From Pseudomonadota bacterium (GTDB lineage Bacteria > Pseudomonadota > Alphaproteobacteria > JACQOE01), in contig JACQOE010000029.1 in the NCBI GenBank assembly GCA_016202695.1, positions 61,332-125,331 of the forward strand: 64,000 nt of DNA. The letters are read 5' to 3'. A program made the translations under genes and the position numbers. The notes below the pieces were generated by a model. That model was given only the letters and a program-made list of their open reading frames with translations. It did not search any database and was not told the DNA's origin. Each line of letters begins with the position of its first letter. Within the stretch, counting starts at the first letter, position 1. Shown here piece after piece: positions 1 to 64,000 of this stretch.

Positions 1-42
1 CGAGCGCGGGCCGGCGCGGGCAACGATGACGTCGTCGCGCCC

Positions 43-717
43 GTGTTTCCGGCTCCGCGGACGGCGCCCGCGGCCATCCCCGGCCAACGGCCGGCCCCCG
101 GAGCGGCGCCGGCCACCTCGGGCGCGAACCTCGCGCAGGGCGCACGGAACCTTGCCGAACTGCGTGCGGCGCTCGCCGCGTTCGACGGCTGCGCGCTCAA
201 ACGTACGGCCATGAACCTCGTCTTCGGCGACGGCAATCCGGAGGCGCGGCTCATGCTTGTCGGCGAGGCCCCGGGGGCCGATGAGGACCGCCAGGGCCGC
301 CCCTTCGTCGGCGCCAGCGGCCAGCTCCTCGACCGCATGCTCGCGACCATCGGCCTCGACCGCAGCAAAACCTACATCACCAACATTCTTCCCTGGCGCC
401 CACCCGGCAACCGCTCGCCTACGGCGGCCGAGATCTCGGCCTGCCTGCCGTTCATCGAGCGCCACATCGAGCTCGTCGATCCGCAGTTGCTGTTGCTCGT
501 CGGCGCCACCTCGGCCAAGGCCCTACTGGCGCGCAATGAGGGGATCATGCGGCTGCGGGGGCGGTGGTTCAGTTACTCCTCGCCCGGCCTCGCGCGCCCG
601 CTCCCGGCCCTGGCCATGTTCCACCCGGCCTATCTGTTGCGCTCGCCCGGCCAGAAGCGCGAGGCGTGGCGCGATCTCCTGATGGTCCGCGAGCGGCTCG
701 ACGCGCTCGGCCTTTAG
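43..717 (+). CDS. Uracil-DNA glycosylase, family 4 (5' end may lie upstream of the window or at an internal start)
   Basis: Motifs GEAPG..D...G.PFVG.SG and HPAYLLR typical of family-4 UDG; coherent ORF at the window edge. Confidence 0.8.
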
Positions 718-844
718 GCGGTAGGGCAAACCCGCGCCGCAAGTTATCCACAGGCCCGCGACGCCCTCTTTACCAGAAGGTTGTCCGGGCCGGAAGAATG
801 CCTATAGAATACCCCCGCCTTTGGGGAAGGGGTTGGGGAGAGGA

Positions 845-2710
845 ATGAAGGTCAAGGGGGCCTTGTCAGCCCTCGCCGGTTTTGTCGCCGCAACGATGGC
901 AGTCATCGGCGCGGCGTCGGCGAGCGAGCCGGTGCGGTGGTCGGCGGTCCAGGACCGAGACGCCGTCGACGGGCATTCCTTCCTCGACGGTCCGACCCAG
1001 AAGCCTCCTCACCCGCCGGCCGTCCTCTCTCCGCGCGACGCCGCGCGCTATCGCGCCATCTTCCGCCTCCAGGAGGAAGGCGAGTGGCAGCGGGCAGACC
1101 GCGAGATCGGGCGTCTGCAGAACCGTCTCCTCCTGGGCCATGTCCTCGCCCAGCGCTACCTCCATCCAACCGAATACCGATCCAAGTACGCCGAGCTCAG
1201 GGACTGGCTGGCCGAGTACGCCGATCATCCCGACGCCACCCGCATCCATCGCTTGGCGCTCCAGCGGAGGCCGAAAGGCGCCAAGGCGCCGACGCCGCCC
1301 GCCAAAGGCTACCTCAACGGCTCGGGCGACGACTTCATGACCTTCAGCGAGCCGGCCTACGTGCCTGACCGCAAGCTCAACCCCGCGGAGGAGGATCGGT
1401 CGCGCGAGGTCGAGCAGGCGGTGCGTGAACGGCTCCGGCGGGGCTGGCCGTCGGGAGCGCTGAGGGCGCTCGAGCAGCCAGAGGCGCGGCGCCTGCTTGA
1501 TTCCGTCCGTTACGACCGCCTCGCGGCCGAAGTTGCCATGGGCCTCTTCGCCACCGGCAAGGACGAGGACGCTTTTGCCATTGCCGCGGCCGCGGCCAAG
1601 CGCTCCGGCAAGTATGCCGCAATCGCCCACTGGACGGCCGGGATCGCCGCTTGGCGGCTGAACCGCCTGCCGGCCGCGCGCCGGCACTTCGAGGCGCTGG
1701 CCCAACTCTCCGGGTCCTCGCCCTGGCTCCGCGCCGCCGGCGCCTTCTGGGCCGCCCGCAGCCATCTCCTGGAGCGTCGGCCGCTCGAGTACAACCGCTG
1801 GCTGGAGAATGCCGCCCGGCATTCGCGCACCTTTTACGGGCTCCTCGCCCAGCGCCAGCTCGGCCTCGATATCCGTTTCGATTGGGATGGCCCCGGCCGT
1901 AACGTCGACTTTGCCGCGCTCCGCCGGTACCCAAACGGCGAGCGGGCGATCGCCCTCGTCCAGGCTGGCGAGACGACGCGGGCGGAGCGGGAGCTTCGCA
2001 AGCTGGTTCCGCAGCTTGCGCCCGGGGAGAGCGAGAACGTGCTCGCCTTCGCCTCGCTCTTCGGGATGCCGGCGTTGGCCATGCGGCTCGGCGGCATCCT
2101 CGCCTCGGAGAACGGCCCGAGCTACGACGGCGCCCGCTACCCGCTGCCCGACTGGGAGCCGGCCGACGGCTTCCGGCTCGACCGGGCGCTCCTTTTCGCC
2201 TTCGCTCGCCAGGAGTCGAACTTCGATCCCGACGCCAAGAGTAGCGCCGGGGCGAGGGGCCTGATGCAGTTGATGCCACGGACCGCGAGCTTCATCGCCG
2301 AAGATCGCAGCCTTCGCAGCCGCCACAACCATCGCCTCTTCGATCCCGGGTTCAACATGAGCCTTGGCCAGCGCTACCTCGAGCACCTGCTGGCGGACGG
2401 AGCGGTAAACGGCAATCTCCTGCTCCTGGCCGCCGCCTACAACGGCGGCCCTGGCAAGCTCGCGCGCTGGCAGCAAAGCGCCAACCACGGCAACGATCCG
2501 CTCCTCTTCATCGAGAGCATCCCGTCGGCGGAAACCCGCATCTTCATCGAGCGGGTCTTGGCCAACCTCTGGATCTACCGGCTTCGGCTCGGGCAGCGAA
2601 CACCCTCGCTCGATGCCATTGCGGCGGGCCGCTGGCCGGCTTACGTTTCGCTCGACGGCGACGAGGTTCGCTACGCCGAGGCCCGCAGGCCCAGCCATGG
2701 CGAGGATTGA
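845..2710 (+). CDS. Soluble lytic murein transglycosylase (SLT domain at C-terminus), signal peptide
   Basis: N-terminal MKVKGALSALAGFVAATMAVIGAASA signal; C-terminal ...FAFARQESNFDPDAKSSAGARGLMQLMP... SLT catalytic motif; start chosen at Met9 of the track ORF. Confidence 0.85.
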   Translation: MKVKGALSALAGFVAATMAVIGAASASEPVRWSAVQDRDAVDGHSFLDGPTQKPPHPPAVLSPRDAARYRAIFRLQEEGEWQRADREIGRLQNRLLLGHVLAQRYLHPTEYRSKYAELRDWLAEYADHPDATRIHRLALQRRPKGAKAPTPPAKGYLNGSGDDFMTFSEPAYVPDRKLNPAEEDRSREVEQAVRERLRRGWPSGALRALEQPEARRLLDSVRYDRLAAEVAMGLFATGKDEDAFAIAAAAAKRSGKYAAIAHWTAGIAAWRLNRLPAARRHFEALAQLSGSSPWLRAAGAFWAARSHLLERRPLEYNRWLENAARHSRTFYGLLAQRQLGLDIRFDWDGPGRNVDFAALRRYPNGERAIALVQAGETTRAERELRKLVPQLAPGESENVLAFASLFGMPALAMRLGGILASENGPSYDGARYPLPDWEPADGFRLDRALLFAFARQESNFDPDAKSSAGARGLMQLMPRTASFIAEDRSLRSRHNHRLFDPGFNMSLGQRYLEHLLADGAVNGNLLLLAAAYNGGPGKLARWQQSANHGNDPLLFIESIPSAETRIFIERVLANLWIYRLRLGQRTPSLDAIAAGRWPAYVSLDGDEVRYAEARRPSHGED

Positions 2711-3248
2711 CGAGTCGCGACCGTTCCTCCCGGTCAACATCGCGCTCCTGACCGTCTCGGACACGCGCACGCCCGAAACCGACAACTCGGGCGACGTGCT
2801 CGCCGAGCGCATCGCAAAAGCCGGCCACCGGCTGGCTGCGCGAGCGATCGTTAAGGACGAGTTGACGGCGATCACCGGCCGGCTCGCGGCCTGGATCGCG
2901 GATTCCGGCATCGACGTGGTCATCGCCACCGGCGGGACCGGCGTCACCGGCCGCGACGTAACGCCGGAGGCCTTCCGCTCGGTCTACGAGAAGGAGATCG
3001 AAGGCTTCGGCGAACTCTTCCGCTGGCTCAGCTTCCGCACCATCGGCACGTCGACCATGCAGTCGCGGGCGACCGCCGGGGTCGCCGGCGGCACCTATCT
3101 CTTCGCGCTCCCCGGCTCGCCCGGCGCCTGTCGCGATGCCTGGGACGAGATCCTGGTCCATCAGCTCGACAGCCGGCTCAGGCCGTGCAACCTAGTGGAG
3201 CTGATGCCGCGGCTCAGGGAGCACCTGGCCGAGCCCGCCCGGGGCTGA
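2697..3248 (+). CDS. moaB: Molybdenum cofactor biosynthesis protein B (MoaB/MogA family)
   Basis: Internal ATG at aa29 of track ORF; VIATGGTGVTGRDVTPEA motif; overlaps the SLT stop by 14 nt. Confidence 0.85.
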   Translation: MARIDESRPFLPVNIALLTVSDTRTPETDNSGDVLAERIAKAGHRLAARAIVKDELTAITGRLAAWIADSGIDVVIATGGTGVTGRDVTPEAFRSVYEKEIEGFGELFRWLSFRTIGTSTMQSRATAGVAGGTYLFALPGSPGACRDAWDEILVHQLDSRLRPCNLVELMPRLREHLAEPARG

Positions 3249-3846
3249 CCCGAGCGAAAGCCTCGCCGTCGTCCACGTCCTCCAGCACCTCGAGCAGCAG
3301 CACCCGGTCACGCCTCAGGTTCGCCAAGGTGTCGGAGAGCGCGTGCGGCCCCGAGAAGCGCACCCCCCGGAACGGATCGAGCCGCCGCGGCCGGCGGCGA
3401 AATCCGACCAGCCAGTAGCCGCCGTCGGCCGCCGGGCCGAGGACGGCGTCGAATCGTCCGAGCGCGGCGAAGGCCCGGGCAACGTGGCCGGGACCGAGGC
3501 CCGGCACGTCGGTGCCGACGATCACCACCGGCCCCGGCGGAAGCGTGCGCACCGGGCGGGCCATCCGCCGGCCGATATCGCCCCTGCCCTGCCCGATCCG
3601 CCGCCAGCCGCGCGGCCAGACCCGGGCGTTTGCGACCTCGGAGTCGGGGGTGAGGGCGAGCCATCGGTCCCAGCGCCGATCGCGCCCCAGCCCGCGCAGG
3701 AGGGCGAACGCCGTTCGCCTGTAGAAGATCCAGGCGCCGAGCGCACCGATGTCGCGGGCGAGCCGCCGTTTCACCCGGCCGAGGTGGGGGGCGCGGGCAA
3801 AGACGACCAGATGCCGGCGCGGGCGCAGGGCCGGGCCCTCAGCCAT
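3214..3846 (-). CDS. DUF2064 / TIGR04282-like glycosyltransferase-fold protein
   Basis: HLVVFARAP...VIVGTDVP...GPAADGGYWLVG pattern of DUF2064; start placed at MAEGPAL (aa11 of track ORF); 8-nt overlap with upstream GT2 stop. Confidence 0.7.
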   Translation of the reverse strand: MAEGPALRPRRHLVVFARAPHLGRVKRRLARDIGALGAWIFYRRTAFALLRGLGRDRRWDRWLALTPDSEVANARVWPRGWRRIGQGRGDIGRRMARPVRTLPPGPVVIVGTDVPGLGPGHVARAFAALGRFDAVLGPAADGGYWLVGFRRRPRRLDPFRGVRFSGPHALSDTLANLRRDRVLLLEVLEDVDDGEAFARVSPGRARPGAP

Positions 3847-4528
3847 AGAGCCGGGCCAACAGCCGGGGCGGCACACCCAGCAGGTAGAGCGCGAGGCAGA
3901 GGAGGTTGCGAAGCGGCCTCAGCCAGTAGCCGCCCTCGCGGTAGCGCACGCTTGAGGTCCGCGCCTCGGCGGCGAGGATCGTGAGCCGGTGCCGGCCGAC
4001 GCGGCGCACGATCGCCACGTCCTCCATGATCGGGATCGGCTCGAAGCCGCCGATCTCGCGGTAAAAGGGGGCGCGGATCAGGAGCCCCTGATCGCCGTAG
4101 ACGAGGCCAAGGACCCGGGCGCGCAACCGGGCCAAGCGCTCGATCCGCCGGGCCGCGGGCGCGGGATCGTCGAGGGCGAAACGGAAGGCAGCCGCGCGCC
4201 GGGCGTTCGCGGGGTCGGCGAGGAACTGGGCGGCGACTCCGGCCCAGCCCGAGGCGAGCCGCGTATCGGCGTGCAGGAACAGAAGCCAGTCGCCGCCCGC
4301 GGCCTCGGCCCCGGCACGAAGCTGGACGCCCCGGCCGCGCGGGGCCGAGACAACCCGCGCACCACATCGGCCGGCGAGGTCGGCGGTGGCGTCGGTCGAA
4401 CCGGAGTCGGCGACGATGACCTCGATCTCGAGGCCCGCGCCCGCGGCCTCGCCCAGAGCGCCGAGCGTGGCGCCGAGGCTCGCGCCCGCCTGCCAAGTCG
4501 GGATCACCACGCTGATGTCCACTCCCAT
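3839..4528 (-). CDS. Family 2 glycosyltransferase (TIGR04283-like), partner of DUF2064
   Basis: Real start at internal Met293 of the 521-aa track ORF (MGVDISVVIPTWQ...); GT2 DxD-type N-terminus; the N-terminal 292 codons of the track ORF are R/G-rich and rejected. Confidence 0.75.
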   Translation of the reverse strand: MGVDISVVIPTWQAGASLGATLGALGEAAGAGLEIEVIVADSGSTDATADLAGRCGARVVSAPRGRGVQLRAGAEAAGGDWLLFLHADTRLASGWAGVAAQFLADPANARRAAAFRFALDDPAPAARRIERLARLRARVLGLVYGDQGLLIRAPFYREIGGFEPIPIMEDVAIVRRVGRHRLTILAAEARTSSVRYREGGYWLRPLRNLLCLALYLLGVPPRLLARLYG

Positions 4529-4780
4529 CCACTCGGCCTTCGCCCCACGCCCCGAGCCGTTCCGCGTCCTCCATCGGCACCATAGCCGAGCGCCGGCGGA
4601 GGCGCGAGCGGGAGGGGCGAAACTTTCCCTGGAATGGGACCCAATACCGGCTTGGCATGCCCCCGGAACCCACGATATCTTGTGGGTACAATGCGGTCCG
4701 TTCGCAGCGGCTTGGGCGGCAGACGGCCAAACGGGCAATGATGGGGGCTTCGGCCCACTCGCGGACAAGGAGCTTCGCCG

Positions 4781-5011
4781 ATGACCGAGAGACGACAAGC
4801 CAGGGCGACGCCGAGCGCCCTCGACGCCCTCAGCAGGCACTTCAGCCGCCTCGCCGAAACCTCGGCCGGCGGCCCGGCGGCGAAGGTATGGAAAGAGGCG
4901 GCCGCGGTCGACTACCGGAGCGCCAACCCCTTCCGCTACGACATGGAGTGGAAGGACGTGAGCGTGCTGGTCAACGCCCTCAAAGGCAACACCGACAAGC
5001 CGAAGGGCTGA
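4781..5011 (+). CDS. Small hypothetical protein (76 aa)
   Basis: Strong AAGGAG RBS 8 nt upstream of ATG; non-biased composition (W, K, D, Y); no recognised family. Confidence 0.45.
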   Translation: MTERRQARATPSALDALSRHFSRLAETSAGGPAAKVWKEAAAVDYRSANPFRYDMEWKDVSVLVNALKGNTDKPKG

Positions 5012-5110
5012 GGCCGGGAGACGCCGTCCGCGCCCGCGGAGGCGCTGCCGCTTTATGATCTGTCGTCTTCGTTCTTGATTTGTTTCCATTGTTCCGGTTA
5101 GGCTCGGCCG

Positions 5111-6238
5111 ATGGATCGGTCCGACCCCCTCGCGCCCCGACCCGCCTGCCCGCAGAAGGCCCGCGGCGCGATCGGCAATCCTACGGGGCGCTTCGAGCGT
5201 GAGGTACGGGTCCCGGTTTCCGACGGATGGGACGAGGGCGGGGCTCCGTCCGAGGGGCCGCGCCTCGCTACGACCCTCACCCCCGATGCGAGCCGCACCA
5301 TCATCGCCCGGAACGACTCGCCGGACGTGGGCTTCGAGCAGTCGATCAATCCCTACCGCGGCTGCGAGCACGGCTGCGTCTATTGCTACGCCCGCCCGAC
5401 CCACGGCTATCTCGGGCTTTCGGCCGGACTCGACTTCGAGACCAGGCTCTTCTTCAAGCCCGATGCGGCCCGCCTATTGGAGGCCGAGCTTCGCCGGCCC
5501 GGCTATCGGGTGCGCACCATCGCGCTCGGCACCAACACCGATCCCTTTCAACCCGTCGAGCGGCGACTCCGCATCACCCGCCAGGTGCTGGAGGTGCTTG
5601 CCGCCTTCAACCATCCGGTCGGCATCGTCACCAAGTCGGCACTGGTGACGCGCGATATTGACATCCTCGCGCCGATGGCGGCCAAGGGGCTGGCGCGGGT
5701 GATGCTCTCGGTCACCACCCTGGAGGCCGCGCTCGCGCATAAGCTCGAGCCGCGCGCGGCGCTCCCCGCCAAGCGACTCGAGGCCGTTCGCGTCCTCGCC
5801 GAGGCCGGAGTGCCGGCGGGGGTGATGGTCGCGCCGGTGATCCCGGCCCTCACCGACTGGGAGATCGAGCGCATCCTCGAGGCCGCGCGCGGGGCGGGGG
5901 CGGACCGGGCCGGCTACACCCTGCTCCGGCTCCCCCACGAGGTGAAGGACCTCTTCACCGACTGGCTTTCCGCCCACGCGCCGCTCAAGGCGCGCCACGT
6001 CCTCAGCCTGGTCCGCCAGTGCCGGAACGGCCTCCTCTACGACTCCGGCTTCGGCACCCGCATGACCGGCGAGGGACCGTATGCGCGCCTCATCGCGACG
6101 CGCTTCGAGGCCGCCTGCCGCAGGCTCGGCCTCAACCGCCCGCCGGGCGCCGGAGGCGCGCACCGCGAGCAGGACACCTCGCTCTTCCGCCCGCCGCCGC
6201 AGGCCGGCGACCAGCTCGCGCTCTTCGCGCACGACTGA
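5111..6238 (+). CDS. Radical SAM protein, PA0069 / SplB-like (DNA-repair-photolyase-like) family
   Basis: CEHGCVYC CxxxCxxC cluster after NPYRGC; length and overall pattern of PA0069-family radical SAM. Confidence 0.8.
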   Translation: MDRSDPLAPRPACPQKARGAIGNPTGRFEREVRVPVSDGWDEGGAPSEGPRLATTLTPDASRTIIARNDSPDVGFEQSINPYRGCEHGCVYCYARPTHGYLGLSAGLDFETRLFFKPDAARLLEAELRRPGYRVRTIALGTNTDPFQPVERRLRITRQVLEVLAAFNHPVGIVTKSALVTRDIDILAPMAAKGLARVMLSVTTLEAALAHKLEPRAALPAKRLEAVRVLAEAGVPAGVMVAPVIPALTDWEIERILEAARGAGADRAGYTLLRLPHEVKDLFTDWLSAHAPLKARHVLSLVRQCRNGLLYDSGFGTRMTGEGPYARLIATRFEAACRRLGLNRPPGAGGAHREQDTSLFRPPPQAGDQLALFAHD

Positions 6239-6271
6239 CGGCGCCGCTGCGCCGGTCGGGCGCCGGCGAGG

Positions 6272-6883
6272 TCAGTTATGGGCTCCCATCGTCCCATGCC
6301 GGTGGGACGAGTCGCCGCCGGCTGGCGCGCCGGCGTAGCCGCGAAGGCGGACGTACTCAGCCACCTGCTCAGGCGAGAGGAGGGCCCGCGCGAGGAGGTG
6401 GTAGCGGAGATGGGTGTGGCGCAGCTCGCCCTCGAGCCGCGCGATCGCGAAGACGAGCGTACCGAGCGCCCCGTCCTCGGCCGCGCCGCCGGCGAAAAGT
6501 CGGTCGAGGGTGGCCTCCTTCTCGACGATCGCCCGGCCGAGCGCCCGCGCCTCCCCCTGCATTCGCGCCTTGAGCGCACGCATCTCGCCGGCTTGCGCCT
6601 CGGAAAGCCCGAGCGCCTCAGCCAGGTCGAGAACGTGCGTCGGGCCCGGGTAGCGGTTGAGCTCGGCCGCAAGCGCGAGCGAAAGGCCCCGCCCGGCGAG
6701 CAGGTCCTCGACCTGCTCGGCCGAGAGAGCCTTGATCTCGCGCCCCTCCCAGCCGGCATAGGGCGAGCGCCCCGCCTCCGCGAAACCGGGGCTTCGCTCC
6801 GGTGCCGGCGGATCGGCCGCGCCCGCCGCCGCCGCGAGCGCGCCCGCCCCGGCCAGCACAGCCGCGAAAAGTAATTCCTTCAT
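6272..6883 (-). CDS. Periplasmic Spy/CpxP-like (LTXXQ-type) protein with His-rich C-terminus
   Basis: Signal peptide [22 protein letters not shown]; LSAEQ / LSEAQ repeats; C-terminal [12 protein letters not shown]; GGGAGAG RBS before ATG at 6883. Confidence 0.6.
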
Positions 6884-7044
6884 TCCGCTCTCCCTCATCC
6901 CGCCCGGCCCGGCAATTCCGCCGGGCAAAGCCGCCCATCCCTATAGACCCGCGCCCGGCCGCCGCAAAGCCCCGCCGGCATGTTATAGTCGGACCAAGGG
7001 GACGGGCCGCGTGCAAGGCCCGGTCCATCGCGGCCCGGGGTGCG

Positions 7045-7680
7045 ATGCCTGATCTGTCGCTGGAGGGCTCCGTCGGCGCCGAGGTCGGCCGGCGGGTCGC
7101 GGGGGTGGACGAGGCCGGGCGCGGGCCGCTCGCCGGGCCGGTGGTCGCCGCCGCCGTCGTTCTCGGGCGCGAGGCGCTGGCCGGCGACCTCGTCTCCCGG
7201 CTCGACGACAGCAAGCGGCTCGCCCGGGCGGTGCGCGAGGCGCTCTACGCCGAGATCGCCTCCTCGGCCGACTGCGCGGTCGGTATCGCCTCGGTCGCCG
7301 AGGTCGATTCGTTGAACGTGCTCAGGGCCTCGTTCCTCGCCATGGCCCGGGCCGTCGCCGCGCTCGGCAGGCGCCCCGACGTCGCCCTCGTCGACGGCAA
7401 CCGTGCCCCGCGCCTTCCCTGCCGGGTGCGGACCGTGGTGAGGGGTGACTCGATCTCGGCCTCGATCGCCGCCGCCTCGATCGTCGCCAAGGTCACCCGC
7501 GATCGGATCATGGCCGCGCTCGCCTGCGAGTTTCCCGGCTACGGCTGGGAGCGGAACGCCGGCTACGCCACCGCCGAGCACCGCTCGGCGATCGCCCGCC
7601 TCGGGGTGACCCCGCACCATCGCAGAAGCTTCGCGCCCATCCTTGAGGCGCTTGCTCAATTGAACCTGCCACTCGATTGA
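7045..7680 (+). CDS. rnhB: Ribonuclease HII
   Basis: [15 protein letters not shown]...DDSKRL...LVDGN motifs; start at Met82 of track ORF. Confidence 0.9.
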
Positions 7681-7821
7681 ATCCACAGTAATTTTCGTTG
7701 ACTGGGTGCTCGAAGCTGCCGCACGATGGGCAGATGACAGGCTACGACCGCTTCACCCGAGCCTAGTTGACCGCCCCCGGGGTCGCGTCTCTTCGATCAG
7801 GCGCGGCGCTTCCACGCCAGG

Positions 7822-8004
7822 GTGCGGGCGGACGGGACCCTGATCGCCAACTCCTACCGCGGCTCGATCCACCGGGTGGGCGCGCTCCTCCAGGGCGTGC
7901 CTTCGTGCAACGGCTGGAAGTTCTGGCACTTCGAGGCCAAGGAAGGGCTCACCCCCATCGACCGGCTGCGCGAGAAGATTCGCTCCGACCTCGGCGACTC
8001 CTGA
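7822..8004 (+). CDS. Small hypothetical protein (60 aa, GTG start); 3' end overlaps convergent mutY by 56 nt
   Basis: Composition atypical of spurious GC-rich frames (NGWKFWHFEAKEG); in-frame stop at 7768 so GTG 7822 is the only plausible start; lower-GC upstream region. Confidence 0.35.
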   Translation: MRADGTLIANSYRGSIHRVGALLQGVPSCNGWKFWHFEAKEGLTPIDRLREKIRSDLGDS

Positions 8005-9073
8005 GCACTTGCCCCGCGGCAGCGAGGCCGGCGCGAGCGTGCGCCGCCACCTTGCGCATGAGCGAGGGAAGCGCCGCCGCGGCCAACTCCTCCGGGCGAA
8101 GCCAGGTTCCCACCACGCCGCCGCCCCGGTCGAGCCGCCCCGTGAGCACCGAAAGCTCCAGGCGGAAGTGGGTGAAGGTGTGGGTCACCTTGCCCGGAAG
8201 CGCCTGCCAAGCAAGCGCCAGGGGGGCCGCGGCGGCGGCCTCGGCCAGGCCCCAGCGGCGCGCCCGCCATTCGCTCGAGGGCACCTCCAGCATGCCGCCG
8301 AGGAGGCCGCTTTCGGGCCGGCGGCGAAGCAGCACCGCGCCGTCCGCCCGCTCGATCCAGAAGGCGACGCCGCGCCTGAGCGGGCGCTCGGGCCTCGGCG
8401 CCCGGGCCGGCAGGGCCTCGGCCAGGCCGAGCCGCCTCCCGGCGCAGGCGTCGGCCCACGGACAGGACTCGCACCTCGGCCGGCGCGGCGTGCAAACCGT
8501 GGCGCCAAGGTCCATCAGCGCCTGGGCGAAGTCGCCGGCCCGGACGGCGGGGGCGAGGGCGCCAGCCTTGGCGCGGAGAGCCGCCCGCGCCCGCGGCAGG
8601 GGCTCGGCCACGGCGAAGAGGCGGGCGACCACCCGCTCGACGTTGCCGTCCACCGGCACCACCGAACGGTCGAAGGCGATCGCCGCGATCGCCGCGGCGG
8701 TGTAGGCCCCGACCCCGGGAAGCGCGCGAAGCGCCTCGGTCTCGGCCGGGAACTGCCCGCCGTGGCGCGCGACCACCTGACGCGCGGCGCGGTGCAGGTT
8801 GCGGGCCCGCGCGTAGTAGCCGAGCCCCGCCCAGGCCGCCAGCAGCTCGTCGAGCGGCGCCGCGGCGAGCGCCGCCACGCTCGGCCAGCGGGCGAGGATG
8901 CGGCGGAAGTAGGGCGCGACCGCGGCGACCGTGGTCTGCTGCAGCATGATCTCGCTCAGCCACACCACGTAGGCGTCGGAGCGCACGCCGGGAGGGACCC
9001 GCCACGGGAGGTCGCGGCGGTGGCGGTCGTACCAGGCGAGGAGCGCCGCGGGCGGCGGTTGTTGCGCGTCCAT
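7949..9073 (-). CDS. mutY: A/G-specific adenine DNA glycosylase MutY
   Basis: HhH-GPD core (LPGVGAYTAAAIAAIAF), 4Fe-4S Cys cluster (CTPRRPRCESCPWADAC), NUDIX-like C-terminal domain; start at Met77 of track ORF (MDAQQ...). Confidence 0.9.
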   Translation of the reverse strand: MDAQQPPPAALLAWYDRHRRDLPWRVPPGVRSDAYVVWLSEIMLQQTTVAAVAPYFRRILARWPSVAALAAAPLDELLAAWAGLGYYARARNLHRAARQVVARHGGQFPAETEALRALPGVGAYTAAAIAAIAFDRSVVPVDGNVERVVARLFAVAEPLPRARAALRAKAGALAPAVRAGDFAQALMDLGATVCTPRRPRCESCPWADACAGRRLGLAEALPARAPRPERPLRRGVAFWIERADGAVLLRRRPESGLLGGMLEVPSSEWRARRWGLAEAAAAAPLALAWQALPGKVTHTFTHFRLELSVLTGRLDRGGGVVGTWLRPEELAAAALPSLMRKVAAHARAGLAAAGQVLRSRRGRSESSRAAGRWG

Positions 9074-9121
9074 TCCGGCCCTAACATAGCGACGGCGCGC
9101 CCCCGGGTCAGCGGCGCGCCG

Positions 9122-9640
9122 GTGGGGGAGGGCCGGGCCATCGATCGTGCAGCCGGGGAAAGACGTGGGAGCGGCGGGCCGAAGGCGCTGGCGGTGAGCG
9201 TCGGCAAGGTCGCCGGGCCGGCGCTCGAGCGCCGCGGCCGGGCGGCGGCGGGGCTGATCGCCGAGTGGGCGGCGATCGTCGGTGCGGACCTCGCCGCGCA
9301 CAGCCTACCCGAGGAGATCGTCTTCCCCCGCGGCAGCAAGAGCGAGGGCGTGCTCCGGCTTCGCGTCGGCGGCCCGCGGGCGGTGGAGATCCAGCACCTC
9401 GCGCCACAGATCATCGAGCGAATCAACGGCTATTTCGGCTACCGGGCGGTGGCCCGGCTGGCCTTCGTTCAGGCCCCCATCGAGGGCCGCGCCCAGCGCG
9501 CCCCGCGCGAGGAGCGCGCGCCCACGCCAGGCGAGGAGCGGGCGATCGAACGCGCCCTCTCCGGGATCGCAGATCCCGACCTCAAGGTTGCCCTCGCCCG
9601 CCTCGGTCGGGCGCTGGTCGGGCGTGCGTGCGAGCCCTGA
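9122..9640 (+). CDS. DUF721 (DciA-family) domain protein; start uncertain (GTG 9122 or GTG 9194)
   Basis: C-terminal part of track ORF 8009..9640 beyond the mutY start; ...LIAEWAAIVGADLAAHSLPEEIVFPRG...LRLRVGGPRAVEIQHL... matches DUF721; divergent from mutY as commonly seen. Confidence 0.55.
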   Translation: MGEGRAIDRAAGERRGSGGPKALAVSVGKVAGPALERRGRAAAGLIAEWAAIVGADLAAHSLPEEIVFPRGSKSEGVLRLRVGGPRAVEIQHLAPQIIERINGYFGYRAVARLAFVQAPIEGRAQRAPREERAPTPGEERAIERALSGIADPDLKVALARLGRALVGRACEP

Positions 9641-9707
9641 TAGGGTGCTTGCCGGTCGTCCGGCACCTGGGTATAGTCCTTCAAGATTTTGTGGTTCGGA
9701 GGCGAAT

Positions 9708-10322
9708 TTGCGCCGAATTTCCCTAGGTGTTGTTTGCCTTGCGCTGGTGACGGCAGTGCTGCTGGCGCCCGTGCCGACGCGCGCGCAGGTTCCTGACTGG
9801 GCCACTACCGAGCGCACGCTGGGCAAGGCGGATGCGCCGGTGGTCATGATCGAGTACTTCTCGCTCACCTGCCCGCATTGCGCCGATTTCCACGCCCAGA
9901 CGCTGCCGACCATCAAGGAGAAGTATGTCAGCACCGGCAAGGTGCGACTGATTCTGCGCGACTTTCCCCTCGACGGGGTCGCGCTGATGGCCGCCATGCT
10001 CGCCCGCTGCGTGCCGCCGGAGCGTTATTCCGGTTTCGTCGATGTCCTCTTCCGCTCCATGAACCAGTGGGCCCGCGACCGCGACCCGCGGGCCGGGCTC
10101 ATGCGCATCGGCCGCCTGGGCGGAGTCGACGAGAAGACCGCGGAAGCGTGCCTCGGAAGCGAGGCGTTGCAGCGCCACGTGGTGCAGAGCCGGATCGAGG
10201 CGAGCAGCCGTTACCGGATCGAGTCCACGCCCTCCTTCGTGATCAACGGCCGCACGGTTGCCGGCGCCCTCCCCATCGAGGAGTTCGAGCGCCTCCTCGG
10301 CCCCCTCGTCAAGACCCCGTAA
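9708..10322 (+). CDS. DsbA-family thiol:disulfide oxidoreductase (periplasmic, TTG start)
   Basis: GGAGG RBS 5 nt before TTG; signal peptide LRRISLGVVCLALVTAVLLAPVPTRA; CPHC active site; thioredoxin fold. Confidence 0.8.
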   Translation: MRRISLGVVCLALVTAVLLAPVPTRAQVPDWATTERTLGKADAPVVMIEYFSLTCPHCADFHAQTLPTIKEKYVSTGKVRLILRDFPLDGVALMAAMLARCVPPERYSGFVDVLFRSMNQWARDRDPRAGLMRIGRLGGVDEKTAEACLGSEALQRHVVQSRIEASSRYRIESTPSFVINGRTVAGALPIEEFERLLGPLVKTP

Positions 10323-10374
10323 CGACGCGCCGAGCGACCGCCGAGAACAAAGCCGCAAAGGAGGGCAGGCCCCG

Positions 10375-13300
10375 GTGCAGTTCACCAGACTTCGGCTGAC
10401 CGGATTCAAGTCGTTCGTCGATCCCACCGAGCTGCTGATCGCACCGGGGCTCACCGGCGTGGTCGGCCCCAACGGCTGCGGCAAGTCGAACCTGGTCGAG
10501 GCGCTGCGCTGGGTGATGGGCGAGACCTCGGCCAAGATGATGCGCGGCGGCGAGATGGACGACGTGATCTTCAGCGGCACCACCACCCGCCCGCCGCGGA
10601 ATCTCGCCGAGGTCATCCTCTCGCTCGACAACGCGGAGCGCGACGCGCCCGCCGGCTTCAACGACCACGAAGAGCTGGAGGTGAGTCGGCGAATCGAGCG
10701 CGGCTCGGGCTCGACCTACCGCATCAACGGGCGCGAGGTGCGCGCCCGCGACGTCCAACTCCTGTTCGCCGATTCGGCCACCGGGGCGCGCTCGCCGGCC
10801 CTTGTCAGCCAGGGCCGCGTGGGCGGCGTGATCGCGGCCAAGCCGGCCGAGCGGCGGCTCCTTCTGGAGGAGGCGGCCGGCATCATCGGGCTGCATTCCC
10901 GCCGGCACGAGGCCGAGCTCAGGCTCCGCGCGGCCGAGGCCAACCTAGCCCGCCTCGACGATGTGCTGGTCACCCTCGACGCCCAACTCCAGAACCTCAA
11001 GAAGCAGTCGCGCCAGGCGTCCCGCTACCGCAACCTTTCGGGCCACATCCGGCGCGCCGAGGCGCTGCTGCTCCTCATCCGCTGGCGCCGGGCCGAGGCC
11101 CAGCGCGAACAGGCCCGCGCCCGCCTCGACGGGGCCGAGGCGCTGGTCGCCGCGCTCACCGGCAGCGCCGCCCGGGCCGCCACCGTTCAGGCCGACACGG
11201 CGGCGCAACTGCCCGAGCTTCGCCAGGCCGAAGCCGAGGCGGCGGCCCGCCTTCACCGCCTGATCGTCGCCCGCGACGGCCTCGCCGAGGAGGAGCGGCG
11301 CGTTACCGCCGCGGCCGAGCAGGCCCGCGCCCGAATCGGCCAGATCGCCGGCGACCTCGAGCGCGAGCGGGCGCTCTCGGCCGACGCCGGTGCCGCCGCC
11401 GATCGCCTGGACGCCGAGCGCGCGGCCATGGCGCAGGCGATGGCGGGCGAAGCGGAGGCCCGCGCCCGAGCCGACGCCGCCTTCGACGACGCCCGCGCCC
11501 GCACCGACGCGCTCGACGCCGAGGCCGCCCGGCTCACCGAGCGGATTGCCGGCGAGGATGCCCGGCGCGCCACCCTCGACGAGCAGATCGCCGATCTCGA
11601 CGCCCGGCGCGAAAGGCTCGCCCGCCAAGCCGCCGAGGTCGCCGAGCCGCGCACGCGCCTCGAGGCGGAGGTGCGCGAGAGCGCGGCGCTGGAGGCGGCA
11701 ACGCGTGCGCTGCGCGAGGCCGAGGCCGCGCTCAACGACGCCCGCGCCCGCACCGACGCCGCCGAGGCCGCGCGCGCCGAGCTCCAGGCCGCCGAGGGCA
11801 CGGCCCGGCGCGAACTGCAGGAGGCGGAGGGGCAGCTCGCCCGCCTCGAAGCCGAGAGTGCCGCCCTCGAGGCCCTTCTCGCCGAGGAGAAAGCGGCCAA
11901 GGACCAGGGCGACTTCTGGCCGAAGGTGATCGACCGGGTCACCGTCGCCCCCGGCCTCGAGGCCGCCCTCGGGGCGGCGCTCGGCGAGGACCTCATCGCC
12001 TCGACCGAGCCCTCGGCCCCCGCCCACTGGCGCCTGAAACCGGCCGAGCCGACCGATCCCGCGCTCGCCGAGGGGGTGGAGCCGCTCTCCCGCTTCGTCG
12101 AGGCCCCAGCGGTGCTCGCCCGCAGGCTGGCGCAGATCGGCGTGGTCGCGACCCACGCCGACGGCGATCGCCTCTCGGGGCGCCTCATGCCGGGCCAGCG
12201 GCTGGTCAGCCGCGACGGCGGCCTCTGGCGCTGGGACGGCTTTACGGTCGGGCCGGGCGCGCCCTCGGCCGCCGAAACCCGTCTCAAACAGCGCAACCGC
12301 CTGAGCGAGCTTGCGGCCGTAATCCCCGGGGCCCGCGAGGCAGCCGACGTGGCCAGGGCCGGCCTCGCCGAGGCCGGGGCGCGGGCGGAAGACTCGGCCG
12401 AGCGCGAGCGGCTCGGGCGCGAGGCCGCCCGCGCCGCCGAGACCCGGCTTGCCGAGGTCCGCGAGACCCATGCCAGGCTTTCCCAGGCGCAGGCGGCGGC
12501 CGCCTCGCGCCTCTCCGCGCTCGCCGACCTGGCCGAACGGCTCGCCGCCGAGATCGCCGAGACCGAGGCCAGGACGGGGGCGGCGCGGGCCGAGCGCGGG
12601 CGGATCGGTCAGGTCGACTCGGTGCGCGTGCGCAGCCAGGCGCTCCGCGCCGAGCTTGCCGACGCGCGGGCGGAGCTCCTTCACCGCCAGGCCGAGCGGG
12701 ACCGGGTGGCGCGCGAGGCCGAGGCGCGGCACGCCCGCCTGGCGGAGACCTCCGCCGAGCTCGCCTCCTGGCGCGAGCGGGCCGAGGGCGCCAAGGCGCG
12801 AATCGCCGAGCTCGAGGCGCGGATCGAGGCCGCGGGGCGCGAGCTTGCGGCGATTGAGGCCCGCCCAGCCGAGCTGGCGGCCAGGCGCGGCGAACTCTTC
12901 GACCTGATCGCGCGGGCCGAGGAAGAGCGGAGCGCGGCCGCCGACCACTTGGCGGAAGGCGAGAGGACGCTCAAGGAGGCGGACGCGGCCCTGAAGGCGG
13001 AGGAGGCCCGCCTGGCAGATGCCCGCGAGGCGCGGGTGCGTGCCGAGGCCCGCACCGAGCAGGCCGAGGGCGAGTGCCGGGCACTCGTCGCCCGGGTCGC
13101 CGAGCGGCTCGACGCCGAGATCGCCGGCCTGCCTGAGATCGCCGAACTGAAGCCCGAGGTCGAAATTCCCGATCTCGAGGAGGTCGAACGCCGCCTCGAG
13201 CGCCTGATGCGCGAGCGCGAGACCATGGGCCCGGTGAATCTGCTTGCCGAGCAGGAGGCCGATGACATCTCCGCCCAGATCACGACCTTGCAGGAGGAGC

Positions 13301-13851
13301 GCGAGGACCTGATCTCGGCGATCGCGCGCCTGCGCCGGGGCATCGCCGAGCTCAATCGCGAGGCGCGCGAACGCCTCCTTGCCTCCTTCGAGAAGGTCGA
13401 TCAGCACTTCCAGGCCCTGTTCACCCGCCTCTTCGGCGGCGGGCGCGCGCACCTCTCCCTGATCGAGGCCGAGGATCCGCTCGAGGCCGGACTCGAGATC
13501 ATGGCCAGCCCGCCGGGCAAACGCCTGCAGGTGCTCTCGCTCCTCTCCGGCGGCGAGCAGGCACTCACCGCGCTCGCCCTCTTGTTCGCGGTGTTCATGA
13601 CCAGCCCGGCGCCGGTCTGCGTGCTCGACGAGGTGGATGCCCCTCTCGACGACGCCAACGTCGATCGCTTCTGCACCCTGATCGAGGAGCTGGCGGGGCA
13701 TTCCGCCACCCGGTTCCTGGTCGTTACCCACCACCGGATGACCATGGCGCGCATGGACCGCCTCTTCGGGGTGACCATGGCCGAGCGGGGAGTCTCGCAG
13801 ATCGTTTCGGTCGATCTCGGCCAGGCCGAGGGCCTGCGCGCGACCGCCTGA
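10375..13851 (+). CDS. smc: Chromosome segregation protein SMC
   Basis: GTG start after AAAGGAGGG RBS; Walker A GPNGCGKSN at N-terminus, long coiled coil, C-terminal LSGGE...signature and Walker B. Confidence 0.92.
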   Translation: MQFTRLRLTGFKSFVDPTELLIAPGLTGVVGPNGCGKSNLVEALRWVMGETSAKMMRGGEMDDVIFSGTTTRPPRNLAEVILSLDNAERDAPAGFNDHEELEVSRRIERGSGSTYRINGREVRARDVQLLFADSATGARSPALVSQGRVGGVIAAKPAERRLLLEEAAGIIGLHSRRHEAELRLRAAEANLARLDDVLVTLDAQLQNLKKQSRQASRYRNLSGHIRRAEALLLLIRWRRAEAQREQARARLDGAEALVAALTGSAARAATVQADTAAQLPELRQAEAEAAARLHRLIVARDGLAEEERRVTAAAEQARARIGQIAGDLERERALSADAGAAADRLDAERAAMAQAMAGEAEARARADAAFDDARARTDALDAEAARLTERIAGEDARRATLDEQIADLDARRERLARQAAEVAEPRTRLEAEVRESAALEAATRALREAEAALNDARARTDAAEAARAELQAAEGTARRELQEAEGQLARLEAESAALEALLAEEKAAKDQGDFWPKVIDRVTVAPGLEAALGAALGEDLIASTEPSAPAHWRLKPAEPTDPALAEGVEPLSRFVEAPAVLARRLAQIGVVATHADGDRLSGRLMPGQRLVSRDGGLWRWDGFTVGPGAPSAAETRLKQRNRLSELAAVIPGAREAADVARAGLAEAGARAEDSAERERLGREAARAAETRLAEVRETHARLSQAQAAAASRLSALADLAERLAAEIAETEARTGAARAERGRIGQVDSVRVRSQALRAELADARAELLHRQAERDRVAREAEARHARLAETSAELASWRERAEGAKARIAELEARIEAAGRELAAIEARPAELAARRGELFDLIARAEEERSAAADHLAEGERTLKEADAALKAEEARLADAREARVRAEARTEQAEGECRALVARVAERLDAEIAGLPEIAELKPEVEIPDLEEVERRLERLMRERETMGPVNLLAEQEADDISAQITTLQEEREDLISAIARLRRGIAELNREARERLLASFEKVDQHFQALFTRLFGGGRAHLSLIEAEDPLEAGLEIMASPPGKRLQVLSLLSGGEQALTALALLFAVFMTSPAPVCVLDEVDAPLDDANVDRFCTLIEELAGHSATRFLVVTHHRMTMARMDRLFGVTMAERGVSQIVSVDLGQAEGLRATA

Positions 13852-13925
13852 GGGGCCGCGCAAGGGCCCACGACACAGACCGTTTCTCGTTTAATTTCAG
13901 CGCCTTAACCGGGGGGTTTTGGGCC

Positions 13926-13954
13926 TTGACAGCCCCTGGGGGAGCCCGTATCGT
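13926..13954 (+). promoter_or_regulatory. Putative sigma70-type promoter of atp operon (TTGACA-17-TATCGT)
   Basis: TTGACA at 13926-13931, 17-nt spacer, TATCGT at 13949-13954, ~95 nt upstream of atpI. Confidence 0.4.
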
Positions 13955-14046
13955 GCCGCCGCTTTCGCGCTGGACCGAACGGGAGGGCGTGAGCCGCTCC
14001 GACCCGCGTAGCGGGTCCGGCACGGGGATGCGCCGGAGGTTGTGGC

Positions 14047-14409
14047 ATGAGCCAAGCCGAGCCGCCCCGCCCGCCGGGCTCCTTCGACGAGCGGCTCAAG
14101 TCCCTGAGGGACAGGTATGAGCGTGCGTCCGACGGCACGGGCCCCTCGGGGCGGCTGCCGATGAGTTTTCTCGGCCTCGCGTTCCGGATCGGCGTCGAGT
14201 TGGTGTCGGCCCTCATCGTCGGGGTCGGTTTCGGCTGGCTCCTCGACCGTTGGCTCGGCACCAAACCGTGGCTGATGGTGGTGTTCTTCTTCCTTGGCGG
14301 GGCCGCCGGGGTGCTGAACGTCTACCGCGCCGTGGGGCGAATGGGGCCGCCGCCAGCGGGGGGCGGAGAGGACGAAGAGGGCGGCTCCGGCCGGCGAGGA
14401 GGGGGATAA
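14047..14409 (+). CDS. atpI: ATP synthase protein I (AtpI)
   Basis: Small membrane protein with 2 TM helices immediately upstream of atpB. Confidence 0.7.
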   Translation: MSQAEPPRPPGSFDERLKSLRDRYERASDGTGPSGRLPMSFLGLAFRIGVELVSALIVGVGFGWLLDRWLGTKPWLMVVFFFLGGAAGVLNVYRAVGRMGPPPAGGGEDEEGGSGRRGGG

Positions 14410-14412
14410 GGC

Positions 14413-15150
14413 GTGGCAAACCCGCTCGAGCAGTTCCGCATCAAGCCGATCGTCGAGCTGCCCATCGGCAGCGTCGACGCCTCCTTCACCAACTCCTCGC
14501 TGTTCATGCTGCTCGCGGTGGTGTTGATCGCGCTCTTCCTCACCCTCAGCATGCGCGGCCGCGCGCTCGTCCCCGGGCGCTGGCAATCGATGGCGGAACT
14601 GGCCTACGAGTTCGTCGCCAACATGGTGCGCGAGAACGTCGGCTCCGAGGGCCGGCGCTACTTCCCGTTCATCTTCTCGTTGTTCATGTTCATCCTCTTC
14701 GGCAACCTGCTCGGGCTGGTGCCATTCGGCTTCACCTTCACCAGCCACATCATCGTCACCTTCGGGCTGGCGATCACGGTGTTCACCGGCGTGACGCTGG
14801 TCGCGCTGGTTCGCCACGGCTTCAAGTTCTTCACTTACTTCTTCCCCTCCGGCGCGCCGGTGGCGATGGCGCCGCTCCTGGTGCCGATCGAAATCCTCTC
14901 CTACTGCTCGCGCCCTGTGACGCTCGCCATCCGGCTGTTCGCCAACATGATGGCCGGCCACACCATGCTCAAGATCTTCGCCGGCTTCACCGTGGGGCTG
15001 GGTGCGATCACCTACGGGATCGGCGGGATCGGCCCGGTGGCGGTGAATGTGGCGCTTACCGCATTCGAGTTCCTGGTCGCGGTGCTGCAGGCTTACGTGT
15101 TCACCGTGCTCACCTGCCTCTACCTGCACGACGCGATCCACCTGCACTGA
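14413..15150 (+). CDS. atpB: F0F1 ATP synthase subunit a
   Basis: Conserved ...[13 protein letters not shown]... subunit a motif. Confidence 0.95.
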
Positions 15151-15214
15151 GTCGCGCGCACACCCGGCCGGGCTTGGATGACCCCTTCAAACCGCAACAC
15201 AGAGGACAAGACCC

Positions 15215-15439
15215 ATGGACGTTGAAGCTGCCAGGATGATCGGTGCCGGCCTCGCCGTCGTCGGCCTGATGGGCGTGGGAACCGGCATCGGCAACATCTT
15301 CTCGAGCATGATCAACTCGATCGCGCGCAACCCGGCGGCGCGCCCGCAGGTGTTCCCGATCGGCATCCTGGGATTCGCCCTGGTCGAGGCGGTCGCGCTG
15401 TATGCGCTTCTGATCGCCTTCCTGGTCCTGTTCGCGTAG
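15215..15439 (+). CDS. atpE: F0F1 ATP synthase subunit c
   Basis: 74-aa hairpin proteolipid; ...ARNPAARPQVF...LVEA... motif. Confidence 0.95.
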   Translation: MDVEAARMIGAGLAVVGLMGVGTGIGNIFSSMINSIARNPAARPQVFPIGILGFALVEAVALYALLIAFLVLFA

Positions 15440-15499
15440 GCGCCGTCGGTCCCTCTTCGCCCGGGCCCCGAGCGGGGTCGACGCGAGGGCCGGGGATCC

Positions 15500-15997
15500 T
15501 TGCCGATGCCGCAGCTCGATCCGAGTTGGTTCCCGCCGCAGCTGATCTGGCTCGCCATCAGCTTCGCGCTCCTCTACCTGCTGATGACGCGCCTGGCGCT
15601 GCCGCGGATCGGCGAGGTGCTGGAGACGCGCCAGCGGCGGATCGACGACAACCTCGACCGCGCGGCCGAGATCAAGCAGGAGGCCGACCGGGCGATCGCC
15701 GCTTACGAGAAGGCCCTGGCCGAGGCCCGGGCCGAGGCCCACGCGATCATGCGCGAGGCGGGCGCCCGACTCGCCGCCGAGGCCCAGCGCCGGCAGGCCG
15801 AGCTTTCGGCGCGACTGGCGAGCGAGGCCAAGGAGGCCGAGGCCCGCGTCGGCGATGCCAAGGCGGCCGCGCTCGGCGAGATCCGGGGGGTCGCGGCCGA
15901 GGTCGCGCGCGCCGCCGCCGTCCGGCTCGCCGGGATCGAGCCGGACGCCCAGACTCTTGTGCGCGCGGTCGAGGCGGTGATGAAGGGGCGCGCCTGA
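15500..15997 (+). CDS. atpF2: F0F1 ATP synthase subunit b'
   Basis: Single N-terminal TM + long Ala/Glu-rich helix; second b-type subunit typical of alphaproteobacteria. Confidence 0.85.
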   Translation: MPMPQLDPSWFPPQLIWLAISFALLYLLMTRLALPRIGEVLETRQRRIDDNLDRAAEIKQEADRAIAAYEKALAEARAEAHAIMREAGARLAAEAQRRQAELSARLASEAKEAEARVGDAKAAALGEIRGVAAEVARAAAVRLAGIEPDAQTLVRAVEAVMKGRA

Positions 15998-16497
15998 TGG
16001 AGCACGCCGAGCCCTTCTGGCAGTCGGCCGAGTTCTGGATCCTCGTCGCCTTCGTCATCTTCGTCGCGATCGCGGCGAAACCGGCGTGGCGGGCGATCAC
16101 GACGATGCTGGATGAGCGCGCCCGCACCATCCGCAACGACCTCAAGGAGGCCGAGCGGCTGCGCGAGGAGGCGCAGAAGATGCTCGCCGAAGCCCAGCGC
16201 AATCAGCGCGATTCGGTCAACCACGCCAAGGAGATCATCGAGACGGCGCGGTCCCAGACCGAGCGGCTGACCAGGGAGGCGGGTGAGCAGCTCGAGGCCG
16301 CGCTCGACCGGCGCATGCGCCATGCCCACGAGCGGATCGCCCAGGCCGAGGCGCTGGCATTGGCCGAGGTACGCGCGACCGCGGCCGAGGTCGCGATCGA
16401 GACCGCGCGACACGTCATCCGCGAGCACCTTCCCGAGGAACGCAAGCGGGCGCTGATCGCCCGCGCGATCGAGGAAGTTCCGGCCAGGCTGGGCTAA
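15997..16497 (+). CDS. atpF: F0F1 ATP synthase subunit b
   Basis: Starts at Met158 of track ORF (MEHAEPFWQ...), ATGA overlap with b' stop; TM + coiled coil. Confidence 0.85.
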   Translation: MEHAEPFWQSAEFWILVAFVIFVAIAAKPAWRAITTMLDERARTIRNDLKEAERLREEAQKMLAEAQRNQRDSVNHAKEIIETARSQTERLTREAGEQLEAALDRRMRHAHERIAQAEALALAEVRATAAEVAIETARHVIREHLPEERKRALIARAIEEVPARLG

Positions 16498-16517
16498 CTG
16501 CGCCGGCGCCCAGCCCC

Positions 16518-19414
<2,897 letters not shown>

Positions 19415-19418
<4 letters not shown>

Positions 19419-19792
19419 TGGCCGCCTCCGACGTGGGCCTTGTAGGCCGCCTCGTCCATTAGCTCCTTAAGCTCGCCGGGATTGTCGATGCTGATGCGAA
19501 AGAACCAGCCCTCGCCGGCCGGGTCCTGGTTGACCTTGGCCGGGTCGTTGGGAAGCGCCTGATTGACGGCCACGATCTTGCCGCTGACCGGGGCGTAGAC
19601 CTCGCTCGCCGCCTTCACCGACTCGACCACCGCGGCCTCGACCCCCTTGGCGAGCTTCCTGCCGACCTCGGGCAACTCGACGAACACCACGTCGCCCAGT
19701 TGCTGCTGGGCGTAGTCGGTGATGCCGACAACCCCCTCCTTGCCCTCGATCCGGATCCACTCGTGTTCCTTGGTGAACTTGAGCTCGCTCAT
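19415..19792 (-). CDS. gcvH: Glycine cleavage system H protein
   Basis: Start at Met179 of track ORF ([13 protein letters not shown]...); lipoyl-Lys motif [12 protein letters not shown]. Confidence 0.95.
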
Positions 19793-19841
19793 CGCGCTCG
19801 ACTCCCTGGCTTGTCCTGTTCGTCCGTCGGCCCCGCGCGCC

Positions 19842-20954
19842 TCAGCCGCGGTGGTAGCGGTGGGGCACGAACGGCATCGGCACCACCTTCGCCGGCATCT
19901 CCTTGCCGCGCACCACGAGCCTGAGCTCGGTGCCGGCGGCGGCGAAGTCCCGCCGCACGTAGCCCATGGCGATCGGCCGGCCGAGGGTGGGGCCGAAGCC
20001 GCCGCTGGTGACCTCGCCGATCCTCTCGCCGGCGGCGCTGAAGACTTCGGTATGGGCGCGGGCGGGCTGCCGGCCCTCGGGTAGGATCCCCACCCTGAGG
20101 CGCGGCGCACCCTCGGCGAGCTGACGACGGATGATCTCGGCGCCGGGGAAACCCCCGCCCTCTCGCCGGCGCTTGGCGATGGTCCAGGAGAGGTCGGCCT
20201 CGACCGGCGTGGTGGTGGTGTCGATGTCGCTGCCATAGAGGCAGAGCCCGGCCTCGAGGCGGAGCGAATCGCGCGCCCCCAACCCGACCGGCTTGACCCC
20301 GGGCTCGGCAAGGAGCGCTCGAGCAAGCGCCACCGCCTTCGCGGCCACGACCGAGATCTCGAAGCCGTCCTCGCCGGTGTAGCCGGAGCGGGTAGCCTCG
20401 CAGGCGATTCCGGCGACGCGGAGCGCCGACCGGCTCATGAACGCCATGCGGTCGGCGCCGGGCGATAGGCAGCCCATCACCGCCGCCGCCCTCGGCCCCT
20501 GGAGCGCAACCAGCGCCCGCTCCGGCATTTCCTCCAGGTGCACCCCGCCGGAGAGGTTGGCGCGGAGATGGGCGAAGTCTTGCTCCTTGCAGGCGGCGTT
20601 GACCACCAGGAAGAGCGCCTCGCCGAGGTTCGTGACCATGAGGTCGTCGAGGATGCCGCCCTGGGCGTTCGTGAAGACGGTGTAACGCTGGCGCCCGGGC
20701 TTGAGCTCGACGATGTTACCGGGCACCAGCCGCTCCAGCGCCTCGGCCGCACCCGCGCCCACGATCCGGGCCTGCCCCATGTGCGAGACATCGAACAGGC
20801 CGGCGCCTTGGCGGGTGGCCGCGTGCTCGGCGATAATCCCCTCATACTGCACCGGCATCTCGTAGCCGGCGAAGGGCACCAGCCGCGCGCCCAGCTCGAC
20901 GTGGAGCTCGTGCAGGGGCGTTCTCTTAAGGGAAGCGAGGGATGGCTCGCCCAT
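19842..20954 (-). CDS. gcvT: Glycine cleavage system T protein (aminomethyltransferase)
   Basis: N-terminal LKRTPLHELH..., full GcvT fold. Confidence 0.95.
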   Translation of the reverse strand: MGEPSLASLKRTPLHELHVELGARLVPFAGYEMPVQYEGIIAEHAATRQGAGLFDVSHMGQARIVGAGAAEALERLVPGNIVELKPGRQRYTVFTNAQGGILDDLMVTNLGEALFLVVNAACKEQDFAHLRANLSGGVHLEEMPERALVALQGPRAAAVMGCLSPGADRMAFMSRSALRVAGIACEATRSGYTGEDGFEISVVAAKAVALARALLAEPGVKPVGLGARDSLRLEAGLCLYGSDIDTTTTPVEADLSWTIAKRRREGGGFPGAEIIRRQLAEGAPRLRVGILPEGRQPARAHTEVFSAAGERIGEVTSGGFGPTLGRPIAMGYVRRDFAAAGTELRLVVRGKEMPAKVVPMPFVPHRYHRG

Positions 20955-21004
20955 CAGGTCCTCCGAATGTGTGTCGCCCTTCGCATCCGCCGAACCCCGG
21001 ATGC

Positions 21005-21225
21005 CGGGCGCCCCCCTCTGTCTCGGGACCTGAAAGATTCACCCGCGCGGATGCGGGTTTACATCTTCGGTGAGGCGCCTGCCTGCGCCTGCTTTCCAGA
21101 GTGTCATCGCCCTGCGGTCCTTTTGCCTGAGAGTTTCGGGGGCCCGTTGCTCCTTCGGCGCCGGCCGCGGCCGAGTCCGTCCGCAAATGGGACGCCCTCG
21201 CCCGCCGGTCTCTCCCGCAGGGGTC
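21005..21225 (-). promoter_or_regulatory. Tandem glycine riboswitch (two aptamers) in gcvT leader
   Basis: Reverse complement reads GGGAGAGACCGG...GGCGCCGAAGGAGCAACGGG...GAAACTCTCAGGCAAAAGGACCGCAG (aptamer 1) then CTCTGGAAAGCAGG...CACCGAAGATG...CTTTCAGGTCCCGAGACAGAGG (aptamer 2), matching the glycine-riboswitch consensus; boundaries approximate. Confidence 0.8.
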
Positions 21226-21340
21226 GTATGACTCCTCGCCGCCGGACCCCTCGCCCCGAGGGCGCGCGATCCGCCAGCACCACCCAGTTTAGTCCCTCTC
21301 CGGCCAACGTCAATGCCACCCCGGCGCGGACCCGGCAAGG

Positions 21341-21886
21341 CTACAGGCGGGGCTGCGTGCTCCGGTTGTACTCGAGCTCCTCGGCGGTGAGCTGGAAGCC
21401 GAGGAAGATTTCGAACGCGGTCCCCGGCTGGTTTTCCTCGATCGGGATGACGAGCTGGATTTCGTCGTCGTTGAGCCGCACCCGGTTGCGATTCGGCGGG
21501 AAGACGAAGAGGGCCTCGAAGTCGTTCTTGCTGAGGACGTTGCCCGCGCGGTCGGCGACCGCCACAAAATAGGGCACGTTGGCGCGCCGGTCGGCGTTGG
21601 CCGGGCCGCGGGTCGCCTCGATCGCGACGTTGAAGTCGACGGTCAGGCGGCCCTTGCTCGACTCGTAGGTGCAGGTCCCCTTGGCCGCCACGATCTCGGC
21701 CTCGACCATCATGTTGGTGATGTCGCGGCTCGACCCGGGGCCAAACTTCACCACGTTGGCCGCGTCGCGGAGGATGCCGACCTCCGGGCAGGGCGGCCCG
21801 GAAGGCTGAGGCTTGAAGGTGCCGCAGCCGCCGGCAAGGAGGGCCAGGGCAAACCCAATGGCCGAGGCGCTGGCGAAGCGAGGCAT
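21341..21886 (-). CDS. Hypothetical lipoprotein (181 aa)
   Basis: Start at Met63 of track ORF; lipobox ...ALALLAGGC; balanced composition. Confidence 0.6.
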   Translation of the reverse strand: MPRFASASAIGFALALLAGGCGTFKPQPSGPPCPEVGILRDAANVVKFGPGSSRDITNMMVEAEIVAAKGTCTYESSKGRLTVDFNVAIEATRGPANADRRANVPYFVAVADRAGNVLSKNDFEALFVFPPNRNRVRLNDDEIQLVIPIEENQPGTAFEIFLGFQLTAEELEYNRSTQPRL

Positions 21887-21896
21887 CGACGCCCGC

Positions 21897-22136
21897 TCAG
21901 ACCGTCTCGTGGGTGCCGTCGCAGAGGGGCCGCCCGGCGCTCCGCTTGCAGCCGCAGAGGTAGACGGCCTCGCTGGTCTCGGCGGTGAACACCACCGGGC
22001 GCAAGGCCGTGACCTTGTGCGAGCCGTCGCAAAACGGCTGCTTCTTCGAGCGCCCGCAGGCGCACCAGGCATACTTCTTGCCGGCCTCGACCGCGAAGGC
22101 GTGAGGGCCCTTCTGGGCGATGATGGCTTCCGACAT
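21897..22136 (-). CDS. CDGSH-type iron-sulfur domain protein (two CDGSH motifs)
   Basis: Start at Met94 of track ORF with GGAGGAGAAGGA RBS; [16 protein letters not shown] and [16 protein letters not shown] motifs. Confidence 0.75.
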
Positions 22137-22341
22137 GGCCTCCTTCTCCTCCGGGGCGCGCTCGGCCGCTACCGCAGCCGACGCGTCGGCGGCGTCGGCC
22201 TGTTGTAGAAAAGATCGCGGGCGAGCGCAACGCGGGGCTTCACTTTTCGTCGCCGATCGGCATGATGCCGACGCAGAGGCCGGGGCCGCAGGCCCTGCGG
22301 GGCGGCGAGGGGCCGCCCCGGCCCGGCCTCCGAGGTTGACC

Positions 22342-23289
22342 ATGGAGAGAGCGCCCCTCACCATCCTGCTTGCCGCCCCCCGCGGCTTCTGCGCCGGGGT
22401 CGATCGGGCGATCAAGATCGTCGAGGAGGCGCTCGCGCGCTACGGCCCGCCCGTCTACGTCCGGCATGAGATCGTCCACAACCGCTTCGTGGTGGAGGGG
22501 CTCGAGGCCAAGGGGGCGGTATTCGTCGACGAACTCGACGAGGTCCCCGAGGACGGCCAGCCAGTCGTCTTCTCCGCCCACGGCGTGCCGAAGCGGGTTC
22601 CGGCCGAGGCCGCCCGGCGCAAGCTGTTCTATCTCGATGCCACTTGCCCGCTGGTGAGCAAGGTCCACCACGAGGCCGAGCGCCACTTCGCCCGCGGCCG
22701 CCATGTGATTCTCGTCGGCCACGCCGGCCATCCCGAGGTGATCGGCACCATGGGCCAGCTCCCCGAGGGGGCGGTCACCCTGGTGCAGACCGTGGCCGAG
22801 GCCGAGCGCGCGCGCATTCCCGGTGCCCGGCCCCTCGCCTACATCACCCAGACCACCCTCTCGGTCGACGACACCGCCGAGATTATCGCCGTGCTCACGC
22901 GCCGCTTTCCCGAAATCGAGGGCCCGCGACGCGAGGACATCTGCTATGCCACCACCAACCGCCAGCAGGCGGTGAAGGCGATCGCGCCCCGCGCCGATGC
23001 GCTCATCGTGATCGGTTCCCCCAACTCCTCCAACTCCAACCGGCTGGTCGAGGTCGCGCGGAAGGCGGGCTGCGCGCGCTCCATGCTGATCCAGCGCGCG
23101 CAGGCGATTCCGTGGCTGGCGCTGGCCGGCGTCGGCCACCTCGGGCTCACTGCTGGCGCCTCCGCCCCGGAGGTGCTAGTCGAGGAGGTGATCGCCGCCT
23201 TCCGCGAGCGCTTCGAGGTAACGATCGAGGAGGTCACGGTCACCGAGGAGGACGTGACCTTCAAGCTCCCCCTCGCCCTCGGCGCCTGA
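22342..23289 (+). CDS. ispH: 4-hydroxy-3-methylbut-2-enyl diphosphate reductase
   Basis: Start at Met75 of track ORF; [15 protein letters not shown]..., ...SAHGV..., ...TTNRQ... IspH/LytB motifs. Confidence 0.9.
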
Positions 23290-23299
23290 CGAGTCTGGC

Positions 23300-24262
23300 A
23301 TGGCGGTCTATACCGAAGTCCCCGACGACGAACTGGCCGCCTTCCTCGCCCAGTACGACATCGGCAGGGTTGTGGCCTGCAAAGGCATCGCCGAGGGGGT
23401 TGAGAACTCCAACTATCTCCTGCAGACCGAGCGCGACACCTACATTCTCACCCTCTACGAGCGCCGGGTGGTGCCCGAGGATCTCCCTTACTTCCTCGGC
23501 CTGATGGAGTATCTGGCGGCGCGCGGCATCCCTTGCCCGACCCCGATCCGGGGCCGCGATGGCAAGGCCCTCCGCGCGCTCCGCCGCAAGCCAGCGGCCA
23601 TAGTCAGCTTCCTCGCCGGGGTCTGGCACCGGCGCCTCCTCCCCGAGCACTGCGCCAAGCTCGGCACCGCGCTCGCCAGGATGCATCTCGCTGGTCGCGA
23701 CTTTCCGATGGCCCGGGCGAACGACTACTCGCTCGGGGGCTGGCGGACGCTCTTCGAGCGCACCGCGGCGCGCGCCGGCGAGGTGTCCGCAAGCCTCGCC
23801 GAGGAGCTGGAGGCCGAGCTGCGCTTCCTCGAGGGCCACTGGCCCGAGGGCCTTCCGACCGGCAACATCCACGCCGACCTCTTCCCCGACAACGTCTTCT
23901 TCCTCGGCGAGGAGATCTCCGGCCTGATCGACTTCTACTTCGCCTGCACCGACTTCTTCGCCTACGACATCGCGGTCTGCCTGAACGCCTGGTGCTTCGA
24001 GCCCGACCTCACCTTCAACACCACCAAGGCGCTTCGCCTCCTGGCCAGCTACCGCCGCGTGCGCAAGATCGAGCCCGCCGAGGCCGAGGCGCTGCCGGTG
24101 CTGGTACGGGGAAGCGCGCTCCGCTTCCTGCTTACCCGCCTTTACGACTGGCTCAACCGCGCCGAGGGCGCGCTGGTGACGCCCAAGGACCCGCGCGAGT
24201 TCCTGCGCAAGCTCCGCTTCCACCAGCGGGCCGCGGGGCCCGCCCTCTACGGCCTGCAATGA
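23300..24262 (+). CDS. thrB: Homoserine kinase, APH-fold type (alphaproteobacterial ThrB)
   Basis: [22 protein letters not shown]...[13 protein letters not shown]... ; HADLFPDN catalytic motif. Confidence 0.85.
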
Positions 24263-24726
24263 GCCCGGCGCGGACGGCCCGCGAGGCCGTCGTCGAGGCC
24301 TTCACCGACGGCGCGTGCAGCGGCAATCCGGGACCGGGCGGCTGGGGGGTGGTGCTGCGCTATCGCGGGCACGAGAAGGAACTCTACGGGGCCGAGGCCG
24401 AAACCACCAACAACCGCATGGAGCTCACCGCGGCGATCGCCGCGCTGGAGGCGCTCAAACGCCCGGCGCGGGTGGTGCTGCACACCGACAGCCTCTACCT
24501 CAGGGACGGCATAACCCGCTGGATCCACCGGTGGAAGGCGCGCGGTTGGCGGACCTCCGATCGCAAGCCGGTCAAGAACCTCGATCTCTGGCAGCGCCTC
24601 GAATCGCTCCTCGCCCGCCACGAGGTGACGTGGCGCTGGGTCCGCGGCCACGCCGGACATGCCGAGAACGAGCGGGCCGACGCCCTCGCCCGCCGCGGTA
24701 TCGCCGAGGCCCGCACGGAGGGCTGA
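24259..24726 (+). CDS. rnhA: Ribonuclease HI
   Basis: ATGA overlap with thrB stop; [15 protein letters not shown]...TNNRMEL...HAGH..NE.AD motifs. Confidence 0.9.
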
Positions 24727-25041
24727 CCCGGAGACCGATCGGGGGCTGACGGCGAGTCCGCCGATTGCGTTTTGCCCGAACTCGGGGTATTGGTACCTCT
24801 ACGTGGGGGTGCAGGCCCCCTGCAACCCAAGATGCACCGCGTTCAAGCCCTGCTCGGGTAAGTTTATGCTCGAGGAGGACATCATGGACGCGGTTTTTCG
24901 TTCGATCCCGGTTTCCGCCCTCACCGGAGTTGTGGACAACCTATCGAAAGCTCACAGCGAGAGCACGATCTTCCCAGGCGGAAACGGAACGGGAGCCGCG
25001 GCCGGCCCCCGTGTCCTTGCCTCCTTCGGGCGGCTCTCGGG

Positions 25042-25521
25042 TCAGAGGCCCTTAAGCAGGGTCTCGGCCGAGCTCTTGTCGACCCCCGTGCCTTCCTCGA
25101 GGTTGAAGGTTTTGACCACGCCGTTGTCGACGATCATGGCGTAGCGGCGCGAGCGTACGCCGAGGCCGCGCTCGACGAGGTCGAGCTCGAGCCCGAGCGA
25201 TTTGGCGAGCTTGCCGCTGCCGTCGGCGAGCATGGTCACCTTGCCGGCCGTGTTCTGGACCTTGCCCCAGGCATCCATGACGAAGACGTCGTTCACCGCG
25301 ACGCAGGCGACCTCGCTCACCCCCTTGGCCTTGATCTTGTCCGCGTTCATCACGAATCCGGGGAGATGCTTGGCCGAGCAGCCCGGAGTGAAGGCCCCGG
25401 GAACCCCGAACAGGGCCACCTTACGGCCCTTGAAGAACTCGTCCGTCGACACGTCTTTCGGCCCGTCCGGCCCCATCACCTTGAGCGTGGCCGAAGGGAA
25501 CTTGTCGCCCACCTTGATCAT
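25042..25521 (-). CDS. Peroxiredoxin (Prx5-like, AhpC/TSA family)
   Basis: Start at Met261 of track ORF (MIKVGDKFP...); VPGAFTPGCS peroxidatic Cys motif. Confidence 0.9.
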   Translation of the reverse strand: MIKVGDKFPSATLKVMGPDGPKDVSTDEFFKGRKVALFGVPGAFTPGCSAKHLPGFVMNADKIKAKGVSEVACVAVNDVFVMDAWGKVQNTAGKVTMLADGSGKLAKSLGLELDLVERGLGVRSRRYAMIVDNGVVKTFNLEEGTGVDKSSAETLLKGL

Positions 25522-25640
25522 CGCACCCTCTCTCTTTGGAATCCGAATTGCCAGGATCGCGCCGTGCCGCCCGCGCCGCGGGCCCGATCGCGCGCCCGCT
25601 CCTAAGATAGGGTTTTTCCGATGCTGCGCCAGCCCCGGCG

Positions 25641-27866
25641 TCAGCGGCGAAGCCCGGCGGTCCGCCCGCTCCTCCCCCTCGCCCGCTCGACCGCGTCCAG
25701 CACCTCGTCGGTGGTGAGAAGCTCGGCCAACGCCAAGCCAGAGGGCGCCGCCGGCCCGTAGACGGCGGTGAACGGGATGCCGTAGCGCCCGAAGCTCGCG
25801 AGGTATGTCGAGATCGCCTCGTCGGGCGTGGTCCAGTCGGCGCGCATCGGCACCACCTCGCCGGCAGCGAGGCGGGCGCCCAGCTCGCCGCGCTCGAGCA
25901 CCAGCGCCTTGTTGACCTGGCAGGAGAGGCACCAGTCGGCGCTGACCGTGACCAGTACGACGCGGCCCTCGTCCACCAGCCGGGCGATGGCGGGGAGGTC
26001 GAACTCGCGCCACTTGACCGGGCCCACGCCCTCGGCGCCGCCGTCGCGCACCGCCGTCTTGCCGGCGAGCGGAAGCCCAAGCGCCGCCACCGCCACCACC
26101 CCGAGCGCCACGCCCAGCGCCCGGCGGAGCCCGCTTGTCCGCGCCTGGTGGCGGAGGAAGAATCCCCCGGCGAGGGCGAGGGCGAGCCCGGCGAGGGCGA
26201 ACGCGACCGCATGGCCGGCCTGGACGGCGAGAATCGTCAGCAGCCACACGGCCGTGCCGGCGAGGGCGAAGCCGAGAACCCGCTGCACCCACACCATCCA
26301 CGGCCCCGGCCTAGGCAGCACGGCGACCAGTCGCGGCCGGGCGGCAACCGCCAGGTAGGGCGCGGCGAGGCCCACCCCGAGGAGGGCGAAGACGGCGACG
26401 ATCTCGTCCGCGTCGCGGGCGAGCGCGAAGCCGACCGCGGGGCCGACGAACGGCGCCGAACAGGGGGTGGCGAGGAGCGTGGTGAGCGCGCCGGTGAGGA
26501 AATTGCCGAGGAAGCCCCGCGCCTCGCGCCCCCCATCCGCCTCGCCCGCGGCCGCGGCGGCAACGACACGGGGCAGGCGGACCTCGAACCAGCCCCACAG
26601 GTTGGCGGCGAAGGCGGTAAGCACGAGCACCATCGCCGCAAGGAAGAGCGGCTGCTGGAACTGGATGCCCCAGCCCACCCGCGCTCCGGCGAGCTTCACC
26701 GCCACCAGGGCGCCGGCGAGAGCGAAGAAGGAGGCGACGATTCCCGCCGCGACCGCGAGGAAGCTCACGCGCACCTCGGCACCCGTCCGCCCGCCCGCCC
26801 GGATCACGCCCAGGAACTTGATCGAGAGCACCGGCAGCACGCACGGCATCAGGTTGAGGATCAGCCCGCCGAGGAGGGCAAGCCCGAGCATGGCGAGGAG
26901 CCCGGCCTCGAGCGGCGCGTCGAGGTCGCCGGCCGCGACCGCTTCCACCTTCTGCTCGACCGCCCGCCCCCCCGAGACCAGCGTGAGCGTGAGGCTTTGG
27001 CCCGCCAGCGCCGCGTAGGCGTCGCGGCCCCTGACCGCGACGGTGAGGATCGCCCGCCGCTCGCGCTCGGTGAGCTCCATCTCCGGCGGCGGGAACTGGA
27101 AGCCGCGCGGACCCTCGACGATAAGGTCGGTCCGCTCGATCGGAAATGCCGAGCGCACCGCTACCCGGAGCGCCGCCCCCGAGGGAACGCGCCCGATGCG
27201 CACCCCCTCGATTCTCAGGCCGAGGTCGGCGGCGCCCCCCGGCACCCTGGCCCGGTAGCGCTCGATGAGGTGGGCGAAGGGAGTCACCCCCGCCTCGCCG
27301 GGGGGAAGCTCGAGGGCCAGCGCATGGCTGTAGGGAATACAGATCTCCTTGCAGACGAGGTAGTCGAGCGCGGCGCGAAGCGCCAGTGTCCGCGCCGGAT
27401 CGGCGACCCGCACACGCACCGGCAGGACCACCTCGCCGTCGTAGCCCATGGTCTGCAGGCCGAACGCCTCGAACCGCTCGGGCACCGGCCAAAGGATCTC
27501 GGCGGCGGCGAGGTTGGTCGAGCCCGACCAGTCAACGCGCGGCGGGATACCCGCGTCGCCGGGCGAGCGCCAGTAGATCTTCCAGCCCGGCAGCATTTGG
27601 AACTGAAGCCCAACGAGCAGGCCCTCGCGCGCCGCCGCCCCGACCCCCGCCCCGCCGGTGCCGAGCGCGCCCGCCGCCGAGACCAGCCGCACCGCGGCGT
27701 GGTCGTTCCGCGACCAGTCGGAGGCGCCGGAGGACGGCGCCGCCGCGGCGCCGGCCGCAGCCAGCCCAAGCGCGACGCAGGCGGCGAGTACCGGCCCGAT
27801 CCGCCGCGCCACCCGGGTTGTCCTCCTCCGCACGCTCACCCGTTCCTGCTCCTCGTGCCGCTCCAT
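25641..27866 (-). CDS. DsbD/ScsB-family protein-disulfide reductase (N-terminal periplasmic domain, TM core, C-terminal thioredoxin); exact start uncertain
   Basis: Central ...LMPCVLPVLSIKF... and second Cys in TM core; C-terminal thioredoxin WCLSC. Confidence 0.8.
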   Translation of the reverse strand: MERHEEQERVSVRRRTTRVARRIGPVLAACVALGLAAAGAAAAPSSGASDWSRNDHAAVRLVSAAGALGTGGAGVGAAAREGLLVGLQFQMLPGWKIYWRSPGDAGIPPRVDWSGSTNLAAAEILWPVPERFEAFGLQTMGYDGEVVLPVRVRVADPARTLALRAALDYLVCKEICIPYSHALALELPPGEAGVTPFAHLIERYRARVPGGAADLGLRIEGVRIGRVPSGAALRVAVRSAFPIERTDLIVEGPRGFQFPPPEMELTERERRAILTVAVRGRDAYAALAGQSLTLTLVSGGRAVEQKVEAVAAGDLDAPLEAGLLAMLGLALLGGLILNLMPCVLPVLSIKFLGVIRAGGRTGAEVRVSFLAVAAGIVASFFALAGALVAVKLAGARVGWGIQFQQPLFLAAMVLVLTAFAANLWGWFEVRLPRVVAAAAAGEADGGREARGFLGNFLTGALTTLLATPCSAPFVGPAVGFALARDADEIVAVFALLGVGLAAPYLAVAARPRLVAVLPRPGPWMVWVQRVLGFALAGTAVWLLTILAVQAGHAVAFALAGLALALAGGFFLRHQARTSGLRRALGVALGVVAVAALGLPLAGKTAVRDGGAEGVGPVKWREFDLPAIARLVDEGRVVLVTVSADWCLSCQVNKALVLERGELGARLAAGEVVPMRADWTTPDEAISTYLASFGRYGIPFTAVYGPAAPSGLALAELLTTDEVLDAVERARGRSGRTAGLRR

Positions 27867-28140
27867 CCGAATCGTCCGCCTTGCCCGCGTCGGCGGGCGC
27901 GGCAGGCGCCGGGACTCGAAACGGCGCGCACCCTATCACGTCTCCGGCTCACCGGACGTCACAATCCCGTGTCAGCCGGCGCGATCCGAGCCTTCCGCGC
28001 TTGTTCCGGCCTTAGCCGGCTGGCACTATATATATGCAGGCCGAACCGGAATGGAGAGTTGGGGGCGGGGTTGGAAAATCAGGCCCGGCAGCGCGGTCGG
28101 GCCGAGCTTGGAGACGAGGCCGCGGGCCTCGCGGGACGAG

Positions 28141-28716
28141 ATGAGCACTGCGCCAGACTCGACCGGTTACCTGACGGGCAAGCTGCTGCTCGCCATGCCG
28201 CAGATGCAGGATCCCCGCTTCGTCAAGACGGTGATCTACATGTGCGCGCACACCTCCGACGGGGCGATGGGGCTGGTCGTCAACCGCCCGGTCACTAACC
28301 TCTCCTTCCCCGACCTCCTCGAGCAGCTCGACATCAAGGAACCCTCGGGCAAGCGCGAAATCCGCATCCACTTCGGCGGGCCGGTCGAATCGAGCCGCGG
28401 CTTCGTGCTCCACTCGGCAGATTACGTGCAGCCCGGCACCATGGTGGTGAACAACGACGTCGCCCTCACCGCGACCGTGGAGATCCTGCGCGAGATCGCC
28501 CGCGGCGGCGGGCCCCGCGACTGCCTTCTGGTGCTCGGCTACGCCGGGTGGGGGCCGGGGCAGCTCGACAGCGAGATCCAGGCCAACGCCTGGCTTCACG
28601 TGGACGCCGATCGCGATCTCGTCTTCGGCCAGGACATCGACGACAAGTGGGAGAAGGCGATGCGGAAACTCGGCATCGATCCCCACCTCCTCTCCGGCAA
28701 CGCCGGTCACGCCTGA
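28141..28716 (+). CDS. YqgE/AlgH family protein (UPF0301)
   Basis: Start at Met162 of track ORF; GKLLLAMPQMQDPRF...GGPV... pattern. Confidence 0.85.
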   Translation: MSTAPDSTGYLTGKLLLAMPQMQDPRFVKTVIYMCAHTSDGAMGLVVNRPVTNLSFPDLLEQLDIKEPSGKREIRIHFGGPVESSRGFVLHSADYVQPGTMVVNNDVALTATVEILREIARGGGPRDCLLVLGYAGWGPGQLDSEIQANAWLHVDADRDLVFGQDIDDKWEKAMRKLGIDPHLLSGNAGHA

Positions 28717-28767
28717 ACCCGCACGGCCCGACGCCAAGCCGCCGCGGCACGAGGGCCCGAGCCGCGC

Positions 28768-30024
28768 TCAGGCGAGCCGAGCGGCGATCCGCTCAAGGGG
28801 TTCGAGGTTAGCGATCAGTCCCAGGGCGGCGAACGCGGGGGCCGTGCGGAAGAGTCGGCGGGCAACGGCGGTTACCGTGCCGGCGTCGATCGCGTCGATG
28901 TTGGCGATCGTCTCCTCGACCGGGACGGGGCGGCCGTAGACGTGAAGCTGCCGGGCGAGCTGCTCGCAGCGCGCCGACGTGCTTTCGAGCGACATCAGGA
29001 TGCTCGCCTTGAGTTGCGCTCTGGCGCGGATCACTTCCTCCTCGCCAACCTCGGCCGCCGCCTTCTGCAGCTCCTCGCAGACCACGGGGACGAGATCGCG
29101 GACCTCTTCCTCGCCGGTGCCGGCATAGAGCCCGAAGACGCCGTTGTCCATGTACGAGGACGAGAAGGTGTAGATGCTGTAGCAGAGGCCGCGCCGCTCA
29201 CGGACCTCCTGGAAGAGCCGCGACGACATGCCGCCGCCGAGCAGGGTGGAGAGTACCAGCCCGGCGTAGAAGTCGGGGTGCGCATAGGCGACCCCGGCGA
29301 AGCCGAGCACCATGTGCACCTGCTCGAGCGGACGGGCCTCGCGCACCTCGCCGCCCACATACTTGGCCGGATCGCCCGCGGTTGCGCGGTCGACGGGGAG
29401 CTGGTCGAAGGCCCGCGCCGCCAGCTCGACGAAAGGCTCGTGTGCGATCCGGCCGGCGGCCGAGATCACGAGCCGCGACGGGCCGTAGTGCTGATCTAGG
29501 TAGGCGCGCACCGCCTCGCGCGAGAGCGCGCGCACGCGCGCGGCCTCGCCCAACACCGAGCGGCCGAGCGCCTGGCCGGGGAAGGCCACCTCCTGAAAAC
29601 GGTCGAAGATCACGTCGTCAGGGGTATCGTTGACCTGGCCGATCTCCTGCAGGATCACCTGCCGCTCGCGCTCCAGCTCCTCGGCGTCGAAGACCGAGTG
29701 CTGGAGGATGTCGGCAAGGATGTCCAGCGCGAGGGGCACGTCGCCGTGCAGAACCTTGGCGTAGTAGGCGGTATGCTCGCGAGAGGTGTAGGCGTTGAGG
29801 TGCCCGCCCACCGACTCGATCTCCTCGGCGATCTGGCGGGCGGTGCGCCGGCGCGTGCCCTTGAAGGCCATGTGCTCGAGCATGTGGGCGACGCCGTTGA
29901 CCTCGGCCGGCTCGTGGCGGGTGCCCGCCCCGGCCCACACGCCGAGCGCCACCGTCTCCACCTGATCCATCGGGTCGGTGGCGACACGAAGCCCGCTCGT
30001 CAGGGTGGTGACGCGAACGCTCAT
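28768..30024 (-). CDS. M16-family zinc peptidase (pitrilysin/PqqL-like)
   Basis: HMLEHMAFKGT inverted zinc-binding motif HxxEH; two-domain M16 architecture. Confidence 0.85.
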   Translation of the reverse strand: MSVRVTTLTSGLRVATDPMDQVETVALGVWAGAGTRHEPAEVNGVAHMLEHMAFKGTRRRTARQIAEEIESVGGHLNAYTSREHTAYYAKVLHGDVPLALDILADILQHSVFDAEELERERQVILQEIGQVNDTPDDVIFDRFQEVAFPGQALGRSVLGEAARVRALSREAVRAYLDQHYGPSRLVISAAGRIAHEPFVELAARAFDQLPVDRATAGDPAKYVGGEVREARPLEQVHMVLGFAGVAYAHPDFYAGLVLSTLLGGGMSSRLFQEVRERRGLCYSIYTFSSSYMDNGVFGLYAGTGEEEVRDLVPVVCEELQKAAAEVGEEEVIRARAQLKASILMSLESTSARCEQLARQLHVYGRPVPVEETIANIDAIDAGTVTAVARRLFRTAPAFAALGLIANLEPLERIAARLA

Positions 30025-31427
30025 GCCGCCGCCCGCCGTCCCGCCTTGGCGCGGACGAACGCCTGGATCCGGGCGAGGTCGTTGGGCAGCACCACCAGCC
30101 GCTCCTCGAGCTCGAGGAGGTCGGCAAGGCGCGAGGGAAGCCGCGGACGCACGCCGGTCGCCCGCTCCACCGCCTCGGGGAACTTGGCCGCATGCGCGCA
30201 GGCAAGCGCGATCATCGGCACGGCCGCATCCCGCCGGCCCGCGCGCGCGGCGGCGAGACCGACGGCGGTATGCGGGTCGATCAGCTCGCCCGTCGCCCTA
30301 TAGGTCTCGCGGATGGCGGCAAGCGTGCCGGCGTCGTCGAGGCGCCGGCCGTCGAACAGCGCCTGCAAGGCCGCCAGACGCTCGTCGCTTGCGGCGAGCG
30401 CACCCGTCTCGCGGAATCGGCGCATGTCGGCGGCCAGCGCCTCGCCGTCGCGGCCGTAAAGATCGAACAGGAGGCGCTCGAAATTGCTCGACACCTGGAT
30501 GTCCATGCTCGGGCTCAAGGACGGCTCCACCGCCGCCATCTTCATCACCCCGGTCTCGAAGAAGCGGGTGAGGATGTCGTTGCGGTTTGAGGCGACGACG
30601 AAATGTGTCACCGGCAGCCCCATCCGGCGGGCGACGTAGGCGGCGTAGACGTTGCCGAAGTTGCCGGTGGGAACGGCGAAGGCGACGGCCCGATCGGGCG
30701 CGCCGAGGGCGACCCCCGCCCAGACGTAGTAAACGACCTGGGCCGCGATCCGCGCCCAGTTGATCGAGTTGACCGCCGAGAGGTTGAGCTCGTGGCGGAA
30801 GGCGGCGTCGTTGAACATCGCCTTCACCAGGTCCTGGCAATCGTCGAAGGTGCCCTCGATGGCGAGGTTGTGCACGTTGGCCGAGGCCACGGTCGTCATC
30901 TGCCGGCGCTGCACCTCGGAGACGCGGCCCCGGGGGTGGAGGATGAAGATGTCGACTGCGTCGCGGTCGCGGCAGGCCTCGATCGCGGCCGAGCCGGTGT
31001 CGCCCGAGGTCGCGCCGACGACCGTGATCCGCTCACCCCGGCGCCTCAGCAGGTGGTCGAACAGCCGGCCGAGGAGCTGGAGCGCGTAGTCCTTGAAGGC
31101 GAGCGTGGGGCCGTGGAAGAGCTCCATCAACCAGAGATTCGAGTCGAGTTGCTTGAGCGGCGCCTTGGCGGGATGGCCGAAGGGAGCATAGGCGGCGGCG
31201 ACGAGCGCCGCGAAGTCGGAGTCGGGAATGCTGCCGCCGAGGAAGGGCCGCATCACCCGCATCGCGACCTCGGCGTAGGAAAGCCCCCGGAGCGCGCGCA
31301 TCTCCGCGTCCTCGAGCCGCGGAAAGGTCTCGGGCACGTAGAGGCCGCCGTCGCTCGCGAGTCCCGCGAGCAGAACCTCGTCGAAGCTGAGTGCGGGGGC
31401 GCGGCCCCGCGTGCTGACGTAGCGCAC
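30021..31427 (-). CDS. thrC: Threonine synthase
   Basis: GTG start at codon 254 of track ORF (MRYVSTRG...) preceded by AAGAGG; PLP Lys motif FKD; upstream 253 codons R-rich and rejected. Confidence 0.9.
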   Translation of the reverse strand: MRYVSTRGRAPALSFDEVLLAGLASDGGLYVPETFPRLEDAEMRALRGLSYAEVAMRVMRPFLGGSIPDSDFAALVAAAYAPFGHPAKAPLKQLDSNLWLMELFHGPTLAFKDYALQLLGRLFDHLLRRRGERITVVGATSGDTGSAAIEACRDRDAVDIFILHPRGRVSEVQRRQMTTVASANVHNLAIEGTFDDCQDLVKAMFNDAAFRHELNLSAVNSINWARIAAQVVYYVWAGVALGAPDRAVAFAVPTGNFGNVYAAYVARRMGLPVTHFVVASNRNDILTRFFETGVMKMAAVEPSLSPSMDIQVSSNFERLLFDLYGRDGEALAADMRRFRETGALAASDERLAALQALFDGRRLDDAGTLAAIRETYRATGELIDPHTAVGLAAARAGRRDAAVPMIALACAHAAKFPEAVERATGVRPRLPSRLADLLELEERLVVLPNDLARIQAFVRAKAGRRAAA

Positions 31428-31528
31428 CGCCTCTTGTCCCGTGTTTGCCGTCCTCGGCCGGTCGCGGATACTAGACCGGGGCGCGCGCGAGCGACAAGCG
31501 CCCCTCGAGGCGCGGGCGGCTGCGCCCC

Positions 31529-33016
31529 TCAAGGAAGGTAGCGCCGCTCGAGGTGGGTCTTGAACGCCTCCACGTCCAGCGGCCGGCCGGTCACCTGCAG
31601 GAGGAGGTCGTCGGTGGCAAGCAGCGAGCCCTTCGCGTGCACGTGCGTGCGCAGCCATTCGACCAGCGGTGCGAAGTCGCCGCGGCCGATCGCCGGCAGG
31701 ATGTCGGGCCGCTCGCGCACCGCCGCCTGGAAGAGCTGGGCCGCCATGACGGCCCCGAGCGTGTAGCTGGGGAAGTAACCGAACGCGCCCTCGTACCAGT
31801 GGATGTCCTGGAGGCAGCCCTCGCGCTGGTCGGCCGGCTCGATGCCGAGGAGTCGCTGCATGCCCTTGCGCCAGGCGTCGGGGAGGTCGGCCACCTGCAG
31901 CCGCCCCTCGATCAACGCCTTCTCCAGCCGGTAACGCAGGATCACGTGGGCGGGATAGGTGACCTCGTCGGCCTCGACCCGGATGAGGCCGGGGCGGACA
32001 CGGGTGCAAAGGCGGATCATGTTGCCGAGCGACCACTCCTCGCCGTCGACGCCGAAGTGCTCGCGGATCAGGTTGACGGCGAAGGCGAGGAACACTCGCG
32101 AGCGCGAGACCTGCATCTCGACCAGGAGCGCCTGGCTCTCGTGCACCGCCATGCTGCGGGCCCGCCCCACCGGCTGCTCGCACCACTCCGTCGGCAGCCC
32201 CCGCTCGTAGAGGGCGTGGCCGGTCTCGTGCAGCACCGCCATCAGCGACTCGCTGAAGTCGTGCTCCTTGAAACGGGTGGTCACCCGCACGTCACCCGGC
32301 GCGCCGGCGCAGAAGGGGTGCAGGCTCACGTCCAGCCGGCCGTGCGCGAAATCGAATCCGAGTCGCTCCATGAAGCTGCGCGCGAGCCGGAGCTGGGCAT
32401 CCTCTGGGAACGGGCCGGCGGGGCTTCGCGGCGGGCTCTCCCGCGCCTGGTGATCGAGCACGCGGGGGAGGAAATCGGGCAGGAACCGCTCGAGTTCGCC
32501 AAACACCGCACTGAGGCGCGCGGCGCGCATCCCCGGCTCGAAGGCGTCGAGGAGCGCGTCGTAGGCGTCGCAGGAGAGCGCCTGCGCCTTCGCCTGAGCG
32601 GCCTCGCGCTCGAGCGTGACCACCTCGGCGAGGTGGTCCCCGACCAAGCCGAAATCCGCCGCCGCTCGCGCCCGGCGCCAAGCCATGCCGCAGGCCGCCT
32701 GGGCGCGGGCGCGGGCCTCGACGAGATCGGCGGGAAGCGCGCTCGCATGGATCCGCTGCCGCTCCATCTCGCGAACGTTCGCCCGCTGCCACTCGCCGAG
32801 GCCGTCCTCGGACATCACCTCCTCAAGGAGCTCGGCGAGGCGTGGATCGGTGATCTCGCGGTGGGCGAGCACGGCGAGCGTCGCCAACTGCTCGCCCCTT
32901 GTCTCGGCCCCGCCCGGCGGCATGACCGTCGCCATGTCCCAGTGGAGGAGCTGGCTGATGCCGGAGAGATGCGTTAGCCGCCGGAAGCGGTCTTCGAGTT
33001 CGGCATAAGCGGGCAT
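31529..33016 (-). CDS. M32 carboxypeptidase (Taq-type zinc carboxypeptidase)
   Basis: HETGHALYE HEXXH motif; N-terminal MPAYAELEDRF...LLHWD... typical of M32; ATG at 33016 preceded by AAGAGG RBS. Confidence 0.85.
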   Translation of the reverse strand: MPAYAELEDRFRRLTHLSGISQLLHWDMATVMPPGGAETRGEQLATLAVLAHREITDPRLAELLEEVMSEDGLGEWQRANVREMERQRIHASALPADLVEARARAQAACGMAWRRARAAADFGLVGDHLAEVVTLEREAAQAKAQALSCDAYDALLDAFEPGMRAARLSAVFGELERFLPDFLPRVLDHQARESPPRSPAGPFPEDAQLRLARSFMERLGFDFAHGRLDVSLHPFCAGAPGDVRVTTRFKEHDFSESLMAVLHETGHALYERGLPTEWCEQPVGRARSMAVHESQALLVEMQVSRSRVFLAFAVNLIREHFGVDGEEWSLGNMIRLCTRVRPGLIRVEADEVTYPAHVILRYRLEKALIEGRLQVADLPDAWRKGMQRLLGIEPADQREGCLQDIHWYEGAFGYFPSYTLGAVMAAQLFQAAVRERPDILPAIGRGDFAPLVEWLRTHVHAKGSLLATDDLLLQVTGRPLDVEAFKTHLERRYLP

Positions 33017-33841
33017 TCGGACCTCTTGTCTCTTGCTCTGGTGCCCCTTCCGGCCCGGCCGGCGCGACGGCCGCAGGCGGCGCGCGAGGGCGAGCACGTA
33101 CATCACCCCAAGCGCCCCGGCCAATGAAAACCATGTGAGCGCATACTGCAAATGGTCGCTGGGGAAGGCGACGTCCACCTGCCAGGGGATCGGAAGCCCG
33201 GCCGGAGCCCCCTCGCCCCTCTCGGCGCGAGTCGCGACCGCCCAGACGGTGAACGGCGCTGCTCGCCCGAGCCCGACATGGGCGGCGATGGCCGGGATGT
33301 CGGTCGAGAACCACTGTTCCTTCTCGGGCTTGTTGGCCGGCGTGAAGGGGCCGGACGGGGAGGGCAGCACGACGAGTCCCTCGACCTCCAGCCGCCCCTC
33401 GATCCGGCTCTCGGGGCGCCGGTCGGGGGCCACGCGCTCGTCGGGTACGAAGCCCCGGTTGACCAGCACCGGAAGCCCCTCGTCGCGCAGCAGCGGGGTA
33501 ATCACCTCCGCGCCCGCCTCACTGCGCCGGGTGCGGGGGCGAATCAGGATCTCGGCCGAGTGGAGGAATTGCCCGCCGAGGCGCACCCTGCGGAAGGCCC
33601 AGGCCCCCAGCTCCCCGGGGGTCGCCTCGTCGAGGGCGACGGGCAGCGCCACCGCCTCGCTCCTGGCGCGCGCCTCGAACAGCCGGACGAGCGCCGCCTT
33701 CTCCTCCCTCCGGTCGAGCTGCCACAGCCCGAGCCCGACCAGGAGGGCGACGAGGACGGCAACGATCAGGGTCGGCCACAAGCCCGGATGCGCGATCCAG
33801 CGAGAGAATCTGGCGCCCCACATGGGATTCGCCGGGCGCAC
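33017..33841 (-). CDS. SURF1 family cytochrome oxidase assembly protein; lacks its own stop codon and reads in frame into the M32 gene
   Basis: Two TM helices flanking periplasmic domain, characteristic SURF1 pattern (WQL.R...HLQYALTWFSLAGAL); same reading frame as M32 ORF with no intervening stop. Confidence 0.7.
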
Positions 33842-34261
33842 TCAGGCGCCGCCCGGCCCTCGCCTCTCCTCGTCCCGACCGCCCCCCGAGTCGGCGGCCA
33901 GCATCTCCGCGACGCGGTGCCGGTACTGGAGCGCGACCAGCACCCCCTTGAACAGCCTGAGGAGCACGACCGCGAGTGCGAGGATGGCCGGCGGCCAGAC
34001 GATGGCGTGCAGCCACAAGGGCGGCTCGAAGGCGATCTCGATGCCGAACGCCAGCCCGACCGCGGCGACGCCGAGGAAGAAGATCACGAACACCGCCGGC
34101 CCGTCGCCAGCGTCGTGGTTGCGCAAGTCCAGCCCGCAGGCGCGGCAACGCTCGGCGACCGAGAGCAGGCCCGAGAAGAGCGGCCCGGCGGCGCAGCGCG
34201 GGCACCGACCCCTAAGGCCGGTGGCGATGGGGGACTGCGGCGGGTAGTACGCGTTGCCCAC
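33842..34261 (-). CDS. DUF983 zinc-ribbon membrane protein (cox-cluster associated)
   Basis: CPRC...CRAC Zn-ribbon N-terminus + 2 TM; conserved position between ctaE and surf1. Confidence 0.7.
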   Translation of the reverse strand: MGNAYYPPQSPIATGLRGRCPRCAAGPLFSGLLSVAERCRACGLDLRNHDAGDGPAVFVIFFLGVAAVGLAFGIEIAFEPPLWLHAIVWPPAILALAVVLLRLFKGVLVALQYRHRVAEMLAADSGGGRDEERRGPGGA

Positions 34262-34276
34262 GTCCTCGGCCGATCC

Positions 34277-35101
34277 CTAAACGCGCGGCGCCCCGCTCCC
34301 GCCCCACCAGTAGACACAAACAAAGAGGAACAGCCACACCACATCGACGAAATGCCAGTACCAAGCCGCGGCCTCGAAGCCGAAATGGTGGTCCGGCTTG
34401 AAGTGGCCTGCCCAGGCCCGGTAAAGACAAACGCTCAGGAACACGGTGCCGATCATCACGTGGAAGCCGTGAAACCCGGTCGCCATGAAGAAGGTCGAGG
34501 AGTAGATGCCGTCCTTGAACGAGAACGGCGCATGGCTGTACTCATACGCCTGCACAAGGAGGAAGGTGAGGCCGAGCGCGATGGTAAGCCCGAGACCCTG
34601 AAGCATCTGCGCGCGCTTGTCCTCGATCAGCGCGTGATGCGCCCAGGTGACCGTGCAGCCCGAGCTGAGGAGGATGAGCGTGTTGAGGAACGGGAGCTCC
34701 CACGGATTGAAGACCGTCACCCTCTGGGGCGGCCACTGCCCGCCGGTCGAGGCCGCCGGGAAGAGGCTCGAGTCGAAGAAGGCCCAGAAGAAGGCGGCGA
34801 AGAACATCACCTCGGAGGCGATGAACAGCGCCATCCCGTACCTGAGCCCGATCTGCACCACCGGCGTGTGATGCCCCTCAAAGGTGGCCTCGCGCACGAC
34901 GTCGCGGAACCAAGCGAACATCACCGCCAGCACCGCGGCCACGCCCAGAAGGAACAGCCAGATCACGTCGTAATGCATGTAGACCAGGAGCCCGACGAAC
35001 ATGGTGAACGCGGCGAGTGCGCCCAGGATCGGCCAGGGACTAGGGTCGACCAGATGATAGGGATGCTTATGCGAGGCGTGGGGGGCGTGCGCATGGGCCA
35101 T
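34277..35101 (-). CDS. ctaE: Cytochrome c oxidase subunit III
   Basis: HPYHLVDPSPWP... canonical subunit III N-terminus, 7 TM. Confidence 0.95.
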   Translation of the reverse strand: MAHAHAPHASHKHPYHLVDPSPWPILGALAAFTMFVGLLVYMHYDVIWLFLLGVAAVLAVMFAWFRDVVREATFEGHHTPVVQIGLRYGMALFIASEVMFFAAFFWAFFDSSLFPAASTGGQWPPQRVTVFNPWELPFLNTLILLSSGCTVTWAHHALIEDKRAQMLQGLGLTIALGLTFLLVQAYEYSHAPFSFKDGIYSSTFFMATGFHGFHVMIGTVFLSVCLYRAWAGHFKPDHHFGFEAAAWYWHFVDVVWLFLFVCVYWWGGSGAPRV

Positions 35102-35137
35102 GGATTTCGGTTCCTCTGATCAGCCTGCGGCCGGCCA

Positions 35138-35728
35138 TCACTCTCCGACGTGGGCGACCTCGTCGGACCGTCCGCCCAGAACGGGGACGTCGTCGAGCGA
35201 GCGGAAGAAGGTGTAGGAGAGGGTGATGGTGGACACGTCTCCGGTATCGGGGTCGGCGGCGATCGCCGGATCGACGAAGAAGCTCACCGGCATCTCGACC
35301 CGCTCGCCCGGCTTGAGCGTCTGCTCGGTGAAACAGAAGCACTGGATCTTGTTGAAGTACCGGCCGGCCTTGAGGGGGGTAACGTTGAAAGTCGAGATCC
35401 CGGTCACCGCTGCGTCCGCGTGGTTGACCGCCTCGTAGTAGACGAGCGCGGTCTCGCCCACGCGCAGGCGAACCTCCTTCTGCAGCGGCCGGAACGACCA
35501 CGAAAGCCTGGGATTGACATCGGCATTGAAGCGCACCGCGACGATCTTCTCTCCCGCCTGGGCCGGCACCGAGGCCGCGACCCGGGTGGCGCCGCCGAAG
35601 CCGGTCGCCCGGCAGAAAAGGTCGTAGAGCGGCACCGAGGCGAAGGCCAGACCGACCATGCCACCGACCACGGCCAGCAGACCCGCGAGCACGACCCGGT
35701 TGCGCCGGCGCAGCCGATCCGGGCTCAT
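35138..35728 (-). CDS. ctaG: Cytochrome c oxidase assembly protein CtaG/Cox11
   Basis: TM + ...YDLFCRATGFGG... Cox11 copper-chaperone motif. Confidence 0.9.
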   Translation of the reverse strand: MSPDRLRRRNRVVLAGLLAVVGGMVGLAFASVPLYDLFCRATGFGGATRVAASVPAQAGEKIVAVRFNADVNPRLSWSFRPLQKEVRLRVGETALVYYEAVNHADAAVTGISTFNVTPLKAGRYFNKIQCFCFTEQTLKPGERVEMPVSFFVDPAIAADPDTGDVSTITLSYTFFRSLDDVPVLGGRSDEVAHVGE

Positions 35729-35877
35729 CCGCCCCCCGTGATCTTGACGATGGTGACTAGGTAGAAGAGCACCGCGAGCCCGCCGAGCACCGCGAGGAGC
35801 GCGAGGTTGCGGCCGCGCACCCGACGCGCGCGCTCGTCCGTCGCGCCCGGCTCCCTCTCGATTCGCTCGCCGGCCAC
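35725..35877 (-). CDS. Unannotated 50-aa single-TM protein in ctaB-ctaG gap (GTG start)
   Basis: Manual translation VAGERIEREPGATDERARRVRGRNLALLAVLGGLAVLFYLVTIVKITGGG*; stop TGA overlaps ctaG ATG (ATGA); below the 60-aa track cutoff. Confidence 0.4.
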   Translation of the reverse strand: MAGERIEREPGATDERARRVRGRNLALLAVLGGLAVLFYLVTIVKITGGG

Positions 35878-35890
35878 GGCGCCCGCCCCC

Positions 35891-36820
35891 CTAGGCCCAG
35901 CCCAGGAGCGCCGCGGCGCGGTCCGCGATCAGCGCGCAGAAGATGAGGAAGAGATAGACGATCGAGAAGCCGAACATGCGCTTCGCACTCGCCACGCCCC
36001 GATCGCGGAAGACCGCGAGCGCGCGATAGAGGAACGTGGCGGAGAGCAAGACCGCGGAAACCCCATAGACCGGACCCGAAAGCCCGACCGCGAGCGGCGC
36101 CAACGAAATCGCCGCCACCACCGCACTGTAGAGCAGGATCTGGCGGCGCGTCTCGCGCTCGCCCGCGACGACCGGCAGCATCGGCACCCCGGCACGGGCG
36201 TAGTCGGCGCTGCGGTAGAGGGCGAGCGACCAGAAGTGGGGCGGAGTCCAGAAGAAAATGAGGGCGAACAGGATGAGGGCCTCGATCCCCACGTCGCCGG
36301 TCGCCGCCGCCCAGCCGATCACCGGCGGGAAGGCCCCGGCGGCGCCCCCGATGACGATGTTCTGCGGGGTGCGCCGCTTGAGCCAGACCGTGTAGACGAA
36401 CACGTAGAATGCGATCGAGAGCGCAAGCAGCGCCGCCGCCGCCAGCCCTACCACCAATCCCATCAGCAGCACCGAGCCGGCGGCGAGGGCGACCCCGAAG
36501 GACAGCGCCTCCTCGGGCCGCATGCGCCCCGCCGGGATGGGGCGAGCGCAGGTTCGCGTCATCACCGCGTCGATGTCGCGGTCGTACCACATGTTGATCG
36601 CCCCGGCCGCGCCGGCGCCGAGCGCGATGGCGAGCACGGCGACCGCCCCGATCAGCGGATTCGCCCCGCCGGGCGCGAGCAGGAGCCCGGCAAGGCCGGT
36701 GAACACGACCAGCGACATCACCCGCGGCTTGAGGATCGCGACGTAGTCGCGCGCCGAGGCGAGATCGACGACCGCTTGCGCCGCCGCCCGCGAACTGAGG
36801 TCACCTGCGCTCTCGGACAC
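35891..36820 (-). CDS. ctaB: Protoheme IX farnesyltransferase (heme O synthase)
   Basis: UbiA-family polyprenyltransferase motifs, 9 TM. Confidence 0.95.
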   Translation of the reverse strand: MSESAGDLSSRAAAQAVVDLASARDYVAILKPRVMSLVVFTGLAGLLLAPGGANPLIGAVAVLAIALGAGAAGAINMWYDRDIDAVMTRTCARPIPAGRMRPEEALSFGVALAAGSVLLMGLVVGLAAAALLALSIAFYVFVYTVWLKRRTPQNIVIGGAAGAFPPVIGWAAATGDVGIEALILFALIFFWTPPHFWSLALYRSADYARAGVPMLPVVAGERETRRQILLYSAVVAAISLAPLAVGLSGPVYGVSAVLLSATFLYRALAVFRDRGVASAKRMFGFSIVYLFLIFCALIADRAAALLGWA

Positions 36821-36872
36821 TCTTGTCGCTCCCTCTGCGCTTCTCCGCCGTTCCGCCGCGATCGGCGCACCC

Positions 36873-38537
<1,665 letters not shown>

Positions 38538-39386
38538 TCACTGGGTGGCCGTCGCCACCTCGACCGGCGCGCCGTCGGCGCGCGCGAACTTCTGCTTCGC
38601 CTCCGCCACCCACTTGGCGAAGTCCTCCTTCGACACGGCGTCGATGGCAACCGGCATGAAACCGTGGTTGACTCCGCACAGCTCGGAGCACTGGCCGAAA
38701 TAGGTGCCCGGCTTGGTGATCCGCGTCCAGGTCTCGTTCACCTTGCCGGGGATGGTGTCCATCTTCACCCCGAGCGCGGGGACCGCCCAGGAATGAAGCA
38801 CATCGGTGGAGGTGAAGAGGAGGCGGACGTTGGTGTCCACCGGCAGCACCACCCGATTATCGGTCTCCAGAAGCCGCCTCTGGCCCGGCTTGATTTCGGC
38901 GTCGGAGACCAAGTTGGCGTCAAACGTAAAGCCGCCATCATCGGAATACTCGTAGCTCCAGTACCATTGATGGCCGACGACCTTGAGCGTCATCTCGGCG
39001 TCGGCGGTGCGATCCTGGAAGTAAAGGAGGCGGAAGGAGGGGATGGCGATGATCACCAGGACGATCACCGGGACCACCGTCCACAGAACCTCGACGACGG
39101 TGTTGTGGGAGGTGCGCGAGGGAACCGGGTTGCGCGAGGCCCGGAAGCGGACGATCACGTAAAGAAGGAGGCCCAGCACGAGCACGCAGATGCCGATGAT
39201 GATCACCAGCAGCATGTCGTGGAACGCGACCAGCCGCTCCATCACCGGCGAGGCGGGGGGCTGGAAGTAGAGCTGCCAGGGCTCGGGCGCGGCCGCCAGG
39301 ACGCCAGACGCATGACCAAGGCCGAACGCGATCACCGCGCCCCGGACGAGGCGTGCCCCGAGTGCTCCGAGAACCATGCTCACCAT
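38538..39386 (-). CDS. ctaC: Cytochrome c oxidase subunit II
   Basis: Start at Met60 of track ORF after GAGAGGG RBS; CuA site HSWAVPALG...CSELCGVNHGFM. Confidence 0.9.
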   Translation of the reverse strand: MVSMVLGALGARLVRGAVIAFGLGHASGVLAAAPEPWQLYFQPPASPVMERLVAFHDMLLVIIIGICVLVLGLLLYVIVRFRASRNPVPSRTSHNTVVEVLWTVVPVIVLVIIAIPSFRLLYFQDRTADAEMTLKVVGHQWYWSYEYSDDGGFTFDANLVSDAEIKPGQRRLLETDNRVVLPVDTNVRLLFTSTDVLHSWAVPALGVKMDTIPGKVNETWTRITKPGTYFGQCSELCGVNHGFMPVAIDAVSKEDFAKWVAEAKQKFARADGAPVEVATATQ

Positions 39387-39682
39387 CCCTCTCAAGAGGA
39401 CCAAGCCCCTTTGGTGGAGGCACTTATCTAGCGGCCCCTCAACCGAGATGCAAAGCAAAAATCCAGGGATCGAGCTGCCCGCCGGCGGCGCCCCGCGACC
39501 CGGCGCCGGGGAGCAAAAATGGTGCCCGACCAGGGGCCTGCCCGCCTTCCTGGATGCCCTCAAAGGACCCGGTCGAGGGCTCGCCGGCCGCTAAGACGAT
39601 CCTCGACTGCCAGCCGGATCGGCGGTCGACCGAGGACGACGCCGGCCCAATACCGGGTGGCGCCCGCTGCCCCGCCGGAGCC

Positions 39683-41590
39683 TCAGCGCCGCTCCCGGCC
39701 CGCCCGAGGCGCCTTGGCCTTGATCGCCAGGTTCGTCTCCACGTAGTCGAGCAGGACGGCAAGCGACTGGGCCACGTCCTGGCTTCCGGTGTCGACCACG
39801 AGCTCGGGGCTCCCCGGTGGTTCGTAGGGCGCGGAGATGCCTGTGAAGTCGGGGATCTCGCCCCGGCGCGCCTTCTTGTAGAGGCCCTTGGGATCGCGTG
39901 CCTCGCAGGTGGCGAGGTCGGCCCGGACGTAAATCTCGTGGAAGAGGTCGGGGGCGATCGCGCGCACCCGGTCGCGATCCGAGCGGTAGGGCGAGATGAA
40001 GGCGGTGATCACCAGCATCCCCGCGCGGGCGAAAAGCGCCGCCACCTCGCCCACGCGGCGGATGTTCTCGGCCCGGTCGTCGGGGCTGAAGCCGAGGTCG
40101 GCCGAGAGCCCGTGGCGGATGTTGTCGCCGTCGAGCACGAACACCTGGTAGCCCTTGCGGAACAACCGCTGCTCGAGCTCGAGGGCGAGCGTGGTCTTTC
40201 CCGCGCCCGAGAGCCCGGTGAGCCAGAGGATGCCGCTCTTGTGGCCGTTGACCAGCGAGCGGCTCTCCTGCCCGACGCGGTGATCGACGCTGGTGATGTT
40301 GGTCGACTTCACCGTCAGCGCGTGGCGTTGGTCGGGGTAGCCGCGCATGTTGATGATGCCGCCGCCGACGATGTCGTCGTCGTCGAGGAGCACGACGCGC
40401 CCGGTGGCGGGGTTGGCGGTGAAGGGGTCGAGGACCACGGTCGAGCGCGCGCGCAGCACGACCTCGGCCACCCCGTTGCGCTCGACGACGCCGTCGCTGC
40501 GCGCCGAGAGGTCGGCGACGTCGATGACCGTCTCGACCTCCTGCACCTGTAGCTGCAGCTCGGCGGTGTTGAGCCTGGCCTTGTAGCGGTCGCCCGCGGC
40601 AAGCGGCCGGCGGCCCAGCCAGAAAAGGCGCGCGCGGAAGACGGTGCTGAGCACGGGGGCCGCCTCGAGGTGGCTGATCACCTCGCCGCGCTCGACGAAG
40701 ATCTGCTCATCGAGCGTGATCCCGATGCTCTGGCCCGTGGCCGCGGCGAGGACGGGCTGCGCCGCCCCCCAGGCCTCGATCGAGGAGACCCTGGCGGTCT
40801 TGTTGGAGGGCGAGAGGAGTACCGTGTCCCCCACCCTGAGCCGCCCCGACTCGATCCGCCCGGCGATGATCCGGCGTTGGTCGAATTTGTAGATGTCCTG
40901 GATGGGAAGTCGGAGCGGCAGATCGGTGGGGCGCGGCGCCGGCGCGAGCTGGTCGAGGGCCTGGACCAGCGTCATACCCTCGTACCAATCCATGGCACCG
41001 CCGGCGGCCCCGCGCCGGGCGACGTTGTCGCCGGTCTGGGCCGAGAGCGGAACGATATGGGTGGGGAGGATGCCAAGCTCGGCGAGACAGGCCCGCGCGT
41101 CGGCCGCAACATCGGCGAAGGCGGTGAAGGAAAAGTCGGCCAAGTCCATCTTGTTGACCGCCACCGCGACCTGACGGATGCCGAGGAGGTGGACGAGATA
41201 GGCGTGGCGGCGCGTCTGCTCCTGCATGCCCTCGGTCACATCGACGACGAGCAGGGCGGCATCCGCGGGCGCCGCCCCGGTGATCATGTTCCTGACGAAC
41301 TCGCGGTGGCCGGGGGTGTCGATGATGACCAAGGCGCGCCGCTCGGTGCACAGCCGGGTTTGGGTGGTGTCGATGCTGAGGCCCTGCTCGCGCTCGGCCT
41401 GGAGCGCGTCCAGGAGAAACGCCCACTCGAATGGCATTCCCCGGCGCCCGCACATCGCGCGCACCGCCTCGATACGACCCTCGGCAAGACCGCCAGTCTC
41501 CGCCAGCATCCGCCCGATCAGCGTCGACTTGCCGTGCTGCGCGTGGCCGACGACGACGACCTTGACCGTCTGTGGATCGTGCTCGGCCAT
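39683..41590 (-). CDS. cysNC: Bifunctional sulfate adenylyltransferase subunit 1 / adenylylsulfate kinase (CysN-CysC fusion)
   Basis: N-terminal GTPase GHAQHGKST...DTPGH...NKMD; C-terminal APS kinase GLSGAGKTT. Confidence 0.9.
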   Translation of the reverse strand: MAEHDPQTVKVVVVGHAQHGKSTLIGRMLAETGGLAEGRIEAVRAMCGRRGMPFEWAFLLDALQAEREQGLSIDTTQTRLCTERRALVIIDTPGHREFVRNMITGAAPADAALLVVDVTEGMQEQTRRHAYLVHLLGIRQVAVAVNKMDLADFSFTAFADVAADARACLAELGILPTHIVPLSAQTGDNVARRGAAGGAMDWYEGMTLVQALDQLAPAPRPTDLPLRLPIQDIYKFDQRRIIAGRIESGRLRVGDTVLLSPSNKTARVSSIEAWGAAQPVLAAATGQSIGITLDEQIFVERGEVISHLEAAPVLSTVFRARLFWLGRRPLAAGDRYKARLNTAELQLQVQEVETVIDVADLSARSDGVVERNGVAEVVLRARSTVVLDPFTANPATGRVVLLDDDDIVGGGIINMRGYPDQRHALTVKSTNITSVDHRVGQESRSLVNGHKSGILWLTGLSGAGKTTLALELEQRLFRKGYQVFVLDGDNIRHGLSADLGFSPDDRAENIRRVGEVAALFARAGMLVITAFISPYRSDRDRVRAIAPDLFHEIYVRADLATCEARDPKGLYKKARRGEIPDFTGISAPYEPPGSPELVVDTGSQDVAQSLAVLLDYVETNLAIKAKAPRAGRERR

Positions 41591-41629
41591 CCTGCCCGCT
41601 CCGGTCCTCAGCTTTCCCCTCCCCGTCCG

Positions 41630-42424
41630 CTACATGTACCCGCCGCCGCGCAGCCGCTCGACGGCGTCCTCGGCCTCGTGGTCCATGGCGCGGCCCGCGC
41701 GCTCGGCGACACGGGTCGTCTCCAGCTCGGTGATGATCTCGTCCAGGCTCGCGGCGGTGCTGGCGATCGGGGTCGTGGCGTCGGAATCGCCGAGCGAGCG
41801 GTAGCGCCGGCCGGCGCGCGCGAAGTAGAGCTCGACCACGGGGATGCCCTCGCGCCGGATGTAGCGCCACACGTCGACCTCGCCCCAGTGCAGGAGCGGA
41901 TGGACGCGAAGGTGGGCCCCGGGCGCCACGCCGGTCTTGAACTGGTCCCAGAACTCGGGCGGCTGGTCGCGCGAGTCCCATCCGCCCCTGGCCCCGCGCG
42001 GGCTGAAGACGCGCTCCTTGGCCCGCGTCGGCTGCTCGTCGCGGCGAATTCCGGCGACGACTCCGACGAAGCCGTGGCGCTCGATCAGGCGCCTGAGACC
42101 CGCCGACTTGCGCGCCGCCAAGCGGGCGGCGGGAGGCAGCGTCGGGTCCATCTCCTCGACCGGCGGGCAGTCGCCGACGATCAGATCGAGCCCCCACTCC
42201 TTCGCATAGCGGTCGCGAAAGGGGCGCGTCTCGGGGAACTGCGTGCCGGTGTCGATGTGCAGCACCGGAAAGGGAACGTGCCCGAAGAACGCCTTGCGGG
42301 AGAGCCAGACGAGGACGGTGGAGTCCTTGCCCGACGACCACAGGAGGGCGATCGGCTTCAGCCGGCTGAAGGCCTCGCGCAGGACATAGACGCTCTGGCT
42401 CTCGAGGGCATCCAGGTGGTCCAT
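41630..42424 (-). CDS. cysD: Sulfate adenylyltransferase subunit 2
   Basis: Start at Met461 of track ORF (MDHLDALESQS...); PAPS-reductase-like SGKDS motif. Confidence 0.9.
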   Translation of the reverse strand: MDHLDALESQSVYVLREAFSRLKPIALLWSSGKDSTVLVWLSRKAFFGHVPFPVLHIDTGTQFPETRPFRDRYAKEWGLDLIVGDCPPVEEMDPTLPPAARLAARKSAGLRRLIERHGFVGVVAGIRRDEQPTRAKERVFSPRGARGGWDSRDQPPEFWDQFKTGVAPGAHLRVHPLLHWGEVDVWRYIRREGIPVVELYFARAGRRYRSLGDSDATTPIASTAASLDEIITELETTRVAERAGRAMDHEAEDAVERLRGGGYM

Positions 42425-42636
42425 GGGAATCTTCGAGACTCCTCGGGCTCGGTCCGGGCCGGAGAGGCGGCCGGGTGAGGCGCCCGGCCCTTGGGGACAG
42501 CACGAAACCACCCTGCACAAGGGATTGCAACCAAAACCGGTGTGGGAGCGGCGATCATCCTCGGCCGGGGCTGGGACGGGGTCGCGGGCGGCGGCCGCGC
42601 GACCCGCGGCGCGGGCCGGACGCCTCGCGAAACGGC

Positions 42637-43794
42637 TCAGATGGAGAGGCCAGGATCGAGCAGGCGGCCCTTCAGGCTGTCCTCGAAGGTCTGCAGCCGC
42701 ACGAACGACTTGATCTGATCGGCGATGCGGGCGTGATACTGGCGCCGTTGGTCGGGGTCGAAGAGGGTGGTCTCCGCGCTCTCGCGGTGGAAGTTGGCCG
42801 AGCGGAAGCCCACGTCGGCGGCGTGGACAAGGCGCTCGCGGGCGCCGCGCACCTTCCCCGACATCTCGGCCAACGCCAGCTCGGCGGTTGCGACGTCGGA
42901 CTCGGCGCTCGCCGCATTGGCCGCGGTGGTGAGGTCGGCGGTGCGGAGCCCGGCCGCGAGCACGCCGCTGAACGTGGGCTCGAGGTCGAGCGACACGGTG
43001 TCCTCGGCCGCCGCGTCGCGCCCGACCTGGACGTCGAAGCCGCGCGCGCTGATCGTGCCCGATACCGTGAGGTCGGCGGCATCGACCGCCGGGTCGATAT
43101 CGGTGCCGGGATCGAAGTTCTCGTTGATGGTGATGGTGAGGGCGAGGTCGCGAATGGGAACGGCGCGCGTCTGGCCCGCGGCCGGCGCCGTCGTCACCGC
43201 CTCGGAAACCGCCTGAACCCCGGTGGTGGTGTTGGTCACCGTGAACCGGTTGGTGGTGCTGCTGTAGGCCACCTCGAGCACATCGCCGTCGGCGAGGGCG
43301 CCGTTGGTGGGATTGGAGAAGGTGAAGCCGGCAAAGCCGTTCGCCGCCGAGAGGTCGGCCCCCACCGAGGTGGCGCTGAAGGAGGCGATCCCGGCAAGCA
43401 GGAACACCCTGTCTGCCTCGATGTTGGCCGCGGTTTCGTCGATCTGGGAACGGAGCGAGCGGAACTCCTGATCGAGGAGCGAGCGGTCGTAATCGGAGAG
43501 ATCGTCCTCGGCCGCCGACTGGGCCAAATCCTCGATCTGCCCGAGCAGCTCCTCGATCACGTCGAACCCTTCGATCGCCTTGGCCAGCGTGCCGTTGGCG
43601 TCGGCGCCGTTCTGCGCCCCCTGGGCGATGAGGACGCCGGCCGCGCTCAGCCGGTTGGCGAGGAGCCCGGTGACGGTGTTGAGGTCGCTGTTGCGGGCGT
43701 AGAACGGGTCGAACCGGCGCTCCGGCTCGAACGCCCGGTCGAAGGTGGCCGCGATCTGCGACTGGTTCAGCCTGAGGGATACGACATCGACCAT
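42637..43794 (-). CDS. Flagellin/FlgL-like protein (N-terminal flagellin helical domain), orphan
   Basis: ...IAQGAQNGADANGTLAKAIEGFDVIEELLGQIEDLAQSAAEDD...LLDQEFRSLRSQIDETAANIE... resembles flagellin D0/D1 N-terminal region; Thr/Ser/Asp-rich variable middle; start at Met41 (MVDVVSLRLNQ). Confidence 0.5.
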   Translation of the reverse strand: MVDVVSLRLNQSQIAATFDRAFEPERRFDPFYARNSDLNTVTGLLANRLSAAGVLIAQGAQNGADANGTLAKAIEGFDVIEELLGQIEDLAQSAAEDDLSDYDRSLLDQEFRSLRSQIDETAANIEADRVFLLAGIASFSATSVGADLSAANGFAGFTFSNPTNGALADGDVLEVAYSSTTNRFTVTNTTTGVQAVSEAVTTAPAAGQTRAVPIRDLALTITINENFDPGTDIDPAVDAADLTVSGTISARGFDVQVGRDAAAEDTVSLDLEPTFSGVLAAGLRTADLTTAANAASAESDVATAELALAEMSGKVRGARERLVHAADVGFRSANFHRESAETTLFDPDQRRQYHARIADQIKSFVRLQTFEDSLKGRLLDPGLSI

Positions 43795-43984
43795 GGTGAG
43801 CCACGTCTCACCCGGCACGTTCCCGTAAGGGCCTCGCCCCCACGGCGCATCCTGCTCGAAAGGCCGGTTCACGGCCCGCCCATCCTGGGAAGGCCGGATC
43901 GTCCTTGCGGACAATCTATCTCGCTCTCTTCACCTCTCCCACGCGAGGGGCCCCGCCCACCGGGATCCCCTGTAAAAACAGCTA

Positions 43985-44013
43985 ATATTAATAAATGGGA
44001 AGCCGCCCCGCAA
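43985..44013 (-). promoter_or_regulatory. Putative sigma70-type promoter (minus strand TTGCGG-17-TAATAT) in AT-rich spot upstream of flagellin-like gene
   Basis: Reverse complement gives TTGCGG at 44013-44008, 17-nt spacer, TAATAT at 43990-43985; only AT-rich island in this region. Confidence 0.3.
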
Positions 44014-44049
44014 CCGCCAACCCCCCTGCCCCTGCCCCGGGAGCCGCCC

Positions 44050-44670
44050 TCAGCGCCCGCCGACCGGGGGCTTGCGGGTGAGGTCGGCCAAGAAGGCGCG
44101 GAAGATTCCGCCCACCGCCTGGCCGTAGGCGGCCACCGTCGCCGGGATGCCGGACTCGGCCGCCGGCCGCTCGGCCCGGTAGACCTGGATGACCTCGAGC
44201 CCGCGCTCGCCCCCCTGGCCGACGCCGAGCTCGAGCTCGACCAGGACCGAAGCGCCGGTCGCGCCGACGAGGCGCTCGAGGCGGCGGATCTTGCCGGTCA
44301 GCACATAGGGCGCGCCGGCGCGCTGCTCGGAGGTGATCACGGCGCGGGCAATGTTCGCCTGGCGGAGGAACGCCACCAACTCTTCCTGCAGGAGCCGCGA
44401 GGGGGGCTCGACCCAGTAATGGTAGTCGTAGCGGTCGAGCTCGAAGCTCGCCTCGCGCCGTGAGAAGAGGAGGGCCCGCTCGGCCAGGAGCCCGTCGGCG
44501 AGGAAGCGGCGCACCTCCAGGGCCCCGTCGAAGAGGGGGGCGGAGAGCGCCCGCTCGGGCGGCGCCACCTCCAGCCGGTAGTAGTGATCGCGCGGCACCG
44601 GGGCCGAGCCCCCGCATCCCCCGACCGGGAGCGCCAGGGCCAGGACGACAATGAGGCGCGCCGCCCTCAT
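44050..44670 (-). CDS. ABC-transporter auxiliary lipoprotein (PqiC/YmbA-like, DUF330)
   Basis: Lipobox LALPVGGC; DHYYRLE motif typical of PF03886; 4-nt overlap with MCE gene. Confidence 0.75.
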   Translation of the reverse strand: MRAARLIVVLALALPVGGCGGSAPVPRDHYYRLEVAPPERALSAPLFDGALEVRRFLADGLLAERALLFSRREASFELDRYDYHYWVEPPSRLLQEELVAFLRQANIARAVITSEQRAGAPYVLTGKIRRLERLVGATGASVLVELELGVGQGGERGLEVIQVYRAERPAAESGIPATVAAYGQAVGGIFRAFLADLTRKPPVGGR

Positions 44671-45725
44671 GGCCCTCCTCCTCCCCCCGGTGCCGACTCC
44701 GACGCGCCCTCCAGCTTCGTTCCCTGCAGCAGCACGCTTGGGTTGCTGCGGATCTGGCGACTGAACTCGTAGACGTTGCGGCTGGCCCCTTCCAGGTTGT
44801 TGGCGATGGCGTCGATCCGGCCAGCGAGCGACTCGAGCACATGGCGCATGTCGCCCATCGAGGCGCCCACCGCTCCGGCGTTCTCGTCGGCGATCCGGTT
44901 GAGCGAGGCGATGAGCTTGCCGAGATCATCCAGGCTCGCGCGCATATCCTCGATGAGGTGGCCGAAGCCCTCGGAGGAGGTCTGCATGTTCCCGATCACC
45001 CCCTCGATCCGGGCCATGTTCTCCGCGGAGAGAAGCTCGTTGAGGCGCGCGCTCGATCGGTTGAGGGTGGAGAGGAAGCCCTTGAGGTCGCGGGAAACCG
45101 CGGGCGAGGACTCGGCGAGGTCGGAGACGATGCGCCGGAGGTTGTCGGTGACATCGACCACCGCCGGCTCGACCACGGTCCCGACCCCGTCGACCATCGC
45201 GGTGATGCGCTCGACGAGCGGCTTGATGCGGTTGCGCGAGAGGTCGGTCACCTCCTCGGCGACCGAGGTCATGAGCGCGAGCATGTCGCCGCCCGGCTCG
45301 CTGGCGATCCGCGCCCCGCGCTCGAGGTAGGTGCCGCTCCGGCCGCCGCGGATGTCGATGACCAGGGCGGAGAGGAGCCCCGGGGCCGAGATGCGGGCGA
45401 TACTGTCGGCGGGAACCTGCCAGCCCGAGATCACGCTCGCCTCGACCCGGAAGCGGAGCTTGCCATCCTCGGTGATCGGCTCGATGTGCTCGATCTGGCC
45501 GACCGGGAACCCCTCGTAGAGAACCTGCGAGCCGAACTTGAGGCCGGCGACGTTGTCGAAGACGATTGAGTAGCGGTCGGTGGTGCCGGCCCGGCCGGTC
45601 AATACGGCAAGCACCACCACGAATACCGCCAGCATGACGAGCACGACGCTGCCGACGACGATATAGTTGATGCGGCTGCTGCGCATGGCGCGGCCGAGCG
45701 CCCCCTTCCCGCCCTGCTCCTGCAC
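44667..45725 (-). CDS. MCE-family substrate-binding protein (MlaD-like) with extended C-terminal helical region
   Basis: N-terminal TM + MCE domain (YSIVFDNVAGLKFGSQVLYEGFPVGQIEHIE); GTG start sharing 1 nt with MlaF stop. Confidence 0.85.
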   Translation of the reverse strand: MQEQGGKGALGRAMRSSRINYIVVGSVVLVMLAVFVVVLAVLTGRAGTTDRYSIVFDNVAGLKFGSQVLYEGFPVGQIEHIEPITEDGKLRFRVEASVISGWQVPADSIARISAPGLLSALVIDIRGGRSGTYLERGARIASEPGGDMLALMTSVAEEVTDLSRNRIKPLVERITAMVDGVGTVVEPAVVDVTDNLRRIVSDLAESSPAVSRDLKGFLSTLNRSSARLNELLSAENMARIEGVIGNMQTSSEGFGHLIEDMRASLDDLGKLIASLNRIADENAGAVGASMGDMRHVLESLAGRIDAIANNLEGASRNVYEFSRQIRSNPSVLLQGTKLEGASESAPGGGGGP

Positions 45726-46546
45726 TACCCCTCGCCGGTCAGTCGGCGGAGGTAGGCATCGGCGTCGAGTGTAGCCTCCTCCGAGCGCCGGTTCAGCAGA
45801 TTCTGGATGCGCGGATTGGGACTCGCGCGCACCTCCTCGACGCTGCCCACCATCAGGATCTCGCCCCGGTCGAGCACGATCAGGCGATCGGCGATCTTCA
45901 AGGCGCTCTCGAGCTCGTGGGTGACCACGACGATGGTGATGCCGAGGGCGTCGCGGAGCTTGAGGATCAGGTCGTCGAGCTCGGCCGCCACTATTGGGTC
46001 GAGGCCCGCCGAGGGCTCGTCGCAGAAGAGGAGCTTGGGGTCCATGATGATCGCCCGAGCGAAAGCCGCGCGCTTGGTCATGCCGCCCGAGAGCTCGGAG
46101 GGCATCAGGCCCTCGAAGCCGGCGAGCCCGACCACCTCGAGCTTCATGCGGGCCATGATCCGCATGGTGCGCTCGTCGAGGTCGGTGTGCTCGCGCAGGG
46201 CCAGCATGATGTTCTCGCCGACGGTCATCGAGCTGAAGAGCGCACCGCCCTGGAAGGCCACCCCCATGTGTTTGCGCAGTTCCGCGAGTTCCGGTCCCTT
46301 GAGGCGGCCAAGATCGCGCCCGAGCACCTTGACCGTGCCCGCGTCCGGCGTCTCGAGGGCGATGAGCTGGCGCAGGAGCGTGCTCTTGCCCGAGCCGCTG
46401 CCGCCCATGATGACCATGATCTCGCCGTCGTAGATGTCGAAGCTCACCCCTTTCAGGATGGTGCGCTCGCCGTAGCGCACCACCACGTTCTCGACCTCGA
46501 TCACCCTCGGCCGGCCCTCGGCCACGGCGAGCGGAAGGGCACCCAT
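45725..46546 (-). CDS. ABC transporter ATP-binding protein (MlaF-like)
   Basis: Start at internal Met (MGALPLAVAEG...), Walker A GGSGSGKST, signature LSGGM, Walker B LLFCDEP. Confidence 0.9.
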   Translation of the reverse strand: MGALPLAVAEGRPRVIEVENVVVRYGERTILKGVSFDIYDGEIMVIMGGSGSGKSTLLRQLIALETPDAGTVKVLGRDLGRLKGPELAELRKHMGVAFQGGALFSSMTVGENIMLALREHTDLDERTMRIMARMKLEVVGLAGFEGLMPSELSGGMTKRAAFARAIIMDPKLLFCDEPSAGLDPIVAAELDDLILKLRDALGITIVVVTHELESALKIADRLIVLDRGEILMVGSVEEVRASPNPRIQNLLNRRSEEATLDADAYLRRLTGEG

Positions 46547-47346
46547 CAGCGGCTCACGACGAAGGCGAAGATCATGTCGGTGATGACGATCGCGCTGATC
46601 CCGTGTACGACCGAGCGGGTGGTGGCGCGGCCCACGCCTTCGGCGCCGCCGCGCACCGAGGCCCCGTTGACCGCACCGACCAGGGTGATGAGGACGGCGA
46701 AGATCAGGCTCTTGCCGAGCCCGTGGAAGAGATCGTCGGTGGTGATCGAGTCGATGCAGGCATCGGTGTACGCCGCGAGCGACATACCCAGCTCGATCGC
46801 GACGTAGAGCCCGCCGCCAAGAATGGCGACGAGGTCGGCGTAGAAGGTGAGCACCGGCAGCATCACCACCATGGCGAGGAGCGCCGGCGCGACCAGGAAG
46901 CGCACTGGGTTGACCGCCATCGTGGTGAGAGCGTCGATTTCCTGGTTGATGGTCATGGTCCCGAGCCGGGCGGCGATCGCCGACCCCGAGCGCCCCGTCA
47001 CCAGGATGCCGGTGATGAGGGGCGCGAACTCGCGGGTGACCGAGAGCGCAATGCCCAGAGTCACCCGGTCCTCGGCCCCGAAAATCCTGAGGGTGTAGAT
47101 GCCCTGGATCGCGAGCATGACGCCGATGGTGAGCGAGAGCACGGTGACGATGGGAAGCGCGAGGATGCCGATCTCCATCATCTGCACGAAGACGGAGCCG
47201 ACGCGCACCGGCTGGCGCCGGCGCCTGCCCATCAGCGTCCAATAAAGACTCTCGGCGAAGAGCGCGCCGGCGAAGCCGAGGTCGGCAAGCCCGCGCGCGG
47301 TCGCCCGCCCGACCTGCTCGGCGACATCGGCAAGCGGCCGCAGCAC
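46546..47346 (-). CDS. ABC transporter permease (MlaE-like)
   Basis: MlaE/Ttg2B family pattern (...QMMEIGILALPIV...EIDAL...). Confidence 0.9.
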   Translation of the reverse strand: MLRPLADVAEQVGRATARGLADLGFAGALFAESLYWTLMGRRRRQPVRVGSVFVQMMEIGILALPIVTVLSLTIGVMLAIQGIYTLRIFGAEDRVTLGIALSVTREFAPLITGILVTGRSGSAIAARLGTMTINQEIDALTTMAVNPVRFLVAPALLAMVVMLPVLTFYADLVAILGGGLYVAIELGMSLAAYTDACIDSITTDDLFHGLGKSLIFAVLITLVGAVNGASVRGGAEGVGRATTRSVVHGISAIVITDMIFAFVVSR

Positions 47347-47350
47347 CCGC

Positions 47351-47683
47351 TCAGCCGCCGCTGGCGAGCGCCTCGGCGACGCTCGCGTGAATCGCGAAGA
47401 CCTTGTCGAGGCGCGCCAGGCTCAGGACCCGCATGGCGGCGGGACTCACCGCCGCGAGCGCCAAGCGCCGGCCCCTGAGCCGCGCCGCCTGAAGCGCCTC
47501 GACCAGGCTGGCGATGCCGGAGGAGTCGATGTAGGTGATCCGAGCCATGTCGACGAGCACGTCGCGGCCGCGTCCGACCGCCTTCAGCAGCACCTCTCGC
47601 GCCTCGGGCGAGCTGTCGAGGTCGACGTCGCCCTCGAGCGTAACCACGAGCGTGGCGCCGTCCTCGCGGAGCTGGTGTTTCAT
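47351..47683 (-). CDS. STAS-domain protein (anti-sigma-factor antagonist fold; MlaB position) with phosphorylatable DSSG motif
   Basis: 110 aa; ...ARITYIDSSGIASLVEA... = conserved SpoIIAA/RsbV phospho-Ser loop; 4 nt upstream of MlaE start, overlaps kinase stop. Confidence 0.85.
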   Translation of the reverse strand: MKHQLREDGATLVVTLEGDVDLDSSPEAREVLLKAVGRGRDVLVDMARITYIDSSGIASLVEALQAARLRGRRLALAAVSPAAMRVLSLARLDKVFAIHASVAEALASGG

Positions 47684-48183
47684 GGCCTCTCCCCCTCGGC
47701 CTTTCCCGCCGCCGCCCCGGTCGGTGCGATCCTTTTGACCATGCGCAGCAGGTTGCCACCGCCGGCGGGGCGCGGCAGGAAGGCGACCTCGTCCATCACC
47801 TCTCGGATCAGATGCGTGCCAAGCCCTCCCGGCCTCAGCTCGTCGAGGTCGCGGGGCCTGACCCGGCGCTCGTCCACCGGCGGGGCGAAGTCGCGGAGCT
47901 CCACCGCCACCCGATCGCCCTCCCGTCGCATCGTCAGCACAATCTCGCCGTCGGGCCGCCCCGAATAGGCGTGGCGGATGACGTTCTGACAGGCCTCGTC
48001 GACCGCGAGCACGATGTCATGGACCGCGTCCTCGCTGCAACCGGTCGAGCGCACCGCCGCCGCCACCGCGGCACGGACCATCTTCAGCCGGTCGGGAAGG
48101 GAGCGGAAGCGAAGCTCGAACAGCGTCTCGGCCGCGGCGCCCTCCGCTAGCGAAGGCTCGGCCCGGGTGGGGTTGGCCGCCAC
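47680..48183 (-). CDS. RsbW/SpoIIAB-like serine protein kinase (HATPase_c anti-sigma regulatory factor fold)
   Basis: GTG start (codon 62 of track ORF) after GAGGGG RBS, 12 nt after phosphatase stop; VHDIVLAVDEACQNVIRHAY N-box; G-boxes LRDFAPP...GGLGTHLI. Confidence 0.75.
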   Translation of the reverse strand: MAANPTRAEPSLAEGAAAETLFELRFRSLPDRLKMVRAAVAAAVRSTGCSEDAVHDIVLAVDEACQNVIRHAYSGRPDGEIVLTMRREGDRVAVELRDFAPPVDERRVRPRDLDELRPGGLGTHLIREVMDEVAFLPRPAGGGNLLRMVKRIAPTGAAAGKAEGERP

Positions 48184-48194
48184 GCCCGCGCCCC

Positions 48195-49481
48195 TCAGGC
48201 TCCGTCCACGGCGACCAGGGTGAGGTCGTCGTGGATCTCGCCGCCCGCGGGGCAGAGACGGTCGACGACGATTCTGAGGAGTTCCGGAGAGGTGAAGCGC
48301 CCCGCAAGCTCGGCGATCATCGCCGTCAGCCCCTCTGCCCCCAGGCGCCCGCCGCCCGGCAGCCAAGCCTCGGTGACGCCGTCGCTGAAGACGTAGAGGG
48401 TGCCGCCTCCCAGCTCCAGCTCGCTCACCGGGGGGCCGGTCTCGGGAATCAGGTTGGCGGCGATGCCGAGCGGCGGCACGCTCGCCGGAAGGGCGGTGAA
48501 GCGGCCCCCGCGGGCGCGGAAGAGTGGCGGCTCATGGCCGGCATTGGCCAGGCGCACCCGGCGGCGCGAGGGATCGAGCACGCCGCAGACCATGGTGACG
48601 AACATCCCTCGCGTCACTGTCTCGCAGATCTCGGCGTTGACTCGGGCGATCAGTCGGCCGGGATCGTGGACCTCCTTGCCGAGGCAGCGAAAGACGCTCG
48701 CGGTCTTGGCCATGAGGAGCGCGGCGTTCATGCCCTTGCCGGAGACGTCGCCGAGGGCGAAGCAGACGCTGCCGTCGGCGAGCGGGAAGAAGTCGTAGAA
48801 GTCGCCGGAGACGCACCGCGCCGGCTGGTTGGCGCCGCAAACGGGAAAGGGAACCGGACGGGGAGCGGGAAGAAGGTTCCTCTGGATCTCGGCGGCCAGC
48901 TCCAGCTCGCGGCGCATGCGCTGCTGCTCGACCAGCTCGGCCGACATCTGCGCGTTCATCACCGCCAGCGCCGCGGCCGAGGCGAGCGCCTGAACGAGGT
49001 GGCGGTCGCGCTCGTCGAAAAGCCCGCCGCCGCGCTTGTTGATCAGCTCGATCGCGCCCAGGCAGAGGTCGCCGTGGCCCAAGGGCGCGCACAGGATCGA
49101 GCGGGTGGTGAAGCCGGTGAGCTTGTCGACCGCCTTGCCGAACTGCGGATCCTTCGACACGTCGCGGACCATCTGCGTCTCGAGCTCGCGGATCGAGCGT
49201 CCGACGATGCCGCCGTCGGCGGGGAGCCTGAGCCCGGTGATGTCGACCGGGCCGAAGCAGGCCCGGCAGACCACCGCCGTGCCGTCCTCATCGAGAAGGA
49301 AGAGCGAGGAGGCCTCGGCGCTCACCTGATCGGCGATTCGCTTCAGACCGCGCCGGAGGGTCGCCTCGACGTCGAGGGTCCGGGCGAAGTCGTGGATGAG
49401 GTCGGCGAGGAGGTGCAGACATTCGAACACCTCCTCGGCCGCCGCGGAATGCGCGCTTGCCGCCCGGTTGCTCGCCGACAT
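48195..49481 (-). CDS. GAF-domain PP2C/SpoIIE-type serine phosphatase (RsbU/RsbP-like)
   Basis: N-terminal GAF (…LFLLDEDGTAVVCRACFGP…ILCAPL…); C-terminal PP2C (…SGDFYDFF…GDVSGKG…DDLTLVAV). Confidence 0.85.
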   Translation of the reverse strand: MSASNRAASAHSAAAEEVFECLHLLADLIHDFARTLDVEATLRRGLKRIADQVSAEASSLFLLDEDGTAVVCRACFGPVDITGLRLPADGGIVGRSIRELETQMVRDVSKDPQFGKAVDKLTGFTTRSILCAPLGHGDLCLGAIELINKRGGGLFDERDRHLVQALASAAALAVMNAQMSAELVEQQRMRRELELAAEIQRNLLPAPRPVPFPVCGANQPARCVSGDFYDFFPLADGSVCFALGDVSGKGMNAALLMAKTASVFRCLGKEVHDPGRLIARVNAEICETVTRGMFVTMVCGVLDPSRRRVRLANAGHEPPLFRARGGRFTALPASVPPLGIAANLIPETGPPVSELELGGGTLYVFSDGVTEAWLPGGGRLGAEGLTAMIAELAGRFTSPELLRIVVDRLCPAGGEIHDDLTLVAVDGA

Positions 49482-49566
49482 GACGCCACTATGCCTGCTC
49501 CAGAGGCAGGCGTAAATCGGGCCGGCAGGCCCGTCGACGGTTTCCGGCCGAAAGCGCGGCCGGCCC

Positions 49567-49929
49567 CTACTCGCCTTCGATCTCGCGCTCCTCGGCGACG
49601 TGATCGACCATGTCGGTGAGCACGGCGCGGATGTGCTCGTCGGCGACCAGGTAGAACACCTGGCGCCCCTGGCGCTGCGCCTGCAGCAGCCGCGCCGCGC
49701 GCAGGAGCCGGAGGTGGTGGCTGACCAGCGACGGCGAGAGCTTGAGCTTGCTCGCCATCTCGCCCACCGAGACCTGCTGATGGAGGCAGGTGAGGATGAT
49801 GCCCAGCCGGGTGGGATCGCTCATCAGCCGGAAGACCTCGGCCAGTTCGACGACCTCGTCCTCGCCCAGCCGCGGCCCGGTCACCGTCGGCGAGGCGGGG
49901 TTCTTCAACACGGGAACGCCCTTCGGCAC
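49567..49929 (-). CDS. ArsR/SmtB-family metalloregulatory transcriptional repressor
   Basis: wHTH ...AEVFRLMSDPTRLGIILTCLHQQVSVGEMASKLKLSPSLVSHHLRLLRAARLL... Confidence 0.85.
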   Translation of the reverse strand: MPKGVPVLKNPASPTVTGPRLGEDEVVELAEVFRLMSDPTRLGIILTCLHQQVSVGEMASKLKLSPSLVSHHLRLLRAARLLQAQRQGRQVFYLVADEHIRAVLTDMVDHVAEEREIEGE

Positions 49930-50097
49930 CGCGATAGTCCTTAAAGTCCAATCCTTTGGCCGCGCATCCTAGCCCTCGCCCGGCGCCGCCGCAACCCGGG
50001 ACGCGCATGATTCGGGCCTTGAAATCGAGCCCGATTTGGATAATAAAAAGGATCGAAAAACGGGAAAATCAAAAGTAACCGGAAATACTTCTATTCC

Positions 50098-50160
50098 TGT
50101 TCATCTGTAAATTTGAACATCAATGCAAACATGTATGCTGTTCATCTGTACATATGAACA
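50098..50160. promoter_or_regulatory. Two 22-bp palindromic operators TGTTCA-N10-TGAACA (50098-50119 and 50139-50160) in ArsR/MCO divergent region
   Basis: TGTTCATCTGTAAATTTGAACA and TGTTCATCTGTACATATGAACA, centres 41 bp apart, inside an AT-rich 250-bp intergenic region. Confidence 0.5.
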
Positions 50161-50207
50161 CCCGTTTGAAAGTCGCGCGAGACGAGAGAGAGCGGGAGGG
50201 CGACGGA

Positions 50208-51377
50208 ATGGCTGAAACGGGAACCGGGGCGAGACGGGCGAGATGGGCGCCGCGGCCGGCGGCCACGCGCCCGGCGCTCGAGGTGTCGCGCCGGGGCATG
50301 CTCCTGGGCGGTTTAATCGGCTCCGCCGGGGCGCTCCTTCCGCGGCTTGCCCGGGCCGACGCCGCGGCGGCGGCCACGGCGAGCCCGGGCGCCCCCTACC
50401 CGGCGGCGGGCGCGCATGCCAGCGGCGGAGCGATGGACCACGGTGGCATGATCACGGTCGGCAACGTCGATTCGGCGCGCAACGGCTTCGACCCGCACGA
50501 CCTCCTCGCCGACTTCACCACCGGTGCAATTTCGACCCTGGCCGGCGGCCGGCGGCTTCGCCAATTCGAGGTCGTCGCCGAGGACAAGGAGATCGAGGTC
50601 GCTCCCGGGGTATTCTTCCCGGCCTGGACCTTCAACGGCCGGGTGCCAGGTCCCACCCTCCGGGTGAGCGAGGGAGACCGGGTGCGCATCCGCTTCGTCA
50701 ACCACGGCTCGCATCCCCACTCGATCCACTTCCACGGCATCCACAGCGCGCGCATGGACGGCGTGCCCGGCGCCGGCCTAGTCGAGCCGGGGGGCGAATT
50801 CGTCTACGAGTTCGACGCCTTCCCCTTCGGCTGCCACCTCTACCACTGCCACGCGGTGCCCCTGAAGCGGCACATCCACAAGGGCCTCTACGGCGCCTTC
50901 ATCGTCGACCCCGACCCGGCCCGCCACCCCGAGCACGCCGAGGCCGCCCGCTCGCGGCTCCTCGGCGCGCCCGAGAACGCGCGCTGGCAGGAGCTGGTGA
51001 TGGTGATGAACGCCTTCGACACCAACTTCGACGAGGAGAACGAGGTCTACGCGGTCAACACCGTTGCCCACGCCTACGCGAGGAGGCCGATCCCGCTCGA
51101 CCGCCAAAGGCCGGTCCGCGTCTACCTCGTCAACGTCACCGAGTTCGACCCCATCAACTCGTTCCACCTCCACGCCAACTTCTTCGACTACTACGACCAT
51201 GGCACCACGCTGACGCCGACGCTTAGGACGGTCGACACCGTGATGCAGTGCCAGGCGCAGCGGGGGATTCTCGAGTTCTCGTTCAAGGACCACGAGCCCG
51301 GACTCTACATGTTCCACGCCCACCAGTCGGAATTCGTCGAGCTCGGCTGGATGAGCTTCTTCGAGGTGCGGCCATGA
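50208..51377 (+). CDS. Tat-secreted multicopper-oxidase-type cupredoxin protein
   Basis: Start at Met19 after GGGAGGG RBS; twin-arginine SRRGMLLGG; copper sites HSIHFHGIH, LYHCHAV, HAHQSE. Confidence 0.85.
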   Translation: MAETGTGARRARWAPRPAATRPALEVSRRGMLLGGLIGSAGALLPRLARADAAAAATASPGAPYPAAGAHASGGAMDHGGMITVGNVDSARNGFDPHDLLADFTTGAISTLAGGRRLRQFEVVAEDKEIEVAPGVFFPAWTFNGRVPGPTLRVSEGDRVRIRFVNHGSHPHSIHFHGIHSARMDGVPGAGLVEPGGEFVYEFDAFPFGCHLYHCHAVPLKRHIHKGLYGAFIVDPDPARHPEHAEAARSRLLGAPENARWQELVMVMNAFDTNFDEENEVYAVNTVAHAYARRPIPLDRQRPVRVYLVNVTEFDPINSFHLHANFFDYYDHGTTLTPTLRTVDTVMQCQAQRGILEFSFKDHEPGLYMFHAHQSEFVELGWMSFFEVRP

Positions 51378-52528
51378 TCCGGGCGGCGGGCCTGGCGGCA
51401 CTGCCGCTCGTCGCCCTCGTTGCCGTGATCGGCCTCATGGCGACGCTCAACCCGCTCGCCACTGTCAGCGTCACTGCGCCGCCGATCGAGACGCTCACGG
51501 TCGAGCGCACTGTGCTCGACGAGGGCGGAATCTCTCTCCTCGTGCGCGCCAGCGGAAGCGAGCCGCTGGCGATCGCCCAGGTGCAGGTGGACGGCGCCTT
51601 CTGGCGCTTCGCCCAGGAGCCGCCGGGGCCTCTCGCCCGGCTCGCGACCGCCTGGATTCGTATTCCCTATCCCTGGGTCGGGGGCGAGCGCCACAAGCTG
51701 GTGATGATCAGCCGCACCGGCGCCACATTCGAGCACGCGATCGCGGTCGCCGTCGCCAGCCCGAAGTGGTCGCTGGCGCAGATGCGGGCCTACACCTGGA
51801 TCGGGTTCGTGGTCGGGTTCGTACCGGTCTCGCTCGGCATGCTTTTCTATCCGCTCCTGCAGCGATTGAGCCGGCGCGGCTTCGAGTTCACGCTCGCCCT
51901 CACCGTCGGGCTGCTCCTCTTCCTGTTGATCGACACCCTCGCCGAGGGTCTCGAGCTCGCCGGCGGGGCGGCGCCCGAGTTCCAGGGGGCAGCGCTCGTC
52001 TGGCTCGTCGCCGGGCTCACCTTCCTCACCCTGATGGCAATCGGCCGGCGCGGCGGGCACGCGCCCGAGGGGATCGCGCTCGCGACCTACATCGCCCTCG
52101 GGGTCGGGCTGCACAACCTCGGCGAGGGGCTCGCCGTCGGGGCCGCCTTCGCCGCCGGCGAGGCGGCGCTGGGCGCCTTCCTGGTGGTCGGATTCGTGCT
52201 CCACAACCTCACCGAGGGCGTCGGCATCGTCGCGCCGCTGACTGAGGACCGCCCGCACCTTTACGTCTTCCCCGCGCTCGCCGCGCTTGCCGGCCTGCCG
52301 GCGATCGCCGGCGCCTGGGCGGGGAGCGTGGCCTACGCGCCGCACCTCGCGGCGCTCTTCCTCGGAGTCGGCGCCGGGGCGATCCTTCAGGTCGTCGTCG
52401 AGGTTGGCTCCTACCTCGCGCGCCGCGCCGCGCGCACCGGCGCCTCGTGGCTGTCGGCGAGCACGGTGACCGGCACCTTCGCCGGGGTGGCGGTGATGTA
52501 CGCGACCGCCTTCCTGGTCAAGTTCTAG
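51374..52528 (+). CDS. ZIP-family metal cation transporter with ~150-aa N-terminal periplasmic extension
   Basis: ATGA overlap with MCO stop; two LHNLxEG ZIP signature motifs ([26 protein letters not shown]). Confidence 0.75.
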
Positions 52529-52547
52529 GGGCGGGTGGAGAAAACGC

Positions 52548-53954
52548 ATGAGTGAGCGAGCGGCCCTCGGGATCAAGCTGCCGCCGGCCGCGGCGGCGGG
52601 GACTGCGGCCCCCCTCGGCATCTGGGCGCCGCTCGCCGACTCCGCGGACGCGCGGCCGGCCGTCCCCAGCCTCGCCGAGGTCTACCGGAGCATCCCCGTC
52701 GCCCGTGACGCGCCCTTCTGGCGCCGGGCGATCGCCTTCGCCGGGCCCGGTTACCTAGTTGCCGTCGGCTACATGGACCCCGGCAACTGGGCGACCGACA
52801 TCGCCGGCGGCTCGGCCTTCGGCTATACGCTGCTTTCGGCGGTGCTGCTGGCCAGCCTGCTCGCCATCCTCTTCCAGGCGCTCGCCGCCAAGCTCGGCAT
52901 CGCCACCGGGCTCGATCTCGCCCAGGCCTGCCGGCGCCATTACAGCCGGCCAGTGGCGCATGCCCTCTGGCTCTTGGCCGAGACCGCGATCTGCGCCACC
53001 GACCTCGCCGAGGTGATCGGCACCGCGGTCGCGCTCAACCTCCTGTTCGGCATCCCGATCCTGGCCGGGGTCGTGATCACCGCGCTCGACGTGCTCCTGA
53101 TCCTCGCCCTTCAGGCCCGCGGCTTTCGCCACCTCGAGGCCTTCGTGATGACGCTCCTGGTGATCATCGCCGGCTGCTTCGCCTTCCAGGTGGCGCTCTC
53201 GCGCCCCGATCTCGCCGCCCTGTTCGGCGGCTTCCTGCCCTCGGCCGAGGTGGTGCGCAACCCGGCGATGCTTTACATCGCCATCGGCATCCTCGGCGCC
53301 ACCGTGATGCCCCACAACCTCTACCTCCACTCCGCGATCGTGCAGACGCGGGGCTTCGAGGAGAGCGAGCGCGGCCGGCGCGACGCGATCCGCCTCGCCA
53401 CCGTCGACAGCACCATCGCGCTCAGCCTCGCCCTGGTCATCAACGCCAGCATCCTGATCGTCGCCGCGGCCGCGTTCCATGCCGCCGGCCAGACCGAGGT
53501 GACCGAGATCCACCAGGCCTACGGGATGCTGGCGCCGCTCCTCGGCGTGCCGGCGGCCGCCACCGCCTTTGCCGTGGCCCTGCTCGCCGCCGGACAGAAC
53601 TCGACGGTGACCGGCACGCTCGCCGGCCAGGTGGTGATGGAGGGGTTCCTCGACATCCGCCTGCCGCCCTGGCTCAGACGCCTCGTGACCCGCGCGATTG
53701 CGATCGTCCCGGCGGTGGCGGTGACGGCGCTCTACGGCGAGAGCGGCACGGCCAAGCTCCTGATCCTGAGCCAGGTGGTGCTCAGCCTCCAGCTCCCCTT
53801 CGCGGTGGTGCCGCTGGTGCTGTTCACGAGCGACCGCGCCAAGATGGGCCGATTCGTGAACCGGCGCTGGCTCGCCCTGCTCGCCTTCGCCGCGGCGAGC
53901 GTGATAATTGCGCTCAACGTGAAGCTGGTGGCCGATTTCGCCGGCGCCCTCTGA
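52548..53954 (+). CDS. mntH: NRAMP-family divalent metal (Mn2+/Fe2+) transporter
   Basis: [17 protein letters not shown] signature, 11-12 TM. Confidence 0.9.
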
Positions 53955-53986
53955 GCGACGGCCGGGCCGCGGCCGGTGCGGGCACC

Positions 53987-54697
53987 TCAGCCCAGCCCCT
54001 TGGCCGGCTCCTTGGAAACCGGGCGCCGGGAGGGGGCCTCGCCGTAACCGGCATGGGCGGCGGCGCGCACCCCGTTCGGCTTCTCGTTCCGGCAGTGAAT
54101 GACGGTGAAGAGCCCGAACGGGTTGACGGTCCGCATCCCGCGCACATGGATCTCGTCGGGGTCGATGAAGGAATCGAGGTTGAAGTCGGGATGCCAGCCG
54201 AGGCGGCCGGAGAAGGGCGCCATCGCCTTCTCGATCGCCGCCCGGACCCCCCTCCTGGCGGCGAAGTGATTGCAGATCAGAATGTCGCCCCCGGGCACGC
54301 ACACCCGCCGCATCTCGCGCAGCAGCCGCTGCGGATTGGGAACGACCGAGGCGGTGTAGAGGGCGACGACGACGTCGAAGGCGGCGTCGCGAAAGGTCAG
54401 GTTCTCGGCGTCCATCTCAAGAAGAGCCTCGACGTGGCCGAGCTTGAGCCGCTCGACCCGCCGGCGCGCGATCGCAAGCATCTCGGCCGAGATGTCGATC
54501 CCGACCACCCGGCAGTCGGGCCGGTACTCGGGTAGCGACAGCCCCGTGCCCACCCCTACTTCAAGGATGCGCCGGCCAGCGATGCGGTTGGCCGCGGCCA
54601 GGGTGGCACGTCGACCGGGCTTCACGAGATTGCCAAAGAAGGTATCGTAGTGGCGCGCGTAACGGCCGTAGGCTGACTTGATCGCGTCTAGGTCCAT
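53987..54697 (-). CDS. Class I SAM-dependent methyltransferase (PmtA-like)
   Basis: ILEVGVGTG SAM-binding motif I; overall similarity to phospholipid N-methyltransferases. Confidence 0.75.
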   Translation of the reverse strand: MDLDAIKSAYGRYARHYDTFFGNLVKPGRRATLAAANRIAGRRILEVGVGTGLSLPEYRPDCRVVGIDISAEMLAIARRRVERLKLGHVEALLEMDAENLTFRDAAFDVVVALYTASVVPNPQRLLREMRRVCVPGGDILICNHFAARRGVRAAIEKAMAPFSGRLGWHPDFNLDSFIDPDEIHVRGMRTVNPFGLFTVIHCRNEKPNGVRAAAHAGYGEAPSRRPVSKEPAKGLG

Positions 54698-54878
54698 CTA
54701 TCATGTGAACCGCGTCGAGGCGCCCGGCCTGCCCCCCGCCCCCGGCAGGCCATATCTTGGCATCCCCCCTCAGTCCCCCTTGCTGTTGACGCAGAAACGA
54801 TTGAATCCCTAGGGTTTATATAAGATGCCCCTCGGTCGAAAAGCAACCATTATCCATGTCCCGGGGCCCCGCACCGCC

Positions 54879-55496
54879 TTAGCCAGCGACCCCGAGCGCC
54901 GCGCGCAGCCGGTTCTTGAGGAACCCGCCCTCGACCGGCGGCAGAACCAGGGGAACCCGCCGCCAGGCGACCTTGGCGCAGACGAAGGCCGGCCCGGGCG
55001 CCGCGCGCAGAAGCTGCACCGCCCGTTCGACCTCCCCCTCCCCGGCGATGGTCAACGCCTCGCGGAAGCCCGCTCCAGCGGCGATCCCGGCGAGGTCGGC
55101 GCCGTGGCCGGTGTGCGAAACCTGGCCGCCGGTCTCGCCATAGACCTGATTGTCGAGCACCAGCACCGCCAGGTTCGACGGCCGGCGGACCGAAACCGAG
55201 GCGAGCGCGCCCATTCCCATCAGCATCTCGCCGTCGCCGGTGAGCACGAGCACCCGTCGCTCCGGCCGGGCGAGGGCGAGGCCGAGCCCGATCATCACCG
55301 CCGAGCCCATCGCCCCCCAGAGATAGAAGTTGAGCGGATGATCGCCCGCCGCGGCGAGGTCCCAGGCGGGCGATCCGAGCCCGGCGACGACCACCTCGTC
55401 GCTGCGCCCAGCGACCAGCCGCGCAACGAGGGCCCGGCGATCGAGCGCCGGCTGCTTCTCAACGGTCACGGATGACCCCCCGATCTGTCGACTCAA
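54879..55496 (-). CDS. Thiamine-diphosphate-binding domain protein (sulfopyruvate/phosphonopyruvate decarboxylase beta-subunit-like)
   Basis: TPP motif LTGDGEMLMGMG...LDNQVYGETGGQ. Confidence 0.7.
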   Translation of the reverse strand: MSRQIGGSSVTVEKQPALDRRALVARLVAGRSDEVVVAGLGSPAWDLAAAGDHPLNFYLWGAMGSAVMIGLGLALARPERRVLVLTGDGEMLMGMGALASVSVRRPSNLAVLVLDNQVYGETGGQVSHTGHGADLAGIAAGAGFREALTIAGEGEVERAVQLLRAAPGPAFVCAKVAWRRVPLVLPPVEGGFLKNRLRAALGVAG

Positions 55497-55559
55497 CTGG
55501 CCGGCTTAGCAGAGATTGGCGGGCCAAGGCAACCGGCCGCCCGGGGGTCGAGGCCGCCG

Positions 55560-57344
55560 CTAAAGCGGCCAGACCCAGAGGATCATCGGCACCGCCACCG
55601 CGACGACGAGCCCATCCAGGGGAAGCCCCATCCGCCAGTAGTCCCCGAATCGGTAGCCGCCCGGCCCCATCACCAGCGTGTTGTTCTGATGGCCGATCGG
55701 GGTGAGGAACGCGCACGACGCCCCCACCGCCACCGCCATCAGGAAGGGATCGGGACTCACGCCCAGGGCGGCCGCCAAGTCGACCCCGATCGGCGCCATC
55801 ACCACCGCCGTCGCCGCATTGTTCATGACGTCGGTCAACGCCATGGTCGCGATCATCAGCCCCCCGATCATCATCGCCGGCGGCACCTCCCCGGCGCCGG
55901 CGAGGATCGTTCGCGCGATCACGGCGGTCGCGCCGGTCGACTCGAGCGCGCCGCCGAGCGGGATCATCGAGCCCAGGAGCACGATCACCGGCCAGTCGAT
56001 GGCCTGGTAGAAGACGCGCGGCGGCACCACGCGCAACAGCGCCATCAGCGCCACCGCGGCCGAGAACGCGACCGCGACCGGCAACAGCCCGAGCGCGGTG
56101 AGCGCGAGCGCGCCAGCGAACACCAGCGCCGGCACCGTCGCCCGCCGGGAGGCTCCCACCCGCACCCCGCGCTCGGCGAGCGGCAAGAGGCCGGAGCCGG
56201 AGGCGAGCTCGGCCAGCGCCTCCTCCTCGCCCTGCAGGAGAAGCACGTCACCGGCCCGGAATCGCACGTTGCGCAGCCGCGCGCCGACCCGGCGCCCCTG
56301 CCGGGCGATGGCAAGCAGGTTGACGCCGAAGCGGGTGCGAAGCCTCAGGCCCAAGGGGCTCTGTCCCTCCAGCGGCGAGTCGGGCGCGACCACCGCCTCG
56401 ATCAACTGGATCTCGTCGGAGCGGAGCGTCTCGGCGGTCACCTTCTCGTCGCCGACGAGCTCGAGGCCGGTGCGCTTGAGGAGCGCGTCCAGGTCCTCCG
56501 GGTTGGCCTCGAGGATCAACACGTCGCCGGCGCGGATCGGCTCGAAGCGGACGCGCCCGAGAAGCCGGCGCTCGCCCCGCACCAAGCCGAGCACGAACAC
56601 CTCGCCCTCCCCCACCTCGCGCTCGATCACCCGCAGGTCCTCGCCCTCGAGCTTCGAGCCCTCGGGCACGCGCACCTCGGTGACGTAGCCGCCGATGTCG
56701 AAGGCATCGGCGAGCGCGCCCTTGGCCCGTCGTCCCCGGTGCGGGATCAGCCGCCAGCCGACCAGGGTGACGAAGAGCACGCCGGCGATCGCGACCGCCA
56801 GCCCGACGGGCGCGAAGTCGAAGATGCGGAAGGGCTCGCCCGCCACGCCCGCCCGGACGCTGGCGATGATGATGTTGGGCGGCGTGCCGATCTGGGTGAT
56901 CAGCCCGCCGAGGATCGCCGCGAAGGCGAGCGGCATCAGCACCACCGCCGGCGATCGCCCCGCCTTAGCCGAGGTCCGCAACGCGACCGGCATCAGAAGG
57001 GCGAGCGCGCCGACGTTGTTCATGAAGGCCGAAAGCGCCATGGCGACGAGGCCGAGCGCGGTGACATGCAGCGCGGGACGGGCGGCCAAGGGCGCGATCC
57101 GGCGCGCGAGCGGATCGAGCGCGCCCGAGTGGGCGAGCGCCCGGCTGATCACCAGCACCATCGCCACCGTCACCACCGCGGGATGGCCGAAGCCGAGGAA
57201 GGCGTCGGCCGCGGGAACGACGCCGGCGAGCACGCCGGCGATCAGCGCCCCGAACGCGACCAGGTCGTAGCGCCAGCGCCCGACAAAGAACAGGACGAGC
57301 GCGGCGAGGAGGATCAGCAGGATGGCGGCTTGCGCGGCGCTCAT
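55560..57344 (-). CDS. SLC13/DASS-family anion permease with two central TrkA-C domains
   Basis: Start at internal Met (MSAAQAAILLILL...), ATGA overlap with upstream transporter; TM-TrkA_C-TrkA_C-TM architecture. Confidence 0.85.
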   Translation of the reverse strand: MSAAQAAILLILLAALVLFFVGRWRYDLVAFGALIAGVLAGVVPAADAFLGFGHPAVVTVAMVLVISRALAHSGALDPLARRIAPLAARPALHVTALGLVAMALSAFMNNVGALALLMPVALRTSAKAGRSPAVVLMPLAFAAILGGLITQIGTPPNIIIASVRAGVAGEPFRIFDFAPVGLAVAIAGVLFVTLVGWRLIPHRGRRAKGALADAFDIGGYVTEVRVPEGSKLEGEDLRVIEREVGEGEVFVLGLVRGERRLLGRVRFEPIRAGDVLILEANPEDLDALLKRTGLELVGDEKVTAETLRSDEIQLIEAVVAPDSPLEGQSPLGLRLRTRFGVNLLAIARQGRRVGARLRNVRFRAGDVLLLQGEEEALAELASGSGLLPLAERGVRVGASRRATVPALVFAGALALTALGLLPVAVAFSAAVALMALLRVVPPRVFYQAIDWPVIVLLGSMIPLGGALESTGATAVIARTILAGAGEVPPAMMIGGLMIATMALTDVMNNAATAVVMAPIGVDLAAALGVSPDPFLMAVAVGASCAFLTPIGHQNNTLVMGPGGYRFGDYWRMGLPLDGLVVAVAVPMILWVWPL

Positions 57345-58813
57345 GATCGCGAGGCGTCCTCCTGGCCGAGGGCGGGCACCGGCCGGGCAGCGAACCAGGT
57401 GCGGCGAAGCCGCGCCGCGCCCGCCAGGTAGCCCGTGGTGCAGAGCGCGAGCCCGAAGACGTTGACGCCGAGGTCGTCGGCGTAGGCGCCGACGCCGAGG
57501 TCGATCCAGGCGGGCATGATCTCGAGCCCGGCAGCCCCCTCCAACGTCATGATTGCGCCGAGCGCGATCCCCGGCCAGAAGGCGAGGTGGAAGCTCGCCC
57601 GTCTGGCGGTCGGGAGGAAGGAGAGGAGGAAGATGGGCGCGAGCCCCATCATCATCGTCCCCGAGATGGTGGTCGCGGCGATGATCGCCGGGCCGGCCCT
57701 GTCGCCGAGATAGATGCCGAGAAGCGGCAAGTTGCCGGCGACGGCGATGGCGATCATCACCCACCGACCGATGCGCTTCTCGCGCTCGCCCGGGTCGGCG
57801 GCGACGTTGCCCCAGTCCCGCGCCGCGAGCTTGGCCGAACTGGCGAAGGTGGAATCCAGGGTCGAGCCGGCACTGGTCAGCATGATGGCGTTGAACACGA
57901 GAAGCATCGGCAGGCCGAACGCGGTCGGCACCGCCACCGCCGCCGCGCCCGAGAGCCCGAGCGCGCGGGCATACACGCCGACCAGCGAGAAGAGGACGAT
58001 GAAGGCGCCGCCGATCAGCCCAGCGAGCACGAATCCGGCGAGCATGGTCCGGGGCCGGGTGAGGAACCCGCGATCGGTGAGCACCGGGTCGTGGAAGGGA
58101 TAGCTCAGCACCTGCACCGCGGCGAGGGCGGCGAAGGTGAGCCCGGCCAAGCCCACCTCGGGGGCCACCGCAGGAAGCCCCTGCGCCGCCAGCGGCGGCA
58201 TGACCACGATCAGGATCACGACCAGCAGCACGGCGGCCATCACCATCTGCCCGCCATCGGTGACCAGACTCGATCGCAGCCCCCCGACCCAGCTGTAATA
58301 GAGGGTGAAGCCGGTGATCGCGGCCACCGCGATCCAGTACTCGAGGCTCCCTTCCGCCCCGAAGTAGAGCGCGCCCACCTTGGTGTTCGACCACACCTCG
58401 TTGAAGAGCCGGATCGCGACCGCAACCAGGAAGAACCGCGCCGCGACGGGCCCGTACTTGGCGACCAGGAAGGCGGAGAGCGAGGCGTGGCCGCCGCGGG
58501 CGCGGATGAGGTAGATCGCCAGCCCGGCGACGAGGAAGCTCAGGTAATAGACACCGTAGCCGACGCCGCCGACCAGACCGAAAGCCTTGCCGAGGTCGGC
58601 AGCGTTGGCGATCGACTTGGCGAAGATCCAGGTGATCGCGGCGCTGAAAACCAAGAGCCAGAGGCCGGGCTCCGCGCCCGCCTCGGAGCGACCGGCGAAG
58701 AATTGCACCGGCGAGGCGCGCCGCGGGCTCATCGCCCAGACCAGAAGCCCGTAACCGACGAGCACCGCCCAGGGCGCCGCCATCACGGCAAGCGCGGGAT
58801 CAAGATGAGTCAT
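57341..58813 (-). CDS. Sodium:solute symporter (SSS) family transporter
   Basis: 13-TM profile, GGLRS..TD motif region. Confidence 0.7.
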   Translation of the reverse strand: MTHLDPALAVMAAPWAVLVGYGLLVWAMSPRRASPVQFFAGRSEAGAEPGLWLLVFSAAITWIFAKSIANAADLGKAFGLVGGVGYGVYYLSFLVAGLAIYLIRARGGHASLSAFLVAKYGPVAARFFLVAVAIRLFNEVWSNTKVGALYFGAEGSLEYWIAVAAITGFTLYYSWVGGLRSSLVTDGGQMVMAAVLLVVILIVVMPPLAAQGLPAVAPEVGLAGLTFAALAAVQVLSYPFHDPVLTDRGFLTRPRTMLAGFVLAGLIGGAFIVLFSLVGVYARALGLSGAAAVAVPTAFGLPMLLVFNAIMLTSAGSTLDSTFASSAKLAARDWGNVAADPGEREKRIGRWVMIAIAVAGNLPLLGIYLGDRAGPAIIAATTISGTMMMGLAPIFLLSFLPTARRASFHLAFWPGIALGAIMTLEGAAGLEIMPAWIDLGVGAYADDLGVNVFGLALCTTGYLAGAARLRRTWFAARPVPALGQEDASRS

Positions 58814-58947
58814 GCCGGCCCCTTACCTCCTTCGTCGACTCCGTCGCCCCGCTATTAGTCGGAAGTTCCCGCCCGCCTCAGCAACACACGAAGGTGTGAT
58901 CGGGGGCACGCTTTTCCGCCCCCGGCGACATTTGAGATACTGAGGCG

Positions 58948-59886
58948 GTGAGTGGTCAACTGCGATCTCCGCCGTCCGCGTGCCGGGCCGACTCGTCCCG
59001 CGACCTCGGTCGGATCGAGGCGCCCGTGCTCGTCTTCGGCGGCCCCTACGGCAACCGCGAGGCGACCGAGACGCTGATCGAGGAGGCGGAGAGGCGTGGC
59101 GTTCCGCCCGCGCGCATGATCTGCACCGGCGACGTCGCCGCCTACTGCGCCGATCCGCAGGCGGTGGCCGATCTCCTTCGCCGGCTCGGCGTCCCGGTGG
59201 TGAGGGGCAACTGCGACGAGGCGCTCGGCCTCGGCGCCGAGTCCTGCGACTGCGGATTCGCCGAGGGAACCGCCTGCGACCTCCTTGCCCGGCGCTGGTA
59301 CGCCTACTCGGCGGCTGCGCTCGACGCAGCGGCCAAGGCGTGGATGCGGGCCTTGCCCAACGCCATTCGCTTCGAGATGGCGGGACGGCGCCTGCACGTC
59401 GCCCACGGGACGCCCTCGCGCGCCAACGCCTTCGTCTTCGCCTCCACCCCCGCCGCCGAAAAGGAGGCCGAGGTCGCGCGCGCGGACGCCGATGCGGTGA
59501 TCGCCGGCCATGCCGGCATCCCCTTCACCCAGGTCCTCGGCTCCCGCCTCTGGCACAACGCCGGCGCGATCGGGATGCCGGCCAACGACGGCACGCCGCG
59601 GGTGTGGTTCAGCTTCTTCGTGCCCGAGGGCGGGCACATCCGGATCGAGCACCGGGCGCTCGGCTACGATCACACCGGGGCGGCCGCCAAGATGCGCGCC
59701 GCCGGCCTGTCCGAGGGCTACGCCGCCGCGCTCGAGAGCGGCCTCTGGCCGAGCCTGGACGTACTGCCGCCGGCCGAGCGCGCGGGGCAGGGCCAAGCGC
59801 TCGCCTTCGCGCCCCTCCTGTGGCCGGCCGCCCCCGAGCCGGGCCGCGCCCCGCGCCCAAACGCGCCCGCGGCGAGCGCGCCCTAG
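58948..59886 (+). CDS. Metallophosphoesterase (calcineurin-like) family protein
   Basis: GDVAAY...GNCDE...HVAHGTP...AGHAGIP motif series. Confidence 0.7.
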   Translation: MSGQLRSPPSACRADSSRDLGRIEAPVLVFGGPYGNREATETLIEEAERRGVPPARMICTGDVAAYCADPQAVADLLRRLGVPVVRGNCDEALGLGAESCDCGFAEGTACDLLARRWYAYSAAALDAAAKAWMRALPNAIRFEMAGRRLHVAHGTPSRANAFVFASTPAAEKEAEVARADADAVIAGHAGIPFTQVLGSRLWHNAGAIGMPANDGTPRVWFSFFVPEGGHIRIEHRALGYDHTGAAAKMRAAGLSEGYAAALESGLWPSLDVLPPAERAGQGQALAFAPLLWPAAPEPGRAPRPNAPAASAP

Positions 59887-59901
59887 GCGCCAGACGCGCG
59901 G

Positions 59902-60597
59902 TCAGGTCGTCTCCCGGGCCTTCGCCCGCGAGGTCGCCAGCCAGCGCCGGAGCACGAACCAGAGTGCGACTCCGCCGGCGAGGAGCCCGGCCCACGCCTC
60001 CCACGACAGATGGTCGTAGTGGTCGCCCATCAGCACCATGAGCACAGTCATGGGCAGGATGCCGATGCCGGTCGTCCAGGCAAAGGTCCACCACGAGATC
60101 GGAGTGAGGCCGGCGGCATAATTGATCAGGTTGAACGAGATGACCGGCACGAAGCGGGCGAGGAGCAGGACGTCGGCCCCGTGGCGCGCCGCCCAGGCGT
60201 CGACGACGTGCCAGTTCTTCTCCGAGACCACGATCTCGACGAACGGCCGCCCCAGCGCCCGCGACAGCGCGAAGGCCAGGAAGGCGCCGAGCATCGCGCT
60301 CCCCCAGGTGATCACGGTGCCCCAGAGGGGGCCGTAGATCATGCCGTTGGCGAGCGAGATGACCTCGGCCGGAAACGGGATGAAGGAGTGGATCACCATC
60401 AGGATAACCGAGACCGCGACCCCCCATCCGCCCCAGGAGCGGATCTCGGCCTCGACCGCCTTGGCCGAGAACTCCTCCTCGAGCCCCATATAGAGCCAGC
60501 CGAGCGCGCCGGCCGCCATGACCGCGATCACGGCCAGCAGCAGCGCCCCGATGGCGCGCGCGAACCGCCGCTTCCGGCGCGAGACAGGCTGGCTCAT
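59902..60597 (-). CDS. TVP38/TMEM64 (DedA-superfamily) membrane protein
   Basis: Conserved ...FIPFPAEVISLANGMIYG... SNARE-assoc domain. Confidence 0.85.
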   Translation of the reverse strand: MSQPVSRRKRRFARAIGALLLAVIAVMAAGALGWLYMGLEEEFSAKAVEAEIRSWGGWGVAVSVILMVIHSFIPFPAEVISLANGMIYGPLWGTVITWGSAMLGAFLAFALSRALGRPFVEIVVSEKNWHVVDAWAARHGADVLLLARFVPVISFNLINYAAGLTPISWWTFAWTTGIGILPMTVLMVLMGDHYDHLSWEAWAGLLAGGVALWFVLRRWLATSRAKARETT

Positions 60598-60911
60598 CCG
60601 CGGACCCGTTGCCGGTGGCTCCCGCGGGCGATCCTAGAGCATGATCGTCCCGGATTGAACCGTCTGCGTTGCGTCCCGGCGCGGCGATCCGCCGGGGGCG
60701 ACACGAAGGGCGATGCCCGCGCATCGGCCGAGCGCCGCAATCCGGAGGGCCGGCGCCTTGAGCCGACGGGTTCGTTGAAGGGCTCGTCCGTAGACCGCGG
60801 GCTACCCCCTTTTGCCCGCGTCGCGAAAGTCCTCCGGCGCAGCCGGTTCCACTTGATCGGAGTATGCTCCAGGCGCGACGGCCGCAGCCCAAGGCGAGCA
60901 AGGCCCCATCC

Positions 60912-61463
60912 ATGACCGCCGATCCTGGCTCCGAAGCGACGTCCGCCCCGCCCCTGGTCGAGGTGTGGGACCCGTTCGTGCGACTGTTCCACTGGACCCT
61001 GGTCGCGGCCTACGCGGTCTCGTACCTGACCGGCGACGAGCTGAAGGGCCTGCATGTCGCGGCCGGCTATCTGGTGCTCGGCCTGATCGGAGTGCGGCTG
61101 GTGTGGGGAGTCGTCGGCCCCCGCCTGGCGCGGTTTACGAGCTTCGTCCGCCCGCCGCGCGAGGTGCTCGACTATCTCGGCGCCATGCTGGCGGGACGCG
61201 CGCCCCGCTACCTCGGCCACAATCCGGCGGCGGGCACGATGATCGTGCTACTGCTCGCCCTCCTCACCCTCACCGCCCTCACCGGCATCGCCGCCGAGGG
61301 CGAAGGCATCCTCGCCAAGGCGTTCGAGGAGGTGCACGAGGCGCTGGCCGATCTCAGCCTCGGGCTCGTCGCCCTGCATGTCGCCGGAGTGGCCGCGAGC
61401 AGCCTCTATCACGGCGAGAACTTGGTCAAGGCGATGCTGACGGGGCGCAAGCGCGCCCGCTGA
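60912..61463 (+). CDS. Cytochrome b561 family protein (di-haem b-type, 4 TM)
   Basis: Start at Met17; FVRLFHWTLV...YLGHNPAAG... His ligand pattern. Confidence 0.8.
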   Translation: MTADPGSEATSAPPLVEVWDPFVRLFHWTLVAAYAVSYLTGDELKGLHVAAGYLVLGLIGVRLVWGVVGPRLARFTSFVRPPREVLDYLGAMLAGRAPRYLGHNPAAGTMIVLLLALLTLTALTGIAAEGEGILAKAFEEVHEALADLSLGLVALHVAGVAASSLYHGENLVKAMLTGRKRAR

Positions 61464-61520
61464 GCGAACCGGCAAAAGCCATTCCGTACTTGGCTCCGGC
61501 CGGACTACACTCGCGGCGCC

Positions 61521-62423
61521 ATGCTGGCCCGCCGTTCCTTCCGTGCCGACTTCCGCCCGGTCCCGGCGCCGGTCCAGGGCGCGCTGTGGATGACCGCGGC
61601 CGGCGCGTGCTTCACGGTGATGGCGGTCCTCATCCGGCCGGCGGCGGCCGAGCTGCACACCTTCGAGATCCTGTTCCTGCGCAATCTCTTCGCGCTCATG
61701 CTCATGGCCCCGCTGATGTCGCGCGCGCGCTTCGCCGCGTTACGCGGCCCGCGGCTGCGGCTCTATCTCCTCTGCGGCCTCTTCATGCTGGTATCGATGG
61801 CGACCTGGTTCTACGCCATCCCGCTGATCCCGCTGGTGCAGGCGGTCTCGCTCCACTTCACCACCCCGCTGTTCGTGACCGTGCTGGCGATCCTCGTGCT
61901 CGGCGAGACGGTGGGCGTTCGCCGCTGGAGCGCGGTCGTCCTCGGCTTCGCCGGAGTCATAGTGATCCTGAGACCGGGCATGGCCGAGGTGAGCCCGGCG
62001 AGCCTCCTCGTGCTGGTGAGCACCTTCGCCTGGGCGGTGACCATCATGGTGATCCGCATCCTCACCCGCACCGAGACGGCCCGAAGTATCGTCGGCTACA
62101 TGTTCCTGGTGCTCACCCCCTTCTCGCTGGTTCCCGCGCTCTTCGTCTGGCAGGCGCCGAGCCTGGGCGTGATCGGCGTGATCGCGGCCCTGAGCGCGGC
62201 CGGGGTGGTCGGGCATCTCTGCGCCACCCGCGCCTTCGCGGCGACCGAGACGACCATCGTCATCCCCTTCGAGTACGTGCGGATGCCGATGTTCGCGCTC
62301 ACCGGCTTCCTGTTCTTCGGCGAGGTGCCCGAGGGGTGGACCCTTCTCGGTTCGGCCGTCATCATCGCCGCCGCGATCTACATCGCCCGGCGCGAGGCGC
62401 AAGTCGCGCGCGAGCGCCGATGA
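61521..62423 (+). CDS. DMT-superfamily (EamA) transporter
   Basis: 10 TM, two EamA repeats. Confidence 0.85.
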   Translation: MLARRSFRADFRPVPAPVQGALWMTAAGACFTVMAVLIRPAAAELHTFEILFLRNLFALMLMAPLMSRARFAALRGPRLRLYLLCGLFMLVSMATWFYAIPLIPLVQAVSLHFTTPLFVTVLAILVLGETVGVRRWSAVVLGFAGVIVILRPGMAEVSPASLLVLVSTFAWAVTIMVIRILTRTETARSIVGYMFLVLTPFSLVPALFVWQAPSLGVIGVIAALSAAGVVGHLCATRAFAATETTIVIPFEYVRMPMFALTGFLFFGEVPEGWTLLGSAVIIAAAIYIARREAQVARERR

Positions 62424-62743
62424 GGAAGGCCGCCCGGTCCGCCCCGCGGGGCCGCCACCTTCCGCCGACGGTCGAGCGCGAGCGGGCCGAGGCGATCGCG
62501 CTTGGCGCCCTCGCCTTTCTCGCCGCCGACGGCCACCGGCTGGGCCGCTTCCTTGCCTGGACCGGCATGCCCCCGGCCGATCTCAAGGCGCGAGCGGCCG
62601 AGCCCGCGTTCCTCGGCGGCGTCCTCGACTATCTCCTTGCTCACGAGGCCCTGCTGCTCGCCTTCGCCAGCGAGGCGGGGCTCGCGCCCGAGGAGCCGCG
62701 CGCCGCCCGCGCCCGGCTGCCGGGGGCGCCGCCGCCCGGGTGA
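62420..62743 (+). CDS. DUF3572-like small protein (107 aa), translationally coupled to EamA gene
   Basis: ATGA overlap with EamA stop; in frame inside an otherwise spurious 592-aa track ORF; composition plausible. Confidence 0.5.
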   Translation: MRKAARSAPRGRHLPPTVERERAEAIALGALAFLAADGHRLGRFLAWTGMPPADLKARAAEPAFLGGVLDYLLAHEALLLAFASEAGLAPEEPRAARARLPGAPPPG

Positions 62744-62795
62744 GCCTCCGCTCCGACGAGACGCGCCCGCCGCCGCCAAGCCGAAGGAGGGGACG

Positions 62796-63953
62796 ATGCC
62801 GACCACCCGCCGCCATCGGGCCGCCGGAGCCCTCGCCGCAGTCGCGCTCGCCGTCCTTGCGCCGCTCGCGGCCCGCGCCGCGATCCCCGAGCGAAGCGAC
62901 GCGTTTCTGCGCGGCTACGTGACCGCCGTGCTCGAACGCGAGCTTCGGGTCGCCAGTGCCGGTGTGCGGGTGGAGGCGGGGGTGGTGACGGTGCCGGCCG
63001 CAGGGCTGGCGGAGGTTTCACCCGAAACGCTGGTGGCGGCGCTGGCCGGGATCGAGGGGGTGCGGCGGGTGGTGCTGGCGCCGAAGGCCGCGTCTGCGGC
63101 ACCGCCCGAACCGCCGGCGGCGCCGGGGCTGGGGGCGGGGGCGGCGCAGGCGGCCCCGGCCGACGAGGGTGCCGCCCGCCGGCCCGCGCCCGAGGCCGGA
63201 ATCCTGCCGCGCGGCCGGTTGTTCGCGCCCGTCCTCGCCGATCCGCGCTGGCCCCACTTCTCCGCCGCCTATCACGCCTACATGGGCGATTCCGAGCTCG
63301 ACAACGTCGCCGCCACCAGCTTCGGCGAGACCTTCGCCCTGGTCCGCGGCGCCGGCGACGGCGGCGCCTGGGAACTGGGGGTGCAGGCGGGGGTGTTCGC
63401 CATCTTCGACCTCGACGCCGCGTCCAAGGACCTGGTCAATGCCGACTACCTGGTCGGCTTTCCGCTCACCTACCGGCGGGGCCCGCTCTCGGCCCTGGTG
63501 CGGCTCTTCCACCAGAGCTCGCACCTCGGCGACGAGTACCTGCTCCGCAATCGGGTGCACCGGGTGAACCTGAGCTACGAGGCGGTCAACGCGCTCCTCT
63601 CCTACGACCTCGCCGGCGGTTGGCGGCTCTACGGCGGGGGCGGCGCGCTTCTCCACCGCGAGCCCTCGGACCTCGAGCGGCTCTCGGTCCAGTTCGGAGT
63701 CGAGTACCGAAGCCCCGAGACCCTCCTCGGCGGCAGGCTCCGGCCGATCGCCGCATTCGACCTCCAGAGCCGCCAGGAGAGCGGCTGGCGGGCCGACCTC
63801 GCGGCCCGGGCGGGGGTCCAGGTCGAGGCGCGCGAGGGCGGTACGCAGCAGGTGCAGGTCACCGCCGACTATTTCAACGGCCGCAACCCCAACGGCCAGT
63901 TCTACGAGCGGACGATCGAGTACCTGGGCCTCGGCGTGCACGTCTACTTCTGA
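62796..63953 (+). CDS. DUF1207 domain protein with signal peptide
   Basis: GAAGGAGGGG RBS 5 nt upstream of ATG; signal RRHRAAGALAAVALAVLAPLAARAA; beta-rich C-terminal region. Confidence 0.6.
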   Translation: MPTTRRHRAAGALAAVALAVLAPLAARAAIPERSDAFLRGYVTAVLERELRVASAGVRVEAGVVTVPAAGLAEVSPETLVAALAGIEGVRRVVLAPKAASAAPPEPPAAPGLGAGAAQAAPADEGAARRPAPEAGILPRGRLFAPVLADPRWPHFSAAYHAYMGDSELDNVAATSFGETFALVRGAGDGGAWELGVQAGVFAIFDLDAASKDLVNADYLVGFPLTYRRGPLSALVRLFHQSSHLGDEYLLRNRVHRVNLSYEAVNALLSYDLAGGWRLYGGGGALLHREPSDLERLSVQFGVEYRSPETLLGGRLRPIAAFDLQSRQESGWRADLAARAGVQVEAREGGTQQVQVTADYFNGRNPNGQFYERTIEYLGLGVHVYF

Positions 63954-64000
63954 CGCGGACCCGCCAGACAGTCGGCCAGGCCCCGCGCGAGCCCTTCCAT

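What the first reader, a model, noticed from the sequence alone, without database searches (positions are those of the whole stretch)
49567..50207. ArsR-family regulator with twin 22-bp TGTTCA-N10-TGAACA operators controlling divergent transcription units
The only strongly AT-rich intergenic island in the window carries two near-identical perfect-arm palindromes, TGTTCATCTGTAAATTTGAACA and TGTTCATCTGTACATATGAACA. Their centres are 41 bp apart, about four helical turns, so both sit on the same DNA face. They lie between the ArsR gene (leftward, followed by the phosphatase-kinase-STAS-Mla genes) and the MCO-ZIP genes (rightward). The second palindrome overlaps the first in-frame ATG of the MCO ORF. 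That argues the true MCO start is the downstream Met19 behind a GGGAGGG RBS. The sequence is not an alphaproteobacterial LexA box (GTTC-N7-GTTC).
Basis: seen in the sequence. Interest (0 to 1): 0.6.

Follow-up and report, generated by a model that had tools for sequence, protein, structure and literature searches.

The report
Flipped ArsR operators on manganese-uptake operon
Two conserved 22-bp palindromes between an SmtB-like (ArsR-family) metal-sensor gene and a manganese-uptake operon are very probably that sensor's binding sites, which is unusual because sensors of this family normally control metal export, not import.

Summary
Two perfect-arm TGTTCA-N10-TGAACA sites (50098-50119 and 50139-50160) lie 41 bp apart in the only AT-rich island of the 64-kb window.

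Each 22-mer consists of two 12-bp half-sites. A matrix built only from operators of distant ArsR loci ranks these four half-sites as the top four hits in the window. They are arranged back-to-back (everted), not as the usual 12-2-12 inverted repeat.

The closest homologous locus (L087) has the same twin sites and the same 41-bp spacing, but its spacer sequence has diverged.

The regulator has all four SmtB alpha5 metal ligands (DxHx10Hx2E).

The rightward operon encodes a multicopper oxidase, a ZIP-like permease and MntH. In other alphaproteobacteria the oxidase-ZIP pair sits beside MntR or behind an MntR box. Here the MntR box is absent and an ArsR gene takes that position. In at least 12 Acetobacterales loci the orthologous ArsR is divergent from Tro/Sit-type or Nramp importers.

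Best reading: a local SmtB-type repressor of metal-import genes.

The effector metal, the direction of the metal response and the binding stoichiometry are unknown, and nothing has been tested experimentally. I rate this a new variant of a known kind.

The parts
49567..49929 (-). ArsR/SmtB-family regulator gene. The ORF runs from GTG 49929. The likely true start is GTG 49911, giving MLKN... and 114 aa.
   Evidence: It matches Pfam HTH_5/HTH_20 and NCBIfam 'metalloregulator ArsR/SmtB' above cut-off. The best solved relative is SmtB 1r22 (E 5.6e-17), with D104/H106/H117/E120 aligned to D-E-H...H-V-A-E. The start is inferred from homologues L001, L015 and L088, which begin MLK(N/D). The public annotation (85 aa, P0002) cuts conserved helix alpha1.
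50098..50119 (.). Operator site 1 (arsR-proximal): TGTTCA-tc-TGTAAA-tt-TGAACA. It consists of two everted 12-bp half-sites, 50098-50109 on the minus strand and 50108-50119 on the plus strand.
   Evidence: Half-site matrix scores are 19.9 and 19.0 bits. The site is conserved in L087 at 914-935.
50120..50138 (.). 19-bp spacer between the two sites. It sets the 41-bp phasing.
   Evidence: The spacer length is conserved in L087, L053, L054 and L077. Between the window and L087 the spacer sequence has largely diverged while the two flanking 22-mers are each 21/22 identical, as read from alignment A1.
50139..50160 (.). Operator site 2 (MCO-proximal): TGTTCA-tc-TGTACA-ta-TGAACA. It consists of two everted half-sites, 50139-50150 on the minus strand and 50149-50160 on the plus strand, overlapping by 2 bp.
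   Evidence: Half-site matrix scores are 19.9 and 24.6 bits, the latter the best in the window. The site is conserved in L087 at 873-894.
49931..50251 (.). AT-rich intergenic island that holds the operators and presumably both divergent promoters.
   Evidence: It is the only region of the window with 150-bp GC below 0.55, with a minimum of 0.35.
50113..50139 (+). Tentative MCO promoter. The -35-like TTGAAC (50113-50118) lies inside site 1. The -10-like TATGCT (50134-50139) abuts site 2. The spacer is 15 nt.
   Evidence: This is inference only. The same layout, TTGAAC-15 nt-TAGATT, is seen in L087 when read in the MCO direction. The consensus scan found no sigma-70 promoter at its threshold.
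50194..50200 (+). Shine-Dalgarno sequence GGGAGGG, 7 nt before ATG 50208.
   Evidence: Read directly from the sequence.
50208..51377 (+). Two-domain multicopper oxidase with a twin-arginine signal. The start is at Met19 of the long ORF.
   Evidence: It matches Pfam Cu-oxidase_3/_2. Homologues are 70-83% identical, and many are named 'manganese oxidase' by JGI. The N-terminal alignment supports the start.
51374..52528 (+). ZIP-like permease with an N-terminal extra-membrane domain. Its start overlaps the MCO stop codon.
   Evidence: The Pfam Zip match is weak and below cut-off, as is the NCBIfam ZupT match. It is always paired with the MCO in L127-L133.
52548..53954 (+). MntH (Nramp Mn2+ importer).
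   Evidence: Pfam Nramp E 3e-131. NCBIfam 'Mn(2+) uptake NRAMP transporter MntH' scores 622.7 bits against a cut-off of 430.
44667..49481 (-). Genes downstream of arsR on the same strand: GAF-SpoIIE phosphatase (48195-49481), HATPase_c_2 kinase (about 47680-48366), STAS antagonist (47351-47683), MlaE (46546-47346), MlaF (about 45725-46540) and MlaD (44667-45725).
   Evidence: The same order follows arsR in L001 and L015, and the GAF-SpoIIE gene also follows it on the short L088 contig. No terminator-like site lies between arsR and SpoIIE. Co-transcription is not shown.

Best explanation
**What it is.** The gene at 49567-49911/49929 encodes an SmtB/CzrA-type (alpha5-site) ArsR-family metalloregulator. 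It recognises the same 12-bp half-site as its relatives, consensus (A/T)ACAnATGAACA.

**How the operators are built.** Four such half-sites form two 22-bp palindromes. In each palindrome the halves are everted: the TGAACA ends point outward and the flanks overlap in a central TGTACA. The two palindromes are phased 41 bp apart, about four helical turns.

**What it most likely does (inferred).** Several dimers probably occupy this 63-bp region. They would block the promoter and early transcribed region of the multicopper oxidase-ZIP-mntH operon, whose start codon is 47 bp downstream, and probably the divergent arsR promoter as well. In this lineage the ArsR protein holds the regulatory position that MntR holds next to the same oxidase-ZIP module in other alphaproteobacteria. 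It therefore acts as the local repressor of manganese-type import genes.

**What is shown and what is not.**
- Shown by sequence comparison: the half-site identity, the conservation and phasing of the sites, the intact alpha5 ligand set, and the repeated pairing of this ArsR clade with importers.
- Inferred: that the protein binds these sites, that binding represses, and that arsR is autoregulated.
- Unknown: the effector and the direction of its effect. Two scenarios are open:
  - (a) The family-typical logic, in which a competing metal (Zn, Co, Ni or Cd) releases the repressor and raises Mn import. I put this at roughly 0.4.
  - (b) A reversed logic, in which Mn(II) or Fe(II) acts as co-repressor as it does for MntR. 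I put this at roughly 0.25.
For: **The sites are real and not chance.**

**The half-sites are the family's half-sites.**
- A matrix from 58 half-sites of 29 CDF/ATPase-linked ArsR loci ranks the four window half-sites 1st to 4th in 64 kb on both strands.
- The recognition helix SPSLVSHHLRLLRAAR is near-identical between those proteins and the window protein.
- 12-2-12 repeats with a TGAACA-nn-TGTTCA core are the accepted operators of alpha5/alpha3N SmtB/ArsR sensors (PMC8790569).

**The sites travel with the regulator.**
- 47 of about 83 homologous loci carry the canonical operator upstream of arsR.
- Hexamer-cluster positions: 78 in 34 kb upstream of arsR against 3 in 850 kb elsewhere.

**Phylogenetic footprint.**
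- L087 (77% identical ArsR) has TGTTCAtaTGTACAaaTGAACA, then 19 bp, then TGTTCAaaTGTACAgaTGAACA. The spacer sequence has diverged and the neighbouring gene is MCO-like.
- The 41-bp phasing of two 22-bp clusters recurs in L053, L054 and L077.

**Sensor site.** D-x-H-x10-H-x2-E aligns to SmtB D104/H106/H117/E120 and is conserved in all homologues.

**Targets are importers.**
- MntH passes the NCBIfam cut-off.
- The MCO-ZIP pair is divergent from an MntR gene in L127, L128 and L131, the last scored as an NCBIfam MntR equivalog.
- The pair is preceded by an MntR box (TGTAGCCGAGGCTACA) in L127-L133. The consensus AACATAGCnnnnGCTATGTT is from PMC1698941.
- The window intergenic region has no MntR box.
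- The orthologous ArsR is divergent from Tro/Sit-type ABC importers or Nramp in L001, L015, L088, L028, L035, L037, L044, L053, L054, L077 and L085.

**Geometry.** Site 2 ends 47 bp before the MCO start codon.
Against: - There is no experimental evidence of any kind.
- The everted arrangement places the two TGAACA hexamers 16 bp apart, on opposite faces. A single dimer therefore cannot read a 22-mer the way it reads a 12-2-12 repeat. The window has no canonical TGAACA-nn-TGTTCA site even at 2 mismatches.
- No consensus promoter was found. The arsR start is 187 bp from site 1, so autoregulation is uncertain.
- All characterised alpha5 ArsR sensors release DNA on binding metal and control efflux or sequestration (PMC11672702). 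An importer target therefore makes no homeostatic sense for the sensed metal unless the logic is altered or the signal is a competing metal.
- An mntH that is not next to arsR in another Acetobacterales genome (L134/L135) has no such sites. No regulon beyond the adjacent genes has been seen.
- The ABC-type binding protein in L001 is closest to T. pallidum TroA, with the third ligand a His. Mn versus Zn is therefore open for those loci.
Confidence: 0.75

Rival explanations
1. The palindromes are bound by a different manganese or iron regulator (MntR, Mur/Fur or Irr) or by LexA. The neighbouring ArsR gene would then be incidental.
For: The operon is of the Mn-uptake type. Elsewhere it is controlled by MntR. 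Alphaproteobacteria commonly use Mur or MntR for these genes (PMC1698941).
Against: - The sequence does not fit the MntR box (AACATAGCnnnnGCTATGTT) or the Irr ICE (TTTAGAA-N3-TTCTAAA), both from PMC1698941. From my own knowledge it also does not fit the alphaproteobacterial LexA box GTTC-N7-GTTC.
- There is no MntR box in the intergenic region.
- All four half-sites match the ArsR half-site matrix over all 12 positions.
- The motif follows arsR genes even where no importer is adjacent, as in L003 and L033 and in the CDF-linked loci.
Confidence: 0.07
2. The sites are ArsR operators but serve only autoregulation of the leftward arsR-phosphatase-kinase-STAS-Mla unit. The MCO-ZIP-mntH operon would be controlled elsewhere.
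For: - In CDF-linked relatives the operator lies directly upstream of arsR and the regulator is autoregulated together with its downstream gene.
- The arsR-SpoIIE-kinase-STAS-Mla order is conserved in L001 and L015, and the GAF-SpoIIE gene also follows arsR in L088.
- No terminator follows arsR.
Against: - The sites lie 47 bp from the MCO start but 187 bp from the arsR start.
- In the sit-type loci the clusters also hug the importer gene and lie 130-290 bp from arsR.
- The divergent partner changes (MCO-ZIP-MntH, Tro/Sit, Nramp) but is always an importer. This argues that the importer is the selected target.
Confidence: 0.1
3. The palindromes are structural or repetitive DNA or RNA with no regulator attached: REP-like elements, hairpin terminators or a mobile-element end.
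For: The arms are perfect inverted repeats and the region is AT-rich.
Against: - The predicted hairpins are weak, at -2.7 and -3.9 kcal/mol, and are matched by 11-14 of 200 shuffles.
- There is no terminator-like site and no Rfam family match.
- There are only two copies in 64 kb.
- A scan of 241 million metagenome records for TGTTCANNTGTACANNTGAACA gave 37 hits. Nearly all are unrelated low-GC DNA, and the only twin-site locus is the ArsR homologue L087/L094.
- One high-GC hit precedes an unrelated ribbon-helix-helix gene.
Confidence: 0.02

Closest known systems
SmtB (Synechococcus), CzrA (S. aureus) and AzuR/ZiaR: alpha5-site ArsR/SmtB zinc sensors with 12-2-12 operators
   Same: - It has the winged-helix HTH_5 fold family, and SmtB is its best solved relative.
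- It has the complete DxHx10Hx2E ligand set.
- It has the same TGAACA-type half-site with an AT-rich outer flank.
- One or two operator units lie near the target promoter, and the regulator and target genes are divergent, as for ziaR-ziaA.
   Different: - The half-sites are everted and overlapping instead of inverted with a 2-bp gap.
- Two units are held at a fixed 41-bp phase.
- The adjacent target is an import operon (MCO-ZIP-MntH), not a CDF, P-type ATPase or metallothionein.
- There is no alpha3 CxC site (alignment).
MntR (DtxR family) control of mntH, sitABCD and the MCO-ZIP module
   Same: The gene position (divergent from the oxidase-ZIP pair) and the class of target genes are the same. 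The arrangement fits non-orthologous displacement of the regulator.
   Different: - The protein fold is unrelated and the DNA motif is unrelated.
- MntR binds DNA when loaded with Mn. No ArsR-family protein is known to do so.
PsaR of Streptococcus pneumoniae (zinc-provoked derepression of manganese uptake). This comparison is from my own knowledge and was not checked here.
   Same: It gives a physiological precedent for scenario (a): excess of a competing metal raises expression of a manganese importer.
   Different: PsaR belongs to the DtxR family and is primarily a Mn co-repressor. The analogy is about logic only.
TroABCD-TroR of Treponema pallidum
   Same: The ABC importers next to the orthologous ArsR (L001 and others) are closest to TroA (E 5e-69) and have two permeases. 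In L001 one permease carries a DtxR/TroR-type C-terminal domain.
   Different: A complete TroR/DtxR regulator is absent from those operons, and an ArsR gene sits upstream instead. The window itself has no Tro-type transporter.

Membership tests
ArsR/SmtB metalloregulators, alpha5 class | Winged helix-turn-helix of the HTH_5 type | tested here: met
   Pfam HTH_5 E 2e-9 and HTH_20, both above cut-off. NCBIfam NF033788 scores 78.4 bits against a cut-off of 55.
ArsR/SmtB metalloregulators, alpha5 class | Interfacial alpha5 metal site DxHx10Hx2(H/E) | tested here: met
   In LVADEHIRAVLTDMVDHVAEE, D, H, H and E align to SmtB D104, H106, H117 and E120. The motif definition is from PMC11672702. It is conserved across 83 homologues.
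ArsR/SmtB metalloregulators, alpha5 class | Operator is a 12-2-12 inverted repeat with a TGAACA-nn-TGTTCA core | tested here: not met
   The canonical core has no match in the window at up to 2 mismatches. The same 12-bp half-sites are present but everted and overlapping. Relatives in 47 loci do carry the canonical form.
ArsR/SmtB metalloregulators, alpha5 class | Controls metal efflux or sequestration genes | tested here: not met
   The adjacent operon encodes MCO, a ZIP-like permease and MntH, which are import-type genes. The more distant clade does sit next to CDF or P-type ATPase genes.
ArsR/SmtB metalloregulators, alpha5 class | Metal binding lowers DNA affinity (derepression) | not testable with these tools
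   This needs DNA-binding assays with and without metals.
MntR (DtxR-family) manganese regulon | MntR box AACATAGCnnnnGCTATGTT upstream of the target | tested here: not met
   No match to the core in 49930-50207. The box is present upstream of the homologous MCO-ZIP pairs in L127-L133. The consensus is from PMC1698941.
Alphaproteobacterial LexA (SOS) box | Direct repeat GTTC-N7-GTTC (consensus from my own knowledge) | tested here: not met
   The sites read GTTC-N12-GAAC. No DNA-repair gene is adjacent.
REP-like or dispersed palindromic repeats | Many copies in varied, mostly non-promoter contexts | tested here: not met
   There are two copies in 64 kb. In the metagenome scan the only related locus is the ArsR homologue. 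The complete source genome was not available.

The most novel reading that the evidence does not exclude
This Acetobacterales clade of SmtB-like proteins has taken over the MntR role. It would sense Mn(II), or Fe(II), at the alpha5 site and bind its operators when metal-loaded. That would make it the first ArsR-family co-repressor of metal uptake. The everted, 41-bp-phased half-site architecture would reflect a binding mode (a dimer of dimers or a short filament) different from that of classical 12-2-12 operators.
Probability: 0.25. Interest if true: 0.85.

Novelty: new variant of a known kind. Interest (0 to 1): 0.6.

Why it matters
ArsR/SmtB sensors are the textbook case of metal-released repressors of efflux and detoxification genes. 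A 2024 review lists Cu, Zn, Ni, Co, Cd and Pb as the transition and heavy metals they sense and describes only allosteric inhibition of DNA binding.

A conserved clade wired to importers, sitting where MntR sits in related genomes, means one of two things. Either the family has been recruited to couple toxic-metal stress to manganese import, or the allosteric sign or the metal specificity of the alpha5 site has changed. Both can be tested with one purified protein and a 63-bp DNA fragment.

The everted half-site arrangement also tests how rigid the family's DNA-reading geometry really is.

As a by-product, the oxidase-ZIP pair emerges as a widespread MntR- or ArsR-controlled module. I could find no described function for it.

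Tried and rejected
- **Promoters and terminators.** Consensus scans of the intergenic region and of the arsR-SpoIIE gap found nothing. My -35/-10 proposal therefore rests only on conservation with L087.
- **RNA elements.** An Rfam search of 49400-50700 gave nothing relevant. Single-strand folding gave only weak hairpins.
- **Canonical operator.** A search for the 12-2-12 core in the window gave no match.
- **Everted 22-mer elsewhere.** The metagenome scan gave 37 hits. All are unrelated to ArsR except the locus already found. One high-GC hit belongs to a ribbon-helix-helix gene.
- **Regulon acting in trans.** An Acetobacterales mntH not linked to arsR (L134/L135) has no hexamer cluster upstream. 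No evidence of a wider regulon was obtained.
- **Literature.** I found no paper linking ArsR/SmtB to manganese uptake, mntH or sitABCD, and none on an MntR-controlled oxidase-ZIP module.
- **Plasmids.** The plasmid collection has no close ArsR homologue.
- **Rejected ideas.**
  - The 41-bp unit is not a recent tandem duplication. Outside the 22-mers the two units share no similarity.
  - I could not assign the effector metal from clade-specific residues. The one consistent difference, VDH against VAH before the second His, is shared with SmtB itself.
- **Not done.**
  - Structure prediction was not run, because a monomer model would not address stoichiometry or the metal.
Full report
**The observation**

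TGTTCATCTGTAAATTTGAACA is at 50098-50119 and TGTTCATCTGTACATATGAACA is at 50139-50160. A 19-bp spacer separates them, so their centres are 41 bp apart.

Allowing two mismatches, they are the only matches to TGTTCA-N10-TGAACA in 64 kb. The shuffled expectation is 0.22, and none of 100 shuffles gave two matches.

They lie in the only stretch of the window whose GC content falls below 55% in 150-bp windows. That stretch is 49931-50251, with a minimum of 35% against 70.6% overall.

The gene on the left is an ArsR/HTH_5 protein. It is followed by a GAF-SpoIIE phosphatase, an HATPase_c_2 kinase, a STAS antagonist and MlaE/F/D. On the right are a two-domain multicopper oxidase (MCO), a ZIP-like permease and an Nramp that passes the NCBIfam cut-off for MntH.

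The window is identical to a contig of a MAG labelled 'Proteobacteria bacterium'. Its relatives are Acetobacterales.

**The regulator**

The best solved relative is SmtB (E 5.6e-17). In that alignment the four alpha5 ligands D104, H106, H117 and E120 match D, H, H and E of LVADEHIRAVLTDMVDHVAEE. This is the DxHx10Hx2(H/E) motif that defines the canonical zinc-type site of the family (PMC11672702). There is no alpha3 CxC site.

Homologues start MLK(N/D). The gene therefore probably starts at GTG 49911 (114 aa), not at the first GTG of the ORF (49929). The public 85-aa annotation would remove conserved helix alpha1.

**Homologous loci**

One scan of species-representative genomes plus exact-protein look-ups gave about 90 loci.

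In 47 of about 83 distinct loci, a canonical operator lies within 420 bp upstream of the conserved core of arsR. Its consensus is aACATA-TGAACA-nn-TGTTCA-TATGTt. This is the 12-2-12 repeat accepted for alpha5 and alpha3N SmtB/ArsR sensors (PMC8790569).

Positions where three TG(T/A)(T/A)CA-like hexamers fall in an 8-bp register number 78 in the 34 kb upstream of arsR genes. There are 3 in the other 850 kb of fetched DNA, an enrichment of about 640-fold. The motif therefore travels with this regulator family.

**What the window's palindromes are**

I built a 12-bp half-site matrix from 58 half-sites of 29 loci of the distant, CDF- or ATPase-linked clade. None came from the window's clade. Its consensus is AACATATGAACA.

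Scanned over the whole window on both strands, its four best hits are the four halves of the two palindromes. They score 24.6, 19.9, 19.9 and 19.0 bits. Two overlapping registers inside site 2 come next, and the best unrelated hit scores 11.9.

The recognition helix SPSLVSHHLRLLRAAR is near-identical in both clades. So the palindromes are made of genuine family half-sites, flank included.

Their arrangement is not the canonical one. The TGAACA ends point outward and the flanks overlap by 2 bp in a central TGTACA. The canonical core TGAACA-nn-TGTTCA is absent from the window even at two mismatches.

The two strong hexamers of a 22-mer are 16 bp apart, so one dimer cannot read both in the classical way. 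I could not resolve the binding mode. Two dimers back-to-back per 22-mer, or a short oligomer along the 8-bp hexamer register, are both possible.

**Conservation of the architecture**

The closest homologue (77% identity, L087, a 1.9-kb metagenome contig) has TGTTCAtaTGTACAaaTGAACA, then 19 bp, then TGTTCAaaTGTACAgaTGAACA. The neighbouring divergent gene begins like the window's MCO.

In the pairwise alignment each 22-mer is 21/22 identical, while the spacer sequence has largely diverged.

Two 22-bp three-hexamer clusters spaced exactly 41 bp start to start also occur in L053, L054 and L077. There the hexamer orientations differ: TGAACg-nn-TGTTCA-nn-TGTAnn followed by TGTTCA-nn-TGTTCA-nn-TGTTCC.

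A scan of 241 million metagenome records for TGTTCANNTGTACANNTGAACA found 37 loci. Apart from the L087 contig they are unrelated DNA, mostly of low GC. One high-GC hit precedes a ribbon-helix-helix gene. The element is not a dispersed repeat.

Single-strand folding gives only weak hairpins, and there is no Rfam match.

**The targets**

The homologues split into two groups.

- One group spans beta-, gamma- and some alphaproteobacteria. It has the canonical operator directly upstream of arsR. A cation-diffusion-facilitator gene is adjacent in 22 loci, or a P-type ATPase in a few. This is the classical czrA-czrB-like arrangement.
- The other group includes the window. Within it, the Acetobacterales proteins are divergent from importers:
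  - Tro/Sit-type ABC systems in L001, L015, L088, L028, L035, L037, L044, L053, L054 and L077;
  - an Nramp in L085;
  - MCO-ZIP-MntH in the window.

In those loci the hexamer clusters sit next to the importer gene and lie 130-290 bp from arsR.

The MCO-ZIP pair is a conserved two-gene module, 70-83% identical across many taxa. In a Caulobacteraceae MAG, an unnamed alphaproteobacterium and Azospirillum it is divergent from an MntR gene. The Azospirillum protein passes the NCBIfam MntR equivalog cut-off.

In all five fetched loci the pair is preceded by TGTAGCCGAGGCTACA-like palindromes. These fit the MntR box AACATAGCnnnnGCTATGTT (PMC1698941). The window's intergenic region has no such box.

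The simplest reading is regulator displacement. The same manganese-type module is controlled by MntR in some lineages and by this ArsR in the window's lineage.

**Mechanism and its open part**

Site 2 ends 47 bp before the MCO start codon, and site 1 lies 187 bp from the arsR start. A possible promoter reads TTGAAC (in site 1), then 15 nt, then TATGCT abutting site 2. It has a counterpart in L087 (TTGAAC, 15 nt, TAGATT). The consensus scan reports no promoter, so this remains a guess.

I conclude with confidence about 0.75 that the ArsR protein binds these sites and represses the import operon. Autoregulation of arsR and its downstream genes is plausible but unshown.

The unresolved point is the signal. 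Every characterised member of the family loses DNA affinity on binding its effector and controls efflux or detoxification. The metals listed for the family do not include Mn or Fe. I found no paper connecting ArsR/SmtB with manganese uptake.

- **Scenario (a), about 0.4.** A competing metal such as Zn, Co, Ni or Cd releases the repressor so that manganese import rises. The ligand set is unchanged from that of the CDF-linked relatives, which makes this the parsimonious reading.
- **Scenario (b), about 0.25.** The clade has become a Mn(II)/Fe(II) co-repressor. Its occupation of the MntR position favours this.

**Evidence that limits the claim**

- An mntH unlinked to arsR in another Acetobacterales genome has no hexamer cluster, so no wider regulon is seen.
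- The ABC-type binding protein of L001 is closest to T. pallidum TroA, with a His as third ligand. Zn versus Mn is therefore open for those loci.

**The MCO start**

Homologues begin about ten residues before the twin-arginine motif. The ATG in site 2 is part of the half-site ATGAACA. In L087 the same ATG meets a stop after four codons. Met19 has GGGAGGG 7 nt upstream.

The public annotation (359 aa, starting MLLGG) would cut the twin-arginine motif.

**Verdict**

It is a new variant of a known kind: an SmtB-type regulator with family-typical half-sites in an atypical everted, phased layout, attached to import genes rather than export genes. All of this rests on sequence comparison. A binding assay with metals would settle both open questions.

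Noticed in passing
L001 about 4941-4957; also in L015 and L088, just upstream of arsR: A palindrome, TTAGAA-TGG-TTCTAA, lies about 45 bp before the arsR start in three relatives. It fits the Irr iron-control element TTTAGAA-N3-TTCTAAA (PMC1698941). It would put arsR, and through it the importer, under iron control. It is absent from the window.
   Followed up: partly
L001 1576-2979 (minus strand); the same gene is in L002: One of the two permeases of the Tro/Sit-type importer carries a C-terminal DtxR/MntR-type metal-binding domain (Pfam Fe_dep_repr_C; partial NCBIfam MntR/DtxR hits at residues 365-461). It may be a remnant or a fused sensor domain.
   Followed up: partly
window 50208-52528; L127, L128, L129, L131, L133: The multicopper oxidase and ZIP-like permease form a conserved, translationally coupled pair, 70-83% identical from Caulobacteraceae to Halomonas. 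An MntR box precedes the pair. JGI names many of the oxidases 'manganese oxidase'. I found no paper describing the module.
   Followed up: partly
window 49567-49929 and 50154-51377: The public start calls for both genes look too short. ArsR at 85 aa loses conserved helix alpha1. The MCO at 359 aa loses its twin-arginine motif.
   Followed up: yes
window 44667-49481; L001 5401-10207; L015; L088: A GAF-SpoIIE phosphatase, anti-sigma-type kinase, STAS antagonist and MlaEFD transporter follow arsR in the same order in the window, L001 and L015. The GAF-SpoIIE gene also follows arsR on the short L088 contig. In Acetobacteraceae proper the gene after arsR is instead the cox (aa3 oxidase) cluster. 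Whether either set is co-regulated is unknown.
   Followed up: no
L134/L135 3266-3500: An Acetobacterales mntH that lies downstream of a P-type ATPase and a CDF gene, with no arsR nearby, has no TGTTCA-type cluster upstream. It has only a partial MntR-box-like TGTAGCCttgGGTTCA.
   Followed up: yes
L066 about 2771-2800; L078 about 504: Extra operator-like sites lie kilobases away from arsR in two loci. The L066 site reads TGAACAggTGTTCA. They hint at second targets.
   Followed up: no
L053, L054 (sitA 5' ends) and window 50154: The half-site (A/G)TGAACA supplies an in-frame start-like codon, reading M-N-(T/R)-R, in three loci. In L053 and L054 I saw no other ATG, GTG or TTG before the signal peptide, so the operator may overlap the real start codon there. 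This reading is by eye.
   Followed up: partly

Follow-up and report, generated by a model that had tools for sequence, protein, structure and literature searches.

Organization of the locus and properties of the oxidase

The window analyzed here is a stretch of 64 000 nucleotides from a Pseudomonadota bacterium (GCA_016202695.1, JACQOE010000029.1:61332–125331). It contains a multicopper oxidase (MCO) gene followed on the same strand by genes for a ZIP-fold transporter and an NRAMP-family importer (MntH), with a regulator of the ArsR/SmtB family encoded divergently (Table 1). The MCO stop codon and the ZIP start codon share a 4-nt overlap, which points to translational coupling of the two genes. 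MntH scores well above the family cut-offs (NF001923, 622.7 bits against 430; Pfam Nramp, 438 bits against 29.8), has its own ribosome-binding site (GGTGGAG) and begins after a gap of 19 nt from the ZIP stop codon. A first-pass annotation of this DNA had described the same compact metal-homeostasis operon of a Tat-exported MCO, an extended ZIP overlapping it at ATGA, MntH and an adjoining ArsR repressor; that description holds, with the gap before MntH corrected from 20 nt.

Table 1. Features of the MCO–ZIP–MntH locus (window coordinates)
Feature	Position	Strand	Basis
ArsR/SmtB-family metalloregulator, 120 aa, divergent from the operon	49567–49929	-	NF033788, Pfam HTH_5, SmtB alignment
Candidate ArsR operator 1, 22-bp palindrome TGTTCATCTGTAAATTTGAACA	50098–50119	.	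Repeat search of the window
Candidate ArsR operator 2, TGTTCATCTGT/ACATATGAACA, arms 91% complementary	50139–50160	.	Repeat search of the window
MCO, 389 aa, two-domain, Tat signal	50208–51377	+	Pfam, PDB matches, ligand conservation
Tat twin-arginine motif of MCO, SRRGMLL	50286–50306	+	Sequence; RR in 71 of 75 orthologues
ATGA overlap of MCO stop and ZIP start	51374–51377	+	Sequence
ZIP-fold transporter, 384 aa, with extra N-terminal TM anchor and periplasmic domain	51374–52528	+	Homologues, AF2 model, BbZIP match
Periplasmic Ig-like β-sandwich of ZIP, residues 41–123	51494–51742	+	Domain-only model, conservation
ZIP transport-site motifs HNLGEG (TM4, 52112–52129) and HNLTEG (TM5, 52202–52219)	52112–52219	+	BbZIP alignment
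NRAMP-family Mn2+/H+ importer MntH, 468 aa	52548–53954	+	NF001923, Pfam Nramp

The MCO gene is preceded by a ribosome-binding site (GGGAGGG) 8–14 nt upstream of the ATG, and its product matches the cupredoxin families Cu-oxidase_3 (84.5 bits, cut-off 21) and Cu-oxidase_2 (65.4 bits, cut-off 20.4). The Tat signal (SRRGMLLGGLIGSAGALLPRLARA, residues 27–50) displays the twin-arginine motif, a hydrophobic stretch and an AxA site, with probable cleavage after ARA at about 50352–50357. The predicted T1 site comprises His171, Cys214, His222 and an axial Leu227 (50886–50888), and the trinuclear cluster is formed by eight histidines in the motifs HFH (174/176), HCH (213/215), HLH (320/322) and HAH (370/372). 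These eight histidines, the T1 cysteine and the two T1 histidines are at least 98% conserved among 75 orthologues. The T1 cysteine is located in the N-terminal domain, and by its sequence features the protein belongs to the two-domain type C multicopper oxidases (T1 in domain 1). The axial position was assigned from the ligand spacing in NirK and MCOs and from the alternation of Met and Leu in that column, where the orthologues are divided between Met (39) and Leu (36). The first-pass annotation had drawn an argument from the absence of an axial Met; the observation is correct for the window copy, the argument is weak because of this split, and the missing Met is, as judged from the alignment, no family trait.

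The oxidase falls outside both NirK and CueO, with either of which a firm clustering had been named beforehand as an outcome against the first-pass reading. The NirK model (TIGR02376) reaches 97.2 bits against a cut-off of 296.3 and covers domain 1 only, and unlike NirK the protein contains HCH and four HxH motifs. The CueO model (NF008205) reaches 36.1 bits against 525, two cupredoxin domains are present rather than three and no Met-rich CueO-like segment is evident in the protein. MnxG, MofA, MoxA, McoA, CueO and NirK all share the cupredoxin superfamily with the window MCO; the Mn(II)-oxidizing enzymes among them (MnxG, MofA, MoxA and McoA) are larger, multi-domain proteins compared with the two-domain MCO here. 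Some MCO orthologues carry a `manganese oxidase' label in JGI records, which is automatic.

The closest PDB entries are 7RAB (E = 1.4e-172, about 80% identity) and 3GDC (E = 6.8e-98), which, together with 7RAC, belong to the same clade as the window MCO. These entries are named only `multicopper oxidase', with no functional name, and a literature search found no paper or function linked to them. 3GDC, the source of which we take to be Arthrobacter sp. FB24, lacks the 17-residue insert at residues 241–257. A protein 98% identical to 7RAB is encoded in an operon of MntR, MCO, ZIP and an ABC importer.

The ZIP transporter and its N-terminal domain

The ZIP protein has more than 5589 full-length homologues and lies at the edge of the sequence profiles. 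It scores 22.5 bits against Pfam Zip (PF02535), under the cut-off of 35.1 and covering residues 236–377; a precomputed PF02535 match is present in many orthologues. The best NCBIfam match is ZupT, with 28 bits against a cut-off of 252. The AlphaFold (AF2) model has a pLDDT of 82.6, and a Foldseek search with this model returned BbZIP as the top match (E of about 3e-7, TM score of 0.64–0.67). The gene product is thus modeled with the eight-TM ZIP fold and the paired TM4/TM5 metal-binding motifs in common with BbZIP and ZupT. The motifs HNLGEG and HNLTEG, in which the first-pass annotation had correctly seen the LHNLxEG transporter core, align with the TM4 and TM5 metal sites of BbZIP and are invariant in 23 orthologues. 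The opposing BbZIP residues are presumably His177/Asn178/Glu181 and Gln207/Asp208/Glu211 (BbZIP numbering); TM5 of BbZIP reads QDxxEG, whereas that of the window protein reads HNxxEG. The resulting ligand set (His, Asn and Glu, twice) looks like the divalent-ion type.

In contrast to BbZIP and ZupT, the window ZIP adds an N-terminal TM helix and a periplasmic β-sandwich, and has an obligate MCO partner. The extension, estimated at ∼150 residues in the first-pass annotation, is real and somewhat shorter: it consists of 133 residues, with one TM helix (residues 2–25) and the β-sandwich. Modeled alone, the Ig-like domain has a pLDDT of 90.6. Structure searches with it gave only weak matches, to FlaF/FlaG, DsbD-N and CopC (E of at least 2.6e-3), and no Pfam match was found for the ZIP N-terminal domain. 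Its conserved polar residues are Glu39, Gln69, Asp/Asn73, Tyr99, Trp101, Glu105, His107 and His121, the last two each being His in 28 of 41 divergent representatives. The domain is N-terminal in proteins of ZIP length among the best 150 of 611 representative clusters, barring a few exceptions; apparent exceptions in the form of MCO–ZIP fusions proved to be artefacts, namely frameshifted read-throughs. On this distribution the Ig-like domain appears to be specific to this ZIP clade. The predicted topology places the β-sandwich in the periplasm, the same compartment as the Tat-exported MCO.

Conservation and regulation of the MCO–ZIP pair

Of 80 independent genome loci, 79 have the MCO gene immediately upstream of ZIP in the same orientation, and in 64 of 84 loci an NTGA junction is available, at which a ZIP start codon would overlap the MCO stop by 4 nt; with these two counts, the coupling goes far beyond chance. 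The pair occurs in at least eight phyla, in taxa that include Cyanobacteria, Deinococcota, Alpha- and Gammaproteobacteria, Chloroflexota, Bacillota, Balneolaceae and Fraserbacteria, and also on plasmids of Rhodococcus and of the archaeon Halorubrum. The MCO–ZIP pair is therefore tightly coupled and recurrent across bacteria and haloarchaea, and it is uncharacterized, since a literature search found no functional study of it. That an ordinary laccase simply stands beside an unrelated zinc transporter, their adjacency being meaningless, is hardly credible: the adjacency across phyla, the stop/start overlap and common control by MntR strongly disfavor it, because these conservation data exclude coincidence. 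The precedent for such a view is LMCO3 of Rhodococcus opacus, which is 57% identical to 3GDC, lies upstream of `zinc-transporter genes' and has been treated as a candidate polyethylene-oxidizing laccase (PMC8556283).

The other genes of the window operon are less constant partners. Of about 84 loci, only two to four have MntH beside the pair, and no more than a handful have ArsR there; the conserved unit, as judged from gene neighborhoods, is the pair itself, usually with MntR, rather than MCO with two importers and ArsR. An Mn importer, either MntH or an MntABC-like ABC system, is nevertheless found in the operon of the pair in a few distant lineages: the gene order in a Fraserbacteria locus (L038) is MntR–MCO–ZIP–MntH, and another operon (L083) contains a ZnuA-type binding protein, an ABC ATPase and an ABC-3 permease. 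Nramp genes also lie near the pair in L046 and L084. Efflux and resistance genes (CDF, GDT1, P1B-ATPases, MerR regulators, PCuAC and Sco1) are found near the pair in several loci, with the CDF and GDT1 efflux-type genes in L084 and L086 and the PCuAC, Sco1, P1B-ATPase and MerR-type genes in several Hyphomicrobiales loci. A plastocyanin-like gene lies downstream of ZIP in Halorubrum. The neighboring ATPases have His-rich N-termini and are of the Zn/Cd type by our own class reading.

A gene of the MntR/DtxR family adjoins the pair in about 35 loci, divergently in Alphaproteobacteria and co-directionally in Chloroflexota, Fraserbacteria, Rhodococcus, Halorubrum and the 7RAB-like locus. Each of the five regulators examined fits the MntR models with a better score than the iron-DtxR model; two lie clearly above the MntR equivalog cut-off, and a third, with 350 bits, only just attains it. 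The MntR operator was sought as a AACATAGC-N4-GCTATGTT-like palindrome, and 28 of 76 loci have boxes in the 700 bp preceding the MCO match, mostly in pairs. Zero-mismatch boxes in about 1 Mb of orthologous loci are, without exception, upstream of MCO. The pair-linked boxes, ATAGC-N4-GCTAT, agree with the published MntR consensus (PMC1698941), and Fur, Irr and RirA motifs were rejected as their identity. The MCO-proximal box often reads GCTATAAT and therefore would overlap a TATAAT-like −10 hexamer, which favors repression by Mn–MntR. From these neighborhoods and boxes, MntR rather than ArsR is apparently the usual regulator of the pair.

Oxidase-coupled uptake is well precedented for iron (Fet3p/Ftr1p, EfeUOB and FtrABCD), and the yeast system in particular, like EfeUOB and FtrABCD, offers the nearest functional analogy, a copper oxidase co-expressed with a dedicated permease that takes up a redox-active metal. 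The same joint occurrence is found here in the 79/80 adjacency and the 64/84 NTGA overlap. An analogous oxidation and uptake of Fe(II) under an iron sensor of the DtxR family, a family that does include such sensors, would also suit the carriage of Fe2+ by MntH and ZIPs. It is nonetheless very improbable: the five regulators favor the MntR models and the boxes follow the MntR consensus rather than Fur, Irr or RirA motifs. Ftr1/OFeT permeases carry REXXE motifs, whereas the permease here has the ZIP fold and is not an Ftr1-type Fe(III) permease. Fet3p is membrane-anchored with three domains and the window MCO is soluble, Tat-exported and two-domain; the regulation of MCO–ZIP points to Mn and not to Fe.

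In the window, an ArsR/SmtB sensor takes the place of MntR. There is no MntR gene in the window and no MntR box in its intergenic region, even with up to three mismatches. The ArsR/SmtB assignment, already made in the first-pass annotation, is supported by NF033788 (78.4 bits against a cut-off of 55) and by a Pfam HTH_5 match. Its α5 metal site is complete (D-x-H-x10-H-x2-E) and, in the alignment to SmtB (1R22, E = 5.6e-17), the Asp, His, His and Glu fall column for column on the SmtB ligands, which we take to be Asp104/His106/His117/Glu120 (SmtB numbering). The sequence thus identifies the protein as an ArsR/SmtB metalloregulator with an α5 site. The operator pattern occurs at only two sites within the 64 kb window, with no matches expected from shuffles, and candidate operator 2 is situated 48 nt upstream of the MCO start codon.

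Proposed role in manganese acquisition

Since the pair belongs to the MntR regulon in most lineages, a device for Mn acquisition is the most likely interpretation, and on balance we favor, with moderate confidence, a module in which oxidase and permease cooperate in manganese acquisition and which has been rewired here to an SmtB-type sensor. The core of the module is the Tat-exported MCO and the translationally coupled inner-membrane ZIP. ZIP would carry the metal into the cytoplasm, and MCO, probably bound to the ZIP N-terminal domain, would act alongside on the periplasmic face, in the oxidase–permease manner of yeast Fet3p/Ftr1p. In the window, the addition of mntH gives a three-gene operon, and the SmtB-like ArsR would be expected to bind the two 22-bp palindromes and to be released by metal binding at α5. 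Expression would then track not Mn starvation but an excess of another metal, of the Zn, Co, Ni or Cd type, for example in order to restore the Mn supply when a competing metal blocks uptake. Mn was one of three candidate metals (Mn, Fe and Cu) in the first-pass annotation, and the MntR genes, the boxes and the co-operonic MntH or MntABC-like importers favor it. The pair shares its regulator family, operator consensus and operon arrangement with MntH and MntABC/SitABCD; we know of no MntR-controlled importer that includes a copper oxidase. Points against Mn acquisition by such a pair are the divalent-ion appearance of the ZIP transport-site ligands, the nearby efflux and resistance genes, the lack of an MntR gene or box in the window, the association of ArsR/SmtB sensors with detoxification, the activation of efflux by MntR in some bacteria and the link of an archaeal MCO–ZIP pair to Cu.

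The oxidase may act on Mn(II), so that this metal is captured selectively, or on the competitors Fe(II) or Cu(I). An oxidase is counter-intuitive for the uptake of Mn(II), because Mn(II) is the soluble form. Mn is the weakest binder in the Irving–Williams series, and oxidation of Mn(II) to Mn(III) by MCO at the periplasmic domain of ZIP, followed by hand-over to the ZIP-fold channel, could permit its selective capture. This redox-gated form of Mn uptake is speculative and, as a specific mechanism, rather doubtful; if true, Mn acquisition would be copper-dependent in many bacteria and haloarchaea, and the oxidation of Mn(II) by bacterial multicopper oxidases would gain a physiological rationale.

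Alternatively, ZIP and MntH would import Mn(II) and MCO would oxidize not Mn but competing periplasmic Fe(II), Cu(I) or both into forms that promiscuous importers do not carry, making uptake Mn-specific and reducing Fenton damage at Mn scarcity. Transport by ZIP and NRAMP proteins is known to extend to Fe2+ and other divalent ions, the linkage to MntR and the importer partners suit this division of labor as well as the favored model, and the complete copper set of MCO, as predicted, is compatible with ferroxidase or cuprous-oxidase activity. We regard it as unlikely: a free-standing enzyme needs no near-obligate adjacency, 4-nt overlap or clade-specific permease domain, and the CueO comparison (36 bits, no evident Met-rich segment) does not favor it.

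The first-pass annotation had left acquisition and detoxification side by side; of these, acquisition is the better supported, and the annotation's unit of MCO, two importers and ArsR is not the conserved one. Detoxification, in which MCO would turn excess periplasmic Mn(II) into insoluble Mn(III/IV), with ZIP exporting Mn or being unrelated, and in which MntR as an activator or ArsR by de-repression would switch the genes on at metal excess, is less likely and, taken as a whole, improbable. ArsR/SmtB sensors classically de-repress detoxification genes at metal excess, efflux-type CDF and GDT1 genes stand near the pair in two loci, the axial Leu of the window MCO could raise the T1 potential and the JGI label names Mn oxidation. 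The genes are, however, predicted to be co-transcribed with importers, MntH in the window and L038 and an ABC importer in L083, and detoxification is disfavored because pairing it with import would be futile. ZIPs import as a rule, the label is automatic and the position of the MCO-proximal MntR box over the −10-like TATAAT fits repression. MntR is able to activate efflux genes in some bacteria (PMC9240420).

A role in copper handling, with MCO oxidizing Cu(I) to Cu(II) and ZIP importing Cu(II) or supplying copper to MCO, is quite unlikely. It would be in keeping with the PCuAC, Sco1, P1B-ATPase and MerR-type genes of Hyphomicrobiales and the plastocyanin-like gene of Halorubrum, but MntR-type regulators and MntR boxes accompany the pair across phyla and its operon partners are MntH or an MntABC-like importer. 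No CueR/CsoR/CopY-type logic was seen in the window, and the His-rich neighboring ATPases are, on our reading, Zn/Cd-type. In the ammonia-oxidizing archaeon Nitrososphaera viennensis, MCO1 and the adjoining ZIP (NVIE_000600/NVIE_000590) show a moderate increase when Cu is limiting, and a role in Cu uptake has been hypothesized (PMC7785015). Compared by description, this pair, which was said to be restricted to Thaumarchaeota and was associated with Cu limitation, resembles the present one in its two-domain MCO with T1–T3 copper centers and a reported axial Leu, in its adjoining ZIP permease and in the metal-uptake role proposed for both (PMC7785015).

Gene organization

The gene layout proposed by the first-pass annotation, a Tat-secreted multicopper oxidase (MCO) translationally coupled to an N-terminally extended ZIP transporter gene (ZIP) and followed by MntH, with an ArsR-type repressor nearby, was borne out by the ORF listing, sequence reads and HMM scans (see table). 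The flanks of the unit are unrelated to it, with a GAF-PP2C/RsbW-like/STAS partner-switching set and MlaE upstream and genes for a TPP enzyme and a CitMHS transporter downstream. The partner-switching set lies directly 3' of arsR on the same strand and is followed by MlaE (46546-49481, minus strand). A σ70 scan of positions 49800-54800 yielded no consensus promoter and terminator-like matches at background level. Elsewhere in the window, a tandem glycine riboswitch is found at 21014-21227 (minus strand; aptamers of 63.4 and 43.6 bits, gathering score 32), and positions 34001-38000 differ from the rest of the window in their lower G+C content (0.67) and strongly positive AT skew (0.245).

Features of the oxidase-transporter unit and its surroundings (window positions)
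Feature	Position	Strand	Remarks
STAS protein	47351-47683	-	Partner-switching set
RsbW-like HATPase_c_2 kinase	47680-48096	-	Partner-switching set
GAF-SpoIIE/PP2C phosphatase	48195-49481	-	Partner-switching set
ArsR/SmtB-family gene	49567-49929	-	ORF listing, HMM scan
ArsR/MCO intergenic region			AT-rich, 278 nt
Palindrome copy 1, TGTTCATCTGTAAATTTGAACA	50098		Candidate ArsR operator
Palindrome copy 2, TGTTCATCTGTACATATGAACA	50139		Candidate ArsR operator; 48 nt from MCO start
MCO	50208-51377	+	389 aa; Cu-oxidase_3 and Cu-oxidase_2 (Pfam)
Twin-arginine signal of MCO, SRRGMLL	50286-50306	+	
ZIP membrane protein	51374-52528	+	384 aa
ATGA overlap	51374-51377	+	ZIP ATG overlapping MCO TGA
MntH	52548-53954	+	Starts 19 nt past the ZIP gene; 622.7 bits against a cut-off of 430
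Methyltransferase gene	53987-54697		Convergent; closes the unit

The oxidase and the transporter

Judged by its sequence motifs, MCO is a true multicopper oxidase. When 75 orthologues are aligned, the motifs HFH 174/176, HCH 213-215, HLH 320/322 and HAH 370/372, together with Cys214, His171 and His222, are conserved at 98% or above, and the location of the T1 cysteine in the first domain makes the protein a 'type C' two-domain enzyme. Membership of the NirK or CueO types, either of which would have spoken against the first-pass reading, was rejected on both scores (97 bits against the NirK equivalog cut-off of 296 and 36 bits against the CueO cut-off of 525) and motifs. The axial T1 position, as placed from NirK/MCO spacing, is Leu227; the earlier observation that an axial Met is lacking thus stands for the window copy but fails as a signature of the family, in which the orthologues carry Met (39) or Leu (36), and the axial Leu was dropped as a functional marker. 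The closest solved structures are PDB entries 7RAB/7RAC (E = 1.4e-172) and 3GDC (6.8e-98), which bear only the name 'multicopper oxidase'; a full-text literature search for these entries turned up no publication.

The sequence likeness of the transporter to known ZIP proteins is weak (Pfam, 22.5 bits versus 35.1; ZupT, 28 bits versus 252). The best structural match of its AlphaFold model (pLDDT 82.6) is BbZIP (E = 2.8e-7, TM score up to 0.67), and both HNxxEG motifs align with the TM4/TM5 metal sites of BbZIP. In the model, the eight ZIP helices are preceded by one extra TM helix (residues 2-25) and a β-sandwich (residues 41-123), the N-domain, which the topology of the TM helices would place in the periplasm. 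A model of the N-domain by itself (pLDDT 90.6) has generic Ig-like structural neighbours, namely FlaF/FlaG, DsbD-N and CopC. A known metal-binding fold was sought with both the whole-protein and the domain-only models and was rejected, as the matches were generic Ig-like ones with E values of at least 2.6e-3; no Pfam family was found for the domain. The N-terminal 150 residues of ZIP match 611 representative clusters and, in the best 150 of these, the N-domain is N-terminal on proteins of ZIP length, bar a few frameshifted read-throughs. Its conserved polar residues are Glu39, Gln69, Asp/Asn73, Tyr99, Trp101 and Glu105, while His107 and His121 are each kept in 28 of 41 divergent representatives. 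MCO-ZIP fusions were considered as proof of a complex and discarded: the metagenome proteins P0212, P0162 and P0221, like others with an internal N-domain, are MCO-into-ZIP read-throughs created by frameshifts, and these three apparent fusions are artefacts of assembly or gene calling.

Conservation and manganese context of the pair

MCO and ZIP form a conserved module. When one genome of each species was scanned, 80 loci encoding the ZIP-like protein were obtained; in 79, MCO is the gene directly before ZIP and has the same orientation, and the exception is truncated by the end of its contig. Among the taxa represented are Cyanobacteria, Deinococcota, Alpha- and Gammaproteobacteria, Chloroflexota, Bacillota, Balneolaceae and Fraserbacteria, with distant members in Tectomicrobia and Gemmatimonadota, and the homologues of each part run into the thousands in the databases that were searched. 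A start codon with a 4 nt overlap of the MCO stop is available in 64 of 84 loci. Plasmid copies of the pair occur in Rhodococcus, Rubrobacter, Cytobacillus and haloarchaea, and the MCO gene is present on 146 plasmid records, half of which are predicted to be conjugative. All-against-all ORF clustering of the loci found no general neighbours besides MCO, ZIP and their antisense ORFs; genes for MerR, PCuAC, Sco1, DsbA-like proteins and P1B-ATPases recur in subsets only. In several Hyphomicrobiales and related loci (L018, L019, L022, L029, L032, L040, L041 and L045), the pair is surrounded by a heavy-metal island containing genes for MerR-type regulators, PCuAC, Sco1, DsbA-like proteins and a His-rich P1B-ATPase.

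An MntR/DtxR-family gene adjoins the pair in about 35 loci (tblastn). It is divergent in Alphaproteobacteria, and annotated plasmid copies have a divergent mntR directly 5' of MCO; in Chloroflexota, Fraserbacteria, Rhodococcus, Halorubrum and the 7RAB-like locus, it points the same way as the pair, often with an overlap. All five regulators scored were higher as MntR than as iron-DtxR, with two clearly above the MntR equivalog cut-off and one just reaching it (350 bits). The published MntR consensus, AACATAGCnnnnGCTATGTT (PMC1698941), is matched by the palindrome ATAGC-N4-GCTAT. Of 76 loci, 28 have this palindrome, with no more than one mismatch, in the 700 bp preceding the MCO match, where it usually forms a pair of boxes; all perfect matches in the ∼1 Mb of fetched DNA are upstream of MCO. 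The MCO-proximal box often reads GCTATAAT and would therefore overlap a -10 hexamer, an arrangement that would fit repression by Mn-MntR. Rodionov et al. regarded mntR of Mesorhizobium sp. BNC1 as 'enigmatic' because the sole MntR site was that preceding mntR itself (PMC1698941). Many Mesorhizobium and Phyllobacterium loci have a divergent MCO-ZIP operon that shares the mntR intergenic region, and such an operon, if present in BNC1, could explain its MntR site.

In distant lineages, the operon also takes in importer genes. The gene order in a Fraserbacteria locus (L038) is MntR-MCO-ZIP-MntH. A homologue search with the 7RAB sequence retrieved a metagenome contig (L083) on which genes for MntR (Thermus-type model, 350 bits), an MCO 98% identical to 7RAB, ZIP, a ZnuA-type binding protein, an ABC ATPase and an ABC-3 permease are co-directional (5006-10538); the solved structure thus belongs to the MCO-ZIP module. 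Nramp, GDT1 and CDF genes lie close by in Chroococcidiopsis (L084), where a small Rieske protein with an RR-containing, Tat-like N-terminus begins at the ZIP stop (7155-7589); among the loci searched, the Rieske gene was seen here alone. A plastocyanin/azurin-like gene lies 3' of ZIP in Halorubrum (L086, 7135-7557). Both proteins are possible periplasmic electron-transfer partners of MCO in some lineages.

We propose that the ZIP-fold protein would be an inner-membrane importer of Mn(II)-class ions and that the Tat-exported MCO would be an obligate partner to it in the periplasm, where MCO probably docks on the clade-specific β-sandwich as in oxidase-permease systems. MCO might oxidise Mn(II) for selective capture, which would be the novel case, or might clear competing Fe(II) or Cu(I). 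Against uptake, oxidation is counter-intuitive, Mn(II) being soluble; efflux/resistance genes are close to the pair in some loci; and the nearest described gene arrangement, the MCO1-ZIP pair of ammonia-oxidising Thaumarchaeota (compared by its published description), is tied to Cu limitation (PMC7785015). Fet3p/Ftr1p and, in bacteria, EfeUOB and FtrABCD are functional analogies only, since the permease family differs; what would be new is an oxidase-permease pair of a two-domain MCO and a ZIP protein in an Mn regulon. If the pair works as proposed, it would be a widespread Mn-uptake route requiring a copper enzyme, a kind of route of which no example has been characterised. Cu and Mn homeostasis would then be coupled in much the way that Fet3p/Ftr1p couples Cu and Fe in yeast, and the question of why bacteria make metal-oxidising MCOs could be put to a concrete test by genetic means.

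The NCBI names of both proteins are generic, and both score below every curated NCBIfam cut-off. Orthologues are labelled automatically as laccase-like, manganese oxidase, nitrite reductase or (zinc transporter) ZupT, which are likely to be mis-annotations. Rhodococcus plasmids carry regulator-MCO-ZIP cassettes (e.g. 4146-7059 in the Rhodococcus sp. WAY2 plasmid locus). The related 'LMCO3' of R. opacus R7, which is 57% identical to 3GDC and precedes 'zinc-transporter genes', has come under discussion as a laccase that oxidises polyethylene (PMC8556283), a role that looks doubtful because the metal-uptake context is conserved.

Regulation in the window

An MntR gene, an MntR box and an Mn riboswitch were looked for in the 64 kb window and none was found. 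The divergent repressor, aligned to SmtB, has all four α5 ligands (D-x-H-x10-H-x2-E), and the ArsR/MCO intergenic region contains two copies, 41 nt apart, of a 22 bp palindrome that is absent from the rest of the 64 kb and would not be expected to arise by chance. ArsR/SmtB proteins let go of DNA on binding their metal, so the window operon should be induced when some metal is in excess and not when Mn is scarce; plausibly, Mn import would be raised when Zn, Co, Ni or Cd competes. With an SmtB-type sensor in place of MntR, the window copy represents one more variant of the module in terms of its regulation and provides a natural experiment, in which a metal-uptake operon has been rewired to another metal signal. 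In a Salinisphaeraceae locus (L021) where MCO is preceded by an ArsR-like gene, the promoter region (4640-4700) contains an AT-rich inverted repeat, ATTACAT...ATGTAAT, that differs from both the window operator and the MntR box.
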